In this document: positions 1 through 64,000 of the stretch, piece after piece
Numbering within the stretch: position 1 is the stretch's first letter
Layout: each line of letters starts with the position of its first letter
Program-made: the position numbers and the translations under genes
Notes under the pieces: generated by a model
What the model was told of the DNA's origin: nothing
Databases searched by the model: none
Seen by the model: only the letters and a program-made list of their open reading frames with translations
NCBI GenBank assembly: GCA_004557405.1
Contig: SFDZ01000009.1
Coordinates: 15,014 to 79,013 of the forward strand
From: Bacteroidales bacterium
Lineage (GTDB): Bacteria; Bacteroidota; Bacteroidia; Bacteroidales; Paludibacteraceae
Length of the DNA: 64,000 bases
Reading direction: 5' to 3'

Positions 1-280
1 CGACTTTGAAAAAGTCGCCGATGGAGTCGCTGCCAACTTTGCCGATAAACCCGACATCAACGCCCAATCGTGCCAAACCCGAAATGGTGTTCGAGGCCGA
101 ACCGCCGGTGGCCACATGCTGGTCGAGCAGAATGGTAGCCTCTTGTATGGCGCGCATTTTGTCCTCGTCGATGAGCTGCATACTGCCTTTGGGCAACTCG
201 AGCCGTTGCAAAAGGTCGTCGGACTTGAGGCGCATCAGTATGTCCACGAGGGCATTGCCCATGCCGAGAATTTTTTTCAT
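1..280 (-). CDS. PfkB-family sugar/adenosine kinase, N-terminal 93 codons (gene runs off the window start)
   Basis: Not in the ORF track because it leaves the window. My reverse translation from the ATG (plus-strand cat 278-280) reads MKKILGMGNALVDILMRLKSDDLLQRLELPKGSMQLIDEDKMRAIQEATILLDQHVATGGSASNTISGLARLGVDVGFIGKVGSDSIGDFFKV. GGSxxNT and GxVGxD are N-terminal ribokinase/PfkB signatures. Listed + strand ORFs 6..332 and 116..412 are its shadows. Confidence 0.7.
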   Translation of the reverse strand, partial: MKKILGMGNALVDILMRLKSDDLLQRLELPKGSMQLIDEDKMRAIQEATILLDQHVATGGSASNTISGLARLGVDVGFIGKVGSDSIGDFFKV

Positions 281-321
281 CGCCGTGTGTCTGTTTTGGT
301 GTGTCGCGTGTGCTGTTTCCG

Positions 322-363
322 AAAAAAAATAAAGAAGCCGCTGCTCGTAAAAAGTGCGGCTTC
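322..363 (-). terminator. Intrinsic terminator downstream of tRNA-Asn
   Basis: Read on the minus strand: stem GAAGCCGC (363-356) / GCGGCTTC (341-334), followed by TTTATTTTTTTT (plus-strand A-run 322-333). The loop is long (14 nt). Confidence 0.5.
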
Positions 364-373
364 CGCTGTGTTG

Positions 374-447
374 CGCTCCATGGAGGACTTGAACCTACGA
401 CCCCCTGATTAACAGTCAGGTGCTCTAACCAACTGAGCTAATGAAGC
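374..447 (-). tRNA. tRNA-Asn (anticodon GTT)
   Basis: Reverse complement folds as a cloverleaf: acceptor GCTTCAT/ATGGAGC, D-arm GCTC-AGTTGGTTA-GAGC, anticodon arm CCTGA-CTGTTAA-TCAGG (GTT), variable GGGTC, T-arm GTAGG-TTCAAGT-CCTCC, discriminator G. The T-stem has one U-C mismatch. No encoded CCA. Confidence 0.88.
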
Positions 448-477
448 ATATCAAATATCGTTCCCGATTTTGCGTTG

Positions 478-509
478 CAAAGATAGTACTTTTTTTTGAT
501 CTGACCAAA
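478..509 (-). promoter_or_regulatory. Candidate Bacteroidota sigma-A promoter for tRNA-Asn
   Basis: Minus-strand TATCTTTG (485-478) matches the TAnnTTTG -7 box about 31 nt upstream of the tRNA 5' end. TTTG (509-506) lies 20 nt further upstream, as expected for a -33 element. Confidence 0.4.
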
Positions 510-566
510 CAAAATCGACTTTTTTTTCAAAAAAATGCGTTTTGCGTTTATTGTGCTGATAACTAA

Positions 567-932
567 TCAGTTGACCGGCGGCAAAAAGGCGTCCTCGATG
601 TGCTCGATGCGATAAGTGCCGCCAACGGGAATGACGCTGACAACGTCGAAACGAACGTCGGCGTCGATGTCGTGCTGCAAAATGTATTCGTGGGTTGCCG
701 CTACGATGCGCCGTATTTTGGTGGGCGTTACGGCATCTTTCGGGTGCTCGAAGTGCTCGGTCGAGCGCGATTTGACTTCGACCACAACCAACAGCCCGTC
801 TTTTTCGGTTACGATGTCGAGTTCGGCATGCCCGAAACGCCAATTACAGTCGCGGATGATGTAGCCGCGGTCGCGCAGAAATTGTTGGGCTTGCAACTCG
901 CCTTCTTTGCCAAAATCGTTGTGTTGTGCCAT
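567..932 (-). CDS. yraN: YraN-family (UPF0102) endonuclease-like protein
   Basis: Part of ORF 567..1025, with the start moved to ATG 932 (MAQHNDFGKEGELQAQQFLRDRGYIIRDCNWRFGHAELDIV...VVVEVKSRS). The G.EGE...fL...GY.i...N.r...GEiDiI...l.fVEVK pattern is typical of YraN. Confidence 0.8.
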   Translation of the reverse strand: MAQHNDFGKEGELQAQQFLRDRGYIIRDCNWRFGHAELDIVTEKDGLLVVVEVKSRSTEHFEHPKDAVTPTKIRRIVAATHEYILQHDIDADVRFDVVSVIPVGGTYRIEHIEDAFLPPVN

Positions 933-1014
933 CGTCGTTCGGTGTTTTGCCTGCAAAATTACACAATATTTATATAAAACGGCATAAGTTGTTGTTTTTT
1001 TCGACAAAAAATCG

Positions 1015-1022
1015 TACATTTG
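1015..1022 (+). promoter_or_regulatory. Candidate -7 box (TACATTTG) for the small RHH gene / rmuC operon
   Basis: Exact TAnnTTTG match 22 nt upstream of GTG 1044. It overlaps the TTG start proposed by the ORF track at 1020, which argues against that start. Confidence 0.35.
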
Positions 1023-1043
1023 CAAATTAAATTAGTTTGCAGA

Positions 1044-1253
1044 GTGAAGAAACAGAATAAAACGTCCGGCAACCGCCCGGTGCTGAAACGTACGCATCGT
1101 GTGGCGTTCATGCTGAACGACGAAGAACGCCGTTATTTGGAGGCGTATGTCAATCGTTACAAGGTGGATAATGTGTCGAAATTTTTGCGCGATGCCGTCA
1201 TGCGCACGGTGTTGCATCAACTCGACGAAGACCGCCCGACGTTGTTCGATTAA
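1044..1253 (+). CDS. Small ribbon-helix-helix (CopG/MobC-like) DNA-binding protein; start uncertain
   Basis: ORF 1020..1253. HRVAFMLNDEERRYLEAYVNRYKVDNVSKFLRDAVMRTV fits the RHH pattern (beta strand, then E..L...A...g.S.S.flR.a). I chose in-frame GTG 1044; ATG 1110 would remove the beta strand. The stop abuts the rmuC ATG. Confidence 0.5.
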   Translation: MKKQNKTSGNRPVLKRTHRVAFMLNDEERRYLEAYVNRYKVDNVSKFLRDAVMRTVLHQLDEDRPTLFD

Positions 1254-2555
1254 ATGATGGAGGATTGTTGTCAAATGAGTGTACTATGGATGATTGTGGG
1301 CGTTGTGGCGGGATTTGCCGCAGGCTTTGTGTTGGCTTTTCTGATACAAAAAAGCAAGCAGGCGTTGTTGGCTGCGCAAATGGCGTCGGCACAGACGGAA
1401 AAGGATAATGCAGCGACCGAATTGGAAAAAATGCGTGCCGAATTGGCAACCAAAATGGTGGAACAAGCCACAACGGTCACCAAAATGGAAGGCCTGAAAG
1501 AGCAGTTGGCCGAACAAAAACAGGCGATGGCCGACCTGCAAAAACGCCTGACAACTGAGTTCGAAAATATGGCCAACCGCATTCTGAAAGAGCGTGCCGC
1601 CGAACTGTCGGAAACGAGCAAAAAAGACCTTGGCGCCATACTGAATCCGCTGAAGGACAATATTGCCGAGTTCAAACAGCAGGTGCGCGAGGCCTATTCC
1701 CTCGAAATGCGCGACAAAGCCGGCCTACGCGAACAACTGAAACTGCTGACCGAACAAAATGCCCGCATCAGCGACGAGGCCAACAACCTGACCAAAGCCC
1801 TGAAAGGCGATGTGAAACAGCAGGGTAATTGGGGCGAAATTGTCTTGGAACGCGTGCTCGAAATGTCGGGCTTGCACATAGGACGAGAGTTCGAGCGCGA
1901 GGCCGTTTCCAAAGACGACAGCGATGCCAACAAGCGACCCGATGTGATTGTTCATCTTCCTGATAATAAGCACGTTGTGATTGACTCGAAAGTGTCGCTG
2001 GTGGCTTACGATCGCTTGGTAAATGCGCCTGACAATGCCGCGTACGAAATGGCCTTGAAAGAACAAGTGGCTTCGTTGAAAAAACATGTGAATGAATTGG
2101 CAGCAAAAAATTATCCCAATCTGCCGGGACTGAATGCACCCGATTTTGTGCTGATGTTTGTGCCGATCGAGGCGATGTTCTCGGTGGCTGTCGATGCCGA
2201 CAAAAACCTGTTTGCGTATGCGTGGGAGAAAAAAATTGTCATCGTCAGCCCGACAACGCTGCTGGCTACTTTGCGTACCATAGCAAGCATCTGGCAACAG
2301 GAAAATCAGACGAAAAATGCGTTCGAAATAGCACGACTTGGTGGCGTTTTGTACGACAAAATGGTCGGTTTTATCGACGATTTTCAGAAAATAAAACGCA
2401 GTTTGGATGCCGCCGACAAAGCCTACAACGATGCTCTCGGCAAAATGAGTACAGGCAAAGGCAATATGCTGAATACGGCAACACGTATCAAAGAACTTGG
2501 CGCAAAGGCCGGTAAAACGATACCGCAAAATTTATTGCAGGACGCAGGAGAATGA
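1254..2555 (+). CDS. rmuC: DNA recombination protein RmuC
   Basis: 433 aa with an N-terminal TM helix, a long coiled coil and a C-terminal RmuC nuclease-like core (RPDVIVHLPDNKHVVIDSKVSLVAYDR ... FVLMFVPIEAMF ... IVIVSPTTLLATLRT). Confidence 0.9.
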   Translation: MMEDCCQMSVLWMIVGVVAGFAAGFVLAFLIQKSKQALLAAQMASAQTEKDNAATELEKMRAELATKMVEQATTVTKMEGLKEQLAEQKQAMADLQKRLTTEFENMANRILKERAAELSETSKKDLGAILNPLKDNIAEFKQQVREAYSLEMRDKAGLREQLKLLTEQNARISDEANNLTKALKGDVKQQGNWGEIVLERVLEMSGLHIGREFEREAVSKDDSDANKRPDVIVHLPDNKHVVIDSKVSLVAYDRLVNAPDNAAYEMALKEQVASLKKHVNELAAKNYPNLPGLNAPDFVLMFVPIEAMFSVAVDADKNLFAYAWEKKIVIVSPTTLLATLRTIASIWQQENQTKNAFEIARLGGVLYDKMVGFIDDFQKIKRSLDAADKAYNDALGKMSTGKGNMLNTATRIKELGAKAGKTIPQNLLQDAGE

Positions 2556-2884
2556 AACGTATAGCATTGATATTCATTGTGTTGATGTCGGTGGCGGTTG
2601 GCGCAAAGGCGCAGCCGGCGCGTGTGCCTGCCGTGCGCGAACCCATCGAAGTGATACAGCCCGACAGCACGCTGTTGACGGTGTTGTTGCATGGCGACGA
2701 GTGGAAACATTGGCGCACAACCATCGATGGCTTTGTCGTCGAACAAGATGATAAAGGCTTTTATCGTTATGTTGTAGTTACAACAAAGGGCAAACAGCGC
2801 GTGGGATGCCGTGTGGCGCACAATCCGGCCGACCGTTCGAAGTGCGAACAAAAATATGTATCAAAAAAAGGTGTTAAACGCTAA
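2552..2884 (+). CDS. Secreted 110-aa protein, paralogue of the N-terminal domain of the downstream M6 peptidase
   Basis: Signal peptide MKRIALIFIVLMSVAVGAKA. IQPDSTLLTVLLHGDEWKHWRTTIDGFVV...GFYRYVV...AHNPADRS aligns with AQADGTTLQVRLHGDEYFHYVTTADGYLL...GVYEYGV...AHNVGRRT of ORF 2897..5473. ATGA overlap with rmuC. Confidence 0.7.
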   Translation: MKRIALIFIVLMSVAVGAKAQPARVPAVREPIEVIQPDSTLLTVLLHGDEWKHWRTTIDGFVVEQDDKGFYRYVVVTTKGKQRVGCRVAHNPADRSKCEQKYVSKKGVKR

Positions 2885-2896
2885 ACAAATGATGCG

Positions 2897-5473
2897 ATGA
2901 AAAAACTATTTATGTTGTGTGGCTGCATGATGTATGTGTGTGTGGCGTTGTTGGCTGTGCCGGCTATGCGTAATGTGGTGTCGGTGGCACAAGCGGACGG
3001 CACTACGCTGCAGGTGCGCTTGCACGGCGATGAGTATTTTCATTATGTTACTACGGCCGATGGCTATTTGTTGCAGAAGAATAGGACCGGCGTATATGAA
3101 TATGGTGTGATAGATGTGGCGTCCGACACGGCGCGCTTGTCGGGCATCGCAGCGCACAATGTCGGTCGGCGTACGGCAGCCGAATTGCAGTTCCTGAAAT
3201 CGGTCGATGTGCAGGCGGTGTCGGCGTATGCGGCTCGCAAAAACAGGCAGGTGCGTGCGCAGAAATCGCCATTGTCGCATGGTGTCGCTAAAACGGTTGG
3301 CCATGTACAAAATGTGCCAAAAGGGTTGGTCATTCTTGTCGATTTGGCCGACCAAACACATACCAAAGGCGCATCAGCCCGGAGTTATTTTGATGAGATG
3401 ATGAATAAAAAAGGGTTTTCGGCCGATGGCGCCACCGGTTCGGTGCGCGACTATTTCGCAGCCTCGTCGCACGATGTCTATACGCCGCAGTTCGAGGTGG
3501 TCGGACCGTTCAAGGTGAGCAAAACAACCGCCTACTATGCCGGCCGAAACGGTTGGGATTATGTCTATCAGATGGTGAACGAAGCCTGCTCGTTGGCGTA
3601 TGAAAGCGGTGTGTCGTTTGCCGACTACGACCTCGATGGTGACAAGGTGGTGGATTATGTCTATGTGATTTATGCCGGCTACAGTGCCGCCCAGCATGCC
3701 GAAAATGCCATTTGGCCACATTCGGCAAATCTGTCGATGTTTGATGTGAAGTCGGCTGATAGAACGTATGGCGGTTACACCATCGACTTGTATGCGTGCG
3801 GATCGGAACTCGATGGTACATCGGGACAACACTTGGCCGGCATCGGCACATTCTGCCACGAATTCGGACATGTGATAGGTATGCCCGATTACTACGATAC
3901 GCAAGATAACCACAACGATGAAACCGTCGGGCGGTGGAATATCATGGACTACGGCTGCTACAACAACGATGGTCGCACGCCGCCGCTTTATTCGGCTTAC
4001 GATTGTTTCTACATGGGTTGGACAACGCCCACACTGATGAACTCGCCCGAAAATGTAACGCTGGAACCGTTGGCCGCATCGCATCAGACACGCGTGGTAA
4101 CCGCCAACGGCACTATGCCCGTTGCCACCACGGCGACGAATATGTGGTTTTTCGAAAATCGGCAGCAGCAGGGATGGGACGCCTATTTGCCCGGACATGG
4201 TTTGCTGGTAACGAAAGTGAAATACAATGCGAAGGCATGGCAACAGAATATCGTCAATACAAAGTCCGAAATGTACTTCGACATTCAGGAAGCCGCCGGC
4301 AAAAAATCGTTTTATGGCAACGATACCGACCCCTTCCCCGGCGCGAAAAAAGTAACCTCCTATGTACCGGTCGGAAAATACGATCTGTCTGATATTCAGG
4401 AGCATGACGGCGTGGTGTCGTTCAAATTTATGGGCGGTGCCGATTGCCCTTATCGCCACGAATGCCTCACCGAACATTGCCAAATAGTGTCCGAAACGGC
4501 ATGTACGGCCGAAGGCGAATCGTATGTCGTCAAATTATGCCCCGATTTTGGCTACGAACTGCTACTCGACGATGACCACTTTATCGTTATGATGGGCGAT
4601 GCCGATTTGACGCCGGGCGACGATTATGCGTTTGCCGATAGCGTGCTTACCGTGCCGAACGTAACCGGATGCGTGTCGGTCTATGCGGTGGCAACTCAGC
4701 GCACGGTGGACGGTTGTGTGGCGCTGTGTTACGATTTGGTCGAAGGTGTTGTTCCGCAAAATGGGTCGGTCGAAAATCGATATATCGCTAAAAATGAGCC
4801 GTTTACCGAAGTTTGGCTGGCTGATGAATGTTACGAAACACTCACCGACGACAATCTGCTCGTGGAAGTGAAAGTTGGCGATGCCGAACTGCCGACCGCT
4901 TATGATGTGGCCGATGGCCGATTGACTATTACGCTGTCGCCGACGCAACTTACTGATAATGTGTCGATTGCTATTCTCGCAACGGCACAACCTACGGTTT
5001 ATTTCGATGGCGAACATTGCGCTTTGAACGGTGCCTTGTGCGTTGGGCGCGACAGCACCTATTCGGCCACCATCACCACGGATGTCGGTTACCGTTTGAC
5101 GGCTGACAATTTGATGATAACCATGGATGATGACGATTTGGAACTTGGCGAAGATTTCACGTTCCGTAACGGGCTGCTCACCATTCGCAAGGTCGATGGC
5201 GACATCGAAATTGTGGCCATAGCGACTTCGATGCCATCGGCACTGCCCGAAATGGCGGAGTCGGAACCTGTGGCTGCCGTGTGTGGCGATGTGTTGCGCA
5301 TCGAACATCTGCCGCAACAGGCGCAAGTGTTGTTGTGCGATGCTGTCGGGCGTGTTTTGCTGACTATGTGCGCATCGGCGTCCGAAGTGTCGTGCCCGTT
5401 GCCTGATGCCGGCCTCTATTTGGTGCAAATACAATGTGGTAGCGATATGAAGGTGTTGAAAATTATAAGATGA
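2897..5473 (+). CDS. M6-family (immune inhibitor A-like) zinc metallopeptidase with three tandem beta-domain repeats and a T9SS C-terminal sorting domain
   Basis: 858 aa with a signal peptide. Zinc motif FCHEFGHVIGMPDYYD (HExxH). Three ~95-aa internal repeats, each ending ...LTV/LTI...V.I/VYA.A (about nt 4440-5230). The C-terminus LYLVQIQCGSDMKVLKIIR is typical of Por/T9SS CTDs. Confidence 0.85.
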   Translation: MKKLFMLCGCMMYVCVALLAVPAMRNVVSVAQADGTTLQVRLHGDEYFHYVTTADGYLLQKNRTGVYEYGVIDVASDTARLSGIAAHNVGRRTAAELQFLKSVDVQAVSAYAARKNRQVRAQKSPLSHGVAKTVGHVQNVPKGLVILVDLADQTHTKGASARSYFDEMMNKKGFSADGATGSVRDYFAASSHDVYTPQFEVVGPFKVSKTTAYYAGRNGWDYVYQMVNEACSLAYESGVSFADYDLDGDKVVDYVYVIYAGYSAAQHAENAIWPHSANLSMFDVKSADRTYGGYTIDLYACGSELDGTSGQHLAGIGTFCHEFGHVIGMPDYYDTQDNHNDETVGRWNIMDYGCYNNDGRTPPLYSAYDCFYMGWTTPTLMNSPENVTLEPLAASHQTRVVTANGTMPVATTATNMWFFENRQQQGWDAYLPGHGLLVTKVKYNAKAWQQNIVNTKSEMYFDIQEAAGKKSFYGNDTDPFPGAKKVTSYVPVGKYDLSDIQEHDGVVSFKFMGGADCPYRHECLTEHCQIVSETACTAEGESYVVKLCPDFGYELLLDDDHFIVMMGDADLTPGDDYAFADSVLTVPNVTGCVSVYAVATQRTVDGCVALCYDLVEGVVPQNGSVENRYIAKNEPFTEVWLADECYETLTDDNLLVEVKVGDAELPTAYDVADGRLTITLSPTQLTDNVSIAILATAQPTVYFDGEHCALNGALCVGRDSTYSATITTDVGYRLTADNLMITMDDDDLELGEDFTFRNGLLTIRKVDGDIEIVAIATSMPSALPEMAESEPVAAVCGDVLRIEHLPQQAQVLLCDAVGRVLLTMCASASEVSCPLPDAGLYLVQIQCGSDMKVLKIIR

Positions 5474-7644
5474 GAAAGATTATGAATGAGGTGTTAATGA
5501 CTTGTTATCGCCAAGCCGTTTGCGAATTGCGCGAGGCTTATGCTCCGGCCGATTGGCATCGACTGCGCAATGCCGTAGTAGAGGCTGTGCGGTCGGGCGT
5601 GCTGTCGGACGAACGCTTGCAGCAAACGGTTGGAACTGCCGTATTGGCGCATCGCGAGATTGCGCTCGGACATCACGGCATCAGTGCCATCGTATTGTAC
5701 GCTCTGTTGGTCGAGGGTGCCATCACCATGGAAAAAATAGAATCCGACTATGGCGCATCGACAACAACCATCGTGCGTGGCCTGCAGAAAGCGTACGGCT
5801 TGTACGAACGAAACGTGGCGGTCGATACCGAAAATTTTCGTAAGTTGTTGATTTCCTTTGCCGAAGATGTGCGAGTCATTATGATTATGATTGTGGAACG
5901 CTTGGCCACTATGCGCGCGTTGGACAAGTACGAACCCGATGCACAACAAAAAATTGCCCGCGAAGTATCGTATCTCTATGCACCGTTGGCGCATCGCATG
6001 GGCTTGTATGCCATCAAAACCGAGTTGGAAGATTTGTCGCTCAAATATACATCGTACGACATCTACAAGGAGATAGCCTACAAACTGAACGAAACCAAAC
6101 GTTCGCGCGATGCCTACATCACACAGTTTATCGAGCCGGTCAAAAAAGCGCTTGAAGCACAGGGACTTACGTTTTCCATCAAAGGTCGCACCAAATCCAT
6201 ACATTCCATCTGGAACAAAATGCGCAAACAGCAAGTGCCGTTCGAAAAAGTGTACGATTTGTTTGCCATCCGCGTGATTATCGATTGTCCCGAAGAACAG
6301 GAAAAAGCCGCTTGCTGGCAGGCATTTTCGGTGGTTACCAATATGTATTCGTACAACATCAACCGCCTGCGCGATTGGATTTCGGCACCCAAACCCAATG
6401 GCTACGAAAGTTTGCACGTTACCGTGATGGGACCGCAAGGCAAATGGGTCGAGGTGCAAATACGCACCAAACGGATGGACGAAGTGGCCGAAAAAGGCGT
6501 GGCAGCGCATTGGAAATACAAAGGCATCAAAAGCGACTCGTCGAAAATGGACGAATGGCTGAAAAACCTGCGCGAAATTCTCGAAAGTTCGGCCGATGCC
6601 ACCGATAGCGAAGTCATCAACGAGTTCAAAATGCAACTCTACGACGACGATGTGTTCGTGTTTACACCCAAAGGCGACCTGCACAACCTGCCCAAAGGCG
6701 CCACCGTGCTCGATTTCGCCTTCTCGATTCACACCTCCATTGGCGCACATTGCATGGGCGCTGTGGTCAACGACAAACACGTCTCGTTCAAATATGTGCT
6801 CCAAAACGGCGACCAAATCTCGGTGCTGACATCGCCAAATCAAACGCCCAAAAACGATTGGATTAACTATGTGGTTACCACGCGCGCACGCACCAAAATT
6901 CGCCAAAGTATCAAGGACATAGAACACAAAGATGCCGAAGACGGACGCGAAATCCTGTGGCGGCGATTGAAAAACTGGAAAATAGAAGTAACCGATGGCG
7001 AAGTAACGCGCTTGTCGAAAAAAATGGGCTACAAAACCCTTACCGACTTCTATGTGGCCATTCATAACGGCAAAATCAACGTGCTGACACTGCGCGACAA
7101 ACTCACCGAACCCGACGAAACGCCCGATACGGCGCAACATTCGGCCGGAACGTTCACTGCCGAAACCGAACTGCAACGCATCTCGTCGCAGGGCGATGCG
7201 CTCGTCATCGACCGCAACCTGAAAAATGTCGATTACACCCTCGCAAAATGTTGTAACCCTATCTATGGCGACGACATTTTCGGATTTGTTACCATCAACA
7301 ACGGCATCAAAATCCACCGCAAAAACTGCCCGAACGCCCCGCAAATGATCGAAAAATTTGGTTACCGCATCGTCAACGCACGCTGGAGCGGACAACAAAA
7401 TGCCGGCGGCGAATATCCCATCACGTTGCGCATCATCGGACACGACGACATCGGCATCGTTACAAACATCACCTCCGTCATTACGAAAGAAAATAACGTG
7501 AATATGCGCTCGATATCAGTCGATTCGCACGACGGATTGTTCGAGGGAAACATCACCGTGATGGTCAAAGAGGTCGGACAGTTGGAGCAACTGATGCGAA
7601 AAATTCGTGCCATCAAAGGCGTAAAACAAGTGTTGCGGAGTTAA
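5470..7644 (+). CDS. RelA/SpoT-homologue, synthetase-type (hydrolase HD motif degenerate)
   Basis: 724 aa. Synthetase core GRTKSIHSIWNKMRKQ ... YESLHVTVMGPQGKWVEVQIRTKRMDEVAEKGVAAHWKYK. TGS (VFVFTPKGDLHNLPKGATVLDFAFSIH) and a C-terminal ACT domain. Where the HD motif should be, the sequence reads ALGHHGISAIVLYALLVEGAIT, with no H..HD..D. Confidence 0.85.
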   Translation: MRKIMNEVLMTCYRQAVCELREAYAPADWHRLRNAVVEAVRSGVLSDERLQQTVGTAVLAHREIALGHHGISAIVLYALLVEGAITMEKIESDYGASTTTIVRGLQKAYGLYERNVAVDTENFRKLLISFAEDVRVIMIMIVERLATMRALDKYEPDAQQKIAREVSYLYAPLAHRMGLYAIKTELEDLSLKYTSYDIYKEIAYKLNETKRSRDAYITQFIEPVKKALEAQGLTFSIKGRTKSIHSIWNKMRKQQVPFEKVYDLFAIRVIIDCPEEQEKAACWQAFSVVTNMYSYNINRLRDWISAPKPNGYESLHVTVMGPQGKWVEVQIRTKRMDEVAEKGVAAHWKYKGIKSDSSKMDEWLKNLREILESSADATDSEVINEFKMQLYDDDVFVFTPKGDLHNLPKGATVLDFAFSIHTSIGAHCMGAVVNDKHVSFKYVLQNGDQISVLTSPNQTPKNDWINYVVTTRARTKIRQSIKDIEHKDAEDGREILWRRLKNWKIEVTDGEVTRLSKKMGYKTLTDFYVAIHNGKINVLTLRDKLTEPDETPDTAQHSAGTFTAETELQRISSQGDALVIDRNLKNVDYTLAKCCNPIYGDDIFGFVTINNGIKIHRKNCPNAPQMIEKFGYRIVNARWSGQQNAGGEYPITLRIIGHDDIGIVTNITSVITKENNVNMRSISVDSHDGLFEGNITVMVKEVGQLEQLMRKIRAIKGVKQVLRS

Positions 7645-7661
7645 ACGAAATCAAGCATAAA

Positions 7662-8906
7662 ATGAATTGCGAAATCATCAACATCGGCGACGAATTGCTG
7701 ATAGGACAAGTCGTTAACACCAATGCCGCGTGGATGGCTGCCGAACTCGAAAAAAACAATGTGCATGTGGCGCACGTCGTAACCATTGCCGACGACCTCG
7801 ACGACATCAAACTGTCGCTCGACACAGCTTGCCAACGCGCGCAAGTGGTCATCATCACCGGCGGACTTGGCCCCACCAAAGACGATATCACAAAACAGGC
7901 TTTGTGCGAATATTTCGGCGCAAAACTCGTGTTGCACCAACCATCGTTCGACAATGTGGCCGATTTCTTTGCCAAACGCGGCTTGCCTTTTTCCGACGTC
8001 AATCGGATGCAGGGCATGGTGCCCGACTGCTGCGAAGCACTACTGAATAAAGTCGGAACCGCGCCCGGCATGTGGTTCGAACGCACCGACCGAATTGTCG
8101 TGTCGTTGCCCGGTGTGCCCTCCGAAATGCAATGGCTGATGACAACCTATGTGTTGCCAAAACTGCAACAACGCATGGGACACGAAGCCATACTGCACAA
8201 AACGATTCTGACGTGTGGCATCGGCGAATCGTTCTTGGCCGCAAAAATAGCGGATTGGGAGGACGCGCTGCCCCGAAATGTGCGTTTGGCCTATTTGCCC
8301 GATGCCGGAAAAGTGCGCCTGAGGCTCTCCGCTCATGGCGACAATCGCAACGCACTGCAACAACTATTGGATAGCGAGTTGCACAAATTGCTCCCGCAAA
8401 TTTCGGAATATATTTATGGCTACGACGACGACACTTTTGCATCGGTTGTCGGGCGATTGCTGCTGCAACGCCAACAAACGCTGGCAACTGCCGAAAGTTG
8501 CACCGGCGGCACGCTCGCACACCGCATCACCGAAGTGGCGGGCGCATCGCAATACTACAAAGGTGGTGTTGTGAGTTACTCCAATGAATTGAAAATGAAC
8601 CTGTTGGGAGTTGGCCGCGAGACACTGAAAACGTATGGCGCCGTCAGCGAACAAACGGCGTGCGAAATGGCACTTGGCTGCCGCGAACGTTTGCAAACAG
8701 ATTTTGCCGTAGCCACCACGGGCATTGCCGGGCCAACCGGCGGCACCGACGAAAAACCGCTCGGAACGGTTTGGATTGCGGTAGCGACTCCGCAAGGCGT
8801 GTCGGCTCAAAAATATGTGTTCCGCACCACGCGCGCGCAACATCAGGAACGCACCGCCAATCAAGCCTTATTCGATTTGTGGCAACGCCTGAAAACACTA
8901 CAATAA
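7662..8906 (+). CDS. cinA: Competence/damage-inducible protein CinA (MoCF-binding domain + NMN deamidase PncC domain)
   Basis: 414 aa. N-terminus MNCEIINIGDELLIGQVVNTNAAWMA...VIITGGLGPTKDDITK. C-terminus TLATAESCTGGTLAHRIT...VATTGIAGPTGG. Confidence 0.9.
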   Translation: MNCEIINIGDELLIGQVVNTNAAWMAAELEKNNVHVAHVVTIADDLDDIKLSLDTACQRAQVVIITGGLGPTKDDITKQALCEYFGAKLVLHQPSFDNVADFFAKRGLPFSDVNRMQGMVPDCCEALLNKVGTAPGMWFERTDRIVVSLPGVPSEMQWLMTTYVLPKLQQRMGHEAILHKTILTCGIGESFLAAKIADWEDALPRNVRLAYLPDAGKVRLRLSAHGDNRNALQQLLDSELHKLLPQISEYIYGYDDDTFASVVGRLLLQRQQTLATAESCTGGTLAHRITEVAGASQYYKGGVVSYSNELKMNLLGVGRETLKTYGAVSEQTACEMALGCRERLQTDFAVATTGIAGPTGGTDEKPLGTVWIAVATPQGVSAQKYVFRTTRAQHQERTANQALFDLWQRLKTLQ

Positions 8907-8915
8907 CGCCGCACT

Positions 8916-8951
8916 AAAAAAAACGGCGAGCAACAAGTCTCGCCGTTTTTT
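8916..8951. terminator. Bidirectional intrinsic terminator between convergent cinA and the PepSY-like gene
   Basis: A-run 8916-8923, 8-bp stem ACGGCGAG (8923-8930) / CTCGCCGT (8939-8946), 8-nt loop, T-run 8946-8951. Confidence 0.75.
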
Positions 8952-8970
8952 GTTCTGTCGTTCGGTTACG

Positions 8971-9414
8971 TTAGTCGTCGATGCGCTTGAAATTGCCCTC
9001 TTTGTCGAACACAACATCAATGCCGGTGTTCAATTCCACAACATAATTGCGCGTGTTACGATCGATTTCGACAATGTATTGTCCGCTGAACCGCGTGTTA
9101 ACGTAGTTCGCAATGCCGGCCGGAATGATGGCTTCCGGCACCGAATCGCGTTGGCAATCGACTTTGATCCATTCGCCGTTTTTGTCAAAATCGACTTCGT
9201 ACAAATTGGTAAAATTGACATCGTAGGTAAATGACAAATTGTCATAATCTTTGACAATCAGAGCGATGTCTAAATTGCTAAAATGCTTATTGATAAACTG
9301 TTGCGCAATAGCGGGCAATTCGTCGAATACAATGGGTGTGTTGTTTTGTTCGCACGCCGTCAGGCTGGTAGTCAGCAGCAATGCCATGACTAAATAGAGT
9401 GTTTTGTTTTTCAT
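8971..9414 (-). CDS. PepSY-like (putative beta-lactamase-inhibitor-like) lipoprotein
   Basis: ORF 8971..9480 trimmed to ATG 9414 (MKNKTLYLVMALLLTTSLTAC, a lipobox). Two repeats of the PepSY-like pattern: LP..a..Fi..hF........v........Y.V.f..g.e..Fdk.G.w. Confidence 0.65.
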   Translation of the reverse strand: MKNKTLYLVMALLLTTSLTACEQNNTPIVFDELPAIAQQFINKHFSNLDIALIVKDYDNLSFTYDVNFTNLYEVDFDKNGEWIKVDCQRDSVPEAIIPAGIANYVNTRFSGQYIVEIDRNTRNYVVELNTGIDVVFDKEGNFKRIDD

Positions 9415-9507
9415 AATAAGAGTTTTTGTAAAGTGAATAAAAAGTATTATCATTATATAAATAAGCAAAAAGCGTGCCAAATAGACAGGTTCTGTTCGTG
9501 GAAAATA

Positions 9508-9523
9508 TTTTTTTTTTTTTTTT
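9508..9523. repeat. T16 homopolymer tract in a divergent intergenic region
   Basis: Sixteen consecutive T (9508-9523), between the PepSY-like gene start (9414, minus) and the DUF4837 gene start (9651, plus). Confidence 0.95.
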
Positions 9524-9650
9524 ATTCGCTGATTATTAGCATTTTAAGATTATTTCTGTGGACCGATTTTGAAAAAAATGATTTTTTTATGCAGTGATAT
9601 GCCGATTTTTAAGTATCTTTGTAAATTGTATTGTAAACAAGTTTTGTGGT

Positions 9651-10691
9651 ATGAAGAACAGCGTAATTAAATTGATCAAACACATGTGGTTGGTGGGCGT
9701 GTGCGTTGCGTGTGTGTCCTGCAATGGCGATACACTTTTGCCCAATGCAAGCGGCGCTGCCAACGAGTTGCTGGTGGTGATGGACGATGCCGACTGGCGC
9801 ACCGACGGCGGTCGGGCATTGTTCGATGTGCTGACGACCGACGTTCCGGCACTGCCGCAAGCCGAGCCAATGTTCGACATATCGCGCGTGTCGCACAGCC
9901 AATTCGACCAACTATTGCACCCGACGCGCAACATCGTGATGGTGCATGTCGATTCGACCCGATATACCAAAGCAACGCTGCGGCTGACGCGCAACAAATG
10001 GGCACGCACGCAGGCTGTGGCTGTCATCACCACTGACAATGCCGCACATCTACAGCAACTGTTGCAACGCAGGCAACGTGTGTTAATCGATTTTTTTGTC
10101 GATGCCGAACGCGAACGCCAAATCGACTATCTGAAACACAATATCAATAGCACGGCATTGCAAAAAGCATACAATAAATTCAACATCAAAATAGCCGTGC
10201 CGTCGAGCCTGAATAAATATAACGAAAGCGATGATTTCTTGTGGATATCGAACGGCAGCGGTACAGCACGTCAGGACATTGTGATTTACTCCTATCCGTA
10301 CACCAGCAAACAGCAACTGACGCGCGAAGCACTGATTGCCAAGCGCGATTCGGTGTTGTGCCGACACATTCCGGGCGCTTTCGAAGGCTCGTGCATGGGC
10401 ACGGCGGTGGCCTACGAACCGCCATCGTTCGAGGAAATTTGGGTCGATAGCGCCTATTGCGCTCAAATGCGCGGATTGTGGGAGATGAAAAACGGCGAAA
10501 CCATGGGCGGCCCGTTCATCAGCCATACGCGTTTGGACGAGTTGCATAATCGCTTGATTACCATCGAGGGATTTGTATTTGCCCCCGGACGCGACAAACG
10601 GAATTTGCTGCGGCAGGTCGAGGCGATGGTCTATTCCGTACAGATGCCGCAAGATGCGATGGCTATTACGGTGGTTGCCCCGCAACAATAA
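9651..10691 (+). CDS. DUF4837-family lipoprotein
   Basis: ORF 9594..10691 trimmed to ATG 9651 (MKNSVIKLIKHMWLVGVCVACVSC, a lipobox). ASGAANELLVVMDDADWRTDGGRALFDVLTTDVPALPQAEPMFDIS matches my memory of the DUF4837 N-terminal block. A TATCTTTG -7 box lies at 9614-9621. Confidence 0.55.
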   Translation: MKNSVIKLIKHMWLVGVCVACVSCNGDTLLPNASGAANELLVVMDDADWRTDGGRALFDVLTTDVPALPQAEPMFDISRVSHSQFDQLLHPTRNIVMVHVDSTRYTKATLRLTRNKWARTQAVAVITTDNAAHLQQLLQRRQRVLIDFFVDAERERQIDYLKHNINSTALQKAYNKFNIKIAVPSSLNKYNESDDFLWISNGSGTARQDIVIYSYPYTSKQQLTREALIAKRDSVLCRHIPGAFEGSCMGTAVAYEPPSFEEIWVDSAYCAQMRGLWEMKNGETMGGPFISHTRLDELHNRLITIEGFVFAPGRDKRNLLRQVEAMVYSVQMPQDAMAITVVAPQQ

Positions 10692-10744
10692 AAACGTAAA
10701 TTTGAATTTATTCAAAATATAAGATTGAAAAATAATCGAATTAT

Positions 10745-11818
10745 ATGGAAAAATTACTAAAAATAGGCATCACGCATGGCGACATTAACGGCGTAGGCTA
10801 CGAAGTGATACTGAAAACTTTGGCCGATCAGCGGGTGTTGGATGTGTGCACGCCGGTTATTTATGGGTCGTCGAAAGCCGTCGGCTATTATAAAAAGGTG
10901 TTGGAATTGGAACACCTGACAGTGAGTGTGGTGAAGTCGGGTAGCGATGCTGTAGCCCACCGCATCAATGTGGTGAACTGTTGCTCCGACGAGTTGAAAA
11001 TCGAGATGGGACAAGCGACTGCCGACAGCGGTTTGAACGCCTTTTTTGCCTTGGATATGGCCACGCTCGATTTGCAAAACGGTGTGATAGATGCCATGGT
11101 AACGGCGCCTATCAACAAAAGTACGATGCCCCAAGATCGTTTTCCCTACACCGGCCATACCGAATATCTGGAAGCAAAAGCCAATCAGAAAGGATTGATG
11201 CTGCTGCTGCACGATGCGTTGCGTGTGGCATTGGTTACCAATCATTTGGCATTGAAAGATGTGGCGGCCAACATCACCGAAGAGCGCATTCTGACGAAAC
11301 TGCATATTCTGCAAAAATCGTTGCGTGTCGACTTTGGCATCCGCACACCGCGCATTGCCGTGTTGGCGCTGAATCCGCATGCCGGCGACAATGGGTTGTT
11401 TGGGCGCGAGGAGACCGAAATCATTGCGCCTGCCATTCAGAAAGCCAACGAACGCGGCATTTTGTGCTTTGGCCCGTTTGCTGCCGATGGCTTTTGGGGG
11501 TCGTCGAGCGTGACGAAGTTTGACGCCGTTTTGGCGATGTATCACGACCAAGGGTTGGCACCGTTTAAGGCCATGTATATGGGCGAAGGAGTTAACTTTA
11601 CGGCCGGATTGCCATTTGTGCGTACCTCGCCCGACCACGGCACGGCTTACGAGTTGGCCGGCAAGAACAAAGCCGATGAATCGTCGTTGCGTCAGGCGGT
11701 GTACATGGCGGTCGATATTGTGAAACAGCGCGCGCAAGAGGCCGCATTTGCTGCGAATCCGTTGGTGATTGACGAAAAAATGTTCGCCGATAAGAAAAAA
11801 AATCGCGAAAATGCGTGA
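10745..11818 (+). CDS. pdxA: 4-hydroxythreonine-4-phosphate dehydrogenase PdxA
   Basis: 357 aa. GITHGDINGVGYEVILK, TGHTEYL, LNPHAGDNG, MYHDQGLAPFK, RTSPDHGTAYE. Confidence 0.9.
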   Translation: MEKLLKIGITHGDINGVGYEVILKTLADQRVLDVCTPVIYGSSKAVGYYKKVLELEHLTVSVVKSGSDAVAHRINVVNCCSDELKIEMGQATADSGLNAFFALDMATLDLQNGVIDAMVTAPINKSTMPQDRFPYTGHTEYLEAKANQKGLMLLLHDALRVALVTNHLALKDVAANITEERILTKLHILQKSLRVDFGIRTPRIAVLALNPHAGDNGLFGREETEIIAPAIQKANERGILCFGPFAADGFWGSSSVTKFDAVLAMYHDQGLAPFKAMYMGEGVNFTAGLPFVRTSPDHGTAYELAGKNKADESSLRQAVYMAVDIVKQRAQEAAFAANPLVIDEKMFADKKKNRENA

Positions 11819-11836
11819 TAGTTCAAAAAAAAGTTG

Positions 11837-11844
11837 TACTTTTG
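11837..11844 (+). promoter_or_regulatory. Candidate -7 box (TACTTTTG) for the trp leader / trpB2 transcript
   Basis: Exact TAnnTTTG match 33 nt upstream of the leader ATG (11877). Confidence 0.4.
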
Positions 11845-11876
11845 CAGCGTCAAAACAGAAATAATTTGATAGAAGT

Positions 11877-11921
11877 ATGATTCAGACGACAAATTTTTGG
11901 TGGTGGCAACCGTTCTTGTAG
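11877..11921 (+). CDS. Trp-rich leader peptide MIQTTNFWWWQPFL (transcription attenuation leader)
   Basis: Below the ORF-track size cutoff. ATG 11877 ... TGG TGG TGG (11898-11906) ... TAG 11919-11921. It sits between a promoter box and an intrinsic terminator, upstream of a tryptophan synthase beta paralogue. Confidence 0.6.
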   Translation: MIQTTNFWWWQPFL

Positions 11922-11978
11922 CAAGGAGGGGCACACGTCGTATTTGTCGTTGTATAAACAAAGTGAAATGAAACGAAA

Positions 11979-12012
11979 GTCGTAGGAACCCTCCTGCGAC
12001 TTTTTATTTTTT
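11979..12012 (+). terminator. Attenuator terminator upstream of trpB2, with a competing antiterminator arm at 11924-11930
   Basis: 9-bp stem GTCGTAGGA (11979-11987) / TCCTGCGAC (11992-12000), loop ACCC, then TTTTTATTTTTT (12001-12012). AGGAGGG (11924-11930, 3 nt after the leader stop) is complementary to CCCTCCT (11989-11995), which spans the loop and the 3' arm. Confidence 0.65.
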
Positions 12013-12058
12013 GGAGAGTGTAATCACATTGTATTTATAACCTAAAACAACAAAAACT

Positions 12059-13420
12059 ATGAAAGTAACAAAAAAAATTGTATTGTCGGAACATGATATG
12101 CCGACTCAGTGGTACAACATTGTGGCCGATATGCCCACAAAGCCGCTGCCGATGTTGCATCCGGCTACCAAGCAACCGATTAAACCGGAAGAGATGGAAG
12201 GTTTGTTTGCCAAAGCGTTGGTAGAACAGGAGTTTTCGCAAGAGCGTTACATCGACATTCCCGACGAGGTGCGCGACTTGTATCGCATCTATCGTCCGAC
12301 GCCGTTGGTGCGTGCTTCGGGGTTGGAAAAAGCGCTCGACACACCGGCCAAAATCTATTTCAAAAACGAGAGTGTCAGTCCCGTAGGGTCGCACAAACTC
12401 AATTCGGCCATTCCGCAGGCCTATTTCAATAAGATTCAAGGTATAAAGCACATGACGACGGAAACCGGCGCCGGTCAGTGGGGCTCGGCGTTGAGTATTG
12501 CGTGCAAACATTTCGGGCTCGACCTGAAGGTTTATATGGTGAAAATCAGTTACAATCAAAAGCCGTATCGCAAGTCGGTGATGCAAACCTATGGCGCACA
12601 AGTCATTGCCTCGCCGAGCGATACCACCGAAGTGGGGCGGCGCATGTTGGCCGAATATCCCGGTACGGCCGGTAGTTTGGGCATGGCTATTTCCGAGGCG
12701 GTAGAGGTGGCAATGACGCAACCCGACACACGCTACGGTCTTGGCAGTGTGCTGAATCATGTCATTTTGCATCAAACGATTATCGGTCAGGAGGCCAAGA
12801 AGCAGATGGAGATAGCCGGCGATTATCCCGATGTGGTGATAGGCTGTTTTGGTGGCGGCTCGAATTTTTGCGGCATCTCGTTCCCGTTCTTGCGCGACAA
12901 TTTTGTCGAGGGTAAGAAAACGCGCTTCATTGCTGCCGAGCCGGCTTCGTGTCCGAAACTGACGCGTGGTAAATTTGAATACGATTTTGGCGATTCCGAA
13001 GGTTTTACGCCGTTGTTGCCGATGTTTACGCTGGGGCACGACTTCGAGCCGGCATCGATTCATGCGGGCGGTTTGCGTTATCACGGAGCGGGCACCATTG
13101 TGAGCCAGTTGCTCAAAGACAACCTGATAGAGGCCACTGATGTCAATCAACTCGACTCGTTCAAAGCGGGCGTACTCTTTGCTCAGGCCGAAGGCATTAT
13201 TCCGGCGCCGGAATCGACGCACGCCATCGCAGCGGCCATTCGCGAGGCGTTGAAAGCCAAAGAAGAGGGTTCGGAGAAGGTCATTTTGTTCAATCTGTCG
13301 GGGCATGGCTTGATTGACATGGCTTCGTATGACCGTTATTTTGCCGGCGAATTGCAAAATTATGCCGTCAGCGACGAAGAAATCGCGCGAAATGTTGCCA
13401 AATTGGAGAAATTAGCGTGA
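12059..13420 (+). CDS. TrpB-like PLP-dependent enzyme (TrpB2-type tryptophan synthase beta chain)
   Basis: 453 aa. The length and the N-terminal extension (PTQWYNIVADMPTKPLP) are typical of TrpB2. PLP-lysine region SVSPVGSHKLNSA; GGGSNF; no adjacent trpA. Confidence 0.85.
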   Translation: MKVTKKIVLSEHDMPTQWYNIVADMPTKPLPMLHPATKQPIKPEEMEGLFAKALVEQEFSQERYIDIPDEVRDLYRIYRPTPLVRASGLEKALDTPAKIYFKNESVSPVGSHKLNSAIPQAYFNKIQGIKHMTTETGAGQWGSALSIACKHFGLDLKVYMVKISYNQKPYRKSVMQTYGAQVIASPSDTTEVGRRMLAEYPGTAGSLGMAISEAVEVAMTQPDTRYGLGSVLNHVILHQTIIGQEAKKQMEIAGDYPDVVIGCFGGGSNFCGISFPFLRDNFVEGKKTRFIAAEPASCPKLTRGKFEYDFGDSEGFTPLLPMFTLGHDFEPASIHAGGLRYHGAGTIVSQLLKDNLIEATDVNQLDSFKAGVLFAQAEGIIPAPESTHAIAAAIREALKAKEEGSEKVILFNLSGHGLIDMASYDRYFAGELQNYAVSDEEIARNVAKLEKLA

Positions 13421-13446
13421 TTGTTTTTTGTGCATCACACAGGCAG

Positions 13447-13484
13447 GCGTCGGGAAACCGGCGCTTGTCGTTTTTTTTTTTTTT
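13447..13484 (+). terminator. Candidate intrinsic terminator after trpB2
   Basis: 7-bp stem GCGTCGG / CCGGCGC with a GAAA loop (13447-13464), then TTGTCG and a T14 run (13471-13484). Confidence 0.5.
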
Positions 13485-13570
13485 GCGGGTTTGACCATTT
13501 TCGACGAAAAAAGATGTTCTTAACGTCAGAATTTTGACCCTTTCAAACTTTTTTCGTATCTTTGTCGGCA

Positions 13571-14875
13571 ATGAATAGCGAAACAGTGGCATATATCGTT
13601 CGTTTCTTGCTGCATGGCAACGATGCTTTGGCGCGGCGTGTGGGTTATACGTCCGACGCGACACTGTTCGGGCATTATTCGGTGGTGGTGGTGCCGTCGC
13701 AGTTCTGGAACGATGGCATTTTTGGCACGCTGCGTGCCGAACCGGCGTTGCCATTGTCCGAGATTGATGGCGTGCCATTGCTTTTCGGTGCGCCGCACGT
13801 GGAGCGGCTGGGCGATACCATAGTTGTTTATGCCGATATTGTGGCGAGCGCATTTTTCCTGCTTTCGCGTTACGAAGAGTGGTTGCATCCGCACGACTTG
13901 CGCGATGTGCACGGACGCTTTGTCGGGCGTCATTCGTTGGCGGCTCGTGCCGGTTTCATTCATCGGCCGATAGTCGATGAGTATGGCGCGTTGTTGCGCA
14001 AATGGTTGCGCGATGCCGGGTGCGCAGTGCGTGAATCGGCTCCAGGTTTCGAGGCTGTCTATCTCACGCACGATGTCGATACGATTGCGTTTTATCGCCA
14101 TGTGCGCGGTTTTTTAGGTGGCATTAAACGGGCTCTTTTCGGACACAATGTGCGCCTTGCCGATGTGTTGCGTGCACAGAAATCGTTGCAGCACGATGCA
14201 GCCTATACGTTTCCTTGGTTGATGGCGCAAGATGCGAGGGTGCCACAAGCGCATGTGATTTATTTTTTCAAAGCTGCAGTCGAAACCGACCGATTCGATT
14301 ATCCGCAATACAATTTGCGTGGTGGCGATGCGCGGCAACTTTTTGTGTTTTTGCGGGATAATGGTTGCGAAATCGGTTTGCATGCAAGTTATTTTTCGGG
14401 CACGCAGCCGGCTGTCATTCCCGATGAACTGCAGAAATTGCAGGAGGCGTTGCAACAGCCGGTAACGGCCAATCGTTGGCACTATTTGCGCACGTTGCAG
14501 CCTGCCGACTTCGGGGCGTTGGTGCAAGCCGGCATCACCGACGATTTTACGATGGGTTATGCCGATGTGGCCGGATTTCGGCTTGGAACGTGTCGTGCCG
14601 TGCGTTGGATTGATGCACAAACCGGCACAGTAACGCCGTTGGTGTTGCATCCACTCATGGTCATGGACTGCACTCTGAGCAACGTCAACTATATGAACCT
14701 CCAAACAGAGGGCGAAGCGTTGGATTATGTCGAAGCATTGTTGTCCGAGGTACAAAAACATCGTGGCGAAGCGGTGTTGCTATGGCATAATAGCAACGTT
14801 ATAGGTGATTCTTATCATAAGTCGCTTTATGTAAAGTTGTTAAGTTGGTTGCGACATAATACTAAGCACGCATGA
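13571..14875 (+). CDS. Hypothetical protein, possibly a polysaccharide-deacetylase-like (CE4-superfamily) enzyme
   Basis: ORF 13562..14875; I prefer ATG 13571 over TTG 13562. AVYLTHDVDT resembles the deacetylase Asp-Asp motif region. It is followed, with overlapping stops and starts, by two glycosyltransferases. The functional call is weak. Confidence 0.4.
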   Translation: MNSETVAYIVRFLLHGNDALARRVGYTSDATLFGHYSVVVVPSQFWNDGIFGTLRAEPALPLSEIDGVPLLFGAPHVERLGDTIVVYADIVASAFFLLSRYEEWLHPHDLRDVHGRFVGRHSLAARAGFIHRPIVDEYGALLRKWLRDAGCAVRESAPGFEAVYLTHDVDTIAFYRHVRGFLGGIKRALFGHNVRLADVLRAQKSLQHDAAYTFPWLMAQDARVPQAHVIYFFKAAVETDRFDYPQYNLRGGDARQLFVFLRDNGCEIGLHASYFSGTQPAVIPDELQKLQEALQQPVTANRWHYLRTLQPADFGALVQAGITDDFTMGYADVAGFRLGTCRAVRWIDAQTGTVTPLVLHPLMVMDCTLSNVNYMNLQTEGEALDYVEALLSEVQKHRGEAVLLWHNSNVIGDSYHKSLYVKLLSWLRHNTKHA

Positions 14876-15969
14876 AACCTCGTATTCTCATACTGACCGA
14901 TCCCTACGGGAAGCCCTCGTATGCTCCTCGTCTGCGGTATTTGTGTGATTATCTTGTACGAAAAGGCTACTCCATTGATGTTTATACCGAGCAGTTTCAG
15001 GCGCACGACTTCCCGCACGACTATCCTATCTATGAGAAGCCTACTCGTCGGAAAATATGGCAATGGGCGATACAATCTTTTTGGTCGTTGCTGACGGATT
15101 ATCGCAATCGCCGATTTTCAAAGTGGGTGCAGCGAGCCACTGCCGACACCCGTTACGATGTGGTCTTTTGCACAACCTTTTCTACTTTTCCGCTCCGCGC
15201 TGCCTATGAATTCGCCCGTAGCCGCCATATCCCGTTCATTGCCGATATTCGCGATTTGGAAGAGCAAGTGCCCGGAGCGCAATACCAGAGCCATCGCCAG
15301 TGGTGGACGCGTCCTTTCCGCCAATGGTATAGGAATGTCAATATCCGTCGCCGCAACCAAGCCCTCAGCCAGGCAGATATGATTACCACCGTTTCTCCGT
15401 GGCATGTAGATTTTATCCAACGAACTATCAATCCCAAGGTGCATTTGATATACAACGGCTATGCGCAGGAACAATTCTATTTTGCGCCTGTCAAGCACTC
15501 GCAATTCCTCATATCTTATATCGGAAAGATATATGATTTTCAAGACCCTACACCCATAGAACAGGCTGTTCGTGAGTTGAATATATCGGACATCGTGCTG
15601 AATTACCACACACCCACACATAATCCTATTCCCATCACTGCCGTCGGCGATGAGATTCGGCGTAGCAGTATCTGCATAGTTTTGACCAACAAGTCGGCTA
15701 AAGGAATGATGACCACCAAGTTCTATGAGGCTTTGGGGTGCGAAAAACCCGTTCTCTGCGTGCCGTCGGACGAGGGTGTATTAGCAACTACTATCAGGGG
15801 CACCAACGCCGGTATTGCCACAGACAACAAGGAAGAGATAAAACAGTTTATCATGGAGAAGTACCGCGAATGGCAAGCCAACGGATATACCCACCAAGCG
15901 GTGCAACACAAGGAGCAATTCTCCCGCGAGTACCAAGCCCGACAGTTTGAAGAACTATTTTTGCAATGA
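14872..15969 (+). CDS. GT-B fold glycosyltransferase (GT4-like)
   Basis: 365 aa. N-terminus MKPRILILTDPYG. C-terminal sugar-nucleotide binding block GMMTTKFYEALGCEKPVLCV (E-x7-E-like). 4-nt overlaps with both neighbours. Confidence 0.7.
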   Translation: MKPRILILTDPYGKPSYAPRLRYLCDYLVRKGYSIDVYTEQFQAHDFPHDYPIYEKPTRRKIWQWAIQSFWSLLTDYRNRRFSKWVQRATADTRYDVVFCTTFSTFPLRAAYEFARSRHIPFIADIRDLEEQVPGAQYQSHRQWWTRPFRQWYRNVNIRRRNQALSQADMITTVSPWHVDFIQRTINPKVHLIYNGYAQEQFYFAPVKHSQFLISYIGKIYDFQDPTPIEQAVRELNISDIVLNYHTPTHNPIPITAVGDEIRRSSICIVLTNKSAKGMMTTKFYEALGCEKPVLCVPSDEGVLATTIRGTNAGIATDNKEEIKQFIMEKYREWQANGYTHQAVQHKEQFSREYQARQFEELFLQ

Positions 15970-16697
15970 CTACAATAAGCGTCATAGTACCCATTTACAA
16001 CACCGCCGCTTATCTGTCAAGGTGTATAGAGTCGCTGGTCAATCAGACCTATAGCGACCTGCAAATCATACTTATTGACGATGGCTCGACAGACGAAAGC
16101 GGCGCAATCGCAGATGAATGGCAAACCAAAGACCCGCGCATTGAAGTCTATCATCAGCTCAATTGTGGTCAATCCGCAGCACGCAATGTAGGGTTGCAGC
16201 ATGCCAAAGGAGAGTACATTGCTTTTGTAGATTCTGATGATTATACGGATAGCAACTATATCTCTACGATGTTTGCTGCTATGGAGGAATGTAATGATTA
16301 TGTACAAATAGGTCATACACGAGTTGATTTACAAGGCAAAGTTATCGCTCGATGCCATCCGCGATACTTCTGTCAATACACGACGCCATGGGGAAGATTG
16401 TATCGCAAAACTTTCCTCGAGCAACACCACCTGCGTTTCCCGGAGGGTATGATTTACGAAGATGTGTTATTTTCGATTGATATGTGGGCGGCGCATCCTA
16501 TGTATAAGACGCTGAATTACAGTGGCTACAACTATATGGTCAATCCTGCTTCGACTACTGCTGTTCGTAACAAAGCGGCAGAAAAAGTGCTTTTTAGCGA
16601 ATTGCATTCAAAATTTCGGGAAGCGACGAGTGTGCGTGTAAAAGTACTGATACTATACACAATGTGGCGCCTGAAACTCCATTTTGCATGGCGATAA
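15966..16697 (+). CDS. Family 2 glycosyltransferase
   Basis: 243 aa. ISVIVPIYNTAAYLSRCIESLVNQTYSDLQIILIDDGSTDESG ... FVDSDD (DxD). Confidence 0.85.
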   Translation: MTTISVIVPIYNTAAYLSRCIESLVNQTYSDLQIILIDDGSTDESGAIADEWQTKDPRIEVYHQLNCGQSAARNVGLQHAKGEYIAFVDSDDYTDSNYISTMFAAMEECNDYVQIGHTRVDLQGKVIARCHPRYFCQYTTPWGRLYRKTFLEQHHLRFPEGMIYEDVLFSIDMWAAHPMYKTLNYSGYNYMVNPASTTAVRNKAAEKVLFSELHSKFREATSVRVKVLILYTMWRLKLHFAWR

Positions 16698-16741
16698 TTG
16701 CCGGAATGTGGCAGATTGTTCGGTGGCAAACCGAATTGTTG

Positions 16742-16775
16742 TGGCAGTGCCTGCTTTTACTGCCATTTTGTCAGT
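16742..16775 (+). promoter_or_regulatory. Half-site cluster upstream of groES (TGGCAGT-N10-ACTGCCA-TTT-TGTCAGT); candidate operator, alternatively the terminator hairpin of the upstream operon
   Basis: Perfect 7-bp inverted repeat TGGCAGT (16742-16748) / ACTGCCA (16759-16765), followed by TTTT. ACTGCCATTTTGTCAGT (16759-16775) recurs as ACTGCCAAAATGTCAGC upstream of dnaK, in gene-sense orientation. Confidence 0.45.
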
Positions 16776-16785
16776 CTTGTGCTTT

Positions 16786-16801
16786 TGGCACGAAATGTGC
16801 A
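16786..16801 (+). promoter_or_regulatory. -24/-12 (sigma-54-like) box TGGCACGAAATGTGCA upstream of groES
   Basis: GG-N10-GC spacing fits TGGCAC-N5-TTGCA; only the first T of TTGC is replaced by G. It ends 48 nt before the groES ATG. The only sigma-A-like -7 box nearby is imperfect (GATGTTTG, 16803-16810). Confidence 0.35.
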
Positions 16802-16849
16802 AGATGTTTGGCGGAAAATTTATATTATTCACAATAAAATCTTAACACT

Positions 16850-18771
<1,922 letters not shown>

Positions 18772-18800
18772 AGACACACATCACCCCTCCGATAACAAAA

Positions 18801-18839
18801 ACGAGCGCTATTGTTCAAAACAGTAGCGTTCGTTTTTTT
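18801..18839. terminator. groEL intrinsic terminator, also the only hairpin available to end the convergent defence operon
   Basis: 10-bp stem ACGAGCGCTA (18801-18810) / TAGCGTTCGT (18824-18833) with one G-U pair on the plus strand, then a T-run at 18833-18839. Read on the minus strand it has one C-A mismatch and is followed by TTTTGTT. Confidence 0.75.
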
Positions 18840-18858
18840 GTTTTGTTTATGCGTGAAA

Positions 18859-19434
18859 CTAATCTAAGGATTCGGGTTCGTCTTCGTCTGTACTTTCAGC
18901 GACAGAAGCATCGAAAGCCAAAAAGACTTCGAGAAAAGCGGTCTCGCGGTAGAAAAAGTTGGGGTCATCAGTCAGTTTGTCCTCCATAAAATGGAACCCC
19001 CAGTTGGCGTATTCCTCCATTGTCTGCATCAGCATATCAACGGCTTTCCGCGGTGTCATTTCGCCTTTTTCAAGAGCGATGAAATCAATATCGGTGCGGG
19101 CGACAAGGGCAGTGAAAATGTACTCACGTAGTTTAGGGTAGGCTTTTCGCCCTTTTACAGAATCCAAATTGCCCCAATACTGGATGGGCTGGCCGAAAGT
19201 CTTGCGTTTTTGCGTGTCTTCTATAAGCGGTCGTTTTTGGTTGAAATACAGCCCTATAAAAAATGCCACAATAAATATTTCATAACCACCGCCAAAGACT
19301 TTGCCTCTGTCTTCGCGTAAAGATGTCGCACCACGACCGTAATCGCAAAAGTTCTTGATGATACTGTCCTCGTATCTCTTTTCCCATTGCGGGTTTCGGG
19401 CTGCCCACAAATCATATATCTTTTCTGCTGCCAT
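18859..19434 (-). CDS. Hypothetical 191-aa protein with an acidic C-terminal tail (last gene of the island operon)
   Basis: ATG 19434, 6 nt after the stop of the SMC-like gene. I recognise no motif with certainty. It may correspond to a small dnd-associated protein family (to be tested). The tail is SVAESTDEDEPESLD. Confidence 0.6.
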   Translation of the reverse strand: MAAEKIYDLWAARNPQWEKRYEDSIIKNFCDYGRGATSLREDRGKVFGGGYEIFIVAFFIGLYFNQKRPLIEDTQKRKTFGQPIQYWGNLDSVKGRKAYPKLREYIFTALVARTDIDFIALEKGEMTPRKAVDMLMQTMEEYANWGFHFMEDKLTDDPNFFYRETAFLEVFLAFDASVAESTDEDEPESLD

Positions 19435-19440
19435 AATTCG

Positions 19441-21615
19441 TTATCTTATTTGTGTAACAATCGTTTGAATGGTTGATAAATCCTTATCGTTGAAAGGCTC
19501 GACTTTCTCAATCCGATAAACAGAACAAGAAAGTTTATTGATTGTATCGAAATCCAATGCCTTTTGTCCTGTTGCCTTGTCGATGTTTAGCAAATCTTTC
19601 GTAACGATAACACATTGCTTGTCAATGGTATCTATCACATTGTAGAATGTATCTTCCTTGAAACCACCGAATGAAGATGTTGGCGCATCAAAAATCAATG
19701 GGTAATCCTGCTCACGTTTCAAAGTTGTGATTTGGGAAATGGCAAACAGAACCGACATATACATTGTTGTCTTCAATGCACCGTTTGGATTCTCAATGCG
19801 TGTGCCGTTGTCGCTGTATAGTTCGATACGTGCGGAATTGTTGATGGTTTTTCTGATTCGGATTATACCGTAGAAGTCGTTTTTGTTCAACTTCTGTAAA
19901 TACTTGTTCGATTCGGTTTCAAGCATTTGCAGGAAGTTGTTGATGTTTTGCTCTTTTGCGTTTGCAAATGCTTTGGTTATTCGTTCAAATGCGGTGTGAA
20001 CACGCTGATAAACCTGTGTCATTGAACTTGTTGGTTCAAGTTGCGACAATTTTTCTTGTATTTCAGCCCTCGCACTCTCCTTGAATTTCAATGTGGTTTC
20101 CAATTCAGAGACACGGCTTTCCGCACGGCTTTTAGCGTCAAAGAAGCCTCTCAAATCGGATATGCTCTTGTCAAGCAGTTCCGCACTTAACCCCGATTGC
20201 ATCAGCAAATCGTTTTGTTCTGTTTCTAATTCTTGCAACTGTTTTTCCACTTCTGCCAACTCGGCTTTTCTTTTAGTGACAAATTCCAAACGGTCGGAAA
20301 TGGTAGTCGCAATCTTTGAAATCTCTTGCTCTGTGTCTCCACTCAATTTGATTTGGCGAGAATGCAATTCATTGATGAATGAATTGGGAAACAGCGGCTT
20401 ATCGTCCTCTTCATTTGTGCCTGAATTTTTATTGGCCTCCGCTGCTATATGGGCAAGATATTCATTCAGTTTGTTGCACATAAACTCGTAAGCCTCCGAA
20501 CCTTTGGGGGCTGGGCGACCGCAGACTTTGCAGATTTCATCGTCAATCATTTCTTTCATTGTAGCCTCATCGGGCAAATTCCACGGCAAAGGAACAGCAT
20601 CATTGGCAAGTTTCTGGATTTTTGAGATAGCCTCACGTTCTCCAGCCTCTTTTGCTCTGCGTTCTGTTTCCTGCTTGTCAAGTCTTCGTTTTTCTTTGCT
20701 CAAAGCAGAGACTTTTGTGGAAAACTCTTTTATGATTGCAGGGAAGGAACGCAGAATCCAATATTCGTCCAACAGATTGGTGCTATACTCGCACGATGAC
20801 CATGCAACCAACTTCGCCCGTTTGTCTTTCAGCCCTTTGATGCGCTCTTTTATGGCTTGGTAGCGTTCCGATGTTTCTTGGTTCTTTTCCAATAATTCCA
20901 ACTTTGAGGAGAACTCGTTGATGGAAACTTTCTTTTGATTAAGTTCCGTTTTGAGGTTCTGAATATCGTTTGTAACATCATTCAGTTGCGTATTCAGTTC
21001 TTTTGCCTGATTAGATACCCTCTTGTCGTTTTGCAATTCTCGGTTTGACGCATTGGCTGATTTCTGTTCGAAATTTGATGTCATTTCTACCAACTCATCA
21101 AATTGTCTGATGCCCGAGAAAGTATCAACCAAAGTTTTCAATGCCGTATCATTGTCGAATACATTGAGTTCATTTTCGCCCTTGAACAAACAATACTTAC
21201 GAATGACAGGCTCGAAACATATATTCAAAAGCCTGTCGCCTGCGGTGAAATGGCGTTCGGCTCCTTCAATGAAATAACCAGAAAATTTGTAACCCCTTGT
21301 GCGGTATTCCGAATCAGATATTCTTTCAAAGGTGAAACTTTTCTCAATCTCCTTCTCGCCGTCGTGCTCAAACGTTATGCTGACAGAAACCTCATCGGAC
21401 TCACCAATTTCCAATTCTGATTTGCGTTTTTCGGAAATGTGTGAATCTTTTCGGTTCTCGCCTGTTGTGTCGAACAGCCATTCCAACGCCTCAAACAAGG
21501 TCGTTTTGCCATCACCATTATCTCCGATTACCAAAGTCAGACCTTTTGATAATGAAAGGTGATTGCTTCCATAGTAACTGCGGAAGTTGTTTATTTTTAT
21601 ATCTTTGATAATCAT
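19441..21615 (-). CDS. SMC/Rad50/DndD-like ABC-type ATPase with a central CxxC (zinc-hook-like) motif
   Basis: 724 aa. N-terminus IKINNFRSYYG...LTLVIGDNGDGKTTLFEALEWLF (Walker A, aa 31-39). About 400 aa of coiled-coil-type sequence with CKVC at aa 362-365, the exact midpoint. C-terminus YPLIFDAPTSSFG (Walker B / D-loop). Confidence 0.75.
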   Translation of the reverse strand: MIIKDIKINNFRSYYGSNHLSLSKGLTLVIGDNGDGKTTLFEALEWLFDTTGENRKDSHISEKRKSELEIGESDEVSVSITFEHDGEKEIEKSFTFERISDSEYRTRGYKFSGYFIEGAERHFTAGDRLLNICFEPVIRKYCLFKGENELNVFDNDTALKTLVDTFSGIRQFDELVEMTSNFEQKSANASNRELQNDKRVSNQAKELNTQLNDVTNDIQNLKTELNQKKVSINEFSSKLELLEKNQETSERYQAIKERIKGLKDKRAKLVAWSSCEYSTNLLDEYWILRSFPAIIKEFSTKVSALSKEKRRLDKQETERRAKEAGEREAISKIQKLANDAVPLPWNLPDEATMKEMIDDEICKVCGRPAPKGSEAYEFMCNKLNEYLAHIAAEANKNSGTNEEDDKPLFPNSFINELHSRQIKLSGDTEQEISKIATTISDRLEFVTKRKAELAEVEKQLQELETEQNDLLMQSGLSAELLDKSISDLRGFFDAKSRAESRVSELETTLKFKESARAEIQEKLSQLEPTSSMTQVYQRVHTAFERITKAFANAKEQNINNFLQMLETESNKYLQKLNKNDFYGIIRIRKTINNSARIELYSDNGTRIENPNGALKTTMYMSVLFAISQITTLKREQDYPLIFDAPTSSFGGFKEDTFYNVIDTIDKQCVIVTKDLLNIDKATGQKALDFDTINKLSCSVYRIEKVEPFNDKDLSTIQTIVTQIR

Positions 21616-21845
21616 ATATTTGATTTTAGAAAATTACTAACCTCGTTGTAGATTTCCCTTTCTGTTGCTTTTTGCTCATTTCGATTGATGATTTGAGCAA
21701 TGGCTTTAATTACAGGAATATCAGAATCCAAAGCGTCTGAAATTGAACTGTAATCATCGGGATTATAGCCATAGAAATTTATAAGCTGCTCATCAGCAAT
21801 CACAGCTTGCAAAATCTTATCTCCGTTGGTTTGATACGTATTCAT
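21612..21845 (-). CDS. Hypothetical 77-aa protein, translationally coupled (ATGA) to the SMC-like ATPase
   Basis: ATG 21845 lies 6 nt after the helicase stop, and its stop overlaps the ATG of the next gene. No recognisable motif. Very AT-rich. Confidence 0.55.
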   Translation of the reverse strand: MNTYQTNGDKILQAVIADEQLINFYGYNPDDYSSISDALDSDIPVIKAIAQIINRNEQKATEREIYNEVSNFLKSNI

Positions 21846-21851
21846 ATTGCA

Positions 21852-24128
21852 CTAATTAAATATGGATAGATTATAATGATTCAATACTTCTTGCAGTTCG
21901 TTGTCGGTATCATTCAGATTCTCTGACAACAAAGCAAAATCACGAACACGCCTCAACTCGCTTTGCACAAAGCTTTTCTCCAAAGCATAACATTCTTCAT
22001 CAAATACATTGTCAGGTATTACGATGAGGTCGTGAATGATGGCAAAACGCTTATCCTTGTGCGTGCGAAGAACACGACCACGGCGTTGAATGAATTGGCG
22101 TGGGTTTCCCGTGCTTGCGCAGAAAATAGCCAGTTCGCTTCGTGGCACATCAACACCTTCATCAAGGCACTTCATTGAGGTAAGCACATCAATGCTTCCA
22201 TCGGCAAACCCTTTGAGCATTGCATCACGGTCTGTCGATTCGGAAGTGAACTGACGGACAATGATATGGGAATCCATATCACGAACAATGCGAGTGAAGT
22301 CGTCAATCAGATGTTCGGTTTCGGGGTCGGACGCGATAGTGTCGGAATGGTCGAAAATATCAGCCTCGAAATTATCGGGCTTGTTGCCTTCGGGAACATA
22401 GACCAACGTGTATTTCAGACTGCCTTTTTCTTCCATACGCTGCCGAACAATTTCCTGAAAAGCGGATAACTTGTTGGCGGCTTTGTGAATGATGCGTTTG
22501 CGTTTCAGCAAAAGCATTTTCAATCGTTCCTGGCTTTCATCGTCACGGAAGCCCATTATTTTGACTATCTTCTTTGAAAGTTCAACATATTCAGCCATCT
22601 CGTTTTCAGTCAGGCGAACAATGTGTGGATAATAGTAATATCGGCACAAAGCCCCATTCTGAATGGCTTCAGCCATTGAATATTCGAAAGTGTAACTGTC
22701 AGAACAGCCAAAGAAATCCATCAGTTTGCGGTTGCCCGTATCGTCAAACTGTCGTTCGGGTGTTGCAGAGAGCCCAATGCGACGCAAATATTTTATGTCC
22801 GAAAGGCGTTGAGCCATCAAGCCACCGCCCATATTGTGAGCCTCGTCAGCGACAAGCAATAGTTTGTTTTTGGGGAATTGGTTCAATTCCATAAAAACAT
22901 TGGAACGGACAAACGAAGCGTAAGTTGATATGATTATGTAAGACAAATCGTTGTCGGCGTTTGTCATTTCAAGTAAGCGAAGATTGGCAACCGCCGATTT
23001 CCAATTGTTATACTTTGAGCAAACTTTTATAATGGTGCTGAAATTAAACTTTTTACATTCAATTTCCCATTGTTCGACAAGTGTAATGGTTGGAACAAGG
23101 ATAATGGCTTTGTAGTAGCCCAACTTGTTGTATATCTCAAGCAGACAGTTCAGTGAGGTAATGGTTTTGCCAGTACCTGTTGCCATTGCGAACAAGCCTT
23201 TCTGTTGGTTGCTCTTCCAATTCTCGAATGCTTGTTTCTGATATTCACGCGGACCAGATTCGTATGGGAAACGAGGCTTGCCAAAGTCAATTGGGGTGAC
23301 TTCTTCGCCTTTGGTCTTGAGTTTTTCAATTTCAACCTCAACTTTGTTCTTGGCTTTCTCCAGTGCCTTAATCACAGATTTGGGCAATGACTTATCAGCA
23401 ATATCCTGTTGGATAAATTTGTACTCATCTTCAAGCAAATCTTTCAATTCCTTGTTTTTGAACGATTCGGCAATATGTGTTTTCACTCTGTCGGTCGGAA
23501 CAAAAACGACATTTTCATCTTTGCCCGTAAAAACAAGTTCAAATTCTCCGCTGATTTTGTTTATTGTAGCAGACGCTGGATTGCCGTCCCAATCGCAGAA
23601 CGCCGTGAGGCTTTCAATGTTGTCAATCAATGCCGACCGTGAAAAGTTGCAAGAGCCATCGAAGCCGACCTTGTTCACGCCATCGCTGAAAATGCCTGTC
23701 TTTGTGTGAGAAATGCCAATGCCGTCTTTGGGTGCAACGATTCTAATATCAAGCCGATTGTTGCGAATGAGCCACGCAAGGCAATCGAAGAAGTGTGCAT
23801 CACGCTCTGAAAGAGTGTTTCTCAGTTTCTCAATGTCTGTAATATCAAAGAAAGGAATTGGCGTGTCAAGTTCTCCGTTGGCAATGGCGTTTTTATCCTG
23901 CTCGGTAAGGATGTCGTTTACAATCAGATTCATACGACCGCCATTATAAAGGAATGAAGCAAAACCATCAGCCAATACATTGATAGCTGAAGAAGAGAAG
24001 AAGCCCAACATCAAATTGAACTGTGTGGCATTACACAGACAATCAGCGAAGAAACCGATAGGCTCCCACTCTGTCCGCGATTTGAAATGGCGGTGTGCTG
24101 GAAATGAGACTTCTTTGAGCATGATCAC
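21852..24128 (-). CDS. PLD-family (HKD) nuclease domain fused to an SF2 DEAH helicase (ResIII-type)
   Basis: 758 aa from GTG 24128 (GTGA overlap with the DGQHR gene) or 756 aa from ATG 24122. HKD motif ISHTKTGIFSDGVNKVGFDGSCNFS. Helicase motif I FAMATGTGKTITS, II LLLVADEAHNMG, III GLSATP, VI FIQRRGRVLR. Confidence 0.8.
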   Translation of the reverse strand: MIMLKEVSFPAHRHFKSRTEWEPIGFFADCLCNATQFNLMLGFFSSSAINVLADGFASFLYNGGRMNLIVNDILTEQDKNAIANGELDTPIPFFDITDIEKLRNTLSERDAHFFDCLAWLIRNNRLDIRIVAPKDGIGISHTKTGIFSDGVNKVGFDGSCNFSRSALIDNIESLTAFCDWDGNPASATINKISGEFELVFTGKDENVVFVPTDRVKTHIAESFKNKELKDLLEDEYKFIQQDIADKSLPKSVIKALEKAKNKVEVEIEKLKTKGEEVTPIDFGKPRFPYESGPREYQKQAFENWKSNQQKGLFAMATGTGKTITSLNCLLEIYNKLGYYKAIILVPTITLVEQWEIECKKFNFSTIIKVCSKYNNWKSAVANLRLLEMTNADNDLSYIIISTYASFVRSNVFMELNQFPKNKLLLVADEAHNMGGGLMAQRLSDIKYLRRIGLSATPERQFDDTGNRKLMDFFGCSDSYTFEYSMAEAIQNGALCRYYYYPHIVRLTENEMAEYVELSKKIVKIMGFRDDESQERLKMLLLKRKRIIHKAANKLSAFQEIVRQRMEEKGSLKYTLVYVPEGNKPDNFEADIFDHSDTIASDPETEHLIDDFTRIVRDMDSHIIVRQFTSESTDRDAMLKGFADGSIDVLTSMKCLDEGVDVPRSELAIFCASTGNPRQFIQRRGRVLRTHKDKRFAIIHDLIVIPDNVFDEECYALEKSFVQSELRRVRDFALLSENLNDTDNELQEVLNHYNLSIFN

Positions 24129-25378
24129 AACGTTATTTCTGATATTCGTCGTTCTGCTTCCTGTAAATCAATATTGAATATCGTCGCATATTTGCTCTTC
24201 ATAGAACTTTTTTCTTTTTCAGTCAAAAGATTTATGTCTATCATTTTAATCAATAGGTAATAAACCAATGACTGATTTCTCATAATCATTTTTTTTGTTC
24301 TTGGATTCCATAAAATCATATCCCAAATATCTGAATGGACACACCGATTCAAATTGGTATAATTTTTTATTATCTCATCAATTGAATTAGTAGTTGTTAT
24401 GGATATTCTTGAGACAGCCTCAACAAATGGCAACAAACCTATTGGGCGGAAAAACAAGTTTCCTCCATTCTCACTAGAACGTAACTCTTCGGCAGGATTG
24501 TTAGAATTGTCATTAATGTAATTATTAATCTCATTAAATGTGGATTTCATACAATTCCAGAACTGTATCAAATAATCATTAAATTCATTGATAATTTCTT
24601 CTTCAGGTCTGTATTTTAGTTTATCATTGATTTGAGAATTATTGTAGGTTTTCCCATCTTTTTGGCTTATAAATGTTTTATATAATACCAAGTGACATTG
24701 ATACAATGTCATAAGCGATGTGAATGCTTCTTTGTCTGATTGTGGCATTGCTTTGCTGTTGCTAATTTTAATTCTATTACCCATAAATAAAGGATAGGAC
24801 TCCAACAATTCACGAGTTACTATAGCAACAATGTCGTCTTCATCAAGAGCAATAATATCCCCTAAACGAACAGGTTTGACATACCTGTTAAGCGTAGAGA
24901 AGATTCTTCTTGATTTTTCCCTGCCTACTGGTGTATTTTGATGACCAATAAGCATCACACTAATGGTTTCTCTGCCCAACTCTTCGTTTTCAATTAATGC
25001 AGCTCTGATTCCTTCAACTCTATGCTGACCATCAACAGGGAATATTTTTTCTTGTCCTGTAAATTCTAGCAATCCGACGTTATGATAAGGATTGTTCTCT
25101 ATTTCAAATCGAACTTCTGTCCACATTGGTTCCCCGTCATAAACTGCAAGAACAAGACTATCAAAAAAACGGTCTTCACGTTTTAGAATGTATTCTTTTA
25201 TCTTGATAAAATTATCTGTAAGAGAACGTTGGATTTGTTCTTTTAAAGAATTTGCAGTGTGTAATTCATCATCTACTTTTCTTACCATTGTACTAATTTG
25301 TCTAAAAGTCAAAGTAGTAGAATAGTAAACGGTATTGCCTATCTTTCCTCTTATGGCAGGTATTTTTATTGCTTCCAT
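24125..25378 (-). CDS. DGQHR-domain protein (DndB-like, ParB/Srx fold)
   Basis: 417 aa. IFPVDGQHRVEGIRAAL (DGQHR at aa 116-120), followed by RRIFSTLNRYVKPV, as in DndB/DGQHR families. About 30% GC. Confidence 0.8.
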   Translation of the reverse strand: MEAIKIPAIRGKIGNTVYYSTTLTFRQISTMVRKVDDELHTANSLKEQIQRSLTDNFIKIKEYILKREDRFFDSLVLAVYDGEPMWTEVRFEIENNPYHNVGLLEFTGQEKIFPVDGQHRVEGIRAALIENEELGRETISVMLIGHQNTPVGREKSRRIFSTLNRYVKPVRLGDIIALDEDDIVAIVTRELLESYPLFMGNRIKISNSKAMPQSDKEAFTSLMTLYQCHLVLYKTFISQKDGKTYNNSQINDKLKYRPEEEIINEFNDYLIQFWNCMKSTFNEINNYINDNSNNPAEELRSSENGGNLFFRPIGLLPFVEAVSRISITTTNSIDEIIKNYTNLNRCVHSDIWDMILWNPRTKKMIMRNQSLVYYLLIKMIDINLLTEKEKSSMKSKYATIFNIDLQEAERRISEITL

Positions 25379-25380
25379 AA

Positions 25381-25905
25381 CTAAAATGCATTAATTGGTT
25401 CTTGGACTTCTATTTTATCTGGTATTTCAGAATTAAAAGGCGGTCTAATCGCTCTAATAAGAGCAACCTCATTTTTATCTATTATGTCATTATTCGTTTC
25501 TGGATAATAACGATAAAACAAATAATCTTTCCAATACTTTTTCATTCTTACAATTTCTGTTCTGGAATTATCGGAATCATACTCTTTAGCACGTTTACGA
25601 ATATATTGTTTCCCCTCGGAATAGTGGCATCTTCCAATATATACAATGTATTTTTCAATAAACGGAAGATTAATACCTTTAAGATAAAACATATATACAC
25701 CACCTGTATTCGTCGGTAGATTATTAATATCTTCAGAAACAATGCTACCTTCATAATACTTTATTTCTTTTGACCAATGAGCTTCCTCAACTATGGGATT
25801 AGCATTGTCAATCTTATTGTCAACCCAATGTTTAGGATTGTGATAATAAGTTATATCATATAACTTATCCTCATCATTTTCATTTATGAATGCGTTAATT
25901 CTCAT
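25381..25905 (-). CDS. GIY-YIG-like nuclease domain protein
   Basis: ORF 25381..26010 trimmed to ATG 25905 (1 nt after the PAPS-reductase-family stop). GGVYMFYLKG ... KYIVYIGRC ... IRKRAKEY ... NEVALIRAIRPPFN reproduces the GIY / YIG / R / E..li....P.fN pattern. Confidence 0.6.
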   Translation of the reverse strand: MRINAFINENDEDKLYDITYYHNPKHWVDNKIDNANPIVEEAHWSKEIKYYEGSIVSEDINNLPTNTGGVYMFYLKGINLPFIEKYIVYIGRCHYSEGKQYIRKRAKEYDSDNSRTEIVRMKKYWKDYLFYRYYPETNNDIIDKNEVALIRAIRPPFNSEIPDKIEVQEPINAF

Positions 25906-25906
25906 A

Positions 25907-27010
25907 TCATATAAAACAATTAGCACACATAATTTCATCGCCAAGAACATCAACAAGCGTTGTTCCTTTGCTTTGCTTGCGGTTTTCTTCCTGACGCTTA
26001 ATAATGTCAAGCTTTATTTGGCGTACACGTTCGGGATTGCATAATTCAGCCAAACTCTCGTTTTGATTCCATGTATAGCCATCTTTTTCAAACTCCATTG
26101 CTTGTCGATATAAATCAGGGTGTTGCTCGTAGAGCCAAATCCATTCTATCTTCTGTTGGAAAAAACAGAAATAGCAACCTGAACGGCTACGGCAATATGT
26201 TCCTACTTTCCCATCTACTTCAAATGGAATTTCCTCATAATATGCTGGAACGCCTACGCCACTTTCTCGAAGCAATCGGAAAATGTCTTCTTTCACAAGA
26301 ACATCAGTGTTGTCAAGCAACGGAAAATCATCCAATTTGCCTACAGGGTAGTCTGTGGTTTTCAAAAAAGCGAACACAACTTTATTGAATAGTTTTATGT
26401 CAAAATCCAACAGGGCATTCAGTTTTTTTGAATAATAAAACTGCTTTGTTATTTGTTTAGTGACAGTTTCCATAAGCTCGTCTTTCATAAAGTTGTTGGG
26501 GCATAGCAAATCGTACAATGAAACAAACTGCTCCAAGTTGTCGTTATGCAACACTTTGTTTATCACATCAAGGCTCCAAATGTTTCTTCTGAAAGGAAAC
26601 ACCGCCTGAATGTTCGGCTTTGACGATATGTAACCGTCGCGGTCCTCGTCGCCACGAATGCCAACGTATGAGATTGCCAAATCGTCGCCAACATACTTTT
26701 CAAACTCTGCTAGTTTCATCTTCTGTGTGCACCAGCGAGCTTGAGGCGAAGGCAAGAATCCTCCTGCGGCTTTCAAAAAATGGTGGAACGGTGTGGGTTC
26801 GGAACTGCCCTCGGCCGCCCGCAGTCTTACAATTTTTCCCAAATAGGTTTCGAGCCTTCGGATAAGCACCTCGGTTTCCTCCAACTCACAACCTGTGTCC
26901 GAATTGTAGTATTCAATCTTCAGATTCGGATATTTCTGTTTCAAGTATATGGAAAGAGCGGCGCTATCTTTCCCGCCTGATATTCCTAATATGTGTCTTA
27001 CGTTGGTCAT
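25907..27010 (-). CDS. PP-loop ATP pyrophosphatase of the PAPS-reductase family (SspD/DndC-like)
   Basis: 367 aa. ILGISGGKDSAALSIYL (SGGKDS at aa 11-16). C-terminal cysteine cluster CRSRSGCYFCFF. ATGA overlap with the upstream YhcG gene. Confidence 0.8.
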   Translation of the reverse strand: MTNVRHILGISGGKDSAALSIYLKQKYPNLKIEYYNSDTGCELEETEVLIRRLETYLGKIVRLRAAEGSSEPTPFHHFLKAAGGFLPSPQARWCTQKMKLAEFEKYVGDDLAISYVGIRGDEDRDGYISSKPNIQAVFPFRRNIWSLDVINKVLHNDNLEQFVSLYDLLCPNNFMKDELMETVTKQITKQFYYSKKLNALLDFDIKLFNKVVFAFLKTTDYPVGKLDDFPLLDNTDVLVKEDIFRLLRESGVGVPAYYEEIPFEVDGKVGTYCRSRSGCYFCFFQQKIEWIWLYEQHPDLYRQAMEFEKDGYTWNQNESLAELCNPERVRQIKLDIIKRQEENRKQSKGTTLVDVLGDEIMCANCFI

Positions 27011-28137
27011 CGCTTTTCTTCGCTATCAAGTTCTAATTCTATATCCTCCATTTGTGGCAAAGCCGATTTTACATCCGCAAAAAGTTTTTCCGTTTCGTAT
27101 TGGGCTATACCAAGAGGTTGCGTCACACCACGCAAGGCGAATTTTGCTTTTGTGTCGCTTTTGGTACGACAAAGCAACAAACCTATTGTCGGATTATCCT
27201 CCGATGTCTTAACATATTCGTCCACAGCCGATATGTAAAAGTTCAGTTTGCTGACGAATTCGGGAATAAACTCCACTGCCTTAAGTTCAACCACCACATA
27301 GCAATGCAGTTTCAGATGATACATCAAAATGTCAAGGTAGTAATCATCGCCATCTACGGCCAAATGATACTGCCGCCCTACAAAAGAAAAACCTCGCCCC
27401 ATTTCAAGCAGGAAATCTGTAACTCTTTTTGTCAATTCTTTTTCAATGCTACGTTCATTCTGTAATGCGGCAGAACCAATAAAGTTGAAATTGTAAGGGT
27501 CTTTGAATGTGTGTTGTGCCAAATCGGATTGAATTGGCGGCAATGTATTGATGAAATTGTTGATGGATTTTCCTTTGGCGTATATGTAACCATTGGCGAT
27601 TTGCGCCAACATAACATCACGACTCCAGCCTTCTTGCTCTGTAGCCAGGATATAAAATGCGCGTTCTGCTATATCCTCAACTTTCGGGATTAGTGATATA
27701 TGGTGATACCAAGTGATTTGAGTGAGAGACACTTGAATATGATCTTTGCCTTTTTCTGCCAATTTGGCAAGTGGCACTTGCCAAAATTCAGAATTCTCCA
27801 ATTTGGCAAGCGGCACTTGCAGAATTGGGAAATCAGGATAGGCTTCGGCAAAACGCTTCATATTTCTCAAATTTCTATCTGAGTACCCCTTGTCATCGGG
27901 AAATGATGCAGCCAAATCTTTCGATAGCTGGGCGATAACTTGTGTTCCCCAACCTTGTTCTTTCTGCTTTTTTATGATGTCGGTGCCAATCTTCCAATAC
28001 AGAGCCAATAGTTCGGCATTAACACAGAGCACGGCTTTGTATTTTGCTTGTGCTATCAATGTTACAATATCCTGCCGCCAATTTTCGTAGCCTTCGGGCA
28101 TAAAGCCAGCTTTAATTATGTTTTCTATATCTTTCAT
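27007..28137 (-). CDS. YhcG/DUF1016-family PD-(D/E)xK nuclease
   Basis: 376 aa. N-terminal DUF1016-type helical domain (LYWKIGTDII..Q.EQGWG..VI.QLS.DL...FP...GYS.RNL..M..F). Nuclease core GDDYYLDILMYHLKLHCYVVVELKAVEF. ATGA overlaps on both sides. Confidence 0.8.
   Translation of the reverse strand: MKDIENIIKAGFMPEGYENWRQDIVTLIAQAKYKAVLCVNAELLALYWKIGTDIIKKQKEQGWGTQVIAQLSKDLAASFPDDKGYSDRNLRNMKRFAEAYPDFPILQVPLAKLENSEFWQVPLAKLAEKGKDHIQVSLTQITWYHHISLIPKVEDIAERAFYILATEQEGWSRDVMLAQIANGYIYAKGKSINNFINTLPPIQSDLAQHTFKDPYNFNFIGSAALQNERSIEKELTKRVTDFLLEMGRGFSFVGRQYHLAVDGDDYYLDILMYHLKLHCYVVVELKAVEFIPEFVSKLNFYISAVDEYVKTSEDNPTIGLLLCRTKSDTKAKFALRGVTQPLGIAQYETEKLFADVKSALPQMEDIELELDSEEKR
27759..27820. repeat. 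39-nt in-frame tandem duplication inside the YhcG gene, containing a 23-bp palindrome
   Basis: CCAATTTGGCAAGTGGCACTTGC (27759-27781) and CCAATTTGGCAAGCGGCACTTGC (27798-27820) match at 22/23 with a 39-nt period, encoding QVPLAKL twice. TTTGGCAAGTG-G-CACTTGCCAAA (27763-27785) is a perfect palindrome. Confidence 0.9.
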
Positions 28138-31100
28138 CGCTTCATTTTCTTATTCAATATTTCAAGCAACGCGCAGATTTCCGCATTGCTGTTGCCCGAA
28201 AGTATCGCGTTTATTTTTGCCTCTAACTCCGAAACTCGCTTTTTGTCCTTTTCAGGCAGAATGTATGTCTGCGTTCTGATGCTTGTTCCGCTATTCGTCA
28301 CCATATCAAACGAATAGGCGACATCACTGTCAGAAATTGCTTTCTTTGAAATGTCGGCGTACTTTTCGCACTCGCGAAAAAGGAACACCAAGTCATCGGC
28401 TAACTTATCCTCTTCTTCGTCGCGCAGCGATTCGAGTTTATGTTCCAGAATCGGATAACAAATGGACTGATACCACAATGTGCGGTTGTCATACTCTGCC
28501 ATCACGTGCTGATAGAATTCCTTTTGCTTGGCTGTCAGCAAATGCGTTTTGACATTTGCCAACCGTTGCCTGATTTCCTCAACATACTCGTTGTAGTCGG
28601 CCGATTCAAGCCCAAGTCCGTCAACAAGACGGATTTCAAGGCGGTCGATGAGTTGCGAGTAGCACGAACGCAACTCGCGTATGGCCTTCTGTATCACATT
28701 GCCGTATTCTTCGATGTCGGTGTCAGATTTCGTTTTTTTCGTAAATCCTAAAGCGTCGGGTAAATCTTCGAAAAACGCCTTTTCGGGATCTTTGGCCGTT
28801 GCCAGAATATCGCGGAAGCGCATTGTGGATTTATGCGAGAACTTGCGGGTGTGCTTTGTGTAATCGTTTAACCTTTTGTAGAATAAAAGAAACGGCTTTA
28901 TGGTCTCGATAAAACTCTGCGTTGTAATATTGAACTCATCGCCTAAATTAACAAAGCGACGGTATTGGTTGAAGAAGTCGAGCCGTACGCCGTCCACCTC
29001 AAACGCCTTGACGGCATAGTCGGCGGGGTGCTTCTGCAGCAAATCGAAAAAGAGCATATCCACGTTGGGAATATATGCGCCTCGGTTTGTATCGTACAAG
29101 GCAAAATCCTGCCGCTTGATGAACAGGAACGTCGGTATCCAGAAATCGAGAAAACCTTGTTTCAGTTTGAAAGGCTGTGCTGACAGAATCTTTATCAGTT
29201 CCGATATTTTCCGCTGCTTGCCAACTGTGCTTTTCAGGAAACGCATACTCGCATTCCACAATGTGGCTATGCCATCGTTTGTGGGCGCATCAGCAAAACC
29301 GCTGCCTGTATGTAACCCTGTGTTTTTCAGCAATGAATAATAGATTGTTTTTTCGGGCGGAAATTTATCTTTTTCAAAACCTAAATCTACTTCATCATAA
29401 TGCTCGACAAGGGCGTTCAGATAGTTTTTGCGTGCCGAAGAAATTGCACCACTCAACTTGTGACGGTTGAACAACTCATTGAGCATTACAGGTGTCTCTG
29501 AATAAACTTCATCGCAAACTTTCGAGAGCAGTTTGTTGAAATCTTTATGTGAAGAAACCTTCTGTTTTTCGCCTTTGAAAATCCATACGACTTGATTTTT
29601 GTATGAGAAAAGGTTGTCGCTCACCGCTTTGTTGAGTAGCGTTTCCTCATATTCCTTCAGTCTCTGTATCTCGTTGTATGCTACACGGTCTGCTTCTTTG
29701 TCAATCAGCACTTTTGTCAGAATGTAATCGTATTTCTGAATGCTATACAGATGGTCAATGATTTTTTCGGTATTACTGAAATAAGCATAAATGACAGCGT
29801 GTTCTGTGTTTGCACTTGTTTCCTTGATGGTGTCGAGCGTATTTGCGTTGGCAGAAAAAATCAGCTCTATGTATCCGTCAGTATCACCCGTCGGCGTCAT
29901 GTCAACGGCATTTTCGCGTATTTCATACTCGAAATAACGGGGCGTGCCTTTATGGTAATAGTGAGCCTTGACTGGTGAAATGCGTTTGCTGACGAAGTGC
30001 CGCAAGTCATCGATAAAGGCTATCGGGCGTGCCACTTGAGTACCGGCTTTCTGAATCTCTAATTCCAAATCAATGTCGGTTCCTTCAAAAAGCAAAAGAC
30101 GCTGTTTGTATTCTGCATATCGTATGATTTTGAATCGTTGCAGTTTGCCGATAATATCTACAGCATCCTGCACGTTCATTGTCAAACGTGCATATTCAGC
30201 CATCTGTTCGGGCTTCATTGCAAAACTTGCTATTCCGAACAGATTCAGCAATCCGATAGCCTTCACAATTTTTATGGCATCTGTCATCTGCTCGGCATTG
30301 TTCCAATCCAACCCTTCAACTCTTTCGATAGAAACTTGTATTGAGTTCCAACCCATTGAGTCCATATTGGCATCTTTCAAGTATGAATAGAAGTTGTAAA
30401 CAATGTAGTCATATACGTGTGCCAAGTTGTAGGTCAGATTGGTGGTTGCTGTAAATTCGGACAATGAATTTGATCCGCAAGCAGCAAGGAACGAGAAAAG
30501 CGAGCGTTCGTTTTGTCCGTAACGCTGAATGGCGGCGGTAACAGCAAACGCCGAGAACGAGTCGAGCGGATAAAGTTGTTGTGCCGTTTCTGCGGAAAAT
30601 GCGTTGGAAACAAATTTTGTTTCAATAGCCAACTGATAGATTTGGCTTGCGGTTTCACTTCCTTTTTGCGGCAGGTTGGCATGCAACTGTTGCGAAGCCA
30701 AAAACAAAAGTTGTTCAATGGGTTCCACAAATGTTATTTCCTTGAACCTGCCTTTCACTTTTGTCCATTCGTTCTTCTGCGTTTCGGTCAGATTTCTGGC
30801 GTATGCTCCGAAGTTTTGGTGCAGCGTTGTCAGTAGCAATATATCGCGCGAAGGAACATTGATAAACTCCGCAAACTTCTGAAGAAAATACAACTCCTGT
30901 TCGGGATTGTTTTTGGCGGCGTGTTCCAGCACTTTGCCAAATTCGTCTATCACGATGAGCAAAAACTTATTCTGCTCTTTCAGTTGGTTGTAATACTTTT
31001 TCAACTCATCGAGAATGCTTTGCGACTGTCCGTCCATATTTAGATTTCGTCCCAACAAAGTGGAAAGTTCCATATAGTCGCCGACAATGTTCAGAATCTC

Positions 31101-31388
31101 AAAATCCGCTGTCTGCGAAAGATTTTTCGGATTCAACAGCCTTTTCGTCTTGTTGCCGCGGTTCAAATCCGATTCCAGAGCCAGAAGGAACGAAGATTTC
31201 CCTGTTCCGTATGTACCGATAATCGTAAACGAGTGTATTCCAGAACGAAAGTCGTCAATAATGTTTTGTGCTGCCTTTCTTCCGTTTGGAGTAACAATAT
31301 ATTGGAATTCAGCAGGGAATCCATTTTCAATATTTGCCGATAAGCTAAATCCTTTATTCATAGTAATTGTCCAATACTTGTTTTGCAT
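28134..31388 (-). CDS. Large P-loop NTPase (SspC-like / BrxC-PglY-sized ATPase)
   Basis: 1084 aa (1075 aa if the start is the second ATG at 31361). Walker A GTYGTGKS (aa 58-65), Walker B LLIVIDEFGK, then about 850 aa of mostly helical sequence. It overlaps the DUF4007 gene by 35 nt, or 8 nt from the second ATG. Confidence 0.7.
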   Translation of the reverse strand: MQNKYWTITMNKGFSLSANIENGFPAEFQYIVTPNGRKAAQNIIDDFRSGIHSFTIIGTYGTGKSSFLLALESDLNRGNKTKRLLNPKNLSQTADFEILNIVGDYMELSTLLGRNLNMDGQSQSILDELKKYYNQLKEQNKFLLIVIDEFGKVLEHAAKNNPEQELYFLQKFAEFINVPSRDILLLTTLHQNFGAYARNLTETQKNEWTKVKGRFKEITFVEPIEQLLFLASQQLHANLPQKGSETASQIYQLAIETKFVSNAFSAETAQQLYPLDSFSAFAVTAAIQRYGQNERSLFSFLAACGSNSLSEFTATTNLTYNLAHVYDYIVYNFYSYLKDANMDSMGWNSIQVSIERVEGLDWNNAEQMTDAIKIVKAIGLLNLFGIASFAMKPEQMAEYARLTMNVQDAVDIIGKLQRFKIIRYAEYKQRLLLFEGTDIDLELEIQKAGTQVARPIAFIDDLRHFVSKRISPVKAHYYHKGTPRYFEYEIRENAVDMTPTGDTDGYIELIFSANANTLDTIKETSANTEHAVIYAYFSNTEKIIDHLYSIQKYDYILTKVLIDKEADRVAYNEIQRLKEYEETLLNKAVSDNLFSYKNQVVWIFKGEKQKVSSHKDFNKLLSKVCDEVYSETPVMLNELFNRHKLSGAISSARKNYLNALVEHYDEVDLGFEKDKFPPEKTIYYSLLKNTGLHTGSGFADAPTNDGIATLWNASMRFLKSTVGKQRKISELIKILSAQPFKLKQGFLDFWIPTFLFIKRQDFALYDTNRGAYIPNVDMLFFDLLQKHPADYAVKAFEVDGVRLDFFNQYRRFVNLGDEFNITTQSFIETIKPFLLFYKRLNDYTKHTRKFSHKSTMRFRDILATAKDPEKAFFEDLPDALGFTKKTKSDTDIEEYGNVIQKAIRELRSCYSQLIDRLEIRLVDGLGLESADYNEYVEEIRQRLANVKTHLLTAKQKEFYQHVMAEYDNRTLWYQSICYPILEHKLESLRDEEEDKLADDLVFLFRECEKYADISKKAISDSDVAYSFDMVTNSGTSIRTQTYILPEKDKKRVSELEAKINAILSGNSNAEICALLEILNKKMKR

Positions 31389-32235
31389 CCAACTGCTGTG
31401 TAAACTGCAACTGCCTGATTCCTGCTACATCGCTGTAGGCCAAATAATTAGAATATTTTTCTGATAATATTTTCAGCATATCAATCACTTCCAGATCTGT
31501 CATACAAAATATTAATCCTAATTCGTGCAGAGTGTCGTATGGTATGCTGTTGTCGTTCTCCTCTTTTACCGTCAGCAAAGCAAACAGAAAAATGGCTGGA
31601 ATCACTTGTCGTTTGCCCTCTATGTTAAAGAAGTATCGGCTACGTTTGTCCTCTGAATTTTCCGTTTTATCACTTTGCCTGAGCAAATCCAAATCCATCA
31701 GTAGGGTTGAAAACTCCTCATTTGATTGCGGATTACGTGGTAAACAATAGTTCAACAACAAAACTCCGACATCCTTTTTGACTGTGTTTTCATTAAACAA
31801 ATTCGCTTTGCCCGCTTCAATCATTTTGCGCTTCACAAAATTGACCACTTGTTCTCGTTCGAACAGCCTGCGTTCTTTTTGGAAGTCAATAAAAAACATT
31901 TTGTATAAAGACGCTCCGCCAGTGTAAACTAAAAGGAAATGCAACAACCAAAGAGTCCCTAAATCTTCCGTAAATGGGTCTTTGCCAATATCAGTGCTAA
32001 AAATATACTCCGCAAGCCATTCTGTTTTTGCACCTTTATCCAATCCAAAAACTTTATACCAATAGCGAATAGATGATACCATGTTTTTGCCTACACCTAA
32101 ATCTACTACGGCATTGGGTGAGTTGAAATCTTTATGTGCTGTTACGAAATCATAACCTTTTTTCGTCCACAATGTTTTACAAGGAAATGATTCATGACCT
32201 GAGAATGTGTATGCTTTGTTATTGTGTACATCCAT
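31354..32235 (-). CDS. DUF4007-family protein (SspB-like, phosphorothioation-associated)
   Basis: 293 aa. The N-terminal block YTFSGHESFPCKTLWTKKGYDFV matches my recollection of the DUF4007 signature (F.rHEtF..R..Wl.Kg). As I recall, the family is described as co-occurring with PAPS-reductase genes. First gene of the operon. Confidence 0.6.
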   Translation of the reverse strand: MDVHNNKAYTFSGHESFPCKTLWTKKGYDFVTAHKDFNSPNAVVDLGVGKNMVSSIRYWYKVFGLDKGAKTEWLAEYIFSTDIGKDPFTEDLGTLWLLHFLLVYTGGASLYKMFFIDFQKERRLFEREQVVNFVKRKMIEAGKANLFNENTVKKDVGVLLLNYCLPRNPQSNEEFSTLLMDLDLLRQSDKTENSEDKRSRYFFNIEGKRQVIPAIFLFALLTVKEENDNSIPYDTLHELGLIFCMTDLEVIDMLKILSEKYSNYLAYSDVAGIRQLQFTQQLDAKQVLDNYYE

Positions 32236-32292
32236 AGTGCTTTGTTAGGAATCTCTAATAATAAGGGTATATCCCTTTATTTTTCAATTCCG

Positions 32293-32323
32293 CAAAAATA
32301 CAAAAAAAATGATATATGGCAAA
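32293..32323 (-). promoter_or_regulatory. Candidate Bacteroidota sigma-A promoter of the island operon
   Basis: Minus-strand TATTTTTG (32300-32293) is an exact TAnnTTTG match. TTTG (32323-32320) lies 19 nt upstream. The ATG of the first gene is at 32235. Confidence 0.45.
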
Positions 32324-32333
32324 AATCTTGTAC

Positions 32334-32362
32334 AAAAAAAGTGCAACCCTTGTGGGCTGCAC
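32334..32362 (-). terminator. dnaK intrinsic terminator
   Basis: Minus strand: GTGCAGCCC (32362-32354) - ACAA - GGGTTGCAC (32349-32341), followed by TTTTTTT (plus A-run 32334-32340). It lies 36 nt after the dnaK stop. Confidence 0.8.
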
Positions 32363-32397
32363 TCTCGTGTTGCGTGATAAACTATTGTTTATCCGAT

Positions 32398-34317
32398 TTA
32401 TTTCACTTCTTCGAAATCGGCATCTTGTACGTTGTCGTCGTTCTTGTCGTTGCTGTTGCCGGCTTGCTGTTGCGCATTGAAGTCGGCACCGGCGTTTTGC
32501 GCGCCTTGCTGCGCATTGGCGGCGTTGTACATGTCCTGACTTGCAGCGTGGAAGGCGGTGTTCATCGCTTCTATCGCTTTGTCGATGGCGTCCAAATCCT
32601 GTGCTTTGTGCGCTGCTTTCAGCTCTTCGAGGGCTTTTTCGATAGGCGCTTTTTTGTCGGCCGGAATCTTGTCGCCCAGCTCTTTCAGTTGTTTCTCGGT
32701 TTGGAATATCATGCCGTCGGCCTGATTCAGTTTGTCGATGCGTTCGCGTTCTTTCTTGTCGGCGTCGGCATTGGCTTCGGCTTCGGCTTTCATGCGTTTG
32801 ATTTCCTCTTCGCTCAAACCGCTCGATGCTTCGATGCGGATGGTCTGCTCTTTGCCGGTGGCTTTATCTTTGGCCGATACTTTCAGTATGCCGTTGGCAT
32901 CGATGTCAAATGTAACTTCGATTTGCGGAACGCCGCGCGGTGCGGCCGGAATGCCGTCGAGGTTGAACATACCGATTTGTTTGTTCTGGCTGGCCATCGG
33001 GCGTTCGCCTTGCAGCACGTTTATTTGTACCGATGGCTGATTGTCGCTGGCGGTGGAGAACACTTCCGATTTCTTGGTCGGAATGGTGGTGTTGGCTTCG
33101 ATGAGTTTGGTCATCACGCCACCCATGGTTTCGATGCCGAGCGATAGCGGTGTTACGTCAAGCAACAACACATCTTTCACTTCGCCGGTGAGCACGCCGC
33201 CTTGGATGGCTGCGCCTACGGCTACCACTTCGTCGGGGTTGACGCCTTTCGACGGCACTTTGCCGAAGAATTTCTCAACCAATTGTTGGATGGCCGGAAT
33301 ACGTGTCGAGCCGCCCACGAGGATCACTTCGTCGATGTCCGATTTGCTCAAACCGGCGGCCTTCAGCGCGTTTTCGCACGGTACCAAGCAGGCTTGTATC
33401 AGACGGTCGGCCAGTTGCTCGAATTTGGCGCGGGTCAGTGTTTTTACCAAGTGCTTCGGCACTCCGTTCACCGGCATGATGTAGGGCAGGTTTATTTCGG
33501 TCGAGGTCGAACTCGAGAGCTCGATTTTGGCTTTTTCGGCTGCCTCTTTCAAACGTTGCAGTGCCATCGGGTCTTGGCGCAAATCGACGCCTTCGTCCTT
33601 TTGGAATTCGTCGGCCAGCCAATCGATGATGACGTGGTCGAAATCGTCGCCGCCGAGGTGCGTGTCGCCGTTGGTTGATTTTACTTCGAATACGCCGTCG
33701 CCGAGTTCAAGAATCGAAATATCGAACGTGCCGCCGCCGAGGTCGAATACGGCGATTTTCATATCTTTGTTCGATTTGTCGAGACCGTAAGCCAAGGCGG
33801 CTGCGGTGGGCTCGTTGACGATACGGCGCACTTTCAGACCTGCAATCTCGCCGGCCTCTTTGGTGGCCTGACGTTGAGCGTCGCTGAAGTATGCCGGCAC
33901 GGTGATGACGGCTTCGTTCACCTCCTGACCGAGATAATCTTCGGCGGTTTTTTTCATTTTTTGCAGAATCATGGCCGAAATTTCTTGCGGCGTGTACAGC
34001 CGACCGTCAATATCGACGCGCGGCGTGTTGTTGTCGCCTTTCACCACTTTGTATGGTACGCGTTCAATCTCTTTGCCTACGCGGTCGTAGGTTTCGCCCA
34101 TGAAACGCTTGATAGAATAGACAGTTTTGTGCGGGTTCGTAACTGCTTGACGTTTAGCAGGATCGCCCACCTTGCGTTCGCCACCGTCGATGAAAGCCAC
34201 GATGGAAGGTGTTGTGCGTTTGCCTTCGCTGTTGGCTATTACGACAGGTTCATTTCCTTCGAGGACAGCCACACACGAGTTGGTTGTGCCTAAGTCGATA
34301 CCAATAATTTTTCCCAT
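32398..34317 (-). CDS. dnaK: Molecular chaperone DnaK (Hsp70)
   Basis: 639 aa. [41 protein letters not shown]. Confidence 0.98.
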
Positions 34318-34381
34318 AGTTGTATTGTTTTATTTGTTAATATTCAATTTTCATCGCCATTTGTCGGCGACAACTTTTTTT

Positions 34382-34398
34382 ACACAATTTGCGTGCCA
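34382..34398 (-). promoter_or_regulatory. -24/-12-like box TGGCACGCAAATTGTGT upstream of dnaK
   Basis: The gene-sense sequence shares TGGCACG..AAAT.GTG with the groES box. The -12 element is TTGT rather than TTGC. There is no TTTG, and hence no TAnnTTTG box, in the 64 nt between this motif and the dnaK ATG. Confidence 0.35.
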
Positions 34399-34460
34399 CA
34401 CACAAAAATTGCTCTTTCGACGGCAAAATGGCATTTTGTGGTACGATTAGTGGTTTTGTT

Positions 34461-34488
34461 ATGTCAGTTTTGCTGACATTTTGGCAGT
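34461..34488 (-). promoter_or_regulatory. Half-site cluster upstream of dnaK (ACTGCCA-AAA-TGTCAG-CAAAA-CTGACAT); candidate operator / upstream activating site
   Basis: Gene-sense reading of 34488-34461. ACTGCCAAAATGTCAG matches the groES element at 13 of 16 positions with identical spacing. It is followed by the perfect 7-5-7 palindrome ATGTCAG-CAAAA-CTGACAT. Confidence 0.45.
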
Positions 34489-34500
34489 AAAATTTGCTCC

Positions 34501-34529
34501 AAATAAAAAAGGCACTGCTGAGCAATGCC
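34501..34529 (-). terminator. Intrinsic terminator after the FISUMP-domain gene
   Basis: Minus strand: GGCATTGC / GCAGTGCC stem (one G-U pair, valid only on the minus-strand RNA), followed by TTTTTTATTT (plus A-rich run 34501-34510). Confidence 0.6.
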
Positions 34530-34554
34530 TTGTCGGTGTGCTGCGTGTCGCAGT

Positions 34555-35499
34555 TTATGGCACGATGATTTTGGTGGTCGCTGTGGCGGTTTTTACTATG
34601 TAAATGCCTCGTAAAGAGCCGTTTTCGTCGGTTACATCGCGGCCGAGCAGGTCGTAGATGCGGAACTCGTCGTTGCACAGAATGCGGCCTTTGTCGGCAT
34701 AAAGTGTCGTGTTGTCGGTAATGGCGGCTTGCGCTGTCGGCGTTGATGGATTTTTGATGCAGCGGCAGGTGGCTGTTGAGCGTTTGCTGCGGCTGTCGAG
34801 CGTGATGGCGGTTGTCTGCTTGGTGGTGTCGGCAGCGATGGCAAAAATGTAGGCTGACGCATCATTGCTTTTGTCGGGCGTGGCCAAAAACAAGCGTGTC
34901 GATTTGCCGATGTCAATGAATTGTCGGCTGTCTTGAAAGTAGTAGCCGGCGGGCAGCAGACCGAACCCGAAGTAGTTGTTGCCGCTCACTTTGTACCACC
35001 CGAGCGAGTCCATCAGCAGTGTGTGCTGCTGTTCGATGTAGGCGAGCAGGGTGTTTATTTCTGCTTGTTTGGGTACATGGTAACCGTTGGGACAGATGCC
35101 TTGGCGGTAGCCGCTCTCTTCGGCGGTCTTGTTGCTTGCAACTGCAGATGTGTAGCCCATGATGGCTGCCCAATTGTAGGTCAATCCCAGGCGGTTGCGC
35201 AGACTGTCGTTCATGTTTTTGTCTGTTTTGGCGGTTGCGTGTCGCCCGTCATAATAATAGGGTGCAACGCCGCCGTTGTTTTTTCCGGATTTGATGTAGT
35301 TGAAAATGGTGTCGCCGTAGGCTTCGCTCCGGGTGTCGTACACGCTGTCGGCTATGTTTTCGGCTGTCCATGTTTGTGTGCCAATGGTTACGATAGGGTA
35401 CGCGCGTCCGGTAACGGTGTTGTACACCGAGTCGTTTTGAGCGGCGATCGGCAGCATAAGGCTCAGTCCGGCGGCCAAGAGTGTGATTTGTTTACGCAT
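34555..35499 (-). CDS. FISUMP (Fibrobacter succinogenes major paralogous) domain protein with a T9SS C-terminal domain
   Basis: 314 aa with a signal peptide. IGTQTWTAENI ... GLTYNW ... GICPNGYHVP ... GFGLLPAGYY is the FISUMP pattern. C-terminus IYDLLGRDV....GIYIVK....TKIIV is CTD-like. Confidence 0.8.
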   Translation of the reverse strand: MRKQITLLAAGLSLMLPIAAQNDSVYNTVTGRAYPIVTIGTQTWTAENIADSVYDTRSEAYGDTIFNYIKSGKNNGGVAPYYYDGRHATAKTDKNMNDSLRNRLGLTYNWAAIMGYTSAVASNKTAEESGYRQGICPNGYHVPKQAEINTLLAYIEQQHTLLMDSLGWYKVSGNNYFGFGLLPAGYYFQDSRQFIDIGKSTRLFLATPDKSNDASAYIFAIAADTTKQTTAITLDSRSKRSTATCRCIKNPSTPTAQAAITDNTTLYADKGRILCNDEFRIYDLLGRDVTDENGSLRGIYIVKTATATTKIIVP

Positions 35500-35728
35500 A
35501 ATGATTTTGTTTTTAACGTTGTAAAATTATTTTTTACTTTTTCAGGCCGCAAAAGTACATACTTTTTTTGGCTATTCGCGTTTGTTTTTAGTTAAATATA
35601 GTTAATTTTTGCGCAAATTTCACTTTTTTGTTTGTTTTGTTTGTGCGTATGGCAGATTTTACCTACTTTTGCCTACTGATATGGTCAAATGATTGTTATT
35701 TTTGAAAAATCAAAAAAACTAAAAAGAA

Positions 35729-36307
35729 ATGAAACGAAATGTTTTTTATCTGCTGCTTTTGGTAGTGGCAATGAGTTTGCAAAGTTGCAATTACAATGCG
35801 TTGGTCGAACAAGAAGAAAATGTGGACAAGGCTTGGGCGGAAGTTGATAATCAGTATCAACGGCGTATGGATTTGATTCCGAACTTGGTGGCGACTGTTC
35901 AGGGGTATGTCAAGCACGAAGAGGCTACGCTGACATCGGTTGTCGAGGCGCGCTCCAAGGCTTCGAACATTACGCTGAATGCCAACGATTTGAGCGACGA
36001 GGCATTGGCCAATTTCCAAGCAGCGCAAGACGAACTGAGCCGTGGCTTGGGACGTTTGATGGCGGTGGCCGAGTCGTATCCGGATTTGAAAGCCAACGAG
36101 AATTTCATGGCTTTGCAGGATCAAATAGAAGGTACTGAAAACCGCATTGCAGTGGCGCGGCGCAACTTCAACGAGGCGGCGCAAGAGTACAATGCCAATA
36201 TACGCAAATTTCCGACCGTGATTTATGCGGGCTGGTTCGGCTTCGAAAAGAAACCCTATTTCAAAGCACAAGCCGGCGCTGAAACGGCACCGCGCGTGCA
36301 ATTCTGA
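35729..36307 (+). CDS. lemA: LemA-family protein
   Basis: 192 aa. VDKAWAEVDNQYQRRMDLIPNLVATVQGYVKHEEATL ... YPDLKANENFMALQ ... IAVARRNFNEAAQEYN. A TACTTTTG -7 box lies at 35664-35671. Confidence 0.9.
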   Translation: MKRNVFYLLLLVVAMSLQSCNYNALVEQEENVDKAWAEVDNQYQRRMDLIPNLVATVQGYVKHEEATLTSVVEARSKASNITLNANDLSDEALANFQAAQDELSRGLGRLMAVAESYPDLKANENFMALQDQIEGTENRIAVARRNFNEAAQEYNANIRKFPTVIYAGWFGFEKKPYFKAQAGAETAPRVQF

Positions 36308-36329
36308 ATAGCGTAAAATACCGGACGCT

Positions 36330-37232
36330 ATGAAAAAAATAGTCAGTTTGACAATGGCGCTGTTGGGCGCTGTTGTCGTTGCGTATGCGGCTTTGCCCGA
36401 TAAAACCAACCAATTCGTGAACGATTTTGCGGGCGTGTTCGATAGCCGGCAAGCCATGGAGTTGGAGGAGTATCTGGCGACATTCTCCGACACGACAACC
36501 AATCAGGTGGTGGTGGTAACCATCGTCGATTTGGGAGACTACGAACCGGCCGACTATGCGCAACGCCTCGGACAGAAATGGGGTGTCGGCTCGGATAAAG
36601 ATAATGGTGTCATCATTCTGGTGAAACCGCGCAACGAATTTGGCGGAGGCGCTGTCGAAATCAGCACAGGCTACGGGGCCGAAGGCGTTCTGACGGATGC
36701 GCGTTGCGGGCAGATTATCGACAAAGAGATGATGCCGTATTTGCAGCAGGGCGACTATTTCGAGGCGTGCAATGCCGGCGCGCGCGCATGTTGCCGGTTG
36801 TTGTTGGGCGAATACCATGATAATTGGGATAATGATCAGGCCGATGACGATGATCTGTTGTGGATGCTTCTGTGTGTGGCGCTCGTCGTTGCCTGCGTGG
36901 GGTTCTTTGTGTTGAAACCTTCGAAAAAGACGGTCGCCTTGCGCGCTGTGGCAAATGCCGACACGGTGGCCAAACGCGATGCGGCTGTGGCTCGTGCCAA
37001 AGAATTGAAAATCAGCGACGAAAAGATTACTGCGGCGTTGAAAGATGTTCCGAAAAATATGGAACGTCGCCTTTATAATGCATCGACACCGGATGATTTT
37101 GAGAAACTTGCGGCAGCGGCTTTGGCGTTAGGATTGTCGCAGGCGGCGATCGATATGGTGCGTTGGCGTATGCCGGAATATACGTTCAAATTTGTCGGCG
37201 TGCCGGCGTCGTGCGTTGGCGTTTGGCAATAG
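36330..37232 (+). CDS. TPM-domain (YgcG-like) membrane protein, apparently lacking its usual Gly-rich tail in this frame
   Basis: 300 aa. NQFVNDFAGVFDSRQAMELEEYLATFSDTTTNQVVVVTIVDLGDYEPADYAQRLGQKWGVG is a TPM domain. TM helix LLWMLLCVALVVACVGFFVL. The ORF ends 41 nt inside the next ORF, which carries the expected tail in another frame. Confidence 0.75.
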   Translation: MKKIVSLTMALLGAVVVAYAALPDKTNQFVNDFAGVFDSRQAMELEEYLATFSDTTTNQVVVVTIVDLGDYEPADYAQRLGQKWGVGSDKDNGVIILVKPRNEFGGGAVEISTGYGAEGVLTDARCGQIIDKEMMPYLQQGDYFEACNAGARACCRLLLGEYHDNWDNDQADDDDLLWMLLCVALVVACVGFFVLKPSKKTVALRAVANADTVAKRDAAVARAKELKISDEKITAALKDVPKNMERRLYNASTPDDFEKLAAAALALGLSQAAIDMVRWRMPEYTFKFVGVPASCVGVWQ

Positions 37233-37440
37233 TCAAGAGAGTGTGGCGGCAGCAGCGGCTATAGCCTTGGCTGCGATTGTGGCCGCGGCGGCTCGTTCGG
37301 CGGCGCATCGTAGTGTGTCATCGGGCAGTTTTGGCGGCGGCCATAACGGATTTGGCGGCGGCCATAACGGATTTGGTGGCGGTCATCACGGGTTTGGCGG
37401 TGGCAGTTTTGGTGGCGGCGGTGCCGGTCGCAAATTTTGA
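37192..37440 (+). CDS. Hydrophobic segment + Gly-rich tail ORF; either the frameshifted 3' end of the TPM gene or a separate micro-protein
   Basis: The frame is open from 37132. The track start is TTG 37192; GTG 37249 is an alternative. It encodes AAAAAIALAAIVAAAA then GSFGGGHNGFGGGHNGFGGGHHGFGGGSFGGGGAG, the kind of C-terminus normally found on YgcG/TPM proteins. Confidence 0.45.
   Translation: MSACRRRALAFGNSQESVAAAAAIALAAIVAAAARSAAHRSVSSGSFGGGHNGFGGGHNGFGGGHHGFGGGSFGGGGAGRKF
37330..37413 (+). repeat. 21-bp coding tandem repeat (about 3.5 units, GGGHNGF)
   Basis: TTTGGCGGCGGCCATAACGGA at 37330-37350 and 37351-37371 (identical). TTTGGTGGCGGTCATCACGGG at 37372-37392. A degenerate fourth unit runs to about 37413. 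Confidence 0.9.
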
Positions 37441-37465
37441 GACGTCGTTCGTGCGCGCGACTGTC

Positions 37466-38863
37466 TCAGTCGAAAAATTGGTCGCTGAAATTGATAAAAA
37501 ACAGATTTTTCTCGGCGCGTGTGCAGGCGGTGTATAGCCAGCGCAGGTAGTCGGTATCGATTTGTTCGGGCGTGAGTCCGCCTTGGTCGATGAAGACTTC
37601 GCTCCATTGGCCGCCTTGGGCTTTGTGGCAAGTTACGGCATAGCCGAATTTTACTTGTAGTGCATTCAGGTATTCGTTTTGCATCATGGCTTTGTAGCGG
37701 GTGCGTCGATTGCCTATTTCGAGATAATCTTCTTCGACGGCTGCGAATAATTTTTTGGCGAGTTGTTCGGCGGCAGCCGGTGTTTCGGTGTAGAGCGAAT
37801 CGATTAGCAGGCGCGTGTCGATTTCGCAGTCGTAGTCCAAAAACCGAAGTGTAACATCGACAAAGCGCAGTCCGTACATGTCGTGATAGCGTTTGATGCG
37901 TACTAATTCGGCCACATCGCCGTTGGCTATAAATTCGAGGTCGGGATACTCTTTGCTCCAAAAGTAGTTGTTGCGTGTGATGAGCAGCAGGTCGCCGGCC
38001 GAGAGTTCGTCCTCTTTGCACATCACTTGGTTGCGTATGCCGCGGTTGTAGAGCACGGCGCGTTTGTTCGAGCGTGTTACTATGATGCAGTTTTCTACGC
38101 CCGATCGGCTGTATGCGCTTTGTATTTCGTCGATAAGTTCGGCGCCGGTGATGCGGTGCACATCCGGGAAGTTGTGGTTGAGTGTGAGTGCGCGGCCGGC
38201 TTGTGTCAGCACGTGTCGTATGGTGGTGGCGTTGTACAGAATGCCGCTGTCGGCCGATTGTCGCGCCACTTCGGTCAGTTCGGCGGTTGTAACATCGAGT
38301 CCGTAGCGTTCGAGGTTGTGCCGGTCGAGTGCGGGCGAGAATGGTTGCATGACGGGCGGTAGTTGTGCCGTGTCGCCGATGAGAATCAGTCGGCAGTTGT
38401 CGCCGGTATAGACAAATTCGATGAGGTCATCGAGCAGTCGGCCGGAGCCGAACGTGGTGCCTTCGGTTGGTGTGTTCGATACCATCGATGCTTCGTCGAC
38501 AAGGAACAGCGTGTCGCGTGCGTTGTTGTAGTTGAGCGTAAATTCGTTGGAGGCCGTTTTTTGTCGATAGATGCGTTTGTGAATCGAGTAGGCGGGCTGT
38601 TGTGCGTAGTTGCTAAATACTTTGGCGGCACGTCCGGTGGGTGCGAGCAGCACGGTTTTTTGGTTCAACGCATGCAGCGCGCCCACCAAAGCACTCACTA
38701 CCGATGTTTTGCCGGTGCCGGCGTAGCCTGTCAGCAAAAAGGCGTGTTGCGACCTATCGGACATGCAGAATTCGGCCAACGCATCGATGGCCGTCTGTTG
38801 TTCGGCAGTCGGCTCGAAAGGCAGTTGCGCGCTGATTTTGCGTGTCAGAAAATTTTGTATCAC
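37466..38863 (-). CDS. RecD/Pif1-like SF1 DNA helicase (AAA_30 + UvrD_C-type)
   Basis: 465 aa. LLTGYAGTGKTSV (Walker A), LFLVDEASMV (Walker B), YAVTCHKAQGGQWSEVFI (motif VI region). Confidence 0.8.
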   Translation of the reverse strand: MIQNFLTRKISAQLPFEPTAEQQTAIDALAEFCMSDRSQHAFLLTGYAGTGKTSVVSALVGALHALNQKTVLLAPTGRAAKVFSNYAQQPAYSIHKRIYRQKTASNEFTLNYNNARDTLFLVDEASMVSNTPTEGTTFGSGRLLDDLIEFVYTGDNCRLILIGDTAQLPPVMQPFSPALDRHNLERYGLDVTTAELTEVARQSADSGILYNATTIRHVLTQAGRALTLNHNFPDVHRITGAELIDEIQSAYSRSGVENCIIVTRSNKRAVLYNRGIRNQVMCKEDELSAGDLLLITRNNYFWSKEYPDLEFIANGDVAELVRIKRYHDMYGLRFVDVTLRFLDYDCEIDTRLLIDSLYTETPAAAEQLAKKLFAAVEEDYLEIGNRRTRYKAMMQNEYLNALQVKFGYAVTCHKAQGGQWSEVFIDQGGLTPEQIDTDYLRWLYTACTRAEKNLFFINFSDQFFD

Positions 38864-38881
38864 GATGCGTTAGTTGTCGGG

Positions 38882-39319
38882 TCAGCGAATCCAGGTTTGG
38901 CTGCGCCCGAGTATGCCGCGTTTGTCGATAGAACCACGCAAGGTCAGTTTGCCTGTGCTTGCATCGTAGGTGATGGCGGCGTAGTAGGTGTTGCCGCTGT
39001 CGGGGTCGAGCACGGTGCCGCCGACGAGTTTTCCGTCCTCGTATTTCATGTCGCGCACAATGATGAGGCCTTCGACGGGTTTGTCTTTGTCGGCACCTTT
39101 GCATTTGTCGCACAACACGTTTTTGCCGGCGTATTGCGGTTGCAACAATTTTTCGATTTTGCCGTAGTAGAGGCCGTTGGTGGCTTTGAAGATGCGTACG
39201 ATAGACTCTTTTTCGCCTGTTTTGTCGCTGACGGTTGTCCAATTACCCAAAAATTCTTTTTGGGCAAACAGTGTTGTGGTCAGACCTGCGATGGCGATTA
39301 AAAAAATGATACGTTTCAT
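38882..39319 (-). CDS. DUF2147-domain secreted protein
   Basis: ORF 38882..39511 trimmed to ATG 39319 (MKRIIFLIAIAGLTTTLFA). GNWTTVSDKTGEKESIVRIFKATNGLYYGKI...C.KC.G...DKP..GL.I......DG....GG.VLDP.SG.TY......D...GKLTLRGS is the DUF2147 pattern. Confidence 0.7.
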   Translation of the reverse strand: MKRIIFLIAIAGLTTTLFAQKEFLGNWTTVSDKTGEKESIVRIFKATNGLYYGKIEKLLQPQYAGKNVLCDKCKGADKDKPVEGLIIVRDMKYEDGKLVGGTVLDPDSGNTYYAAITYDASTGKLTLRGSIDKRGILGRSQTWIR

Positions 39320-39336
39320 AATAGATGTTGTTAAAA

Positions 39337-40512
39337 TTATTCGACATATAGCACCAATCCTTTGAGGTATTCGCCTTCGGGATGGTAGATGTTTACGGGA
39401 TGGTCGGGCGCTTGTGTCAGTTGGTGGAGGATGCGCACCTGTCGTCTGGCTTGTGCGGCGGCGCTGAATACGGCCAACCGGAATTGTTCTTTGTTGACGG
39501 CCTGCGAGCACGAGAATGTGAACAAGATGCCACCATGCCGTATTTGTTCGAAGGCTTTGGCATTCAGTTTCTGATAGCCGTGCAGGGCGTTTCGCAGCGC
39601 GCTTTGGTGTTTGGCAAAAGCGGGCGGGTCGAGTATTATCAGGTCGTATTTATCTTTGATGTCGTCCAAAAATTTGAAGGCATCGATGGCGAATGCACGG
39701 TGGCGTGTATCGTCGCCAAAATTCAGTGCTACATTGCGGTTGGTCAGTTCGATGGCTTTGGCGGAACTATCGACCGAATGCACGGTTTTTGCGCCGCCGC
39801 GCATGGCGTAGAACGAGAATCCGCCTGTGTAGCAAAACATATTCAGCACGTCGCGTCCGGCGGCATAGTGTTCGAGCAGAGCGCGGTTGTCGCGTTGGTC
39901 GATGAAGAAACCCGTTTTTTGTCCGCGCAACCAATCGACGTGAAATTTCAGGCCGTTTTCGGAGGCTGTGCAGTTGCCTGCTTCGCCTATCAGATAGCCA
40001 TCTTCGGGCGTAACGGGCGCTTTGTAGGGCAGTGTACCTTCCGATTTGTAATAGACGTTTTTGATGGCCTCGACCTCTTCGACCAGAATGTCGGCCACAA
40101 GTTGGCGTGCGTGGTGCATGCCCACCGAGTGTGCTTGTACGACGGCAGTGTCGGCATATACATCGACAACCAAGCCCGGCAGATTGTCGCCTTCGCCGTG
40201 TACGAGTCGATAGGTGTCGTTGCCGACGGCGTTTGTCAGCCCTAATGCTTGGCGCATGGCGTAGGCTTCGGCGATGCGTTGTCGGTAGAATTGTGTGTCG
40301 ATGTCGGTATCGACGAACGACAAGATGCGTACAGCGATGCTACCGATTTGATAGTGCCCGATGGCCAAAAAACGGCCGTTGCAATCGACTACGCGCACGA
40401 GGTCGCCTTCGGTGGCGTGTCCGTCGATTTTGGCGATGGCACCCGAGAAAATCCAAGGGTGAAAGCGTCGAACGCTCTCGTCTTTGCGGGGTTTCAGCGT
40501 GATGGTTGTCAT
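39337..40512 (-). CDS. rlmI: 23S rRNA (cytosine1962-C5)-methyltransferase RlmI-like (PUA + class I SAM MTase)
   Basis: 391 aa. RRFHPWIFSGAI (PUA N-terminus), TGFFIDQRDNR, NMFCYTGGFS, IILDPPAF. Confidence 0.85.
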   Translation of the reverse strand: MTTITLKPRKDESVRRFHPWIFSGAIAKIDGHATEGDLVRVVDCNGRFLAIGHYQIGSIAVRILSFVDTDIDTQFYRQRIAEAYAMRQALGLTNAVGNDTYRLVHGEGDNLPGLVVDVYADTAVVQAHSVGMHHARQLVADILVEEVEAIKNVYYKSEGTLPYKAPVTPEDGYLIGEAGNCTASENGLKFHVDWLRGQKTGFFIDQRDNRALLEHYAAGRDVLNMFCYTGGFSFYAMRGGAKTVHSVDSSAKAIELTNRNVALNFGDDTRHRAFAIDAFKFLDDIKDKYDLIILDPPAFAKHQSALRNALHGYQKLNAKAFEQIRHGGILFTFSCSQAVNKEQFRLAVFSAAAQARRQVRILHQLTQAPDHPVNIYHPEGEYLKGLVLYVE

Positions 40513-40531
40513 AATCGTTGGCTGTTGAGGG

Positions 40532-41107
40532 TCAGTGTTGTTTTTGCAGTTCGATGAATATGTCGCGGCAAGCCCATGCGTCGATGGCGGCGTATTTTTT
40601 TTGCTGCGGTGTGAGTATGGGGGCTTCCCAATTGGACAGACGTTGTGCTTTCGAGATTTTTTTGCCGAAGATGAGGGCGTACATTTTTTGCAGACTTTTT
40701 TCGGCGATGCCGAATTGTCCGGCCAATGTTTGCAGTTCGACGAAGTTGCTCGGTGTCAGCGGCATCCATGCGCGTAGAGCATGAAAATCGTCTTTGATGG
40801 ACAGCCCGATTTTCTGCACGTTGTCCGATTCCAATAGTTGTTTCAGCCCTTGGTGTTCGCCGATGAATTGCAGTCGGAACAGAAAACAGGTGTCGGCTGC
40901 GGCCAACTGCATGAGTGCAACGCTGTGGTGGGTGCGTGGCGAGAAACTCGGGCGTGTTTCGGTGTCGAATCCGATGATGCTTTCGTGCATAAGCGCAGCG
41001 ACGGCAGCATCGGCTTCTTTGCGCGATTTCACTACAACGATACGCCCGTGCGGCTGTACGATTGGCAGCGTGGCGATGTATTCTTTGTCGATGGTGGCTT
41101 GGTACAT
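40532..41107 (-). CDS. 3'-5' exonuclease (DnaQ/RNase D-like domain)
   Basis: ORF 40532..41158 trimmed to ATG 41107. IIGFDTETRP (ExoI DxE), KIGLSIKDDFHAL (ExoII), KYAAIDAWAC (ExoIII YxxxD). Confidence 0.8.
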   Translation of the reverse strand: MYQATIDKEYIATLPIVQPHGRIVVVKSRKEADAAVAALMHESIIGFDTETRPSFSPRTHHSVALMQLAAADTCFLFRLQFIGEHQGLKQLLESDNVQKIGLSIKDDFHALRAWMPLTPSNFVELQTLAGQFGIAEKSLQKMYALIFGKKISKAQRLSNWEAPILTPQQKKYAAIDAWACRDIFIELQKQH

Positions 41108-41111
41108 GGGT

Positions 41112-41624
41112 CTATTCGTCGTCGGTGGCAGGGCTGACCGAAACACGATGCAAAGCACGCAATGCGCCTAACAAACGCATGCCCCAGCGGTTCCGAAAAT
41201 CGTCGATGCAGACGGCCAAAGCCTCTTCCGATAAATCGTCGTTGCCGATTTGGCAGCATACGGCGAAATCTTTCAGTGCCTGATAGGTGTCGGCCAAGTC
41301 TTCCGAAATGGTGGCGTAGAGCGTAGTTTCGCTGAATGCCATATCGGGACTGAAAGAGTCGAGATAGTCGTCGTCGCTGCCTAACACATCGGCTATTTGT
41401 GCGCGGATTTGTTCGTAATCGGTTTCGGTAACGAATCGTTCGGGTTCGTTGTCAGGTAGTTCGTTCGGCTGTACAAGCGCCGTTTTCAGATAGAGTAGCG
41501 GCAACAGACGCGTTGTTTTGGTGATGAAGTCGCGTTTGTTTTCGGCACGGGCGTGCTCCAAAAATTTGCATGTTTCGACCGCCATGGTCAAAAATTCCAA
41601 TTTCTCTTTTGTGTAAAACGACAT
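41112..41624 (-). CDS. DUF5063-domain protein
   Basis: 170 aa. In Bacteroidota it is characteristically found immediately upstream of the 3'-5' exonuclease gene. FLTMAVETCKFLEHA....DFI.K..RLLPLLYLK. Confidence 0.6.
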   Translation of the reverse strand: MSFYTKEKLEFLTMAVETCKFLEHARAENKRDFITKTTRLLPLLYLKTALVQPNELPDNEPERFVTETDYEQIRAQIADVLGSDDDYLDSFSPDMAFSETTLYATISEDLADTYQALKDFAVCCQIGNDDLSEEALAVCIDDFRNRWGMRLLGALRALHRVSVSPATDDE

Positions 41625-41679
41625 AAGTCTGAATTTTGCTGCAAAGTTACAAAAATAGCCGCAAGTATCAAAATATACA

Positions 41680-43536
41680 TCATTTTTTATGTGTGTGTGC
41701 CGATGGGCGTGCGGACGGGTTCTTCAGTTTGTCGAACAATTTGTCGATGAGGTCGATGCGTCCGATCTTTTTGAGTGTGGCTTTGATTTGTGCGCGTGTT
41801 TCGGGCTTGTACCAGAAGAAAAATTGGCGTTGTGCGAGTTTGTCGTTGGGTGTGCGGGCCACAAAAATCGGCTTCAGTGTGTACGGATTCAGTCCGGTGT
41901 GGTACATTTCGGTGGCCAAAGTCATGGGCGTGGGCGTAAAGTCCTGTACTTGTTCCAACTGAAAATCGAGTTGTTTGGTTTCGATGGCTAATTCGGCCAT
42001 CTCCTGCAAGCCGCAGCCGGGGTGACTCGAGATGAAGTAGGGAATCAGTTGCTGATTGAGGCGCTCGTCGGTGTTGATGGTGTCAAACAAGCGCTTAAAC
42101 GTTTTGAACAATTCAAAACTTGGCTTGCGCATCACTTGCAGAACGGCATCGGACGTGTGTTCGGGTGCCACCTTCAGCCGTCCCGACACATGGCGGCTGA
42201 TCAACTCGTGGGCGTAGTCGCGGTTGTGTCGGTTGGTTGCCTCGTCGTCGGTGCGGTGCAGCAATAGGTCGTAGCGAACGCCGCTCCCGATGAAACTTTT
42301 TTTGATGCATGGCAGCGCATCGACGGCTTGGTACAAGGTCAAAAGTGGTGCGTGGTCGGTGTTCATGTTTTTGCATACCGACGGGAACGCACACGACGGC
42401 CGCCGGCATTTGGCGCACAGGTCGGCATTGCGGCCACGCATCATGTACATGTTGGCCGAAGGACCGCCCAAATCGCTCAAATAGCCTTTGAAATCGGGCA
42501 TTTTGGATATTTTTCGGACTTCTTGTATGATGGATTTTTGGCTGCGCGACACAATGAATTTACCTTGGTGCATCGATATGGTGCAGAAAGCGCAACCGCC
42601 CCAACAGCCACGATGTGTGTTCACCGAAAATTTTATCATGTCGAATGCCGGAATGGTTTTCCCTTTGTATTTCGGGTGCGGCATCCGTGTAAATGGCAGG
42701 TCGTACACGGCATCCAACTCGTCGCCGGTCATGGGCGCAAACGGCGGATTGATGACGACGAATTTGTCGCCGACAGGTTGTACCAAGTGTGTTTGGTTCA
42801 ATTTGTTCGACTCTTCTTCGATGGTGCGAAACGTTTCGGCCGACAGACGTTTGTTCTTGGCTACCGCGTCGTGCGAATGGAGCATTATTTGTTGTTCGAG
42901 GTGTGGCAGCGTGTCGGTGGTGTAACCTGTTTGTGGAATATGGTGGCAGGCTGCGACTGTTTTGCCGTTTAGGCAGACTTGTGCGATGGCGCGCATCGGT
43001 TTTTCGCCCATGCCGTACACGAGCAAATCGGCTTGGCTGTCGATCAGAATGCTGCGGTGCACGCTGTCCGTCCAATAGTCGTAGTGCGAAAATCGCCTCA
43101 GGCTGGCTTCGATGCCGCCAATCACAATCGGCACGTCGGGATACAGTGTTTTCAGGATGTTGGCGTAAACGATGGTGCAGTTGTCGGGACGCAGACCGGC
43201 GCGTCCGTCGGGCGAATAGGCGTCGTTCGAGCGCCGGCGTCGGTTGGCAGTGTAGTGGTTTACCATCGAATCCATGGCGCCGGCGGTGATGGCAAAGAAC
43301 AAACGAGGGCGTCCGAATTTTTTGAAGTCGCGCCAATCGCCGTGCCAATCGGGTTGCGGCACGATGGCCACGCGCAAACCTTCGGCTTCGAGCACACGCC
43401 CGATGACGGCTGCACCAAATGCAGGGTGGTCAATGTAGGCATCGCCCGAAAAGAGTACAACATCAACGGTGTCCCAACCGCGGAGTTCCATCTCCTTTTT
43501 GGTCGTCGGCAAAAAATCGGTCAAACGATACTCCAT
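41680..43536 (-). CDS. ygiQ: YgiQ-family radical SAM protein (UPF0313)
   Basis: ORF 41680..43545 (GTG); I prefer ATG 43536. FLPTTKKEMELRGWDTVDVVLFSGDAYIDHPAFGAAVIGRVLEAEGLRVAIVPQPDW parallels the E. coli YgiQ N-terminus. CWGGCAFC is the radical SAM cluster motif. Confidence 0.88.
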   Translation of the reverse strand: MEYRLTDFLPTTKKEMELRGWDTVDVVLFSGDAYIDHPAFGAAVIGRVLEAEGLRVAIVPQPDWHGDWRDFKKFGRPRLFFAITAGAMDSMVNHYTANRRRRSNDAYSPDGRAGLRPDNCTIVYANILKTLYPDVPIVIGGIEASLRRFSHYDYWTDSVHRSILIDSQADLLVYGMGEKPMRAIAQVCLNGKTVAACHHIPQTGYTTDTLPHLEQQIMLHSHDAVAKNKRLSAETFRTIEEESNKLNQTHLVQPVGDKFVVINPPFAPMTGDELDAVYDLPFTRMPHPKYKGKTIPAFDMIKFSVNTHRGCWGGCAFCTISMHQGKFIVSRSQKSIIQEVRKISKMPDFKGYLSDLGGPSANMYMMRGRNADLCAKCRRPSCAFPSVCKNMNTDHAPLLTLYQAVDALPCIKKSFIGSGVRYDLLLHRTDDEATNRHNRDYAHELISRHVSGRLKVAPEHTSDAVLQVMRKPSFELFKTFKRLFDTINTDERLNQQLIPYFISSHPGCGLQEMAELAIETKQLDFQLEQVQDFTPTPMTLATEMYHTGLNPYTLKPIFVARTPNDKLAQRQFFFWYKPETRAQIKATLKKIGRIDLIDKLFDKLKNPSARPSAHTHKK

Positions 43537-43554
43537 ACGCAACACGCCATGTGG

Positions 43555-45318
43555 TTAGAATCCGAAACTGAACCCTACTGTAAATGTCCAATTTTTGCCC
43601 TGATACAATTTGGGCGTGTATTTGTCGAGATAGCCTTGCGCATCGAGTCGGTCCTCGCTGGCTATGGCTTCGGACGTCGGGGTGTAGCCGCGTGCGTTGT
43701 TCCACTCCACGTTGACGACGGCGTAGGCGTTGTTCACCACTTCGTACACGGCCTTGAACGCCACAAGGTCGTTTTGCCACACTTTTTCGTTGAATGGTTT
43801 TTGGCGCAACGCCTCTTCCACCAATCGGCGAATGTATTGGTAGTCGTTGTATTTGGTGGCGTTGGTGTACGATAGGTGCAAACTGAGGCTGCGCACGGGT
43901 TTGTAGTTCATCGCCACATAGATGTCCTGCGAATTGTCGCCCAAGTAACTGCCCAAACAGTAACTATTTGACGACCAAGTCAATGCGGAAATGGAATGCT
44001 TGTAGTTGATGATGTTTGTGCGTGTAAATTCGCCTTGCACCGACAGATTTTTAACCGGCCAATTGCTCACGTTGAAACCCACTTTGTACGACCACGGATT
44101 GCGTTCCTCGTTGCCTTTTTTCAGACGTTGGGAATTAAATTCGTCGAGAAAAACCGATCCGTACAGATGCAGATGTTTGATGTTGCGCGAACTGATGTTG
44201 AAAAAAATCATCGAATTTTGGTTTTCGGTGTTGTGCAAACCTTTGGTCAGCAAGTGGTCTATCGATTTGTAGTAGGCTATCGGGATGAAATAGGCGGCCT
44301 GTACATTGTTTTCGGCATACACAATGGCGTTGCCAAGCGATAGGTTCAATCCTTGTATCGGTGTGAATGTCAGCATGTTGGCAGCAATGAATTTGTTTTG
44401 CGGACGATATTTTTTTGCTGTTACGCCGTCGTTGTAGTTTTCTACATAATATTTTGTGCTGTCGATGACATTGCTGACGAGCCAACCATGTATGTAGTTG
44501 AGTTCGAACCACTTGCATGGGCGCAAGTTCAGCGTCAGCATCGGGAAACTTGGCGCGCGTCCCGAAATGATGTTCGAGCCGTTGTAGGCGTCGCCCCATT
44601 GTATCACGTCTTTCACCAACCCGATGCTTCCCCACCAAGCGTAAGCGCGTATGCCGCCGCGCAAGTCGCTGTAGTCGCCACCGTAAGTGGCTTCCTTGTA
44701 TTCGCATCCGTCCACCTGATTGAGAAACGATGGTTGTGCCAAGCGCGCGCCATACATTTTATCGACCTGCATCGGGAAATAGTCGTTGCTGAGGTAGTTG
44801 CCGTTGTACGATTGGTCGCGAAAACTTGCCCACACCGACACGTGATTGACGATGTCCATTTGGATGTCGGCGCCGAACCAACGTTTCATCAGCAGCCCTT
44901 TTTTGCCGCCAATCAAATCCATACCGAGAATGGGTGTAACGCGCGCCTTGAAGTGCTTGTTGTTGTAGTGGAACGATGGTTGCAACAGCGACAGAGCAAA
45001 CGTTTTCTTGTCGGTCCAGCTGACGATGTTCTTCGGCACGGTGTCGCATTCGAGTGCGTAGTCGTTCAGATAGAAAAGCACTTCGTCCCGTTGGCGTTTG
45101 GTCAGCAGCGAATCTTTGGCTTGTGCTTCCCGCAATTTTTCGGCAATGTAATCGCGGCTGTAGGGCTTCACCACCGAGTTGATGCTGATGATGCGGTCGA
45201 TGGCCAATTCGTCGATGAAATCGTAGATTTGCGTGTACGACAGATTTTCGGGAATGTCCTGCGAAAAACTTGCCAACGACACGAACAATGCGCTTATTAC
45301 TAATAGGTGTTTTCTCAT
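43555..45318 (-). CDS. Outer-membrane beta-barrel protein, probably capsule assembly Wzi family
   Basis: ORF 43555..45456 trimmed to ATG 45318 (MRKHLLVISALFVSLASFSQ). N-terminal helical block YDFIDELAIDRII...KPYSRDYIAEKL, then beta-barrel-like alternating sequence ending in GFSFGF. Confidence 0.5.
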   Translation of the reverse strand: MRKHLLVISALFVSLASFSQDIPENLSYTQIYDFIDELAIDRIISINSVVKPYSRDYIAEKLREAQAKDSLLTKRQRDEVLFYLNDYALECDTVPKNIVSWTDKKTFALSLLQPSFHYNNKHFKARVTPILGMDLIGGKKGLLMKRWFGADIQMDIVNHVSVWASFRDQSYNGNYLSNDYFPMQVDKMYGARLAQPSFLNQVDGCEYKEATYGGDYSDLRGGIRAYAWWGSIGLVKDVIQWGDAYNGSNIISGRAPSFPMLTLNLRPCKWFELNYIHGWLVSNVIDSTKYYVENYNDGVTAKKYRPQNKFIAANMLTFTPIQGLNLSLGNAIVYAENNVQAAYFIPIAYYKSIDHLLTKGLHNTENQNSMIFFNISSRNIKHLHLYGSVFLDEFNSQRLKKGNEERNPWSYKVGFNVSNWPVKNLSVQGEFTRTNIINYKHSISALTWSSNSYCLGSYLGDNSQDIYVAMNYKPVRSLSLHLSYTNATKYNDYQYIRRLVEEALRQKPFNEKVWQNDLVAFKAVYEVVNNAYAVVNVEWNNARGYTPTSEAIASEDRLDAQGYLDKYTPKLYQGKNWTFTVGFSFGF

Positions 45319-45412
45319 AAAATCAAGTCTGTTTGTAGGCTTCTGGTGGACGCTGTATGCCTGCGACAATTTGTGCGAACGCACAACGCTCGTTTGCCCG
45401 CATCGACCATCG

Positions 45413-46012
45413 TTAATCGGGGTGTATGCGCGCAATGTATTTGCCGATGATGTCAAATTCCAGATTGACCATCGAACCGACGTGAATGTCGTGGAAATTG
45501 GTATGCTCGAACGTGTACGGAATGATGGCCACTTCGAAACTGTTGTCGGTAGGCGTGCAAACCGTCAGCGACACGCCATTCACCGTAACCGAGCCTTTGT
45601 CCACCGTCAGATAGCCGCGCCGGCGCATTTCCGGTGTGCTCTCGTATTCGAAGTGGAAGTAATAACTGCCGTCGGCATTGCGTATTTCTGTGCAGCGGGC
45701 GGTTTGGTCCACATGCCCTTGCACGATGTGTCCGTCGAGGCGGCCGTTCATCAGCATCGAGCGTTCTACATTCACTCGGTCGCCCACGCGCAGCAGCCCG
45801 AGGTTGCTGCGGTCGAGTGTCTCTTTCATCGCCGTTACCGTGTAAGCGCCGTTGGCAATGTTCACCACGGTCAGGCACACGCCGTTGTGCGCCACGCTTT
45901 GGTCGATTTTTAGTTCATCTACAAACGAACATTTCAGCGTAAAATGTACATTCTCGCGGTCTTTTTCGATGCCGACCACTGTGGCTGTTTCTTCTATAAT
46001 TCCTGAAAACAT
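45413..46012 (-). CDS. ribE: Riboflavin synthase (alpha chain)
   Basis: 199 aa. MFSGIIEE, and the duplicated SVAHNGVCLTV / SVTVNGVSLTV motif. A TAACTTTG -7 box lies at 46057-46050. Confidence 0.93.
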   Translation of the reverse strand: MFSGIIEETATVVGIEKDRENVHFTLKCSFVDELKIDQSVAHNGVCLTVVNIANGAYTVTAMKETLDRSNLGLLRVGDRVNVERSMLMNGRLDGHIVQGHVDQTARCTEIRNADGSYYFHFEYESTPEMRRRGYLTVDKGSVTVNGVSLTVCTPTDNSFEVAIIPYTFEHTNFHDIHVGSMVNLEFDIIGKYIARIHPD

Positions 46013-46273
46013 ATTTTTTTTGAATTATTGGGTTTGTAATTTTTTTTTGCAAAGTTAATCGTAATTCGTTACATCTACTGCCAATCGGCAACCGCTAATC
46101 CGCCTTGTGGCACATGTCTCGTATTTTTTTGTTGGGCGTTTATGGTTTGACTATCTATCTCCCTATCCCCCGACTTGTTGAAACCTACGTGCTGATTAGC
46201 CCTTTGGCTTTGAGTGTTGCCATGATGCGTTCGCTTTGGCGATGATATGGCTCCGTCAATGCTATGTTCGTTG

Positions 46274-48322
46274 TCATTTCGTCAGCGGCGAATAGTCGCG
46301 CGAATAGCGCAGGTGCTGTTCGGCGTAGCCTTCGGTGTAGTCTATCGACAAACCGGTGAAGTGGCCGTCGCTGTCGAACGAGGCTGTATAAACCGGATTG
46401 ACAAAGCCTTTGTAGGGCGCAATGTCGAGGGTAGCATAGCGTGCCAACACTTCGTCGTGCAGACGCCGATCCACTTTCACGGCATAGGTCTCGACAATTT
46501 CTTGAGCTGCCGCATAGTCGCCGGTCGATTTGATGCGCTGAATTTCGGCCAACAGTTCGCCAAGGTGTTTTTGCACGAGTCGGTAATCGTTTATCACAAC
46601 AAATGTTTTGCCGTCGCGTGTGCGGAATTCCACGGCGTGGTCGCCATCGGCTTGCGATTTCTGATACACCCAATTTGCAATGAGTTGGCGGTTGCGCATG
46701 TGCGATTCTTCGATGTTCTTGCCCGGCTCGATGCGCATCAGTTGGGTCATCAGTCCGTTCATAAAGTAACTGTAATACTGCGCTTTGTAGGCCGAATCGT
46801 TGGGCAGCAGACCGAGTTCCACCATTTTGGGGTCGGCCATGAAGTAGAGCCCAAACAAGTCGGCTCGCGCCTCTTCGATGGTCGAGCCATAGGCTTTGAG
46901 CGCATCCGGATCGACCCCGGGCAGCAGTTTGCCTGATCCGTGTCCAAGGCATTCGTGCAGGTCGGTATGCAGATTGTCGGTCTGATTTTTGTAGGCAGCC
47001 ATCAAGGCGGTCTCGTTGGCGCTCCAAGCAAATTCTTCGCTAAAACCGTTGCCGATGGCCGATTGGTCGTAGGCTTCGGTGATGTTTTCGATGGTTACCG
47101 ATTTCGAACCGTGCGCTGCACGAATCCAATTGGCATTGGGCAGATTGATGCCGATGGGCGTGGTGGGGTAGCAGTCGCCGGCCAACATGGCTGCCGTGAT
47201 GACTTTTGCCGTAACGCCTTTCACTTTTTCTTTCTTAAACTGCTTATCCACAGGCGAATGATCTTCGAACCACTGTGCATTGGCACTGATGGTCTCGGTG
47301 CGTTTGGTTGCTTCGATGTTTTTGAAGTTCACTATCGATTCCCAACTTGCTTTCATACCGAGCGGGTCGCCGTAAGTTTCGGTAAATCCGTTCACAAAAT
47401 CGATGGTCGATGCGGTGTCGGCCACCCACAAAATGGCGTATTCGTCGAAGGTGCGCAGATTGCCTGTGCGGTTAAATTCAATCAGCCGTTCGATGACGGC
47501 ACGTTGTTGGTCGTTTTCGGCGACATTTTTCGCCTTTTCGAGCCAATAAACCACTTTTTCGAGCGCAGCCGAGTAGAGCCCGCCCACTTTGTAAACCTCC
47601 TCGCCGACAATGCCGTCGCGTTTCACCAATTTGCTGTTCAGCCCATACGACACGGGCTCGGCGTCGTTCGGGTCTTTCATGGCGTCGTAGAAAGCCTCGG
47701 CTTCGGCTTGTGTTACGCCATCGTAGTAGTTGCCGGCCGAGGTCAGCACCAAGTCGGCACCGGCTTCTTGGTTGGTGCGTTTGGGTAGCACGTTCGGGTC
47801 GAAAATCACCGGCACTATTTCGTTCAGCAGCGCATCGACGCTCTCCCCATCGCGCAGGGGCAGTTTATCGGCTGGTAGGCTGCGCACGGCCTGTTCGAAA
47901 AAGGCTTGCGAAAATTCGGGCACAAACTTGTCGCCGGCGTAGTGGTGGTGAATGCCGTTCGACACCCACACACGTTTCAGATAGGTTTCGAGAGCGCGAA
48001 AATCGGCCGATTGACGGTCTTGGCGTTCGTCGGTGTAGATGGCCTCGAGCAGTTGACGAATCGTCAGGTTGTATTTGCAGTTTTGGTCGTATAGAATGTC
48101 GCGCCCTTGCAAGGCGGCTTCGCTCAAGTAGTAAAGCAACTCTTGTTGCTGTAGCGATAGTTGTTCGATGTCGGGTACGCGGTAGCGCAGAATTTGCAGG
48201 TCGGCAAATCTGTCGACCACATAGTCGAAATCGCGCACGTCGGGCGTCGATAGTTGATTTTGTTGTGTGCCGCAGCCGGCCAAAGCGCATGCTGTAATCA
48301 TTGTCAGAAAGGATTTTTTCAT
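46274..48322 (-). CDS. M49-family peptidase (dipeptidyl-peptidase III-like) lipoprotein
   Basis: ORF 46274..48364 trimmed to ATG 48322 (MKKSFLTMITACALAGC). Zinc motifs HECLGHGSG (HExxGH) and EEARADLFG (EExRAE/D). Confidence 0.85.
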   Translation of the reverse strand: MKKSFLTMITACALAGCGTQQNQLSTPDVRDFDYVVDRFADLQILRYRVPDIEQLSLQQQELLYYLSEAALQGRDILYDQNCKYNLTIRQLLEAIYTDERQDRQSADFRALETYLKRVWVSNGIHHHYAGDKFVPEFSQAFFEQAVRSLPADKLPLRDGESVDALLNEIVPVIFDPNVLPKRTNQEAGADLVLTSAGNYYDGVTQAEAEAFYDAMKDPNDAEPVSYGLNSKLVKRDGIVGEEVYKVGGLYSAALEKVVYWLEKAKNVAENDQQRAVIERLIEFNRTGNLRTFDEYAILWVADTASTIDFVNGFTETYGDPLGMKASWESIVNFKNIEATKRTETISANAQWFEDHSPVDKQFKKEKVKGVTAKVITAAMLAGDCYPTTPIGINLPNANWIRAAHGSKSVTIENITEAYDQSAIGNGFSEEFAWSANETALMAAYKNQTDNLHTDLHECLGHGSGKLLPGVDPDALKAYGSTIEEARADLFGLYFMADPKMVELGLLPNDSAYKAQYYSYFMNGLMTQLMRIEPGKNIEESHMRNRQLIANWVYQKSQADGDHAVEFRTRDGKTFVVINDYRLVQKHLGELLAEIQRIKSTGDYAAAQEIVETYAVKVDRRLHDEVLARYATLDIAPYKGFVNPVYTASFDSDGHFTGLSIDYTEGYAEQHLRYSRDYSPLTK

Positions 48323-48472
48323 GAGTGTGTTATTGTTTATGTTAATATTATTCCGAAAGGGCAAAGATACGAAATAAAATGCAAATTGACAAGCAAATGC
48401 GCTTTTTTACGTTTTTTTTTTGCGCACGTCAATTTATTTTTGTATATTTGCCAAATTAAACGAGCATTAAAT

Positions 48473-49732
48473 ATGTTGCCTTTAGCAGAACGTTTGCGTC
48501 CGAAAACATTGGACGATTACATAGGACAGAAACATCTGGTGGGCGCCGGTGCCGTGATGCGCAAAATGATTGAGTCCGGCAATCTCTCGTCGTTCATTTT
48601 GTGGGGACCGCCGGGCGTTGGCAAAACGACTTTGGCCAAAATCATCGCCAATCGCATGGAACGACCGTTTTACACGTTGAGCGCCGTCACTTCGGGCGTG
48701 AAAGATGTGCGCGAGGTTATCGAAAAAGCCAAACAAGCACGATTTTTCAATCAGGCAAACCCGATTTTGTTCATCGACGAGATTCATCGTTTCAGCAAAT
48801 CGCAGCAAGATTCGCTGCTGGGCGCTGTCGAAAATGGCACTTTTACACTGATTGGCGCCACCACCGAAAATCCTTCGTTCGAGGTCATCACGCCGCTGCT
48901 GTCGCGCTGCCAAGTGTATGTGCTGAAGTCGCTCGACAAGGACGATTTGCTCGAATTGGCACAGCGCGCATTGACACGCGACACCGAATTGAAACAACGC
49001 GACATTGTCATCGCCGAACCCGAAAGTCTGCTGCGATATTCCGGCGGCGACGCTCGTAAATTGCTGAATATCATCGAATTGGTTTGCAATGCGCAACCCG
49101 AAGGCAAAATCGTCATCGACAATGCTACGGTTACCGAACGGCTGCAACAAAATCCGATGGCGTACGACAAAGATGGCGAACTGCACTACGACATCATTTC
49201 GGCGTTCATCAAAAGTATTCGCGGTAGCGACCCCGATGCCGCCATCTATTGGTTGGCACGCATGGTGGCCGGCGGCGAAGACCCCAAATTCATCGCACGC
49301 CGGTTGGTCATCTCGGCGGCCGAAGACGTTGGACTGGCCAATCCCAATGCGCTACTGCTGGCCAACGCCTGTTTCGATGCCGTGCAAAAAATCGGTTGGC
49401 CCGAAGGACGTATCCCGCTGGCCGAAACAACCATCTATTTGGCCTCGAGCCCCAAAAGCAATTCGGCGTACATGGCCATAAACGATGCGCTCGCCCTTGT
49501 CGAAAAAACGGGCAATCTGCCCGTGCCGCTGCATCTGCGGAATGCGCCCACCAAACTAATGGACCAACTCGGCTATGGCAAGGACTACAAGTATGCACAC
49601 GATTTTGCCGACCATTTCGTCAATCAGCAGTACAAACCCGACGAACTGAAAAATACGGCGCTGTGGCAACCGCAAGCCAATGCTGCCGAACAAAAATTGG
49701 CCGATCATCTGAAAAAGTTGTGGGGAAAGTAA
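48473..49732 (+). CDS. rarA: Replication-associated recombination protein A (RarA/MgsA)
   Basis: ORF 48254..49732 trimmed to ATG 48473 (MLPLAERLRPKTLDDYIGQKHL). GPPGVGKTT, ILFIDEIHRF, GDARKLLN. A TATATTTG -7 box lies at 48443-48450. Confidence 0.9.
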   Translation: MLPLAERLRPKTLDDYIGQKHLVGAGAVMRKMIESGNLSSFILWGPPGVGKTTLAKIIANRMERPFYTLSAVTSGVKDVREVIEKAKQARFFNQANPILFIDEIHRFSKSQQDSLLGAVENGTFTLIGATTENPSFEVITPLLSRCQVYVLKSLDKDDLLELAQRALTRDTELKQRDIVIAEPESLLRYSGGDARKLLNIIELVCNAQPEGKIVIDNATVTERLQQNPMAYDKDGELHYDIISAFIKSIRGSDPDAAIYWLARMVAGGEDPKFIARRLVISAAEDVGLANPNALLLANACFDAVQKIGWPEGRIPLAETTIYLASSPKSNSAYMAINDALALVEKTGNLPVPLHLRNAPTKLMDQLGYGKDYKYAHDFADHFVNQQYKPDELKNTALWQPQANAAEQKLADHLKKLWGK

Positions 49733-49779
49733 ATTTTTGCTATTTTTGCAACATCAATCAAAAAAAACTCTTATACACG

Positions 49780-50184
49780 ATGAAAAAAATCACTTTTCTG
49801 ATGGCTCTGTTGCTGGCGTGCGGCACGTTGACCGCCACTGCCGACGACAACATCGCTGTGGCTGCCGATTCGGTGGCTGCCGCAACCGATTCGGTAACCG
49901 CCGCCGTTGCTGCCAAAACACCCTATTGTAAATACAAAACGGCTACCGACGGACAAGCCAACGCCATGGCGTTCTTGATGAAACGCGAACAGTTTGACGA
50001 AGGCCGACTGAAACTCGGTCGCAAATACATCAAATATTACAGGCTGACAACGGCGCAACTTGCGATGCTTGCCGAAACATTCACATACAACGATTTCAAA
50101 CTGAAATTTCTGAAAAAAGCGGAAAAACACTGCAGCGATCCGGAAAATTACACGGCACTCGTAGGGCAGTACTATGCACAATGA
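49780..50184 (+). CDS. DUF4476-domain secreted protein
   Basis: Last 134 codons of track ORF 49249..50184, from ATG 49780 (MKKITFLMALLLACGTLTA). FDEGRLKLGRKYIKYY.LTTAQLAMLAETFTYNDFKLKFLKKAEKHCSDPENY fits the DUF4476 repeat. A TATTTTTG box lies at 49741-49748. Confidence 0.6.
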   Translation: MKKITFLMALLLACGTLTATADDNIAVAADSVAAATDSVTAAVAAKTPYCKYKTATDGQANAMAFLMKREQFDEGRLKLGRKYIKYYRLTTAQLAMLAETFTYNDFKLKFLKKAEKHCSDPENYTALVGQYYAQ

Positions 50185-50209
50185 TGCCGCACGCAAAAAA
50201 TGCGGTCGG

Positions 50210-51493
50210 TCAGCGTTTCGGCCATTGTAACCCGATGGAAATCAGCATGATGATGGCCAAACATATCGGGTAGTATAGGTGTGGAATGATGGCCAACGGC
50301 GACACGGCCGCCAATCCCGAGGCCATCAGCAGTTGTGCACCGTAAGGAATGATGCCTTGTATGACGCACGACACGGTGTCCAGCAGGCTGGCCGTGCGTT
50401 GGGGCGTGATACCGTAGCGACTCGAAATGTCGCGGGCGATGTCGCCGGTCGTCAGAATGGCGATGGTGTTGTTCGCCGTACAGATATTGGCCAACGCCGT
50501 GAGCGATGTGATGGAAATTTCGGCACCGCGCCGGCTGCCGATGTGTCGTGTCAGTAGGTTGGTCAAAAAGGTCAATCCGCCATTCAGCCGCACTATTTCG
50601 AGCAAACCGCCGGCCAACATGGTGATAATTATCAGTTCGCACATGGTCTGAATGCCGTCGCCCATCGAGGTGAATAAATCGATGAAACTGATGGTATTGC
50701 ATGTTAGCCCGATGATGCCGGCCGCCACTATTCCCGTCAACAAAACCACCAACACATTGATGCCGATTACGGCAGTCACTATCACTATGAGGTAAGGAAT
50801 GACTTTGACCCAATCGACCGCAGTGTGGTGCGTGGCCAAATGAATGTTGCTGCCAACGACGGCGTAGATAATCAGTGTTGCCAATGCAGCCGGAATGACC
50901 AATCGAAAATTGGTGCGAAATTTGTCGCGCATGGAGCAGCCTTGTGTTTGTGTGGCGGCAATGGTGGTGTCGGATATGAACGACAGATTGTCGCCAAAAA
51001 ATGCGCCGCCGACAACAATGCCTACCAACCACTCGAGCGAACAGCCTGTTTGCTCGGCCAAGCCTGTAACAATGGGTGTCAGCGCCACTATCGACCCGAC
51101 CGATGTGCCAATGGACATCGATACTAGACAGGTGGCCAAAAAAATGCCGGCCGGCAAAAAGTCGGCAGGAATGGCGCTCAGCGTGAGTGCTACCGTGGCA
51201 TCGACTGCGCCTACCGATTTGGCTACGGCGGCAAAGGCACCGGCCAATACGAAAATCCAAATCATGTACATGATGCGCGGGTTGGCAGCCCCTTCCGAAA
51301 AATGCGTGATGCGCTCGGAAAATGTCGTACCGCGCGTGATGGCAATGGCATACACCGAAGCCAGCAAAAAGGCTACGGCAATGGGAATGCGGTAGAAATC
51401 GCCGGCAATGACAGACCCGACCAAATAGACTAACAACAAAACAATGATGGGCGAAAGAGCCAACAATCCGTGGCGCGTTTGGTTCTGATTCAT
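50210..51493 (-). CDS. nhaC: Na+/H+ antiporter, NhaC family
   Basis: 427 aa, polytopic membrane protein with NhaC-type blocks (GAFAAVAKSVGAVDA ... FGDNLSFISDTTIAAT). Confidence 0.8.
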   Translation of the reverse strand: MNQNQTRHGLLALSPIIVLLLVYLVGSVIAGDFYRIPIAVAFLLASVYAIAITRGTTFSERITHFSEGAANPRIMYMIWIFVLAGAFAAVAKSVGAVDATVALTLSAIPADFLPAGIFLATCLVSMSIGTSVGSIVALTPIVTGLAEQTGCSLEWLVGIVVGGAFFGDNLSFISDTTIAATQTQGCSMRDKFRTNFRLVIPAALATLIIYAVVGSNIHLATHHTAVDWVKVIPYLIVIVTAVIGINVLVVLLTGIVAAGIIGLTCNTISFIDLFTSMGDGIQTMCELIIITMLAGGLLEIVRLNGGLTFLTNLLTRHIGSRRGAEISITSLTALANICTANNTIAILTTGDIARDISSRYGITPQRTASLLDTVSCVIQGIIPYGAQLLMASGLAAVSPLAIIPHLYYPICLAIIMLISIGLQWPKR

Positions 51494-51499
51494 AGTAGT

Positions 51500-51679
51500 T
51501 TATGTTTTTTTTGCAAATGATTGTAGGCACGTTCGGCACAGACAGGCGTCGCCATAGGTTTGGTGCAGCAGCCGGCGTGTCGCCGGCGACAACGCAATGC
51601 CTGCGCACTGACATTGGAGCGGATTGTCGTGCCTACAAATAAAGGTGGCACCGCAGCGCGGACAGGTTTTTGTGATCAT
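51500..51679 (-). CDS. Cysteine-rich CWC-family small protein (59 aa), not in the ORF track
   Basis: My translation: MITKTCPRCGATFICRHDNPLQCQCAGIALSPATRRLLHQTYGDACLCRTCLQSFAKKT. Its ATG overlaps the TGA of the upstream DMT gene (ATGA, 51679-51676), and its stop lies 6 nt before the nhaC ATG. Confidence 0.6.
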   Translation of the reverse strand: MITKTCPRCGATFICRHDNPLQCQCAGIALSPATRRLLHQTYGDACLCRTCLQSFAKKT

Positions 51680-52581
51680 TTGCGTAATTTGTTGAACGTG
51701 AATAGTTTATGCGACGACTGGCAAATGAATAATCCGCCGATGACAAGGCCGATGCCCAACCATTTACTCCACGTCAGTTGTTCGCCGAACAGCAGCAGCA
51801 TGAGCAGTGCCGTGAACGCCGGACGAATGTTGTTGAAGGCGTTGGCGCGCGTAACACCAATGCGGCGCACCACGTAACAGAACAGCACAAAGGCTGCCAC
51901 CGACGCAAAAACTGCCAAATAGACCACGGCTGCAAACGACTTCCAACTAAACGCAAACGTTGCGCAGTGTGGCAAATCGATGATGCAAAAAGCAGGGTAG
52001 AAGAGCAACAGACTGAAAGCCTGCACATAGAATACGATAGTCAGGCTGTTGTACTTGGTGGGAATTTTGCGCAGCAACACAGTGTAGAGCACGGCGGCAA
52101 ACACCGCTCCGAACAGCAGCAACAAACCAGCCGGCGATGCAATGGCAAGATTGCCCGTGTTGGTTATCAGCATCAGCACACCGATGGTGGAAATGATGAT
52201 GCCGACGATGTTGTTCCATGTAACACGTTCGCGCAGCAACACAAACGCAAACAGCGGCGCAAACAGCGGCCCTGTGCTCAATATCACTTCGGATATGGTG
52301 GGCGATGCCAACAGTTTCAGCCCGTAGGTCTCGAGCATGTAGTAGCAGAATGGCTGAATAATGCCGGCGGCCAAAAACAGTTTGATGTCGTGTTTGTCGA
52401 GCCGTTGCAGCGATTTGGTGGCGCACCCGACTGCAAACATCAGTGCCACGGCCAGCGTGAAACGCATGGTAACCAGCGTCAGCGGGCGGAAACTCTCCAA
52501 GCCGATGCCGGTGGCAATGACCGACGACGACCATATAATCATGGCCACGATGATGGCGATGTAGGCTGTCAAATTTTTCAT
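51676..52581 (-). CDS. DMT-superfamily (EamA) transporter
   Basis: ORF 51676..52611 trimmed to ATG 52581. Ten predicted TM segments in two EamA-like halves. Confidence 0.8.
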   Translation of the reverse strand: MKNLTAYIAIIVAMIIWSSSVIATGIGLESFRPLTLVTMRFTLAVALMFAVGCATKSLQRLDKHDIKLFLAAGIIQPFCYYMLETYGLKLLASPTISEVILSTGPLFAPLFAFVLLRERVTWNNIVGIIISTIGVLMLITNTGNLAIASPAGLLLLFGAVFAAVLYTVLLRKIPTKYNSLTIVFYVQAFSLLLFYPAFCIIDLPHCATFAFSWKSFAAVVYLAVFASVAAFVLFCYVVRRIGVTRANAFNNIRPAFTALLMLLLFGEQLTWSKWLGIGLVIGGLFICQSSHKLFTFNKLRK

Positions 52582-52662
52582 GTGTACTACCTGTAACAAA
52601 ATTTTCTGCAAAGGTAGTAATTTTATTTGAGTTTTTGGTGCTTCAGTCGGATTTTGGAGCCC

Positions 52663-53751
52663 TTATTTTACCATTCGCGCCGTGGCGGCTATGCGTTTGT
52701 CGGTATATTGCACGACGTCTTTTATTACAAGTTTCTGCACCGCCGAGATGAAGGCTTTCATAAAATCAAAGTCGATTTCGTCGGAGGAAGTTATGGGGAG
52801 AGAAAGAACTGTACTGTTCATAGCTTCACGATTAAACTTGTGTGCATAGTCATATCCAGCGTTTGCTGTTGCAACTCTACAAGCAGAAATAATCATCATC
52901 GCAATCGATTGATTAAATGGTTGAAACTTCGGTACTAAATGTTGAATATGCTGATAACCGATGAAATCATCTTTTTGATAATACATCGTATCTGCACCAA
53001 GTGTTGTATCAGAGCAAGAAATTGTATTTCCTTTATTGTTTGCTTTAAGGTTTGAAAATCCCATTACGCCGTTATCTGTTGAGGAATTTGAAACAAGTGG
53101 AACATTGCCAGTTGCAGACAGAATTTGTGTGCTTGTTAGTTTATACCATTTTGTCGGGTTTATCTCGAACAAATCCCCAAGCCTGAATTTTCCCCACTTG
53201 ACATGCTCAAACTCTTCCAAAACCTTTTGCTCTGCTACGGTCAGTGCGTAATCTTTTAGCCCGGTAGTTTGCAGGTATGCGTTAAGTTCGCGTATACGCT
53301 CCTCTTCGAGTTCGCGCATGCGTTCCGCCTCGATTTCGCGTATAAACGACTCCATAAAATCGAAGTCGATGTTTTTTACGTTGTCACACGGATTTGAAAA
53401 ATCTAACGATTTTTCTTTTAGAGGAAGTTGGATTTTACAATTTCTTGCAACTTTCCAATGTCTAGCATATCCAAGATTTGGAATTTGTTTTTTCCAACTT
53501 GATATAATGAAAAGCAAATATTTCTCATTTGAAGTAAAAGGTTTTAAAACTTTTACATTATCTAGAACAGAAAAACTCTTTTTAGCAATATTTACAGTTC
53601 GTGTATGATCTCCAAAAGTTATATAAACAGGTGTTATATCATCACAAATAAATTCAGGATTATTTGTAAAACCAATAATTCCGTTATTTGAAGAATCAGA
53701 TGAATATGCAGGAAATTCAAAATCATCTGATAATTCTTCTTTTGAAAGCAT
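52663..53751 (-). CDS. HsdS-like specificity subunit with two target-recognition domains
   Basis: 362 aa from the first ATG. Two conserved spacer repeats, [33 protein letters not shown] and [24 protein letters not shown]. The TRD2 leader is [14 protein letters not shown]. The equivalent TRD1 leader ([14 protein letters not shown]) lies in frame upstream of the first ATG (see findings). Confidence 0.8.
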
Positions 53752-53837
53752 ATTTGTTACTTTTTGAAGTTCAAATAATTCTTCAACTCTAAATTCTCCC
53801 CACTTAACATTTTTTAGTTTTTCGTTAAGTGGGGAAT

Positions 53838-55910
53838 CTATTTTCCCAGGCTGTTGTCTCCGTTATTTTTGATGATGTTCGAAACTTCCCAGGCTAAATA
53901 GTCGGCCACGGTCTTTTTGAAATCTGCGAGCGTAGGTTTGGTGTCTATCGGTGCCGTTTGGTTCCAATCTGCTCCGTTTTCGGGGTCGATAGTGCCTTCG
54001 TAGTACTCTTTGTCGGTAAATATTTGGAGTTTCTTTTTGCCGAATCGTACCAAATCGACAAGTTCGGCGTAGCGGCCTTTGGCATTATCGGTGTCGCGCA
54101 GATTGGCGCTCGATTTTGCTTTTTTGCGGTTGGCGCGCGTGTAGCCGTCGTTGCCGAAGTCGATAAATTTCACGGTTTCGTCTTTTTGGTGCGCTTCGCC
54201 CACGCGGAACACATAAATGTAGGTTTGCACGCTCGATTTGCCTACAAACAGGTCGATCGGCATTTTGATGCTCGCAATGAGTGTGGCGTGTTTCAGAATT
54301 TTTTTGTTGTATTCGGTGGCTTTCCCGCTGCCGGCCGACCCTTGAATGATGATGGCGGCGTAGCCTTTGCTCATCATGCCGAGCGCTTTTTCGACGAATA
54401 TCATGCCGTTCCCTTTGGCCGAATAGGGCGGATTCAGTATAAAGGCATCGGCCGGAAATTTTTTGTCGGTGTCGCCAAAACCATAATTGCCCGAAAAGTC
54501 GAGCAGCGAGTCTTTGTTCAAAATGTTCGACGAACCGTCGCCCATCAAAATCATGTTCAGCACCGCCAGCATGTAGATGCTTGGCAAAATTTCGAGTCCT
54601 AATATCTGATTGGCTTTGATGGCGGCCGATTTTTTGGCAAGTTCTTCCGGCGATTTTATTTTTTCTTTGGCGTCGTCGAGCATTTCGTTCATAGCGGCCA
54701 CCAACAAGCCTGCCGATCCGGTGGCAAAGTCCCAGACGTACGAATCTTTGTTGACGCGGGCAAGTTTTACAAGCAGTTTCCCGACGTAAATCGGCGTAAG
54801 CACCACATCGTTGAGTTTGTCTTGTGTAAAGCCGAGCCAACCATACATTTCGTTGAATAGTTTGCCGGTAAAGTCGGTGGACAGCCCGATTTTGTAGTAA
54901 TAGCCCAAATCATCGACAATTTTGCAGAAAACCCGTTTCAGTTGGCTCTCGCCATTATTGTCCACTTTGTTGATGTTGTCGGTCAGCAGCGTGTTGGCCA
55001 GCGTGCGCTCAATCAGTTTGCGCTTGTCTTGCGGCACGTTTTTTTCGCGCAGGAAATTTTTGATTTTATTGATCACGATGTCGCCATCGCGCAGGCCGTT
55101 TTCGGTGCTCGATTTCAAATCGTCTTTCTCGAGCGGCACTACCATGTATTTGTACGGATTGTTCGGGTCGGTTACGCCCAATGTGGCAATGATGGTGGCT
55201 GCCACCAGATAAACACGATCGTTTTCGCCAAGTCCTTTTTCGGTTTGATAAATGTCGTTGTTTAGTTTTACAAGACACGATGCAATTTCGTCGTCGCGTT
55301 GTTGCTTGATGGCTTCGAGTTCTTGGTCGGTGAGCGACAAGGTGTTGACTTTTTCGACAAATGCGTTGAAATTCTCTGGTTTCAAGAATGAAAAATCGGT
55401 GTAGTCATCGACTTTCTGCCCTATGCCGAGGTTCTTTTTCGATACATAATAAACGCCAATTTGATGTTCTATCTGCCCTTGGTCATTTTTGCAACCGGTC
55501 ATGCCGATGGCTATTATTTGGCCGAATGTGGTATATTGCAAAATCGCATTGGCATAATGAACAGCCCCATTGACGGCGTAATTTTTTATGCTGTCGAAGT
55601 CGAGTTCGTTATTCTCTTTGCGTATGACTACCTGATTGTTTTTGTCAACTTTTACAAGTTTGTCTTTGTGGCCTTTGTATTCAATCAGAACGGGATAAAA
55701 ATGACCCGACATGTCTTGCAGCAGTAATTTGCAGTCAGGTCTGTTTCCGCCTTTGCCGCCTTGTTTCGATTCGTAAGCCTTTAGCGCTTTGTCGATTTCG
55801 GAGTTGCCCAGCGATTCTTGCTCGAGTTTGTAATCAAGGTTGTACGATTTGAGCCAACCATTGGCAAGGTCGGCAATGTTTGGCTCGACGGACTGAATGT
55901 TTTTCGCCAT
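53838..55910 (-). CDS. N6-adenine DNA methyltransferase (gamma class) with an N-terminal PD-(D/E)xK-like domain; BcgI-A-like type IIB/IIG restriction-modification protein
   Basis: 690 aa. Motif [17 protein letters not shown] and motif [13 protein letters not shown]. The N-terminal ~200 aa are not HsdM_N-like and contain [10 protein letters not shown]...[11 protein letters not shown] (D...ExK). No HsdR gene is nearby. Confidence 0.7.
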
Positions 55911-56222
55911 ACACTTTTGCTGTTTTGCAGCGTCAGCAACTTATCGAGAATGCAGGATGACAAAAAACCTTGAATACATAAAAGTGTGAACTTTGCCTAT
56001 GTGCCCAAGGAGATTTGCCGTAACCTGCATCACAATAAGTTCCGTCCACACTTTGTGCAGACGTTCACCGAACTTATTCAATGTGATGCTTATCATTTGG
56101 CAAATTTTTAGGGCATCTCGAATAAATAGCAAACGCTATGGTTGATAGTATGTTAGTTTATCTTTCTTGTACTTTTTTTGTTGTGTTTTTTTGGTTGACT
56201 ATTTGGTAATTTTTCTTTGTCC

Positions 56223-57299
56223 TTATATGCACATGTTCATGGCGGTGCGCACTTCGTCGAGGGTGCGTGCGGCTATTTCGCGGGCGCGTTGCGAACCGTC
56301 GAGCAACACCTGACGGATGTAGTCGGGTTGCGTTTCGAGTTGTCGGCGGCGTTCGCGCAGCGGACGCAGTTCTTCGTTCAGTGCCTCGGTCAGCATTTTT
56401 TTGAGCATACCTCCGCCGCCGTCGCCAATGCGTTCGGCTATGGTTTGCGGGGCGTCGCCGGTGCAGAGCGCAATCAGCATCAGCAGGTTGGCCACTTCGG
56501 GACGATTTTCGGGGTCGTAGGTGATGTGGCGGTCGGCATCGGTCTTGGCTTTTTTGATGAGGGCGGCTGTTTCGTCCTCGGTGGCGCTGAGCATGATGGC
56601 GTTGCCGCGGCTTTTGCTCATTTTTTGTGTGCCGTCCAAGCCCATGATGCTGGGCGTTTTGCTCAGCAATGCGTGTGGCTCGGGGAATACCGGGTTGCCG
56701 TTTTTACAAAATTTTTCGTTGAAACGGCGCGCTATCAGGCGTGTCATTTCGAGGTGTGGCAGTTGGTCTTTGCCTACGGGCACGACGTTGCCTTTGCAGA
56801 ACAGAATATCGACCGCTTGATGCACCGGATAGGTGTACATGCCGGCGTTGACGCTTTTCAGCCCGGCCGCTTGAATCTCCTCTTTCACGGTCGGGTTACG
56901 GCTCAGTTCGGCATTCGACACCAAGGTCAAAAACGGCACCATCAGTTGGTTGGCTTCAGGCACGTAACTATGCGGGTAAATCAGCACGTTTTCGCCGGGT
57001 TCGATGCCGGCTGCCAAATAGTCGATGACGAGTTGTTTGGTGTTTTGACTGATTTCTTGATACGCATCGTGGTCGGTAAGTACTTGATAATCAGCAATGA
57101 GTATCATCGTTGGTACGCCCAGTTTCGATAGCCGCACGCGGTTTTGCAGCGACCCGAAATAGTGCCCGATGTGCAGACGCCCTGTCGGGCGGTCGCCGGT
57201 GAGTACGCGGTATTTTGCCGGGTTGAGGGCAATGTCCGCTTCAATTTTTTTGCTGATTTCGACAGCCGTATCGTAACTGTTCGATTCAAATTCTGCCAT
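56223..57299 (-). CDS. trpS: Tryptophan--tRNA ligase
   Basis: 358 aa. TGRLHIGHYFG (HIGH) and KMSKSRGN (KMSKS). Confidence 0.93.
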   Translation of the reverse strand: MAEFESNSYDTAVEISKKIEADIALNPAKYRVLTGDRPTGRLHIGHYFGSLQNRVRLSKLGVPTMILIADYQVLTDHDAYQEISQNTKQLVIDYLAAGIEPGENVLIYPHSYVPEANQLMVPFLTLVSNAELSRNPTVKEEIQAAGLKSVNAGMYTYPVHQAVDILFCKGNVVPVGKDQLPHLEMTRLIARRFNEKFCKNGNPVFPEPHALLSKTPSIMGLDGTQKMSKSRGNAIMLSATEDETAALIKKAKTDADRHITYDPENRPEVANLLMLIALCTGDAPQTIAERIGDGGGGMLKKMLTEALNEELRPLRERRRQLETQPDYIRQVLLDGSQRAREIAARTLDEVRTAMNMCI

Positions 57300-57327
57300 A
57301 GTTCGTTTTTTGAGAAAAAGTTATACC

Positions 57328-59943
57328 CTATTTAATTGCGTTCATCACATAGTCGATGGCTTCGTCCAATCCGTCGGCATATTTGCCGCCCGCCGATGCC
57401 ATGAACGGTTGTCCGCCGCCGCCGCCTTGAATGTATTTGGCAGCCTCGCGTACTATGTTGCCGGCGTGGAATCCGGCGGCCACCATCGGTTGGCTGAGGA
57501 ATACGGTGAGGGTCGGCTTGCTCTCGTAAACGGTGCCGGCCACAAGCATGAATTTGACGTCGGCAAATTTGCCTTTGAGGTGCGGAATGATGTTGCGGAT
57601 GATTTCGGGCGAGGTGTCGCCAAGGTAGCGTATCACTTTGACGCCGTTGATGTCGATGGCGCTTTGCAGCAAGGCGTCGCGCAGGCGATTGGCACGTTCG
57701 GCCATGAACTCGTCGATTTTTTTGTGCAGTGCCGTGTTTTCTTCCAGCGATTTTTGTGCGGCCGATATGATGTCGGACGTGTTGTTGAACAGTTCGCGGA
57801 TGGTGTTTTGCATGTCTTGTGCGTTGTCCATCATCTGTTCCACCATTTCGCCGGTGATGGCTTCGATGCGGCGTACGCCGGCGGCTATCGAACTTTCGGA
57901 AACGATGCGTACCATGCCGATGTTGCCTGTGGCGTGTGCGTGGGTGCCGCCGCACAGTTCGATGGATGAACCATAACGGACGACGCGTACGTTGTCGCCG
58001 TATTTTTCGCCAAACAAGGCCATGGCTCCAAGGCTTTTGGCTTCGGCGATGGGCATGTTGCGATGCTCGTCGAGTACGATGTTTTCGCGTATTTTGCGGT
58101 TGACTATATGTTCTACTTGGCGCAACTCGTCGGCGCTGACTTTTTGGAAGTGCGAGAAGTCGAAGCGCAGTGCTTCGGGCGTTACCAACGAGCCTTTTTG
58201 TTCGACGTGTGTGCCGAGCAGCGTACGCAATGCTTCGTGTATCAGGTGCGTGGCGGTGTGGTTGGCTTCGATGGCGTGGCGGCGGCGCTCATCGACTTGC
58301 GCCGTGAATGTGGCCGTAACATCGGTCGGCATTTGTGCCACAATGTGTATCGGCAGATTGTTTTCGCGCTTGGTGTCTTTTATGTCGATGGTTTCGGTGC
58401 CGTTGGTCAGCACGCCGGTATCGCCTACTTGTCCGCCCATTTCGGCGTAGAACGGCGTTTTGCTCAGCACCACTTGGTAGAAGTCTTTGCCTTTGGTGCT
58501 CATTTTGCGGTAGCGCAGAATGTGCGTGTCGCACGTCAGTGTGTCGTATCCCACAAATTCGGTGTCGCCGGTGCTTACGGTAATCCAGTCGCCGGTTTCG
58601 ACGGCGGCGGCGTTGCGGGCGCGGTCTTTCTGCTTTTGCATTTCGGTGTTGAAGTCGTCGATGTTCAGCGTCAAACCGTTCTCTTTCAGAATCAGTTCGG
58701 TCAGGTCGAGCGGAAAGCCGTAGGTGTCGTACAATGTGAAGGCATCAACGCCCGAAATTTCGGTGCGGCCGACTTTTTTGGTGTCGTTCATCACTTTGTC
58801 GAGCAGGCGCATGCCTGTTTCGAGTGTGCGCAGAAAGGCGTCTTCTTCCTCTTTGATGACTTTTTCGATCAACGATTGCTGATGTTTGAGTTCGGGGTAA
58901 GCCTCGCCCATATTGTCGATGAGTGCGGGAATCAGTTTGTACATGAAGGCGCTCCGTTGCCCGAGGAATGTGTAACCGTAGCGCACGGCGCGGCGCAGTA
59001 TGCGGCGAATGACGTAGCCTGCTTTGGCGTTGCTCGGTAGTTGTCCGTCGGTGATGGCAAATGCGATGGTGCGTATGTGGTCGGCTATCACGCGCATGGC
59101 TACATCGGTTTTGGCGTCTTGGCCGTATGCGCAGTGGCAGATTTCGCCGACGGCTTTCAGCAGCGGTTGGAATACATCGGTGTCGTAGTTCGATGTTTTA
59201 CCCTGAACGGCCACGCAGAGGCGTTCGAAACCCATGCCCGTGTCGATTACTTTGTTGGGCAGCGGCTCGAGCGATCCGTCGGCTTTGCGGTTGTATTGCA
59301 TGAACACGTTATTCCATATCTCGATGACTTGCGGGTTGTCTTTGTTTACCAAGTCTTTGCCGCTCACTTTGGCGCGTTCGCTGTCGGGGCGCAGGTCGAT
59401 GTGTATTTCGGAGCAGGGACCGCACGGGCCGGTGTCGCCCATTTCCCAAAAGTTGTCGTGCTTGTTGCCGTCGATGATGCGGTCGGGGCTGACGAATTTT
59501 GCCCAGATGTCGGCGGCTTCGTCGTCGCGGTCGAGGCCTTCGGCGGGCGCACCTTCGAATACGGTTACATATAGACGGTCTTTATCGAGTTTCAGCACTT
59601 CGGTCAGGTATTCCCACGCCCAAGCGATAGCCTCTTTTTTGAAATAATCGCCAAACGACCAGTTGCCCAACATTTCGAACATAGTGTGGTGGTAGGTGTC
59701 GTGTCCTACCTCTTCGAGGTCGTTGTGTTTGCCGCTCACGCGCAGGCATTTTTGCGAGTCGGCAATGCGCGGATAGGTTATCGGGTCGTTGCCGAGAATG
59801 ATGTTTTTCCATTGGTTCATACCGGCGTTGGTGAACATCAGTGTCGGGTCGCCTTTGACGACCATTGGCGCCGATGGTACAATTTTGTGTCCTTTCGATG
59901 CAAAAAAATCGAGGAACGATTGACGGATTTCTTTTGAAGTCAT
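57328..59943 (-). CDS. alaS: Alanine--tRNA ligase
   Basis: 871 aa. [29 protein letters not shown], editing-domain HTATHL, C-terminal DHHA1-type GGGGGQP. Confidence 0.97.
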
Positions 59944-60203
59944 AATATTGCTATTTTCTAATAATCAGATGTTTAAGTTTATTTTCGGCGGTTTTGGCGC
60001 ACGGTGTGTACGCACACGTCGAAAATGTTTGCAAAAATAGTAAAAAATGTCCGTTTGTACAAGAAATATGCAAAATGATGTGTTTTTTCTGAAAAAATCG
60101 CCGTTGTTGTTTGATGTATTGAAAGTTATTTTGTATTTTTGCAGTTGCTTTTGCAGGTCGTTCGCCGCTGTCGGTGGTTGCGACCGGTATCAAAATCGAT
60201 TCA

Positions 60204-61175
60204 ATGGCTCGAAGAGTAAAATTTCATTATAATCCCGAAACGCTGTCGTACGAGCGTGTGCCGGTCAAGTTTTGGGATGTGGTGGGGCGCATCGGCATTG
60301 TTTTGCTGACGAGCGCCGGCATCGGTTTGGCGTTTTTCTTTTTGTTTATCACTTTTGTGGAATCGCCCAAGGAGAAACAGTTGGTCATCGAAAACGCACG
60401 TATGCGGGCGCAATACAAACTGCTTGAACGCCGTCTCGACGACCTGCAACCTCTGCTCGACGACCTGCAGCAGCGCGACGACAATCTGTATCGTGCCATT
60501 CTTCAGGCTGAACCCATCCCATCGGGCGTGAGGCGCAGCACGTTGGGCAACAATCGCCGCTACGATGATTTTGCCGACATGGCCAACAGCGACCTTATAA
60601 TAGAGGTAACCAAGCGCGTGGACGATTTGGCAAAGCAGATTTACATACAATCGCAGTCGTACGACGAACTTGTGCGGCTGGCCAAACAAAATGATAAAAA
60701 ATTGCGCCACATTCCGGCCATACAGCCGGTGCTGAACAAGGATTTGAAACGTATGGCATCGGGCTACGGCGTGCGCATCGACCCCGTGTACCACACGGCG
60801 CGCTTTCACGCCGGCATGGATTTTACGGCGCCTATCGGTACCGACATTTATGTTACGGGCGATGGCGTGGTCGAATCGGCCGGCTGGCGGCAAGGTTATG
60901 GCAACTGCATTACCGTCAACCACGGATTTGGATATGTAACCCTGTATGCCCACATGCATAAACTCGGTGTGCGCGTCGGCCAAAAACTGACGCGTGGCGA
61001 CATCATCGGAACGGTGGGCAATACCGGCAAATCGACCGGCCCGCACTTGCACTACGAGGTGCGCTATCAGGGAAAACCGGTCGATCCGCGCAACTATTAT
61101 TTCCTCGACTTGTCGCCCGAACAGTACGATGAGATGATACAACTCTCGCAAAACGCAGGGCAAATGTTTGATTAA
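60204..61175 (+). CDS. M23-family metallopeptidase with an N-terminal TM helix and coiled coil
   Basis: ORF 60174..61175 (GTG) trimmed to ATG 60204. HAGMDFTAPIGTDIYVTGDG (HxxxD) and GNTGKSTGPHLHYEV (HxH). Confidence 0.88.
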   Translation: MARRVKFHYNPETLSYERVPVKFWDVVGRIGIVLLTSAGIGLAFFFLFITFVESPKEKQLVIENARMRAQYKLLERRLDDLQPLLDDLQQRDDNLYRAILQAEPIPSGVRRSTLGNNRRYDDFADMANSDLIIEVTKRVDDLAKQIYIQSQSYDELVRLAKQNDKKLRHIPAIQPVLNKDLKRMASGYGVRIDPVYHTARFHAGMDFTAPIGTDIYVTGDGVVESAGWRQGYGNCITVNHGFGYVTLYAHMHKLGVRVGQKLTRGDIIGTVGNTGKSTGPHLHYEVRYQGKPVDPRNYYFLDLSPEQYDEMIQLSQNAGQMFD

Positions 61176-61201
61176 CAATGGTTTGTCAGAATATTTGATA
61201 T

Positions 61202-63421
61202 ATGGACGAAAAATACCTCAACCTCACCGAAGCCGACGAGGAGTCGATGATTCAACGCGAATTTGATGCCTTGCTGCAGGACTATGCAGCCACACGTCAT
61301 ACTCAAAAAACGGAAATTATCAAGCGTGCGTTCGATTTTGCCAAAAGCGCGCATCACGGCGTGCGCCGGCGCTCGGGCGAACCATACATCATGCACCCGT
61401 TGGCTGTGGCGCGCATCGTGGTCAAAGAGATTGGTTTGGGCTCGACCTCCATCTGCTCGGCTTTGCTGCACGATGTGGTGGAAGACACCGACTACACGGT
61501 GGAAGACATCGAAGAACGATTTGGCCCGAAAATCGCACAAATAGTGTCGGGACTGACCAAAATTTCGGGAGGCATCTTTGGCGAAAAAGCATCGGAACAA
61601 GCCGAAAACTTCCGACGACTGATTCTGACCATGCCCGAAGATGTGCGCGTCATTCTGATAAAAATGGCCGACCGCCTGCACAATATGCGCACGCTCGGGT
61701 CGATGCCGCCGGCCAAACAACTGAAAATCAGTGGCGAAACACAATATATCTACGCACCTCTGGCGGCACGGCTCGGCTTTTTTCTCATCAAAACCGAACT
61801 CGAAAACCTCAGTTTCAAATACGAACAGCCATCGGTCTATGCCAAAATACAGGAGCAGGTCGATGCCGTTACACCACGCTTGGAAGAGTCGTATTTGCGA
61901 TTCATCGGTCCCATCAAGCAGATTTTGGATTCGTACAACTACAAATACACCATCACCTATCGGGTCAAATCGCCGTACTCTATCTTCCGCAAGATGCAGA
62001 ATAAGCATATCCCGTTCGACGAGGTGTACGATTTGCTGGCCGTGCGCATCATCTTGAAACCGCGCCCCGACGAGGACGAGCGCGCCAACTGCTGGGTAAC
62101 CTATTCGGCACTGACATCGCTCTACAAAGAACATCCCGACCGCACGCGCAACTGGCTGAGTACACCAAAACCAAACGGCTACGAAGCGTTGCACGTTACA
62201 CTGATGAACCACGAAGGCAATTGGGTGGAAGTGCAAATTCGCACCGAGCGCATGAACGAAATAGCCGAACACGGCTTGGCCGCGCATTGGAAATACAAAA
62301 CCGGCACCAGCGAATTGTCCAACTTGGATTCGTGGTTCAAGTCGCTGAAAGATATGCTCGACACGGCCGACTATGCCAACGCCGTGGAGTTTATGGATAC
62401 GTTCCGCCTAAACCTCTATGCCAGCGAGATTTATGTGTTCACACCCAAAGGCGACATCAAAAAAATGCCGGTCAAATCGACGGCCTTGGATTTCGCATTC
62501 GCCTTGCATAGCGACATCGGGTTGCACTGTATCGGTGCCAAGGTCGATCATAAGTTGGTGCCACTCACCTACGAACTGAAAAGCGGCGACCAAGTGGAAA
62601 TTCTCACCTCGAAAACACAACGCCCGCAGCCCGATTGGATTGACATCGTTACCATGCCGCGCGCCAAAGCACACCTGCGCGCCGTGTTCCGCAAAGAGTA
62701 CCGCATCGTGCAAGAGAAAGGCAAAAAAGCCGTCGAAGACGAACTTGCCAAACTGAATATGCCGCTGAACAACGTAACCACCACGCGCATCATCGAACAC
62801 TACAAATTTAACACCATCACCGAATTTTACAATGCCGTTGGGCGGGGGTTGGTCGATTTGTCGGATATCACTACCGTGATGTTTCAAACCAAAAATCCGA
62901 GCAAATGGACGAAAATGTGGAAGTTGCAGTTCGGCAAAAAAAACGAGTCTGTCGAAACCGACCCGAAGAAGAAAAAGAAGGTGGTGCTCACCGATACCAA
63001 CGTCGGACAGGGCTACACGCTGGCCGAATGCTGCCATCCCATACCCGGCGATCCCGTGCTGGGCTATCTGGACGAATACGGCACCGTGTTGGTGCATAAG
63101 CGCGAGTGTCCCGTAGCGCTGAAACTGAAAAGCAACTACGGCAATCGGATTGTAACGGCTGAATGGGCGACCCACAATGTGAAGTCGTTCTTGGCTATGA
63201 TCGAAATCAACGGCATCGACGAACGAGGCGTGCTGCAAAAAATTGTTACTGTTGTTTCCGAAGATTACGCCATCAATATCAAAAGTGTGCATCTCGAAGC
63301 CAAAGACGGCATTTTCACCGCGCAGTTTGGCGTGTATGTGCACAGCGCCGACGATTTGAATGTGCTGTGTGCCAACTTGCGCAAGGTGCCGTTTGTCAAC
63401 TCGGTAGTGCGTATTTCGTAA
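61202..63421 (+). CDS. Bifunctional RelA/SpoT homologue ((p)ppGpp synthetase/hydrolase) with an intact HD domain
   Basis: 739 aa. HHGVRRRSGEPYIMHPLAVARIV ... LLHDVVEDTDYT (HD hydrolase), YRVKSPYSIFRKMQNK ... YEALHVTLMNHEGNWVEVQIRTERM (synthetase), plus TGS and ACT domains. Confidence 0.92.
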   Translation: MDEKYLNLTEADEESMIQREFDALLQDYAATRHTQKTEIIKRAFDFAKSAHHGVRRRSGEPYIMHPLAVARIVVKEIGLGSTSICSALLHDVVEDTDYTVEDIEERFGPKIAQIVSGLTKISGGIFGEKASEQAENFRRLILTMPEDVRVILIKMADRLHNMRTLGSMPPAKQLKISGETQYIYAPLAARLGFFLIKTELENLSFKYEQPSVYAKIQEQVDAVTPRLEESYLRFIGPIKQILDSYNYKYTITYRVKSPYSIFRKMQNKHIPFDEVYDLLAVRIILKPRPDEDERANCWVTYSALTSLYKEHPDRTRNWLSTPKPNGYEALHVTLMNHEGNWVEVQIRTERMNEIAEHGLAAHWKYKTGTSELSNLDSWFKSLKDMLDTADYANAVEFMDTFRLNLYASEIYVFTPKGDIKKMPVKSTALDFAFALHSDIGLHCIGAKVDHKLVPLTYELKSGDQVEILTSKTQRPQPDWIDIVTMPRAKAHLRAVFRKEYRIVQEKGKKAVEDELAKLNMPLNNVTTTRIIEHYKFNTITEFYNAVGRGLVDLSDITTVMFQTKNPSKWTKMWKLQFGKKNESVETDPKKKKKVVLTDTNVGQGYTLAECCHPIPGDPVLGYLDEYGTVLVHKRECPVALKLKSNYGNRIVTAEWATHNVKSFLAMIEINGIDERGVLQKIVTVVSEDYAINIKSVHLEAKDGIFTAQFGVYVHSADDLNVLCANLRKVPFVNSVVRIS

Positions 63422-63727
63422 CCGCTCGGCATCGGATTGCTGCGCGCTTAGGTCGGTTTGTAGTCGAAAACTCCCTGTTGGTCGATTGTGCTGTGTGTGG
63501 TTGCACACTTTTTGTAACTTTGCAAACGGGTATCAATCGCCATGTAAGTGTGTCGTTTGCTGCTTTGGCTTTTAGGATTTTTTTTGTGGCGTAGATTTGT
63601 TGCAAGAATCTCACTTGCCGATGGTTTGGTTGTTTGACGTTTGATGGTGTCAGCCCCAAAAAAATACGCCGCATTTGCCCCGATTGACACCTTGTGTGAT
63701 GAATAAATTGTTTTTATTTGACGACAA

Positions 63728-64000
63728 ATGACCTCTAAATCGAAACATTTTGAATATCTGATTCACATCGTGGTGTTCATCATTTTGTTCATCACCCTTT
63801 GCTTTTTTGCCGAAAAAACAGGTTCGAACTACGAAATAAACTGGTACTTGTTTCAGCGGCACGGAATCATCTTGTTGCTGTTTGCCGCACTGTTTTACGT
63901 CAACTACTATGTGCTGATACCCAAACTCTATTTTCGCAAACAAAAAATGGTGTATTTGGCAATCAATTTACTGATTATCATTGCGTTGTCTTTCGTGGTG
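63728..64000 (+). CDS. Membrane sensor histidine kinase (LytS/YehU-type), N-terminal 91 codons, continues beyond the window
   Basis: Not in the track because it runs off the end. ATG 63728: MTSKSKHFEYLIHIVVFIILFITLCFF...LLLFAALFYVNYYVLIPKLYFRKQKMVYLAINLLIIIALSFVV. The Y.N.y.LiPk.l..kk...Y pattern is typical of Bacteroidota LytS-type kinases. The listed minus ORF 63650..63943 is its shadow. Confidence 0.55.
   Translation, partial: MTSKSKHFEYLIHIVVFIILFITLCFFAEKTGSNYEINWYLFQRHGIILLLFAALFYVNYYVLIPKLYFRKQKMVYLAINLLIIIALSFVV

Follow-up and report, generated by a model that had tools for sequence, protein, structure and literature searches.

A putative ribosome-mediated attenuator of the Bacteroid-trp class in front of a stand-alone trpB2 gene in a Bacteroidales genome

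The Bacteroid-trp leader motif (Weinberg et al. 2010, Genome Biol 11:R31, PMC2864571, Additional file 1), which corresponds to Rfam family RF01692, was presented in that file as a motif of Bacteroidetes that 'controls trpB and trpE genes' and is presumed to be a peptide leader. By the definition given there, two or more UGG codons are conserved within a hairpin that is itself conserved only loosely (PMC2864571). The attenuation principle itself is not new, as Trp leader peptides before trpB/trpE in Bacteroidetes were described in 2010 (PMC2864571). The leader analysed here precedes a stand-alone trpB2 gene in the window (the whole stretch of DNA that was analysed, 64,000 nucleotides) and is a divergent member of this known and widespread class, which the current Rfam model captures in part. 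The descriptive definition of RF01692 applied to it, with the UGG codons lying in a hairpin at 11885-11951 in the same layout as the RF01692 consensus. Judged from its sequence and from modelled folds, the leader is with good confidence a ribosome-mediated, trpL-type transcription attenuator of the Bacteroid-trp class that controls a monocistronic trpB2, and the switch very probably turns this gene on when tryptophan is short. The elements of the locus were as follows.

10745-11818: pdxA (TIGR00557, 369 bits, profile match)
11837-11844, + strand: candidate -7 promoter box TACTTTTG of Bacteroidota type (TAnnTTTG), read from the sequence, 32 nt 5' of the leader ATG
11877-11921, + strand: leader ORF of 14 codons, MIQTTNFWWWQPFL and a stop, with TGG x3 at 11898-11906 and TAG at 11919-11921
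11885-11951, + strand: P1 or anti-antiterminator hairpin in the MFE and centroid folds, outer stem 11885-11894 with 11942-11951
11910-11918 with 11922-11930, + strand: inner 1:2 hairpin of P1, which buries AGGAGGG
11921-11939, + strand: predicted 5' strand of the antiterminator (region 2), with the core AGGAGGG at 11924-11930 plus CACG.C at 11934-11939
11975-12012, + strand: intrinsic terminator with a 13-bp stem (11975-11987 / 11992-12004), a 4-nt loop (11988-11991) and the U-run TTTTTATTTTTT to 12012
12059-13420, + strand: trpB2 (TrpB-like PLP enzyme, 453 aa), ATG at 12059, the gene presumably regulated
13442-13479, + strand: terminator 3' of trpB2, a 12-bp stem plus T9

The leader lies in a spacer of 240 nt between the pdxA stop (11818) and trpB2, and its ORF reads ATG ATT CAG ACG ACA AAT TTT TGG TGG TGG CAA CCG TTC TTG TAG. 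The positions which the preliminary description had assigned to the promoter box, the leader ORF, its three TGG codons and the trpB2 start held on reading of the sequence, as did the length of the spacer and the exact complementarity of AGGAGGG (11924-11930) to CCCTCCT (11989-11995). AGGAGGG begins 2 nt past the end of the leader stop codon. The strong terminator with a U-run to 12012 was recovered with a stem of 13 bp (11975-12004), compared to which the 9-bp stem first given (11979-12000) was too short. The gene product was placed above the equivalog cut-offs of both TrpB2 profiles, NF009057 (727 bits vs 366) and TIGR01415 (634 bits vs 519). Since a terminator closes trpB2 at 13442-13479, leader and trpB2 form a single-gene transcription unit.

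Taken singly, the motifs were weak. TANNTTTG occurred 58 times in the window against 43 expected, and TGGTGGTGG four times against 0.41 expected from shuffles; the three other copies of the latter 9-mer (13683-13691, 36508-36516 and 38221-38229) all fell within long ORFs. Single motifs not being rare in the window, the case rests on the ordered arrangement of the elements and on its conservation, neither of which is due to chance.

The free leader RNA (11850-12015, 166 nt; z = -3.2 against shuffles) folded into two elements, the long hairpin 11885-11951 with the Trp codons in its 5' arm, and the terminator. In the inner hairpin the codons behind the WWW run (11910-11918) were paired with CAAGGAGG (11922-11930), so that AGGAGGG is sequestered in the resting state, as by a classical 1:2 anti-antiterminator. 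P1 together with the terminator reached -43.4 kcal/mol, which was 12.4 kcal/mol better than any fold in which the antiterminator was forced. A ribosome on WWW was modelled by masking the nucleotides up to 11916 and folding transcript prefixes, with assumed footprint lengths of +12 to +15 nt borrowed from other bacteria. Under this mask the antiterminator was the MFE of every prefix ending at 11992-12000 (-11.4 to -22.4 kcal/mol); 11921-11930 paired with 11989-11997, CACG.C (11934-11939) paired with the terminator 5' arm at 11979-11985, and the antiterminator target inside the terminator was 11979-11997. The duplex of region 2 with the terminator region amounted to -21.2 kcal/mol. At full length under the mask, the terminator (-25.8 kcal/mol) stood against the antiterminator (-23.2 kcal/mol) with a gap of 2.6 kcal/mol and won only with its last four U-proximal pairs. 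As the equilibrium fold of the stalled full-length leader kept the terminator as MFE and the switch was visible only in prefix (co-transcriptional) folds, the switch must be kinetic, and in these models a leader caught in the antiterminator fold can be trapped there kinetically. When the ribosome was modelled at the stop codon, AGGAGGG was covered and the terminator alone formed.

The folds thus bear on what had been proposed for the two ribosome positions. That a ribosome stalled on WWW leaves AGGAGGG free for the loop and 3' arm of the terminator agreed with the masked-prefix folds, except that the antiterminator is larger than 7 bp (11921-11939 with 11979-11997) and engages the 5' arm too. 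That a ribosome at the stop masks AGGAGGG and lets the terminator form was reproduced by the constrained folds, which gave the same outcome without a ribosome, AGGAGGG then being paired with the post-WWW codons. The change between the stalled and the stop state was reproduced by masked-prefix folding in 8 of 15 orthologous leaders; in the other 7 the terminator was kept and no switch was seen. As a separate observation, GTTCTTGT (11912-11919, post-WWW codons) is complementary, with G-U pairs, to GTAGGAAC (11982-11989, terminator 5' arm and loop), a possible extra 1:3 pairing which was used by none of the computed folds.

The following course of events is proposed. We infer that transcription starts a few nucleotides 3' of the -7 box (11837-11844) and that a ribosome translates the 14-codon leader. 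With ample charged tRNA-Trp, the ribosome would reach TAG at 11919-11921 and its footprint would lie over AGGAGGG (11924-11930); after its release, this segment would pair with the codons just past WWW (11910-11918). In both Trp-replete cases the 13-bp terminator (11975-12004 plus the U-run) should form and transcription should end before trpB2. With charged tRNA-Trp scarce, the ribosome would stall on TGG TGG TGG and cover region 1, and 11921-11939 would stay free to pair with the emerging 11979-11997, that is, the terminator 5' arm, loop and upper 3' arm. The terminator would then be pre-empted by the antiterminator, and RNA polymerase would read into trpB2.

Conservation was examined in the 80 closest trpB2 loci of public genomes, all of the order Bacteroidales. 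In 14 of these 80 loci, trpB2 was directly preceded by a short ORF and then a terminator, the ORF containing WWW, WW or W.W. A fifteenth leader, from Paludibacter (L017, 2826-2964), was degenerate: it kept the architecture, but its ORF starts with GTG and has just one Trp codon (..FYWRLQL..). Two more Paludibacter loci (L022 and L019) showed a decayed leader 5' of trpB2, a terminator-like hairpin without a W-rich ORF. In a second sample, for which 151 genomes were picked evenly across the order Bacteroidales, a W-run leader plus terminator was found 5' of 23 of the 54 evaluable trpB2 genes. The P1 architecture was common to all 15 leaders, as was the hairpin terminator with its U-run. A TAnnTTTG-like box was located 15-48 nt 5' of the leader start in 14 of the 15, and in the remaining leader (L015) the nearest equivalent was AATCTTTG at about -50, which fits the motif less closely. 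In four loci (L048, L078, L076 and L081) the -7 box ends just 7 nt before the leader ATG, as in TATCTTTGCACTCGG joined to ATG, and because of this short distance the mRNAs on which their leader ORFs are translated may be leaderless or nearly so.

The position of the hairpin 3' of pdxA and on the same strand would also suit a simple terminator of that gene, next to which the WWW mini-ORF would be a chance occurrence and trpB2 unregulated; the three further copies of TGGTGGTGG in the window and the commonness of TANNTTTG point in the same direction. This explanation is extremely unlikely. Only the nearest relative has pdxA as the upstream neighbour of the trpB2 leader and the flanking genes differ in the others, so the unit of leader and terminator, which travels with trpB2, belongs to trpB2 and not to pdxA. 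Moreover, a conserved -7 box separates pdxA from the leader, and leader and terminator co-vary as described below.

The leader peptides varied beyond the W-run (WWWQLFN, WWRFRF, WWWHSQ, WWWRLQLSKVVS, WWRTCSSKL...), and by these sequences the constraint lies on the Trp codons and the RNA alone, not on the rest of the peptide. This bears on the idea of a TnaC-like arrest peptide, which would sense free tryptophan and induce at high Trp. The window copy resembles such a peptide in being a short Trp-containing leader with a Pro near its C-terminus (WWWQPFL). With the residues behind the W-run unconserved and nothing but Trp codons and RNA pairings kept, and with high-Trp induction making no sense for a Trp-forming enzyme, there is very little chance that a TnaC-like mechanism operates here.

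The pairing partners of region 2 and its target shifted together by lineage, as AGGAGGG/CCCTCCT, GGTGGAT/ATCCACC, CGTGAG/CTCACG, CTGTAAGTC/GACTTACAG and GTAAACAA/TTGTTTAC, the target of the last pair being the terminator 5' arm. For the co-variation test, one representative was taken from each of seven sequence-distinct groups, and own combinations were compared with swapped ones over 5040 permutations. The summed 2:3 (leader-terminator) duplex energy of the true combinations ranked 5 of 5040 (8 of 5040 when the groups were represented by a second set of sequences); in the same test for the 1:2 pairing the true combinations ranked 1 of 5040. The z-scores of the 2:3 duplex ranged from -0.8 to -4.2 among the leaders. 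In nearly all leaders the antiterminator core lay no more than about 12 nt from the leader stop and at least 10 nt past the last Trp codon. RNAalifold on the raw MAFFT alignment yielded no structure, owing to wrong registers, and per-sequence folds with permutations were used instead. In line with the check by orthologue alignment that the preliminary description had called for, Trp codons, terminator and co-varying antiterminator were kept in the orthologous leaders, and its logic of ribosome-mediated trp attenuation is backed by folds and comparison alike. Its suggestion that the AGGAGG-like, Shine-Dalgarno-like sequence is meaningful as such did not survive. Other lineages read GGTGGAT, CGTGAG, CTGTAAGTC or GTAAACAA at this place; by this sequence comparison, AGGAGGG is simply the form that region 2 takes in one lineage, and it resembles a Shine-Dalgarno site only incidentally.

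A leader ORF that is real could also act at another level, through Rho-dependent polarity or by aiding trpB2 translation (open 5' region, re-initiation). It has been suggested that leader ORFs enhance the translation of genes behind them (PMC4833913), and Bacteroidota are without strong Shine-Dalgarno-led initiation. We regard this as very unlikely, given that all leaders conserve a canonical GC-containing hairpin of 13 bp together with its U-run, that the trpB2 ATG lies 47 nt past the U-run with no pairing of its region to the leader in the MFE, and that the 2:3 co-variation is explained only by an antiterminator.

The attenuator was not present in every close relative. The sole other sampled genome of the window's family (G058, locus L135, G058:C22:136200-136950) has a trpB2, no trpA match and no leader, with GTACTTTTG about 35 nt 5' of the trpB2 ATG as a plain promoter. 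As trpB2 of this genome lacks the leader, the attenuator is dispensable and was gained or lost among close kin.

Several other arrangements were noticed during the comparison. Two complete Trp leader-attenuators stand in tandem 5' of a trpE gene (L116, G018:C37, 3148-3264 and 3289-3427), with the peptides MNTNRLNNYWWWQFTYSFYREEGKLS and MNNSNLHIWWWHNSGIKP and one terminator each, and further tandem pairs were seen at G050:C152 (3484-3605/3745-3869) and G132:C8 (97608-97724/97762-97884). Another leader, MKNMTNINRWW and a stop, precedes with its terminator a 190-aa glutamine-amidotransferase-like ORF of trpG/pabA type (L117, G028:C6:18099-18233); its genome gave no match to trpA or to trpB2, and the pathway there may be partial or unusual. 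Rfam matches near trpB2 or trp loci comprised a cobalamin riboswitch about 0.8 kb 3' of trpB2 (L003, 5144-5348), FopS sRNA 5' of trpB2 in Tannerella forsythia (L080, 2533-2614) and a DUF805b RNA near a trpB2/trp locus (L092, 784-822).

The RF01692 model gave no match at E <= 10 on 11500-12400 (gathering threshold 49 bits), and over the window's whole genome its best match lay elsewhere and scored 22.4 bits, below the threshold of 49. As Rfam gives no usable match on the window copy, class membership was shown through its orthologues, and the orthologous trpB2 leader of Dysgonomonas sp. 520 (L040) passed RF01692 at 49.2 bits vs the threshold of 49. On this same leader, a sub-threshold match to RF04312, the 'trpB motif' known as a riboswitch candidate of Firmicutes/Fusobacteria (PMC11109978), was rejected as a terminator-driven chance match. 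A regular-expression scan of the genome for WW mini-ORFs was too noisy and was replaced by R1, a covariance model built solely from the 15 trpB2 leaders. Exactly one copy was found with R1 in the window's genome, with no second leader, and matches were obtained in 73 of the 151 order-wide genomes. The best 29 matches of R1 were all W-run mini-ORFs, located before trpB1 (15), trpE (13) and trpB2 (1); weak matches (E > 1e-6) proved to be plain terminators and were rejected as leaders. In one batch of 20 of these best leaders, 7 passed RF01692 at 50.7-90.7 bits; 12 of the 20 went undetected by it at E <= 0.01, and the 8 that it scored all precede trpB1. Since RF01692 misses both the window copy and these 12 of 20 related leaders, the family is under-annotated, and a broader covariance model for it would be easy to build.

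A different role for the RNA was considered with the Rfam results, namely that a protein- or tRNA-binding element (TRAP-like, T-box or riboswitch) sets the choice of hairpin and the ORF is incidental. T-box or TRAP elements serve trp genes in other phyla. On 11500-12400, however, the whole of Rfam, T-box included, returned chance-level matches only (E > 1), enterobacterial Trp_leader (RF00513) had no match at E <= 10, and the leader itself matched no Rfam family even at E = 1 and held no GAG/UAG repeats. Together with the conservation across lineages of an in-frame start, W-run and stop beside the antiterminator strand, this makes a binding RNA highly improbable and favours the translated attenuator.

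The genome that carries the window, a small gut-type Bacteroidales genome, is 1.93 Mb in size and 98% complete. No match to trpA, trpB1, indole-3-glycerol-phosphate synthase (IGPS, trpC) or a chorismate-binding enzyme (trpE) was obtained in this 98%-complete genome by searches which found their targets in 14 of 14 control genomes, and TrpB2 was its sole TrpB-family match. With the rest of the trp pathway without a match, the attenuator would control the genome's only Trp-forming enzyme, and for the same reason induced TrpB2 would most likely use imported indole, together with serine or phosphoserine, to make Trp. Among the 15 leader-bearing genomes, 10 had no trpA match, the completeness figure of 98% covering the window's genome only. 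In the order-wide sample (151 genomes), trpB2 was present in 58 genomes, trpA in 55, and trpB2 without a trpA match in 21. Leader and terminator preceded trpB2 in 11 of 19 evaluable trpA-negative and 12 of 35 evaluable trpA-positive genomes, which are related and non-independent; this is a trend only, and no tie between the trpB2 leader and trp-operon loss is claimed.

We incline to the reading that the organism is an indole-dependent 'semi-auxotroph', in which TrpB2, the only Trp former, would be called on when charged tRNA-Trp falls and would turn community-made indole into tryptophan on demand; this lifestyle would be common in the order, with 21 of 151 genomes having trpB2 without a trpA match and at least 11 of these having the leader. 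If true, this would support, from the side of regulation and with relevance in vivo, an idea that is old but poorly tested, namely that TrpB2 enzymes which stand alone are tryptophan synthases for indole salvage. A switch responding to Trp starvation in front of a lone TrpB2, in genomes that lack the rest of the pathway, speaks indirectly for tryptophan formation by TrpB2 in vivo, with indole as the presumable substrate. This is relevant to the exchange of indole and tryptophan by cross-feeding within gut and rumen communities. The leader would also show cleanly, in a natural setting, how Bacteroidota can control a gene through translation of a leader when initiation is not led by a Shine-Dalgarno site. 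The mechanism is a textbook one, and catalogues have listed the class for Bacteroidota since 2010; what the locus offers is of use for annotation and physiology.

Like the described Bacteroid-trp leaders, the window leader lies 5' of a Trp-synthesis gene and has a short ORF, with its UGG codons in the 5' arm of a hairpin, and a terminator behind that hairpin. It differs in that it would regulate a TrpB2 paralogue standing alone and not an operon headed by trpB1 or trpE. In physiology, the nearest parallel is trpRBA of genital Chlamydia trachomatis (PMC7755916, PMC6504234), where the upstream trp pathway is gone, the last enzyme is kept and Trp is made from environmental indole, with expression coupled to Trp availability partly via translation-linked attenuation (PMC7755916, PMC6504234). 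The apparatus differs, as TrpBA works there with TrpR and YtgR, whereas a lone TrpB2 with a leader-peptide terminator switch is found here; compared with the indole rescue of Chlamydia, the salvage role of the window TrpB2 is one that we infer. In mechanism, the computed leader contains the features of the trpL type, namely a tandem-codon ORF, an intrinsic terminator, a 2:3 antiterminator and a 1:2 anti-antiterminator overlapping the coding region. It differs from trpL of E. coli and Salmonella (RF00513) in having no sequence relationship to it, three Trp codons vs two, a region 2 which targets the terminator loop, upper 3' arm and part of the 5' arm, and a Bacteroidota-type promoter without Shine-Dalgarno-led initiation. 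It shares with E. coli and Salmonella trpL the tandem Trp codons, the 1:2, 2:3 and 3:4 pairings, the intrinsic terminator and the position of the stop codon, at which a terminating ribosome would block region 2; as in trpL of E. coli, the switch is kinetic.

Follow-up and report, generated by a model that had tools for sequence, protein, structure and literature searches.

The PbeABCD genes were described as part of DndCDEA-PbeABCD by Xiong et al. 2019 (PMC6459918) and as a CxC ABC ATPase-DndE system, whose nuclease is of the HKD plus SF2 type, by Rakesh et al. 2024 (PMC10853773). PbeABCD requires phosphorothioate (PT) modification and stops viral replication (PMC6459918); the published Pbe partnered double-strand PT of the Dnd type rather than single-strand PT of the Ssp type, and Rakesh et al. 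doubt that Pbe reads PT and know of CxC/Pbe systems that carry no PT genes (PMC10853773). In SspABCD-SspE (Xiong et al. 2020) and SspABCD-SspFGH (PMC8092258), the genes run in the order SspB-SspC-SspD, with the effector right after sspD. The absence of sspA is common in these systems, SspA being frequently substituted by IscS, and sspBCD of Bacteroidales isolates yields CpsC (PMC12914056). PT synthesis has also been demonstrated for BREX type 4 (BrxP-BrxC-PglZ-BrxL; PMC12914056). We found no published name or test of an Ssp-Pbe system in the literature.

Here we analyzed a ten-gene block lying between the groESL and dnaK operons in a 64-kb window (the whole stretch of DNA under study). Probably the block is a PT-based defence that couples an SspBCD writer to a PbeABCD effector in one operon, two accessory slots being occupied as well. 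The original prediction had seen an unprecedented, non-canonical composition and had named Pbe as a different system; both views fail, since genes 7 to 10, which follow SspBCD, constitute a PbeABCD cassette (PADLOC matches: PbeA, full length, E=0; PbeC, 9e-21). Its novelty claim survives only in part: the modules have names and occur apart elsewhere, and yet they do not merely abut, in that more than 20 Bacteroidota species preserve the Ssp-Pbe order, their ORFs overlapping or abutting, and other phyla show it again. The parts of the island are already named, save the GIY-YIG/DndB-like pair, an unnamed nuclease/ParB-like accessory insert. While its interpretation was thus partly supported, its sequence observations were confirmed throughout, and so was every domain call (DUF4007/SspB, SspC ATPase, PP-loop SspD, DUF1016 PD-(D/E)xK, GIY-YIG, DGQHR/DndB, PLD plus helicase, and DndD-like ABC ATPase). 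Pfam, PADLOC, and NCBIfam identify SspB, SspC, SspD, PbeA, PbeC, DndB, and DUF1016, and the motifs SGGKDS, two Walker A, DGQHR, HxK...GSxN, DEAH, CxxC, and GIY...YIG-R-E-N are intact.

Features of the ten-gene block and its borders, in transcription order (window positions)
Feature	Coordinates	Strand	Basis
dnaK terminator hairpin	32329..32365	-	sequence; 32329 is the right-hand edge of the variable slot
Putative Bacteroidota-type promoter	32293..32323	-	-33 TTTG 32323-32320; -7 TATTTTTG 32300-32293
SspB, 293 aa, DUF4007	31354..32235	-	Pfam DUF4007 5e-69, full length; PADLOC SspB 3e-84
SspC, 1084 aa, AAA+ ATPase	28134..31388	-	PADLOC SspC E=0, 1246 bits, residues 27-1060
DUF1016_N + YhcG_C PD-(D/E)xK nuclease, 376 aa	27007..28137	-	Pfam 1.6e-55, 2.7e-38; PADLOC PDC-S02 4e-131
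SspD, 367 aa, PP-loop/PAPS-reductase-type	25907..27010	-	PADLOC SspD 5.6e-86; weak DndC/PRK13795 matches
Divergent GIY-YIG (URI, UvrC-like) nuclease, 174 aa, unnamed family	25381..25905	-	family invariants and profiles
DndB-like DGQHR (ParB/Srx-fold) protein, 417 aa	24125..25378	-	Pfam DndB 1.4e-31; DGQHR at residue 116
PbeA, 758 aa, N-terminal HKD/PLD-type nuclease + SF2 (ResIII/DEAH) helicase	21852..24128	-	
Small acidic protein, PbeB position, 77 aa, pI 4.2	21612..21845	-	
PbeC-like ABC ATPase, 724 aa, coiled-coil insert	19441..21615	-	PADLOC PbeC 9e-21, 1e-19 (moderate; LmuB nearly equal)
Acidic helical protein, PbeD (DndE-cognate) position, 191 aa	18859..19434	-	
Strong hairpin with A-run and T-run flanks	18797..18837	.	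19-pair stem; common to groEL (+) and island operon (-)

All ten ORFs are co-directional on the minus strand, with sizes that the ORF coordinates bear out. Their junctions fall, as had been proposed, between a 35-nt overlap and a 6-nt gap: sspB and sspC overlap by 35 nt (8 nt if the sister-strain start is used), ATGA overlaps of 4 nt join sspC to the DUF1016 gene, the DUF1016 gene to sspD, and the 77-aa gene to the 724-aa gene, the DndB-like gene and pbeA share a GTGA overlap, and the remaining four junctions are gaps of 1, 2, 6, and 6 nt. From this spacing, the ten genes are likely to be read as a single transcript, within which internal promoters are possible. The promoter motifs were found where predicted; TTTG and TATTTTTG are 19 nt apart and, by direct reading of the sequence, about 57 nt 5' of the sspB ATG, and their match to the consensus suggests promoter function. 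The groEL hairpin is the sole strong hairpin, other terminator-like matches numbering 13 against 12.5 expected by chance, in agreement with the claim that it is the only terminator; with an A-run before it and a T-run after it, it can work bidirectionally. The GC content of the island is 0.406 versus 0.505 in the remainder of the window, the GIY-YIG (0.30) and DndB-like (0.33) genes being the lowest, and five hand-counted 60-nt values were exactly reproduced (0.25, 0.30, 0.433, 0.483, and 0.55).

The first module has the SspB-SspC-SspD order of the known Ssp systems. SspE (DUF262 plus DUF1524) and SspFGH are both absent, and the position they would hold is occupied by the GIY-YIG/DGQHR pair and PbeABCD. 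Within the PT writer, SspB would be the subunit that recognises and nicks DNA, and SspD is the predicted sulfur-inserting enzyme. SspC has Walker A GTYGTGKS at residue 58, and its PADLOC match to BrxC is weaker than that to SspC; SspD has SGGKDS at residue 11 and a C-terminal Cys cluster at 273, 279, and 282. Neither sspA nor another cysteine desulfurase gene was found in the cassette or, by a crude motif scan, in the 64-kb window. BREX type 4 has parts in common with the island, SspC being related to BrxC (4.5e-65) and BrxP holding SspD- and SspB-like domains, whereas PglZ and BrxL are absent from the island.

The last four genes match the Pbe effector of DndCDEA-PbeABCD in order and in size (a small protein of 66 to 77 aa, a Cys-pair-hook ABC ATPase of ~720 aa, and a partner of 150 to 190 aa), include an HKD plus SF2 helicase protein, and likewise lie downstream of PT-writer genes. 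PbeA matched its PADLOC profile over positions 1-722/722 (1113 bits) and Pfam ResIII at 2.4e-27, scoring 411 bits against TIGR04095, under the 600 cutoff; H141-x-K...GSCN is kept in all homologues, distant ones included, and DEAH is at residue 428. The 724-aa ATPase matched the PADLOC PbeC models just moderately, with LmuB nearly equal and DndD among the weaker matches, and also matched Pfam AAA_15, AAA_23, and SMC_N. Its CKVC Cys pair lies at the midpoint (residues 362-365; Zn-hook type), and this CxxC is kept in 21/21 Bacteroidota loci aligned over the column, while the Devosia and L089 homologues have CxC. The 77-aa protein matched no profile in our searches (Pfam, PADLOC, and NCBIfam among them), and a homologue occupies the same position in 19/25 related Pbe-bearing loci (identity 40-83%); position and size (PMC6459918, PMC10853773) are the basis for its assignment as PbeB. 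The 191-aa protein, assigned as PbeD by position and size, is always encoded directly behind PbeC; it has no Pfam, PADLOC, or PDB match and none to DndE/PbeD profiles, its AF2 model reaches a pLDDT of only 54, and PbeD-position proteins of other phyla gave a weak hhalign match (24.6% probability) with a common ANxG motif. The locus differs from DndCDEA-PbeABCD in its writer, which is SspB/SspC/SspD (ORC-like AAA+ ATPase, DUF4007) rather than DndCDE(A), in the CxxC rather than CxC hook of the Bacteroidota clade, in PbeB- and PbeD-position proteins with no detectable model match, and in the interposed GIY-YIG/DndB-like pair.

The original prediction asked whether the ten genes co-occur as a set. 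Nine of them do: the order SspBCD, pair, PbeABCD recurs in 21/40 Bacteroidota loci, with hosts including Tannerella forsythia ATCC 43037, Alloprevotella tannerae ATCC 51259, H. pleuritidis, and R. microfusus, and conjugative elements carry this cassette in L014-L019. The tenth, the DUF1016 gene, was seen in L020-L022 and L024 only, and none of the 80 related genome loci has it. It occupies the sspC|sspD junction, with AAGCGATGA at both of its own junctions, and is a lineage-specific insertion; the natural unit therefore has nine genes (or seven) rather than ten. The seven-gene SspBCD-PbeABCD core stands without the pair in L109-L112. Ssp-pair-Pbe arrangements are known outside Bacteroidota from Proteobacteria, Chloroflexi, and Acidobacteria. 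Ssp, pair, and Pbe are colinear in a Dehalococcoidia genome (L077), and Pbe-like genes are convergent to the pair in Devosia, Sphingomonadales, a gammaproteobacterium, two further Alphaproteobacteria (L089 and L103), an Acidobacteriales genome, and a MAG of Rhodothermales.

Flanked by sspD and pbeA, the pair has the GIY-YIG gene first and the DndB-like gene second; in 78/80 loci the former immediately precedes the latter. The 174-aa GIY-YIG protein is the ATG-started form of a 209-aa TTG ORF. Its family has the invariants G69, Y71, Y89, G91, R105, and Y109, while E146 and N158 are shared by 90% of members or more; of 43 members, 26 matched Pfam GIY_YIG_2 and 15 matched GIY-YIG (best, 1e-6), and the family profile matched 1yd6, the N-terminal domain of UvrC, at E=0.001. 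Its AF2 model has beta-beta-alpha-alpha-beta-alpha topology (pLDDT 70). The DndB-like protein passed the 58.85 cutoff of TIGR03187 DGQHR with 104.7 bits and scored 81 bits against the TIGR03233 DndB equivalog, under its 328 cutoff. The pair resembles the GmrSD/SspE family (ParB-fold NTPase plus HNH nuclease; PMC4619093) in combining a ParB/Srx-fold DGQ[HQ]R protein with a small nuclease, and GmrS and GmrD are also known as separate genes (PMC4619093); in contrast, its nuclease is GIY-YIG rather than HNH/DUF1524, its ParB-fold partner is of the DndB (DGQHR) rather than the DUF262 type, and no published name or test of the pair was found in the literature.

The pair keeps company with PP-loop writer modules. 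It comes after Ssp or BREX type 4 in 40/40 Bacteroidota loci (behind BrxL in 10/11 related BREX type 4 loci; the exception is L050, where BrxP and BrxC, on the opposite strand, were the sole components detected) and, in Dehalococcoidia, after PDC-M33, whose C subunit carries an SspD-like domain; all these preceding modules have a PAPS-reductase-type (PP-loop) domain, and the pair is found downstream of PP-loop writer modules in many phyla. It also occurs with SspE (relatives L034, L035, and L051), alone behind SspBCD, and adjoining an FtsK-like trio that a Rhizobium Ti plasmid carries. Most likely the pair would act as a second, PT-reading nicking effector, or else as a controller of the PT level. 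A serious if less probable alternative is that the pair regulates or matures the writer, much as DndB does for dndCDE, and would limit PT density or provide or repair the nick for sulfur insertion. DndB is known to repress dnd expression (PMC12707154, PMC12914056), the constant companion of the pair is the PP-loop writer module and no particular effector, and complete effectors, SspE or Pbe, share operons with it. A repressor, however, would not require a conserved catalytic GIY-YIG nuclease; the pair occupies the place of SspE, DGQHR and the DUF262 of SspE/GmrS are homologous ParB/Srx folds with a split GmrS/GmrD on record (PMC4619093), and in at least 25 non-Bacteroidota loci SspBCD and the pair form an operon with no other recognised effector.

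The second accessory slot holds the PADLOC candidate PDC-S02 gene, whose stand-alone nuclease would most likely act as a back-up effector, a kind frequently found inside modification-based defence operons. DUF1016 genes are embedded within type I RM operons (PMC9881135), likewise as a lone PD-(D/E)xK gene among modification-operon core genes, whereas the host operon here is Ssp; we found no documentation of defence activity of the DUF1016-YhcG family in the accessible literature.

By analogy with published Ssp, Pbe, DndB, and SspE work, SspB, SspC, and SspD, with a cysteine desulfurase encoded elsewhere, would place sulfur onto one backbone strand of host DNA at a short motif, labeling it as self. 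PbeC, the ABC ATPase, would survey DNA together with PbeD, and PbeA would block or cut incoming unmarked DNA, with the small acidic PbeB as a putative regulator. Modules that are found apart do not prove co-function by their linkage, and it is conceivable, though improbable, that defence-island dynamics stacked three independent systems, SspBCD (alone or together with the pair), PbeABCD, and DUF1016. Every module is known without the others, as the varied contexts of the pair and the CxC/Pbe systems lacking PT genes (PMC10853773) illustrate, and DUF1016 was seen in the present lineage only; module order is permuted in L039, L040, L045, and L047, and identity to T. forsythia is sharply module-wise, at 54% for SspB and SspC versus 83-94% for the Pbe proteins (PbeA and PbeC, 93%; PbeD, 94%), with nucleotide homology ending at the sspC|sspD junction. 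Against such stacking, Ssp-Pbe adjacency is conserved across the Bacteroidota species noted above and re-created elsewhere in differing orientations, sampling from the PbeD side gave two Pbe contexts, each linked to Ssp, and PT is required for published Pbe activity (PMC6459918). A chiefly epigenetic or redox PT role, or a decaying remnant, has little to recommend it: restriction partners are not known for many sspBCD clusters and non-defence PT roles have been proposed (PMC8092258, PMC7464106), but here ten of ten ORFs are full length with intact catalytic motifs, the helicase and four nuclease-type domains would be difficult to account for if DNA were not targeted, conjugative elements bear the cassette as cargo, and the site is a defence hotspot.

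The view of the block as foreign, mosaic, and set between two chaperone operons is borne out by its low GC content and by the variable cargo of sister strains. As foreseen, there is no integrase or transposase family match among the ten products (Pfam, PADLOC, and NCBIfam), no direct repeats were found flanking the island, and the sole tRNA in the window is at 373-447. Synteny comparison showed that identical-GroEL sister strains fill the groEL-dnaK slot with Wadjet or with a DUF6175 cassette, which stands by itself or is accompanied by other genes. Homology with these strains ends on the left at 18770-18881 (at 19118 in two of them), and with other-cargo sister strains it restarts on the right exactly at 32329. 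The block is thus a horizontally acquired island of 13.4 kb in a strain-variable groESL/dnaK slot, and probably one that serves anti-phage defence. Of the PbeD-position gene, the final 87 codons persist in the Wadjet sister strains.

Every module of the island between groEL and dnaK has already been named, and the island is not a categorically new system. Immunity based on phosphorothioate (PT) is usually described as three pairings of a writer with an effector: Dnd with DndFGH, Dnd with Pbe, and Ssp with SspE or FGH. The original prediction set PbeABCD apart as another system, but the order and sizes of P7 to P10 (genes are numbered P1 to P10 in transcription order), with the profile matches of P7 and P9, identify PbeABCD as the second half of the block. 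The window has an SspBCD writer, whereas the first-described PbeABCD adjoins a DndCDEA writer; no writer gene in the window matched a DndD model, and DndC models were matched by SspD at noise level only. P2 has the properties of SspC, being a large P-loop ATPase of ~1,050 to 1,100 aa whose gene follows sspB. Profile searches revealed no linked cysteine desulfurase (SspA) in the cassette, and a crude scan for SspA detected no S[GA]HK..GP-type motif within the 64-kb window; SspA is treated as replaceable by IscS and is often so replaced (PMC12914056).

Genes of the island and coordinates of features (window positions unless another locus is named)
Feature	Position	Evidence or content
P1, SspB		Pfam DUF4007 5e-69, 233 bits (cutoff 27), full length; PADLOC SspB 3e-84
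P2, SspC		PADLOC SspC E=0, protein residues 27-1060; Walker A at residue 58; secondary BrxC match
P3, PD-(D/E)xK nuclease		DUF1016_N + YhcG_C, 131.6 + 187.7 bits, both above cutoffs; PADLOC candidate PDC-S02 4e-131
P4, SspD		PADLOC SspD 5.6e-86; PP-loop SGGKDS at residue 11; Cys cluster
P5, predicted GIY-YIG protein	25381-25905, minus	174-aa form, ATG start within 209-aa TTG ORF
P6, DGQHR/DndB-family protein		TIGR03187 104.7 (cutoff 58.85); Pfam DndB 110 (cutoff 29); DGQHR intact
P7, PbeA		PADLOC PbeA E=0, profile 1-722/722
P8, PbeB position		77-aa acidic ORF between PbeA and PbeC genes; 40-83% identity in related loci
P9, PbeC-like ABC ATPase		PADLOC PbeC 9e-21; Pfam AAA_15, AAA_23, SMC_N; Walker A intact
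P10, PbeD position		Gene after PbeC; position conserved
groEL-dnaK slot	18771-32329	Strain-variable cargo
Limits of homology of sister contigs	18770-18881 (left, ends); 32329 (right, resumes)
Stretch retained in Wadjet strains	18771-19118	Includes last 87 codons of P10
P10 remnant beside groEL	18859-19118; L001 11717-11980; L004 7160-7360
Terminator hairpin	18797-18837	19 pairs; A-run before, T-run after
Homology to conjugative-element cassette	18860-27020	~82% nucleotide; P10 to first bases of sspD
sspC/sspD junction	27007-27020, 28134-28137	DUF1016 gene in window
PDC-M31A/B pair in same junction	L026 6497-8375; L032 6531-8368; L102
9-nt AAGCGATGA bracketing P3 ORF	28130-28140 and 27003-27013, minus
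Near-identical 23-nt direct repeat in P3 gene	27759-27781 / 27798-27820	39 nt apart
tRNA-Asn (GTT)	373-447, minus	Sole RNA gene in window
67-aa HTH_3 gene	L014-L018, ~4073-4276	Just upstream of sspB
DUF262 protein + Ser/Thr kinase	L105-L107, 3270-5323	Replace P5-P6 between sspD and pbeA
P5-P6 after PDC-M33A/B/C	L064 4912-11248; L070, L090, L091	Dehalococcoidia
P5-P6 plasmid locus	L113 8489-19212	Rhizobium sp. K1/93 pTiK1_93
Small-ORF trio after P5-P6	L035 11250-12189; L038 11298-12237	Ssp-SspE; BREX type 4

The four proteins of the published PbeABCD are a helicase/nuclease, one of 66 aa, an "SMC-like" ATPase and one of 152 aa (PMC6459918); a later analysis re-reads them as an HKD plus SF2 protein, a small protein, an ABC ATPase of the CxC type and a cognate of DndE (PMC10853773). 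P7 to P10 match the published genes in order and size. The N terminus of PbeA is PLD-like (NF042964, 3.6e-18; PLD_Helicase, 8.7e-11), its HxK...GSxN motif is conserved, and its helicase part matches Pfam ResIII/DEAD/Helicase_C with an intact DEAH motif. P9 carries CKVC at residues 362-365 of 724, its exact midpoint; the motif is kept in Bacteroidota homologues, and the midpoint Cys pair is CxC in the homologues from Devosia and from the alphaproteobacterial locus L089. The sole DndD-model match among the ten proteins was a weak one (6e-11) to the N-terminal part of P9. P8 matched no profile model and is called the PbeB-position protein by its position only; its counterpart in Devosia reached Pfam Sp-DndD only at E=0.11. 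P10 had no Pfam DndE, PADLOC or PDB profile match, with Pfam and PADLOC searched even at E<=1, and a fold search on its poor AF2 model (pLDDT 54) was uninformative. Beyond position, the only link that would tie P10 to PbeD is a weak hhalign match (24.6% probability, with an ANxG motif in common) to the proteins that occupy the PbeD position in other phyla. One P10-family member has a precomputed PF27807 tag, which was not reproduced in our Pfam search. Five P10 homologues (P0194, P0222, P0265, P0268 and P0291) are named "glycoside hydrolase family 15" in NCBI, which looks like a propagated misannotation.

We fetched 80 genome loci via the P6 family, using the ten proteins and extra queries to score them. 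As to the question whether the ten genes co-occur as a set, nine of them do but P3 does not. SspB-SspC-SspD-P5-P6-PbeA-PbeB-PbeC-PbeD, whole or truncated solely at a contig end, was present in 21 of the 40 Bacteroidota loci, in some of which tblastn missed the divergent 77-aa gene. Among the related loci compared, P3 was seen only in the window's own lineage, and the ten genes were therefore rejected as a natural unit. Nine-gene loci occur, among others, in Tannerella forsythia ATCC 43037, Alloprevotella tannerae ATCC 51259, Hoylesella pleuritidis, Rikenella microfusus and a Spirochaetaceae MAG. Other arrangements in the 40 loci were SspCD-PbeABCD-P5-P6 (four), loci with SspE added (three), SspBCD-P5-P6 alone (one) and P5-P6 with BREX type 4 genes (11, in 10 of which the pair comes directly after BrxL). 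Sampling from the PbeD side yielded SspBCD-PbeABCD with nothing interposed (L109-L112) and the order SspCD-DUF262 protein-Ser/Thr kinase-PbeABCD (L105-L107); the DUF262 (GmrSD_N, ParB-fold) protein and the kinase may be a parallel sensor-plus-enzyme pair. Outside Bacteroidota the common form is SspBCD-P5-P6. Pbe-like genes follow it colinearly in a Dehalococcoidia genome and are convergent in Devosia, Sphingomonadales, a gammaproteobacterium, two further Alphaproteobacteria (L089 and L103), an Acidobacteriales genome and a Rhodothermales MAG.

For Bacteroidota, cultivable species of the human mouth among them, a Pbe-type module looks to be the partner that Ssp usually has. P. tannerae ATCC 51259 has been listed as an ssp carrier, and "modification plus pbe" genomes have been counted, without further description (PMC7464106). 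Neither the pairing of an Ssp-type writer with Pbe nor the P5-P6 pair as a unit was found in the searchable literature, outside which most subscription papers lie, and absence there is no proof.

The tightest unit of the island is the P5-P6 pair: in 78 of the 80 loci, a P5 homologue detected with the P5-family HMM is encoded directly upstream of the P6 homologue. The P5 family, 323 cluster representatives in an exhaustive profile search, carries no Pfam tag, and its annotation reads "hypothetical." Its alignments show no variation at G69, Y71, Y89, G91, R105 and Y109 and at least 90% conservation of E146 and N158, together the canonical GIY...YIG-R-E-N set. Pfam GIY_YIG_2 was matched by 26 of 43 sampled members and GIY-YIG by 15 of 43, at best at ~1e-6; window P5 by itself fell below Pfam thresholds and had no PADLOC or NCBIfam match. 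The family profile aligned with the UvrC N-terminal domain (1yd6) at E=0.001 with the motifs in register, and the AF2 model (pLDDT 70) has a beta-beta-alpha-alpha-beta-alpha topology. P5 is a predicted member of the GIY-YIG (URI) nuclease superfamily; since Foldseek of the model against PDB gave nothing significant (best E 0.63), the fold call rests on the motifs, the family-wide Pfam matches and the UvrC profile match. P6 scored 81 bits with TIGR03233 against a cutoff of 328, so that it was rejected as a DndB equivalog and belongs to the DGQHR domain family alone; it was also rejected as SspF, which is a Walker-A protein (PMC8092258).

In most loci with an identified neighbor module, the pair accompanies a PP-loop DNA-modifying module. 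From its Ssp, BREX type 4 and PDC-M33 neighborhoods, this conserved nuclease/ParB-fold pair tracks such modules across phyla. PDC-M33, the PADLOC candidate that it follows in Dehalococcoidia, may be another DNA backbone-modifying system, since its PDC-M33C subunit has an SspD-like PP-loop domain. No writer was recognized in five non-Bacteroidota pair loci (L092, L095, L099, L101 and the plasmid locus L113). In L113, where the PGAP annotation calls the pair genes "hypothetical" and "DndB," the pair precedes two genes annotated as hypothetical (~590 and ~510 aa) and a very large FtsK-like translocase gene (>1,800 aa) that runs past the fetched stretch; the trio resembles the SspFGH/DndFGH type, and SIR2 and PIN genes share the island in which the locus lies. 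One and the same set of three small ORFs (~79, 160 and 74 aa) comes after the pair in an Ssp-SspE and in a BREX type 4 locus.

From the literature and gene anatomy, SspBCD would write single-strand PT with the help of a desulfurase whose gene lies elsewhere; Bacteroidales sspBCD isolates contain CpsC (PMC12914056). PbeABCD would be the effector of the cassette. Haloarchaeal PbeABCD needed PT and halted viral DNA replication (PMC6459918), and Rakesh et al. argue for DNA cutting by the HKD domain and DNA scanning by PbeCD (PMC10853773). The pair could be a second PT-reading, nicking effector or, alternatively, a DndB-style controller of the writer. The DGQHR and DUF262 folds are homologous, both being of the ParB/Srx type, and a split form of GmrS/GmrD exists as well (PMC4619093). 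No partner is known for the majority of sspBCD clusters (PMC8092258), and mix-and-match recruitment of HKD, REase and URI nucleases to PT neighborhoods has been published (PMC10853773). It is conceivable, if rather doubtful, that the pair is an unnamed, phylum-spanning PT-reading effector, a split functional analogue of SspE/GmrSD in which a GIY-YIG nickase replaces HNH, and a cognate restriction partner for many of the ~84% of sspBCD clusters that count as orphans, as well as for BREX type 4 and PDC-M33. If the pair does read PT as an effector, the single Ssp writer of the window operon would be followed by two effectors that read PT, namely the pair and PbeABCD. The locus and its relatives suggest partners, open to testing, for the "orphan" Ssp systems of cultivable Bacteroidota; they offer genetically testable hypotheses on the reading of PT and no new principle. 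The DUF1016 protein would most simply be a stand-alone backup nuclease, and published examples exist of DUF1016 genes embedded between type I RM core genes (PMC9881135).

SspE, BREX type 4 and DndFGH were rejected. SspE is not in the island, as none of the ten proteins matched SspE/GmrSD (DUF262 + DUF1524); a true SspE in the relative L035 scores 6e-285. BREX type 4 was dismissed because neither PglZ nor BrxL was found and the BrxC match of SspC is only secondary. DndFGH is not present among the ten genes, since PADLOC and NCBIfam searches with all ten proteins gave no match to DndF, DndG or DndH models; no PADLOC output contained the name SspF, SspG or SspH either, although its library may lack such models, so that SspFGH could have escaped detection.

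The cassette is a mosaic. In Prevotellaceae metagenome contigs and in assembly GCA_000477535.1 (together L014-L019), the nine genes lie amid conjugative-element genes, including TraG and topoisomerase III, and homology between that cassette and the window ends at the sspC/sspD junction. SspB and SspC are ~54% identical to the T. forsythia proteins and the Pbe proteins 83-94%, with PbeA, PbeC and PbeD at 93-94%. The junction that holds the DUF1016 gene in the window holds a PDC-M31A/B pair in three other loci. It is a recombination breakpoint and an insertion slot, and together the sspC/sspD and sspD/pbeA junctions act as slots that exchange small defense genes and alternative gene pairs; no description of the two slots was found in the searchable literature, most subscription papers lying outside it. 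Because the cassette travels on conjugative elements, the locus also has a bearing on how genes move among Bacteroidota of the gut and mouth. The HTH_3 gene found just upstream of sspB in conjugative-element copies is missing from the window copy, which begins directly after the dnaK terminator.

The slot between groEL and dnaK is a strain-variable defense hotspot. In a Bacteroidales bacterium MAG (GCA_022783925.1), this slot is likewise occupied by the ten genes, with a nucleotide identity of 98.4%. Among contigs with an identical GroEL, two (L001 and L004) carry Wadjet JetABCD there, five (L002, L003 and L008-L010) carry a six-gene DUF6175 cassette, either by itself or together with additional genes (L002 has DUF5677 and AAA_14/DUF4143, and L010 an HsdR_N/N6_Mtase gene), and L007 has other cargo. 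An insertion had been proposed that an empty junction would prove: cargo does vary among sister strains, but no empty groEL-dnaK junction was found among the identical-GroEL contigs. With cargo in all ten places, it is the alternative cargo, rather than any empty site, that shows insertion. The P10 remnant in the Wadjet strains is a fossil of cassette replacement; since these strains keep the end of P10, the Ssp-Pbe cassette probably held that site before.

The anatomy read earlier from the sequence stood up. ORF coordinates gave all ten minus-strand genes with the predicted lengths, and their junctions are as tight as described (a 35-nt overlap, 4-nt ATGA overlaps at sspC/P3, P3/sspD and P8/P9, and remaining gaps of 1 to 6 nt; the P6/P7 junction is a GTGA overlap). 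The promoter motifs TTTG and TATTTTTG lie where predicted, 19 nt apart and directly beyond the dnaK terminator hairpin; a sigma-70 promoter scan gave counts at chance level. The single strong terminator likewise proved to be a hairpin whose flanking A-run and T-run mean that it can terminate both the groEL and the island operon; a terminator scan gave 13 further matches versus 12.5 expected by chance. All five hand-counted GC samples were reproduced exactly on recount. GC content is 0.406 in the island versus 0.505 in the remaining window, and is lowest in P5 (0.30) and P6 (0.33). Neither a tRNA gene nor direct repeats were found at the island ends, as had been noted; the only match of an Rfam search at gathering thresholds, a tRNA-Asn at 374-447, is far from the island. 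The AAGCGATGA copies stand at both ends of P3, and both ATGA stop/start overlaps are kept. Within the P3 gene, the direct repeat encodes a duplicated ...QVPLAKL... peptide.

Follow-up and report, generated by a model that had tools for sequence, protein, structure and literature searches.

The window analysed here, a stretch of 64,000 nucleotides from a genome of the Bacteroidales, contains an island with a GC content of 0.32-0.45, as opposed to 0.49-0.55 in the flanks, and the presence of this island is variable. Along its minus strand lie the genes of the phosphorothioate (PT) writer SspBCD, a PLD-helicase gene and three further genes (Table 1). From sspB through the gene of the 191-aa protein, every junction is either an overlap or a gap of at most 6 nt, and a terminator follows the last gene.

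Table 1. Genes and sequence features of the island, given as positions in the window.
Feature	Position	Strand	Basis or remark
SspB	31354-32235	(-)	PADLOC, 281 bits
SspC	28134-31388	(-)	PADLOC, 1246 bits
YhcG-type PDDEXK gene, between sspC and sspD	27007-28137	(-)	PADLOC PDC-S02, 435 bits
SspD	25907-27010	(-)	PADLOC, 287 bits
SspBCD/YhcG region	25907-32235		Pfam matches DUF4007 and YhcG_C within it
209-aa ORF with GIY-YIG-like motif, variable slot between sspD and pbeA	25381-26010	(-)
417-aa DndB-like DGQHR protein, variable slot between sspD and pbeA	24125-25378	(-)	DndB and DGQHR family matches
PbeA, N-terminal PLD/HKD-type nuclease domain and SF2 (ResIII/DEAD) helicase	21852-24128	(-)	PADLOC, NCBIfam
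77-aa small acidic protein	21612-21845	(-)	Positional equivalent of PbeB
724-aa Rad50-like coiled-coil ABC ATPase	19441-21615	(-)	Divergent PbeC ('CxC-clade') homologue with CxxC hook
Walker A of the ATPase, GDNGDGKT (aa 31-38)	21502-21525	(-)
Hook of the ATPase, CKVC (aa 362-365)	20521-20532	(-)
LIFDA of the ATPase (aa 640-644)	19684-19698	(-)	Part of Walker-B-like PLIFDAP (aa 639-645)
191-aa divergent PbeD-family protein (dnd_assoc_4 / PF27807)	18859-19434	(-)	hhalign; acidic C-terminal motif
DEPESLD, C-terminal tail motif of the 191-aa protein	18862-18882	(-)
Hairpin, 19-bp stem, T-runs on both sides	18797-18837	strand-neutral	Bidirectional terminator, groEL / operon end

The preliminary description of this DNA had taken the last three ORFs as a unit, with an ATGA coupling between the first two and 6 nt before the third, and all of these coordinates are confirmed on the minus strand. 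At the ATGA the stop of the 77-aa ORF overlaps the start of the ATPase gene, an arrangement kept at 77 of 81 related loci, and the gap that follows the ATPase gene, 6 nt in the window, measures 1-8 nt at nearly all related loci. As a unit, however, three genes are too few, as the PLD-helicase PbeA, whose gene lies 6 nt upstream of the 77-aa gene, belongs to the functional unit here; the junctions from pbeA to the gene of the 191-aa protein thus read 6 nt, -4 nt and 6 nt. No part of the island is richer in AT than the accessory pair between sspD and pbeA (GC 0.32-0.34); this pair is found at the same position in only 12 of 70 related loci and downstream of the D gene in three others.

PbeA is recognised by PADLOC over its full length (1113 bits) and by NCBIfam (dnd_restrict_1, 411 bits, plus a PLD anti-phage N-terminal match), its HxK...GSxN motif (aa 141) is shared with canonical PbeA, and BLASTP against the PbeA of Haloprofundus gives an E of 2e-87. 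The PbeABCD system was first defined by Xiong et al. in 2019, together with DndCDEA modification genes (PMC6459918), and is also known as the CxC ABC ATPase-DndE-HKD/SF2 system (Rakesh, Aravind and Krishnan 2024, PMC10853773). In the archaeal Haloterrigena system, the only one for which this is known, it needs host PT and all four of its genes, and halts viral DNA replication (PMC6459918). PbeC is described as a CxC zinc-hook ABC ATPase and PbeD as its obligate partner (PMC10853773).

The ATPase and its two small partners

The 724-aa protein carries the Walker A motif and the mid-coil CKVC that had been claimed for it, and conservation and modelling show that such features did not arise by chance. 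N33, G36 and K37 of the Walker A are invariant among 89 relatives, and the hook begins exactly halfway along the protein (724/2 = 362). Both C362 and C365 are invariant in 89 of 89 full-length relatives (22-58% identity), in which the pair is located at 0.49-0.52 of the protein length; between aa 335 and 412, no other conserved Cys or His was found among the relatives. As each chain has only two conserved metal ligands, a metal site between chains is implied, and the ATPase is predicted to dimerise through zinc at the apex. The geometry of a zinc hook, proposed earlier, is recovered in the AF2 monomer model (pLDDT 88.9), in which the CxxC lies within a small apex domain of helix-hairpin-helix form (aa 350-396), and the helical arms on either side of it (aa 169-333 and 413-576) are long and equal in length. 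A hydrophobic periodicity of 3.5 residues is observed in both arms (z = 6.7 and 6.4 against shuffles) and is about zero in the heads. Foldseek finds Rad50 (7zr1, E 1e-19) as the best match of the model, with LmuB and JetC also matched. The reading as a Rad50/SMC-like ABC ATPase with a cysteine hook in mid-coil is supported. In a search of PDB sequences, the hook peptide had only chance-level matches to rubredoxin knuckles, and the Rad50 hook was not among them. The Walker B reported near the C-terminus is present as PLIFDAP, but its Asp is followed by an invariant Ala, not a Glu, and the catalytic Glu is absent; the signature motif is degenerate, [SA]-L-x-T-[TS], and a Lys replaces the His of the H-loop. 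Given these divergent head motifs, the ATPase cycle could differ or run slowly.

In PADLOC, the best family for this ATPase is PbeC (1e-21), which also ranks first for nine of the ten distant relatives tested, with LmuB first in the remaining one (P0290). The ATPase family aligns end to end with five canonical PbeC (hhalign 100%, E 5e-60, 632 columns), and in this alignment the CxxC falls on the CxC of canonical PbeC across a gap of one residue, the hook being C[VI]C in all five. Where the window protein has D-A-P, the residues are D-[TS]-P in canonical PbeC and in DndD. Pairwise, the similarity to canonical PbeC is marginal (BLASTP E 1e-5, restricted to the P-loop region). Canonical PbeC score 154-179 bits with the DndD model TIGR03185, to which the window ATPase has no match at E <= 0.01. 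The ATPase is related to PbeC, the 'CxC' zinc-hook ABC ATPase and sister of DndD, as a deep branch; its CxxC is a variant of the CxC feature and not the absence of it; the CxC clade itself goes back to the ABC-ATPase classification of Krishnan et al. 2020, to the extent that this is described in PMC10853773. The suggestion that the protein is related to DndD without being plain DndD therefore stands, as neither a TIGR03185 match nor a dndBCDE cluster is present. The choice offered at the same time, between a DndD analogue and an independent sensor, does not, as the protein is neither DndD nor a stand-alone SMC protein of the Lamassu or Wadjet kind and is PbeC-like by hhalign. Canonical DndD is rejected, with no TIGR03185 match, a hook present and no dndC or dndE neighbours. 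Some homologues of the ATPase are labelled DndD by JGI.

The 191-aa protein ends in SVAESTDEDEPESLD. The acidic tail seen earlier is thus present, and it can be refined to a conserved terminal motif, as across the family it reads [DE]n-E-P-[ED]-[SP]-L-D and is not merely acidic in composition; in the AF2 model of the protein (pLDDT 76 as a whole), the tail (aa 174-191) is disordered, with pLDDT < 50. No match to the protein is found in Pfam, NCBIfam (TIGR04062 included) or PADLOC, even at E <= 10, although PADLOC is also blank for a canonical PbeD, so its silence here is uninformative. Searches of PDB sequences with the protein and with its family profile gave chance matches only. When the family was widened, comparison with canonical PbeD by hhalign reached 93.4% (E 2.4e-7, 117 columns, with EEYAN.G in common), as opposed to 54-62% for narrower family alignments, and precomputed matches to PF27807 exist on the relative P0208 and on the D protein of locus L094. 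By profile comparison, the 191-aa protein is a divergent member of the PbeD family. Homologues of the D protein carry the NCBI name 'glycoside hydrolase family 15'. The earlier statement that DndE is missing holds for ordinary sequence searches: Pfam DndE matches neither this protein nor 32 canonical PbeD, hhalign against a DndE profile of only two sequences stays below 1%, and Foldseek with the AF2 model, which is of moderate confidence, finds no match at E < 1 in the PDB, DndE 7x4e included. The PbeD family has, however, been argued to be a DndE cognate on the basis of more sensitive analysis (PMC10853773), so that beyond such searches the statement may not hold.

The 77-aa protein fits PbeB by position, size and coupling. 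It has no match in Pfam, NCBIfam or PADLOC, even at E <= 10, and hhalign against five canonical PbeB gives 1.9%; PbeB has been described as a small regulator (PMC10853773) and, in the literature, as rapidly evolving. The two partners of the ATPase, previously regarded as uncharacterised, are not wholly so, as the module corresponds to PbeB-PbeC-PbeD of the published PbeABCD (PMC6459918, PMC10853773).

Distribution of the module across genomes

A locus was counted as informative if its sequence extends 1.5 kb or more beyond pbeA on the upstream side. Among 72 such loci, sspD is located upstream and on the same strand in 70, and in 37 of these it directly abuts pbeA; the Ssp link is frequently as close as 1 nt. 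At L069, no Ssp genes were detected in the 7.7 kb upstream of the module. Relatives of the ATPase at 25-34% identity again adjoin Ssp genes, in other arrangements, and on an alphaproteobacterial plasmid SspABCD precedes a PbeABCD of the canonical CxC kind. In distant relatives, the same three genes directly follow BrxL in BREX type 4 loci, where PbeA and Ssp genes are both missing; the 'YGYNP.DYS.I' motif is common to the 77-aa protein and the small proteins of these trios. This location behind BrxL suggests that the trio is a portable core, and in this sense the three genes do travel as a unit, as had been proposed. In Ssp contexts the trio is always accompanied by the nuclease-helicase. Between the window and the related locus L001, the Pbe half is 82-93% identical and the Ssp half only 41-69%, which points to two halves that evolve as separate modules. 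In some relatives, SspE or other effector sets lie between sspD and pbeA, so that Pbe is not necessarily the sole or main restriction arm. The window contains neither SspE nor a PADLOC match to other Ssp restriction components, and about 85% of sspBCD loci are reported to have no known restriction partner (PMC8092258).

I found no description in the literature of a pairing between Pbe and either Ssp or BREX-4. An Ssp context had been called unusual for a DndD-like protein with a hook; it is so with respect to the literature, but it is common across Bacteroidales genomes: this type of locus is abundant in gut, rumen and oral Bacteroidales, and its cultured carriers include Tannerella forsythia ATCC 43037, Hoylesella loescheii DSM 19665, Alloprevotella tannerae ATCC 51259 and Parabacteroides distasonis.

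Alternative explanations and a possible mode of action

The locus probably holds a divergent PbeABCD-like module of four genes, co-transcribed with the PT writer SspBCD as one defence operon. Alternatively, the ATPase could be the core of an independent SMC system of the Lamassu, Wadjet or Rad50-sensor type, which stands beside Ssp and senses DNA ends or structures regardless of PT. The LmuB models of PADLOC do match nearly full length (6e-19), Foldseek finds LmuB and JetC, the module at L069 has no Ssp genes detected within the 7.7 kb before it, and more than half of the PbeAC pairs of Xiong et al. are not beside dndCD (PMC6459918). However, PbeC outranks LmuB for the window protein and for nine of ten relatives, and the linkage to PT writers, seen in 70 of 72 loci and often at 1 nt, still holds for relatives at 25-34% identity and where the order of genes is rearranged. 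The partners of such a system are not found by Pfam or PADLOC either. Lamassu is rejected as LmuA and LmuC are not found in the operon in spite of the LmuB-like score, and Wadjet as JetC appears only as a structural analogue and JetA, JetB and JetD are not found; no Jet model is among the best 25 of 53 PADLOC matches of the ATPase or among those of its neighbours. I consider an independent system unlikely, and the stand-alone option of the preliminary description falls with it. A housekeeping DNA repair ATPase of the Rad50/SbcC type can hardly be credited at all: Rad50 is the best structural match and the CxxC hook is held in common, but an Mre11/SbcD partner is absent, the arms span only about 165 residues, the NCBIfam Rad50 score is 54 bits against a cut-off of 700, and the location in a low-GC, variably present island effectively refutes a repair identity.

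It could also be argued that the ATPase and the 191-aa protein form a scanning pair like DndD and DndE, which helps SspBCD to place phosphorothioates and has no part in restriction or sensing. The ATPase clade is sister to DndD, JGI calls some homologues DndD, the D protein is argued to be a DndE cognate (PMC10853773), and the module is tightly co-transcribed with SspBCD. Against this, SspBCD alone modifies DNA in Escherichia coli (PMC8053081), BrxP and BrxC are enough for PT synthesis in BREX-4 (PMC12914056), and archaeal pbe deletions abolish defence while PT is still made (PMC6459918). The constant company of the nuclease-helicase in Ssp contexts, the separate evolution of the Pbe and Ssp halves and the lack of detected DndE similarity (Pfam, Foldseek against the PDB, and the hhalign profile of two sequences) argue in the same direction, and a role in modification appears very unlikely.

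For a PbeABCD-like module attached to SspBCD, the following mode of action can be proposed, in which gene identities, operon structure, hook conservation, fold and PT-writer linkage come from the present analysis, PT dependence, the requirement for four genes and the block of viral replication are taken from the archaeal homologue (PMC6459918), and zinc-mediated dimerisation, what B and D do and the transfer to PbeA are those parts that I infer. SspBCD, with a housekeeping cysteine desulfurase, would put PT marks on the host DNA. Two ATPase chains would meet at the apex, where the two invariant cysteines of each could share one zinc in the style of a Rad50 hook, and engagement of their ABC heads by ATP would turn the pair into a clamp that embraces DNA. 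The PbeD-like protein may be the partner close to the heads, with its acidic C-terminal peptide as a possible docking or autoinhibitory element, and the 77-aa protein may be a regulator, made in stoichiometric amounts through its translational coupling to the ATPase. This core of B, C and D would survey DNA or its PT status and then hand over to the effector, here PbeA, which would translocate and nick, cleave or stall unmarked invading DNA.

More tentatively, the trio of small protein, CxxC-hook ATPase and PbeD-like protein might be a portable and self-contained 'reader' core of PT writers of the SspD/BrxP lineage, able to join either Ssp or BREX type 4 and with interchangeable effectors; these effectors could conceivably be the PLD-helicase PbeA where the core joins Ssp, and BrxL/PglZ where it joins BREX type 4. 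If such a reader core exists, it could provide a large share of the approximately 85% of sspBCD loci without SspE or SspFGH with the restriction or sensing partner that they lack, and the trio would count as an additional part of BREX type 4 that has gone unrecognised in gut Bacteroidales. The trio behind BrxL in a PT-writing BREX type 4 in any case suggests a sensing core common to systems that are treated separately.

PbeABCD is a known but poorly understood PT-linked anti-virus system, here in a divergent form and attached to Ssp instead of Dnd, and its reported non-degradative arrest of replication contrasts with its predicted nuclease. Cultured Bacteroidales offer a tractable setting to examine how a Rad50-like zinc-hook clamp reads a modification of the DNA backbone. 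The locus also exposes a gap in annotation, as the B and D proteins receive no call from Pfam, NCBIfam or PADLOC.

Comparison with known systems

The window module resembles PbeABCD in its gene order and tight coupling (PLD plus SF2, about 60-80 aa, about 650-720 aa, and about 150-190 aa with an acidic tail), in the profile-level homology of the ATPase and the D protein, in the shared motifs FxGE, D-x-P of Walker B and EEYAN.G, and in its attachment to a phosphorothioate writer. It differs in the hook, which is CxxC (CKVCGR) here versus CxC (C[VI]CG) in the canonical proteins, and in an ATPase that is about 40-60 aa longer, has a degenerate signature motif, fails the NCBIfam DndD model and scores weakly with PADLOC PbeC; TIGR04062 does not recognise the D protein, the B protein shows no similarity in sequence, and the writer is SspBCD and not DndCDEA, with no DndC, DndD or DndE in the window.

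With SspABCD-SspE and SspFGH, the locus shares the PT writer (SspB, C and D) in the operon, and some relatives also have SspE, but in the window a Pbe-type module fills the position of the restriction partner. DndD-DndE likewise belongs to a PT system, and its coiled-coil ABC ATPase is about as large, lacks a Glu behind the Walker B Asp and is followed by a small partner gene, whereas DndD has no cysteine hook and the window has neither DndC nor DndE. Like Rad50/SbcC, the window ATPase has an antiparallel coiled coil with a CxxC at its apex and only two ligands per chain; it differs in its much shorter arms, its divergent head motifs and its context of defence, not repair. Lamassu (LmuB) and Wadjet (JetC), finally, are also defence loci in which small partners accompany an SMC/Rad50-like ATPase, but the module in the window is linked to a PT writer and scores better with PbeC models.

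Gene order and accessory genes

The last three genes of the operon, encoding a 77-aa protein, a 724-aa ATPase and a 191-aa protein, lie on the minus strand exactly where the preliminary description had placed them, and a script check confirmed the following details: the ATGA overlap of the 77-aa stop with the 724-aa start, the 6 nt separating the 724-aa and 191-aa genes, the 191-aa tail SVAESTDEDEPESLD and, in the 724-aa protein, the Walker A motif GDNGDGKT (aa 31-38), the CKVC hook at the exact midpoint (aa 362-365) and a Walker-B-like PLIFDAP (aa 639-645). The gene preceding this trio is unambiguously assigned to PbeA; its product scores 411 bits with the NCBIfam family 'DNA phosphorothioation system restriction enzyme', and has SF2 helicase motifs besides an HxK...GSxN motif of PLD type (aa 141). 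In the published PbeABCD module, A is a PLD/helicase and C an SMC-like ATPase, and B and D are proteins of ~66 and ~152 aa, respectively (PMC6459918). In a later reappraisal, PbeC is identified as the 'CxC' Zn-hook ABC ATPase, with DndD as its sister; PbeD is described as the obligate partner of this ATPase and argued to be the cognate of DndE, and PbeB is described as a small regulator that evolves rapidly (PMC10853773).

Features of the operon and its 3' end, in window coordinates
Feature	Position	Strand	Remarks
YhcG/DUF1016 PDDEXK nuclease gene	27007-28137	minus	PADLOC candidate system PDC-S02, 435 bits
209-aa ORF and 417-aa DndB-like DGQHR gene (pair)	24125-26010	minus	
PbeA gene	21852-24128		directly upstream of the 77-aa gene; PADLOC 1113 bits over full length
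77-aa gene	21612-21845	minus	
724-aa ATPase gene	19441-21615	minus	
191-aa gene	18859-19434	minus	
Hairpin with 19-bp stem	18797-18837		separates operon end from groEL

The operon is tightly coupled, with solely overlaps or gaps of at most 6 nt from sspB to the 191-aa gene, and runs in the order SspB, SspC, YhcG-type PDDEXK nuclease, SspD, 209-aa ORF, DndB-like DGQHR protein, PbeA, 77-aa, 724-aa and 191-aa protein; SspB, SspC and SspD form the phosphorothioate (PT) writer. It sits between dnaK and groEL, with sspB starting ~160 nt after dnaK, and the GC content of the island is 0.32-0.45 versus 0.49-0.55 in its flanks. Some close relatives (L001, at 1560-2342, L002 and L004) have a 260-aa ORF without Pfam match that overlaps the start of sspB and is missing from the window.

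The YhcG/DUF1016 gene separates sspC from sspD, overlapping each of them by 4 nt, and several relatives (e.g. L017, L020, L026, L048) have weakly similar YhcG-type genes (26-31% identity) at the same position. The 209-aa ORF, whose true start is probably an internal Met, contains the GIY-YIG-like motif 'GVYMFY...YIVYIGRC'. This ORF and the DGQHR gene have the lowest GC content in the island (0.32-0.34); the pair is also present between sspD and pbeA in L013, L021, L030, L049 and others, and downstream of the D gene, at the 3' end of the module, in L064, L073 and L074, and behaves as a mobile accessory. The canonical PbeABCD of Pontibrevibacter (L087) is flanked by a DGQHR protein and a small ORF, the latter unrelated to that of the window. 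The window operon has no cysteine desulfurase (SspA) gene beside it and presumably relies on a housekeeping desulfurase encoded elsewhere in the genome. Some distant relatives (L094, probably also L091) have an Aminotran_5 gene directly before pbeA.

The hook ATPase and its two small partners

When 1.8 billion cluster representatives were searched exhaustively with HMMER, 168 ATPase clusters were retrieved at E < 1e-30, and 89 full-length members (22-58% identity to the window protein) were aligned. The hook is conserved throughout: all 89 members have both C362 and C365, at 0.49-0.52 of protein length, within the consensus CKVCG[RN].A..GS. Since these two are the only conserved Cys or His of the apex domain region in this alignment, each chain would supply just two ligands, and with a tetrahedral site, two chains may be expected to form the apex metal site jointly, following the logic of the Rad50 hook. 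In the AlphaFold2 model built with the same alignment (pLDDT 88.9, pTM 0.69), an ABC head is split over aa 1-166 and 584-724, and helical arms ascend (aa 169-333, 165 residues) and descend (aa 413-576, 164 residues) on either side of a small apex domain (aa 350-396), where the CxxC lies within a hairpin joining two helices. A hydrophobic periodicity of 3.5 residues is strong in both arms (z 6.7 and 6.4) and absent from the heads. Foldseek against the PDB ranks Rad50 on top (7zr1, E 1e-19), followed by MukB, SMC, JetC and LmuB.

The head itself departs from the usual pattern. Asp643-Ala644 is invariant, so that no catalytic Glu follows the Walker B Asp; the signature motif (aa 613-617) reads [SA]-L-x-T-[TS] across the subfamily, the canonical LSGGQ being missing; Lys673 replaces the H-loop His in the whole subfamily, and the invariant Glu147, in FKGE, occupies the Q-loop position. 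The head is non-canonical, and its ATP hydrolysis may not proceed at the usual rate.

For comparison, I assembled five canonical PbeABCD modules from annotated plasmids of Haloprofundus, Pseudanabaena, Pontibrevibacter, Lactiplantibacillus and a sphingomonad. In all five PbeC proteins the hook reads C[VI]C and lies at 0.49-0.53 of protein length; four also have D-[TS]-P following the Walker B strand, a pattern not found in the Lactiplantibacillus protein. BLASTP detects hardly any pairwise resemblance of the window ATPase to these proteins (E 1e-5, P-loop only), and the ATPase does not match NCBIfam DndD, with which canonical PbeC scores 154-179 bits. Profile-profile alignment with hhalign, however, matches the two families end to end (probability 100%, E 5e-60, 632 columns), pairing FKGE with FDGE, DAP with D[TS]P and, across a one-residue gap, CxxC with the canonical hook cysteines. 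In PADLOC, too, PbeC ranks first for the window ATPase and for 9/10 distant relatives tested; for the tenth, P0290, the top family is LmuB. Because of this profile match and the PADLOC ranking, the ATPase is assigned to the PbeC/CxC clade, of which it is a deep and distinct subfamily with a CxxC hook.

The 191-aa protein has no direct match in Pfam, NCBIfam, PADLOC or PDB sequences, and has 863 homologues. Several of these (P0140, P0168, P0211, P0214, P0237) are named 'glycoside hydrolase family 15' by NCBI, a label unsupported by sequence, predicted structure or context that looks like a propagated misannotation. The 191-aa protein and canonical PbeD have three features in common: the motif EEYAN.G, a hydrophobic helix rich in F/A and an acidic C-terminus. 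Against an alignment of 32 canonical PbeD sequences (dnd_assoc_4, TIGR04062 / PF27807), hhalign gave 54-62% probability with narrow query alignments and, when six distant members were added, 93.4% (E 2.4e-7, 117 columns); two relatives have precomputed PF27807 matches. I file the 191-aa protein as a divergent PbeD. Its link to DndE was not reproduced here: Pfam DndE matches neither it nor the 32 canonical PbeD, hhalign against a DndE profile of two sequences only gave < 1%, and its AF2 model (pLDDT 76) had no Foldseek match in the PDB, even though DndE 7x4e was included. The conserved C-terminal motif, [DE]n-E-P-[ED]-[SP]-L-D, is predicted to be disordered. In a distant relative (L093, 3904-4677) the PbeD-like protein has 257 aa and a C-terminal EAD11 ('effector-associated domain 11') extension, which hints that this terminus may be an adaptor end.

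No similarity to canonical PbeB was seen for the 77-aa protein, which is acidic and has 'YGYNP.DYS.I' in common with the corresponding small proteins of distant trios. Only its position and translational coupling mark it as PbeB.

Linkage to phosphorothioate writers

I surveyed 80 species-level genome loci (46-93% identity), nearly all from Bacteroidales and including cultured oral and gut species, plus 4 metagenome contigs. The order A-B-C-D is constant, and linkage to a PT writer is near-obligate: sspD lies upstream of pbeA on the same strand in 70/72 loci with at least 1.5 kb of upstream sequence. It directly abuts pbeA in 37 of these 70; the junction is otherwise a variable slot, holding the 209-aa and DGQHR pair in 12 loci, SspE in L025 (5125-7485, PADLOC 972 bits), a set of three genes in L009 (3488-7483), the first of them for a double-HATPase protein, and another three-gene set, including a BrxC/D-like P-loop protein, in L032 (3892-7469). 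Some genomes thus combine two putative restriction arms with one Ssp writer.

At the same dnaK locus, close relatives have a bare seven-gene cassette, SspB-C-D-PbeA-B-C-D. Between the window and metagenomic relatives at this locus (L001-L004), the Pbe half (PbeA and the trio) is 82-93% identical, whereas the Ssp half is just 41-69% identical (SspB 41%, SspC 44%, SspD 69%). The two halves are separable modules and the island is mosaic, which suggests that the writer half, possibly with its target specificity, has been swapped against a constant Pbe half.

Relatives at 25-34% identity are linked to Ssp in other arrangements (L091, L093, L094-96, L098-99, L103-104) or, in L097 and L100-102, form a trio without PbeA directly after BrxL in bona fide BREX type 4 loci. 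These four operons encode BrxP, an ORF of 151-154 aa, BrxC, PglZ and BrxL, with the trio 8-30 nt later; scores in L101 are 641, 1323, 773 and 704 bits for BrxP, BrxC, PglZ and BrxL, respectively. Recent work shows that BREX type 4 writes PT (PMC12914056). As a sphingomonad plasmid carries SspABCD followed by canonical CxC PbeABCD, the Ssp-Pbe pairing is not limited to the CxxC subfamily.

Proposed function and relation to known systems

In a haloarchaeon, defence by the archaeal homologue needs host PT and all four PbeABCD genes, and viral DNA replication is arrested in a PT-dependent manner (PMC6459918). In the window module, two ATPase chains may share one Zn through their CxxC pairs, and the ATP-engaged heads would close round DNA. 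The PbeD-like protein could bind these heads, its acidic tail serving as a docking or autoinhibitory peptide, and the translationally coupled 77-aa protein may regulate the complex. The B-C-D core would then read DNA or PT status and license an effector, PbeA in the window and BrxL/PglZ in BREX type 4.

Alternatively, the trio could serve the modification itself. This is unlikely, as SspBCD and BrxPC are sufficient for PT synthesis (PMC8053081, PMC12914056) and the Ssp and Pbe halves evolve independently. A stand-alone SMC system acting independently of PT is likewise unlikely; rare loci such as L069 leave some room for it, but the upstream position of sspD in nearly all loci opposes such a reading.

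The 2024 reappraisal holds that Ssp has no cognate of DndE and uses SspC in place of the ABC ATPase (PMC10853773). The main text of the two recent BREX type 4 papers searched makes no mention of a trio behind these operons. In the main text of the literature searched, I found no report of the CxxC-hook subfamily, of its pairing with SspBCD or of its attachment to BREX type 4. The subfamily and these two attachments are what is unreported there; the kind of system to which they belong, PbeABCD, is already known.

Follow-up and report, generated by a model that had tools for sequence, protein, structure and literature searches.

A GIY-YIG nuclease gene paired with a DGQHR protein gene as an optional accessory module of PT modification loci

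The window, i.e. the whole 64-kb stretch of DNA that was analysed, contains within an ssp-pbe operon two adjacent genes that encode a GIY-YIG family nuclease of 174 residues and a DGQHR protein of 417 residues. The two genes are strictly paired in related loci, they are linked to DNA phosphorothioate (PT, sulfur-backbone) modification genes and yet optional among them, and they occupy the same slot as SspE in sister loci. They form an optional, widely conserved accessory module of PT modification loci, Ssp here and elsewhere also Dnd. Most likely, the pair is an extra sensor-plus-nuclease defence module and not a replacement for SspE. We would give an even chance to its functioning as a split module tied to PT loci, with a ParB-like NTPase as the sensor and the GIY-YIG nuclease as the effector; we infer a physical complex, PT sensing and a DNA target.

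A compact, low-GC block in the ssp-pbe operon

The order of the genes on the minus strand is SspB-SspC-(DUF1016)-SspD-[GIY + DGQHR pair]-PbeA-PbeB-PbeC-PbeD (Table 1). The GIY gene starts with an ATG at 25905, 1 nt past the sspD stop codon, and the DGQHR gene with an ATG at 25378, 2 nt past the TAG stop of the GIY gene; its own stop codon overlaps the GTG start of the downstream gene. The first-pass annotation had given no strand for the pair. The DUF1016/YhcG insert represents variable cargo, as 71 of 75 loci have no gap between SspC and SspD. The 191-aa protein in the PbeD position had no match in profile searches.

Table 1. Features of the operon, with positions in the window
Feature	Position	Strand	Evidence
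191-aa protein, PbeD position (assigned as DndE cognate only from its position)	18859..19434	-	position conserved in related loci
PbeC-like coiled-coil ABC ATPase, CxxC motif (CKVCG)	19441..21615	-	PADLOC PbeC E 9e-21
PbeB-like small protein, 77 aa	21612..21845	-	ORF; 72-77-aa genes at this position in related loci
PbeA, HKD/PLD nuclease + SF2 helicase, directly downstream of pair	21852..24128	-	PADLOC PbeA E 0; TIGR04095 E 6.6e-123
DGQHR-domain protein gene (DndB-family, ParB superfamily), 417 aa	24125..25378	-	ORF + profiles
Acidic motif IIALDEDD, residues 175-182	24833..24856	-	invariant in alignments
DGQHR motif, D116-R120	25019..25033	-	read from sequence
GIY-YIG family nuclease gene, 174 aa	25381..25905, stop codon included	-	ORF
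GIY-YIG catalytic core, residues 68-158	25432..25704	-	conservation + UvrC profile alignment
SspD, PP-loop ATP pyrophosphatase, directly upstream of pair	25907..27010	-	PADLOC SspD E 5.6e-86
DUF1016/YhcG PDDEXK nuclease, between sspC and sspD	27007..28137	-	Pfam YhcG_C E 1.6e-55; PADLOC PDC-S02
SspC ATPase	28134..31388	-	PADLOC SspC E 0
SspB (DUF4007)	31354..32235	-	Pfam DUF4007 E 5e-69; PADLOC SspB E 3e-84

The first-pass annotation had described a very AT-rich two-gene block at 24125-25905 and had taken the compositional step as a sign of separate acquisition. Both ORFs are confirmed, and the block is the lowest-GC part of the window: the GC contents per 1 kb are 0.339 (24001-25000) and 0.320 (25001-26000), the minimum over the 64 kb, with 0.38-0.46 in the remainder of the island and about 0.50 in the flanks. 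By gene, GC is 0.299 for GIY (GC3 0.22) and 0.325 for DGQHR (GC3 0.28), compared with 0.41-0.43 (GC3 0.44-0.47) for SspD, PbeA and PbeC. The dip is not a chance occurrence, since nearly all related loci have an equal one (GIY 0.28-0.36, DGQHR 0.31-0.37, neighbours 0.32-0.49). The low GC and the mosaic identities of the genes indeed point to a distinct history. Nevertheless, the pair was not recently acquired in the present genome, because arrangement and GC dip are common to relatives that are only 49-83% identical.

As for the identities, the GIY gene diverges faster than any other gene of the island, with a median of 57% compared with 77% for DGQHR and 83% for SspD. The values differ by gene and by locus, with 83% for GIY and 68% for DGQHR in L013, and 57% and 77%, respectively, in L002. 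These patterns suggest recombination even between the GIY and DGQHR genes, and thus they provide no argument for a tightly co-evolving interface.

Family profiles place the 174-aa protein among GIY-YIG nucleases

Searched on its own, the 174-aa protein of the window has no match among the Pfam, NCBIfam and PADLOC models, and reaches no GIY-YIG profile at E <= 0.01. The GIY-YIG identity read initially from its residue pattern is upheld by family profiles and conserved residues, not by the window protein itself. Among its close homologues, 7 of 24 match PF01541 (best E 8.7e-4), and of 47 broader relatives 26 match GIY_YIG_2 (PF20815; best E 8.4e-5) and 15 match GIY-YIG PF01541 (best E 9.8e-7). 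The profile of the family matches the N-terminal GIY-YIG domain of UvrC (1yd6) with an E value of 2.6e-4 and T4 EndoII (2wsh) with an E value of 0.028, and the YIG, Arg, Glu and Asn residues line up with the catalytic residues of UvrC.

The core residues of the window protein are G69-V-Y71 (‘GIY’), Y89-I-G91 (‘YIG’), R105, Y109, E146 and N158. Across 47 members of the GIY family, for a mean column identity of 25%, Y71, Y89 and G91 are invariant and G69, R105, Y109, E146 and N158 are conserved at 90% or more, so that the family has the tyrosines, the Arg, the Glu and the Asn in canonical order. The Asn is missing in some members, as exemplified by the Roseobacter protein L118, which reads PPMS in place of PPxN. 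The catalytic core follows an N-terminal stretch of approximately 65 residues in which W27, P37 and W44 are conserved. The AF2 model (pLDDT 72) has a beta-beta-alpha-alpha-beta-alpha core (strands 68-75 and 86-93, helices 102-111 and 116-128, strand 129-136 and helix 139-153), and its top PDB match in Foldseek is a GIY-YIG enzyme, R.Eco29kI, albeit a weak one (E 0.14, TM 0.42). Assigned at the family level, the protein is best regarded as a genuine, if divergent, GIY-YIG nuclease. Its catalytic residues look intact, and it is predicted to be an active endonuclease.

The 417-aa protein groups with DGQHR proteins, apparently apart from DndB

Membership of the 417-aa protein in the DGQHR/DndB family, proposed from the motif at residues 116-120, is borne out by profiles above their cutoffs, namely Pfam DndB PF14072 (E 1.4e-31; 110 bits, cutoff 29.1) and TIGR03187 DGQHR (104.7 bits, cutoff 58.85). 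None of 24 close or 5 distant homologues departs from the DGQHR motif. The acidic motif IIALDEDD is likewise invariant, from Bacteroidales through the distant L034 and L035 proteins (about 30% identical overall), and might be a metal or NTP site. The top Foldseek match of the AF2 model (pLDDT 76.5) is the ParB-N domain of pNOB8, a weak match (E 0.1).

DndB is a non-essential negative regulator found in only about half of Dnd systems (PMC4507180, PMC10853773). The 417-aa protein shares with it PF14072, the DGQHR motif and an optional presence in PT loci. However, its score with the DndB equivalog model TIGR03233 is 81 bits, where the cutoff is 328, it is about 50 residues longer, and its C-terminal half is divergent. 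A genuine DndB (L119) aligns to the pair-type profile over about 190 N-terminal residues only (E 1e-16), compared with an E value of 3.5e-67 for the pair-type protein. Moreover, DndB proper would be expected to be the product of the first gene of dndBCDE and the sole DGQHR protein there, whereas the 417-aa protein is encoded between sspD and pbeA; genes of its type are always preceded by a GIY-YIG gene and are located mid-operon or beside restriction genes. By these comparisons, the 417-aa protein belongs, within the DGQHR proteins of the ParB superfamily, to a clade paralogous to, and separate from, the regulator DndB.

Strict pairing and linkage to PT modification genes

Both genes are present in 44 of 116 related loci, and neither occurs alone in any of the 116. 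The GIY gene is directly upstream of the DGQHR gene on the same strand in every pair-bearing locus, with a gap of 0-2 nt or an overlap of 1-4 nt. The arrangement is kept at 25-30% identity across phyla (Bacteroidota, Spirochaetota, Saprospiraceae, Rhizobium, Roseobacter), and the co-occurrence of DGQHR with an adjacent GIY-YIG gene holds beyond the present genome, in 44 of 44 loci with either gene, from Bacteroidota to Alphaproteobacteria. Two degraded copies aside, PT modification genes are found beside the pair in every pair-bearing locus examined, in the form of SspBCD, of a PP-loop and cysteine desulfurase cluster, or of dndBCDE with a desulfurase. Genomic coupling to PT modification genes, as would be expected of a system of the SspE, DndI and GmrSD group, is thus a trait of the pair.

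The pair is not required for modification or for Pbe, since it is optional in the loci sampled via SspD: it is present in only 8 of 70, and SspD abuts PbeA in 51 pair-less loci. PbeABCD, a CxC ABC ATPase-DndE system, adjoins the pair in the window, as it does in the majority of the Bacteroidales relatives, and yet the two are independent. More than 50 loci have Pbe without the pair, seven have the pair without Pbe (L022, L029, L031, L033, L035, L117 and L119), and where both are present the pair may lie at either of two places with respect to Pbe; it shows no obligate co-occurrence with PbeA or PbeC.

A probable addition to known restriction modules

The first-pass annotation proposed that the pair could replace SspE as a split functional analogue. 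The replacement is contradicted by gene content, as PbeABCD is complete in the window, genuine SspE (PADLOC E about 1e-285) coexists with the pair in four loci (L021, L029, L031 and L033), and SspFGH does so on a Rhizobium plasmid. The partners of the pair vary between SspE, SspFGH, PbeABCD and none of these, with a complete dndBCDE in one case; the SspBCD genes of Dysgonomonas hofstadii (L022) have no candidate effector beside them other than the pair. SspE and SspFGH are also reported to coexist with additive effects, and a known restriction partner is absent from 84% of sspBCD clusters (PMC8092258).

The architectural part of the analogy fares better. SspE and DndI are PT-sensing proteins that combine a ParB-like NTPase and a nickase (PMC9646914, PMC11662687). 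Like them, the pair associates a ParB-superfamily NTPase-type domain and a nuclease beside PT modification genes, and like SspE and DndI taken together, it accompanies modification genes of the Dnd as well as the Ssp type. Sister loci have, between SspD and PbeA, genuine SspE (seen in Bacteroidales), a DUF262 (ParB-like) and Ser/Thr kinase pair or other cargoes, which makes the pair positionally equivalent to SspE and suggests the same ‘ParB-like + effector’ logic. In contrast, SspE and DndI fuse DUF262 and a DUF1524 HNH domain in one protein, whereas the pair consists of two polypeptides, with a DGQHR/DndB-type instead of a DUF262/DGQQR-type ParB domain, a GIY-YIG instead of an HNH fold, and a PT sensing activity that is putative. 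The 417-aa protein has no GmrSD_N (DUF262) match and no C-terminal DUF1524 HNH domain, hhalign of the DGQHR profile with one of seven SspE sequences detected no homology to the SspE N-terminal domain (probability 1.9%), and the Foldseek matches of its model include neither an SspE nor a DndI structure.

Other systems offer partial parallels. In the split version of GmrSD, a type IV enzyme, GmrS and GmrD are a ParB-like NTPase and a nuclease that are encoded by adjacent genes and also occur as a fusion (PMC4619093); they have DUF262 and DUF1524 domains, neither of which is present in the pair, and they target glucosyl-hmC DNA. No fused GIY-YIG-DGQHR protein was found among the homologues listed. 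The URI nucleases that flank Dnd neighbourhoods are standalone GIY-YIG superfamily nucleases linked to PT genes, as is that of the pair, but the GIY gene of the pair lies inside its operon and is neither a boundary gene nor encoded on the other strand; the available text of PMC10853773 describes neither obligate DGQHR pairing nor an Ssp context for them.

Possible roles of the pair

In the favoured reading, the GIY and DGQHR genes form a single, translationally coupled functional unit. The DGQHR protein would most likely be an NTP-dependent sensor or switch that responds to DNA or PT, and it would bind the GIY-YIG subunit and license DNA nicking or cutting. The pair would thereby contribute a further nuclease activity directed by the same PT mark, beside PbeABCD, SspE or SspFGH. 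In terms of architecture, it may be regarded as a two-protein version of what SspE and DndI combine in one chain, with a ParB domain of another clade and a nuclease of another fold, without being a member of their family.

Alternatively, the pair might regulate or limit PT modification in a DndB-like manner, the DGQHR protein adjusting how strongly the modification enzymes are expressed or how active they are, and the GIY-YIG protein removing or limiting PT sites or processing intermediates. As another restriction module is already present in most loci, the pair could be regulatory and not a further nuclease. It occurs whichever restriction module is present, it usually follows sspD within the modification operon, the DGQHR protein belongs to the Pfam DndB family, and the optional presence of the pair parallels that of DndB (PMC4507180, PMC10853773). 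Nevertheless, we consider this role somewhat unlikely. On the Rhizobium plasmid pTiK1_93, the pair has the orientation of sspFGH and is transcribed towards sspCD in a convergent arrangement, and a transcriptional repressor would not be expected to have a conserved nuclease partner with apparently intact catalytic residues. We also considered and rejected the idea that the pair is the DndB regulator proper, given its equivalog score and the annotated dndB-dndC-dndD-dndE genes in the same locus as the pair in Rhizobium NXC14, where a genuine dndB is thus already present.

A PT-independent backup or abortive-infection effector, in which a toxin-like nuclease is restrained by the ParB-like NTPase and freed once the main system is inhibited, appears quite unlikely. 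The variable occurrence of the pair, at a site that accommodates diverse defence-type genes, and the rapid divergence of the GIY gene would fit such a role, which PMC10853773 proposes for URI nucleases of PT neighbourhoods, with DndB as an effector or NTP-depleting protein. However, a generic Abi system would be expected elsewhere too, and not only beside PT genes. In the sole copy that adjoins BREX (L028), the DGQHR gene is frameshifted, and a search for phage-borne copies of the pair found none.

GIY-YIG is a classic homing-endonuclease fold, and a selfish, free-standing homing cassette carrying the DGQHR gene along would account for an optional, low-GC pair inserted between conserved genes at two positions relative to Pbe; this is very improbable, as the GIY protein has no DNA-binding extension of the I-TevI or Seg type, both genes retain their conserved motifs, and the DGQHR pairing and restriction to PT loci are kept across phyla at 25% identity.

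Results

The GIY-YIG and DGQHR genes form an obligate unit, which is the strongest result of this study. We compared 116 loci gathered by three routes, namely similarity to the GIY-YIG or DGQHR protein, 80 metagenome loci sampled independently, by SspD similarity alone, and three annotated plasmids. HMMs for the two families detected the complete pair in 44 loci, and no locus had just one of the two genes. The pairing noticed in the first-pass annotation, whose coordinates, lengths, 2-nt spacing and placement of DGQHR at residues 116-120 were all correct, is thus found outside the window genome as well. In the 44 pair-bearing loci, the GIY-YIG gene is always directly upstream of the DGQHR gene on the same strand, and the pairing is kept at 25-30% identity in distant genomes, including Rhizobium and Roseobacter plasmids. 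Phage-borne copies of the pair were looked for and none were found.

On its own, the 174-aa protein matches no Pfam, NCBIfam or PADLOC model at E <= 0.01. Its close homologues fall into 54 clusters, all of approximately 170-187 aa, and PF01541 is reached weakly by 7 of 24 of them; the alignment of these close homologues (A1) served to scan the genome collection for relatives. An exhaustive profile search yielded 329 representative clusters, nearly all of 160-200 aa, and among 47 diverse family members 26 match GIY_YIG_2 and 15 match GIY-YIG (best E-value 1e-6). Against PDB sequences, the profile of the close homologues found nothing relevant. The N-terminal GIY-YIG domain of UvrC (1yd6, E 2.6e-4) was reached only with the profile of the broader family, which also found T4 endonuclease II (E 0.028). 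Residues G69, Y71, F73, Y89, G91, R105, Y109, R115, E146 and N158 are kept across the family, whose mean identity is 25%, and in the profile alignment the family residues fall opposite the corresponding YIG, Arg, Glu and Asn positions in UvrC. As expected, the AF2 model (pLDDT 72) shows a beta-beta-alpha-alpha-beta-alpha core, preceded in the protein by an N-terminal extension of ~65 residues, and the best PDB match in the structure search is a GIY-YIG enzyme, R.Eco29kI, at a non-significant E-value of 0.14. We take the 174-aa protein to be a GIY-YIG nuclease of divergent sequence, and one that appears competent for catalysis, judging from its conserved residues.

The 417-aa protein is a clear member of the Pfam DndB and TIGR03187 DGQHR families. 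That it is DndB itself was ruled out, as it scores 81 bits against the DndB equivalog, far under the 328-bit cutoff, and as the pair coexists with genuine DndB. Motifs that show no variation, down to relatives of ~30% identity, include DGQHR and the acidic stretch IIALDEDD. A sequence search of the 417-aa protein against the PDB gave no match, and its fold search gave a weak match to ParB-N, the SspE and DndI structures being absent from the matches. Since hhalign detected no relationship between pair-type DGQHR proteins and SspE, we do not claim homology to the N-terminal domain of SspE beyond the superfamily that they share according to the literature. The ParB-superfamily status of the 417-aa protein therefore rests on its family assignment and on published work (PMC3632139, PMC10853773, PMC11662687).

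In the window, an SspBCD module is joined to a PbeABCD (CxC-ABC-DndE) module, and all island genes are on the (-) strand (see table). These genes are contiguous or overlapping; around the pair, the gaps are 1-2 nt and the overlaps 4 nt. We therefore regard the island as one operon. No sspA or cysteine desulfurase gene was found within it (18859-32235). The SspBCD-PbeABCD form is the majority one among close SspD relatives (L037-L116); in the published accounts consulted, the partners described for Pbe are Dnd and methylases rather than Ssp.

Coordinates of features in the window and in related loci (L-numbers)
Feature	Sequence	Coordinates	Strand	Remark
dnaK	window	32398-34317	-	flank of island
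SspB / DUF4007	window	31354-32235	-	order 1
SspC	window	28134-31388	-	order 2
DUF1016/YhcG PDDEXK nuclease	window	27007-28137	-	order 3; PADLOC candidate PDC-S02
SspD	window	25907-27010	-	order 4
174-aa ORF (GIY-YIG)	window	25381-25905	-	order 5
417-aa DGQHR protein	window	24125-25378	-	order 6
PbeA (HKD + SF2 helicase)	window	21852-24128	-	order 7
77-aa PbeB-like ORF	window	21612-21845	-	order 8
PbeC-like CxxC ABC ATPase	window	19441-21615	-	order 9
191-aa protein	window	18859-19434	-	order 10; PbeD position
groEL	window	17140-18771	+	other flank of island
Second low-GC kilobase	window	53001-54000		GC 0.364 amid ~50% GC region
365-aa DUF262/GmrSD_N (ParB-like), then 341-aa Ser/Thr protein kinase	L044	3661-5785		SspD-PbeA slot; also L077, L100, L111
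727-aa protein with two GHKL domains (HATPase_c_3 / HATPase_c) and two further proteins	L039	8122-12086		SspD-PbeA slot; also L040, L041, L048, L051-L053
540-aa protein, AAA ATPase, 272-aa protein	L078			SspD-PbeA slot
BrxC-PglZ-BrxL (BREX genes), then pair	L028	3379-11667		DGQHR gene frameshifted, split into two frames
GIY-YIG reading frame	L031	9860-10441		no ATG-initiated ORF >= 70 aa
Pair, then methyltransferase-domain protein, then dndBCDE and desulfurase	L119 (Rhizobium sp. NXC14 plasmid)	7412-16705		N-terminal segments of the methyltransferase-domain protein predicted to be membrane-like

The pair had been described as the most AT-rich part of the island, and the GC profile bears this out, the 1-kb windows at 24-26 kb (0.34 and 0.32) being the lowest of the 64-kb window. 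The GC content is 0.299 for the GIY-YIG gene and 0.325 for the DGQHR gene, and their GC3 values are 0.22 and 0.28, versus 0.44-0.50 for the flanking island genes and 0.64 for dnaK. The dip recurs in nearly all relatives (0.28-0.36 and 0.31-0.37, respectively), whatever the GC content of the neighbours (0.32-0.49), and patterns of identity are mosaic: SspD, GIY-YIG, DGQHR and PbeA are 93, 57, 77 and 84% identical in L002, and 75, 78, 76 and 92% in L007. The recurrent dip and the mosaic identities indicate that the pair has its own evolutionary history and has been exchanged among islands. The proposal of separate acquisition holds in this respect, but not as a recent gain by the window genome, which is ruled out because the dip is common to relatives at 49-83% identity. 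Low GC persists even in relatives ~50% identical in protein, where synonymous sites are saturated. This might reflect cassette exchange from low-GC lineages, or selection that keeps expression of a toxic nuclease low.

Among the 70 SspD-picked loci with enough downstream sequence (SspD identity 81-91%), 8 carry the pair and 62 do not, and SspD directly abuts PbeA in 51 loci. The pair is therefore dispensable for Ssp modification and for Pbe. An essential role in Ssp modification was ruled out by the 62 close loci devoid of it, and membership of PbeABCD by the occurrence of each without the other. The slot between SspD and PbeA can alternatively harbour SspE, two small ORFs or one of the gene sets listed in the table. 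The DUF262/GmrSD_N-kinase set follows the same split 'ParB-like + effector' scheme, a kinase taking the place of the nuclease, and the companions of the GHKL protein (367 aa; 220-233 aa) have no Pfam match. SspE and the DUF262/GmrSD_N-kinase pair can thus each take the position of our pair.

PT modification genes adjoin the pair in every pair-bearing locus examined except L028 and L036, both of which look degraded, the copy in L036 being fragmentary. The L031 copy also looks decayed. Most pair-bearing loci have SspBCD; others have SspABCD (Roseobacter, L035), a cluster of PP-loop and SspA/DndA-like desulfurase genes (L034), or an entire dndB-dndC-dndD-dndE-desulfurase cluster that encodes a DndB of its own (Rhizobium sp. 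NXC14). As for restriction partners, PbeABCD follows the pair in the window and most Bacteroidales and precedes it in L001, L030 and L032; in Rhizobium pTiK1_93, SspFGH is encoded in the same direction as the pair and converges on sspCD; and none is recognisable in Dysgonomonas hofstadii (L022). Genuine SspE is present in four loci (L021, L029, L031, L033). The suggestion of the first-pass annotation that the pair replaces SspE is contradicted by this coexistence, as well as by that with SspFGH and Pbe. Loci L007-L009 carry the same nine-gene cassette, with a small HTH_3 gene ahead of it, on a conjugative element (TraG/T4SS coupling protein, topoisomerase, DUF3945/DUF4099), and in L008 an IS (DDE transposase) interrupts sspB.

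Discussion

The pair would belong with the ParB-like NTPase-nuclease modules of modification-based defence. We consider the chances about even that it is an optional two-subunit module attached to PT loci, in which the DGQHR NTPase would serve as the sensor or switch and the GIY-YIG nuclease as the effector; every functional step of this model, from the assembly of a complex through the sensing of PT to the DNA target, is inferred. SspE and DndI are PT-sensing ParB-like NTPase/HNH nickases (PMC9646914, PMC11662687), and GmrSD is also known in a split form (PMC4619093). The structural idea put forward in the first-pass annotation, a ParB-like sensor with a separate nuclease, thus seems reasonable, and precedent for it has since grown. 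The coexistence of the pair with SspE, SspFGH and Pbe resembles that of SspE with SspFGH, which is additive (PMC8092258). It is tempting, if more speculative, to regard the pair as a class of PT-sensing restriction module that has so far escaped notice, the third after SspE/DndI and Dnd/SspFGH. In such a two-subunit enzyme, a DndB-clade ParB-like NTPase would read the PT status of DNA and gate a GIY-YIG nickase, working with both Ssp- and Dnd-type modification; we propose this tentatively, as a possibility rather than an expectation.

Alternatively, the pair might limit or regulate PT modification, as its DndB-like subunit could suggest. The sub-threshold equivalog score, the presence of genuine DndB alongside the pair and an obligate nuclease partner that is catalytically intact by sequence all weaken a DndB-type regulatory role, and we find this explanation unlikely. 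A PT-independent backup or suicide effector would fit the role proposed for URI proteins, the GIY-YIG nucleases at the edges of Dnd neighbourhoods (PMC10853773), and seems to us rather improbable for the pair. That the pair is a selfish homing cassette is very improbable.

No description of the pair was found in the searchable literature (queries on DGQHR; GIY-YIG, phosphorothioate and Ssp; SspBCD/PbeA), and PADLOC v2.0.0 (2023), the sole defence-system library searched, has no model for the nuclease subunit. In RefSeq the nuclease is listed as a 'hypothetical protein' and the DGQHR protein as 'DndB' or 'DGQHR domain-containing protein', and present annotation merges the pair-type DGQHR clade with the regulator DndB. 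Strictly paired, conserved in different phyla and linked to PT loci, this module has been overlooked. No restriction partner is recognised for most sspBCD clusters (roughly 84%) or for many dnd clusters (PMC8092258, PMC10853773); should the pair be a third restriction class, it could account for part of these sspBCD clusters. If the nuclease is gated by a DndB-like NTPase, the module would be a new type of effector in PT-based immunity, the DndB clade of ParB proteins could play effector rather than regulatory roles, and the reading of a backbone modification by ParB-like switches could be studied in a simple system of two proteins.

Other parts of the island also vary. Most relatives have no insert at the sspC-sspD junction, which holds the DUF1016/YhcG nuclease gene in the window and genes for an AAA_15/AAA_21 ATPase and a 232-aa protein in L002-L004; this junction is a second variable cargo slot of the same operon. 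SspD of the window clade is 367 aa long versus 277-280 aa for the PADLOC model and proteobacterial SspD (L035, L117, L118). The PADLOC model aligns to the window SspD in two stretches, and the extra C-terminal part contains the Cys-rich motifs CRSRSGCYFCFF and MCANCFI. Midway along its coiled coil, the window PbeC has CKVCG, a CxxC motif, and PbeA has an HKD-type HxK...D...GSxN motif (HTKTGIFSD...GSCNFS). Both motifs agree with the view, set out in PMC10853773, that Pbe comprises a Zn-hook CxC ABC ATPase and an HKD nuclease-helicase, and not with the original non-cleaving model of Pbe.
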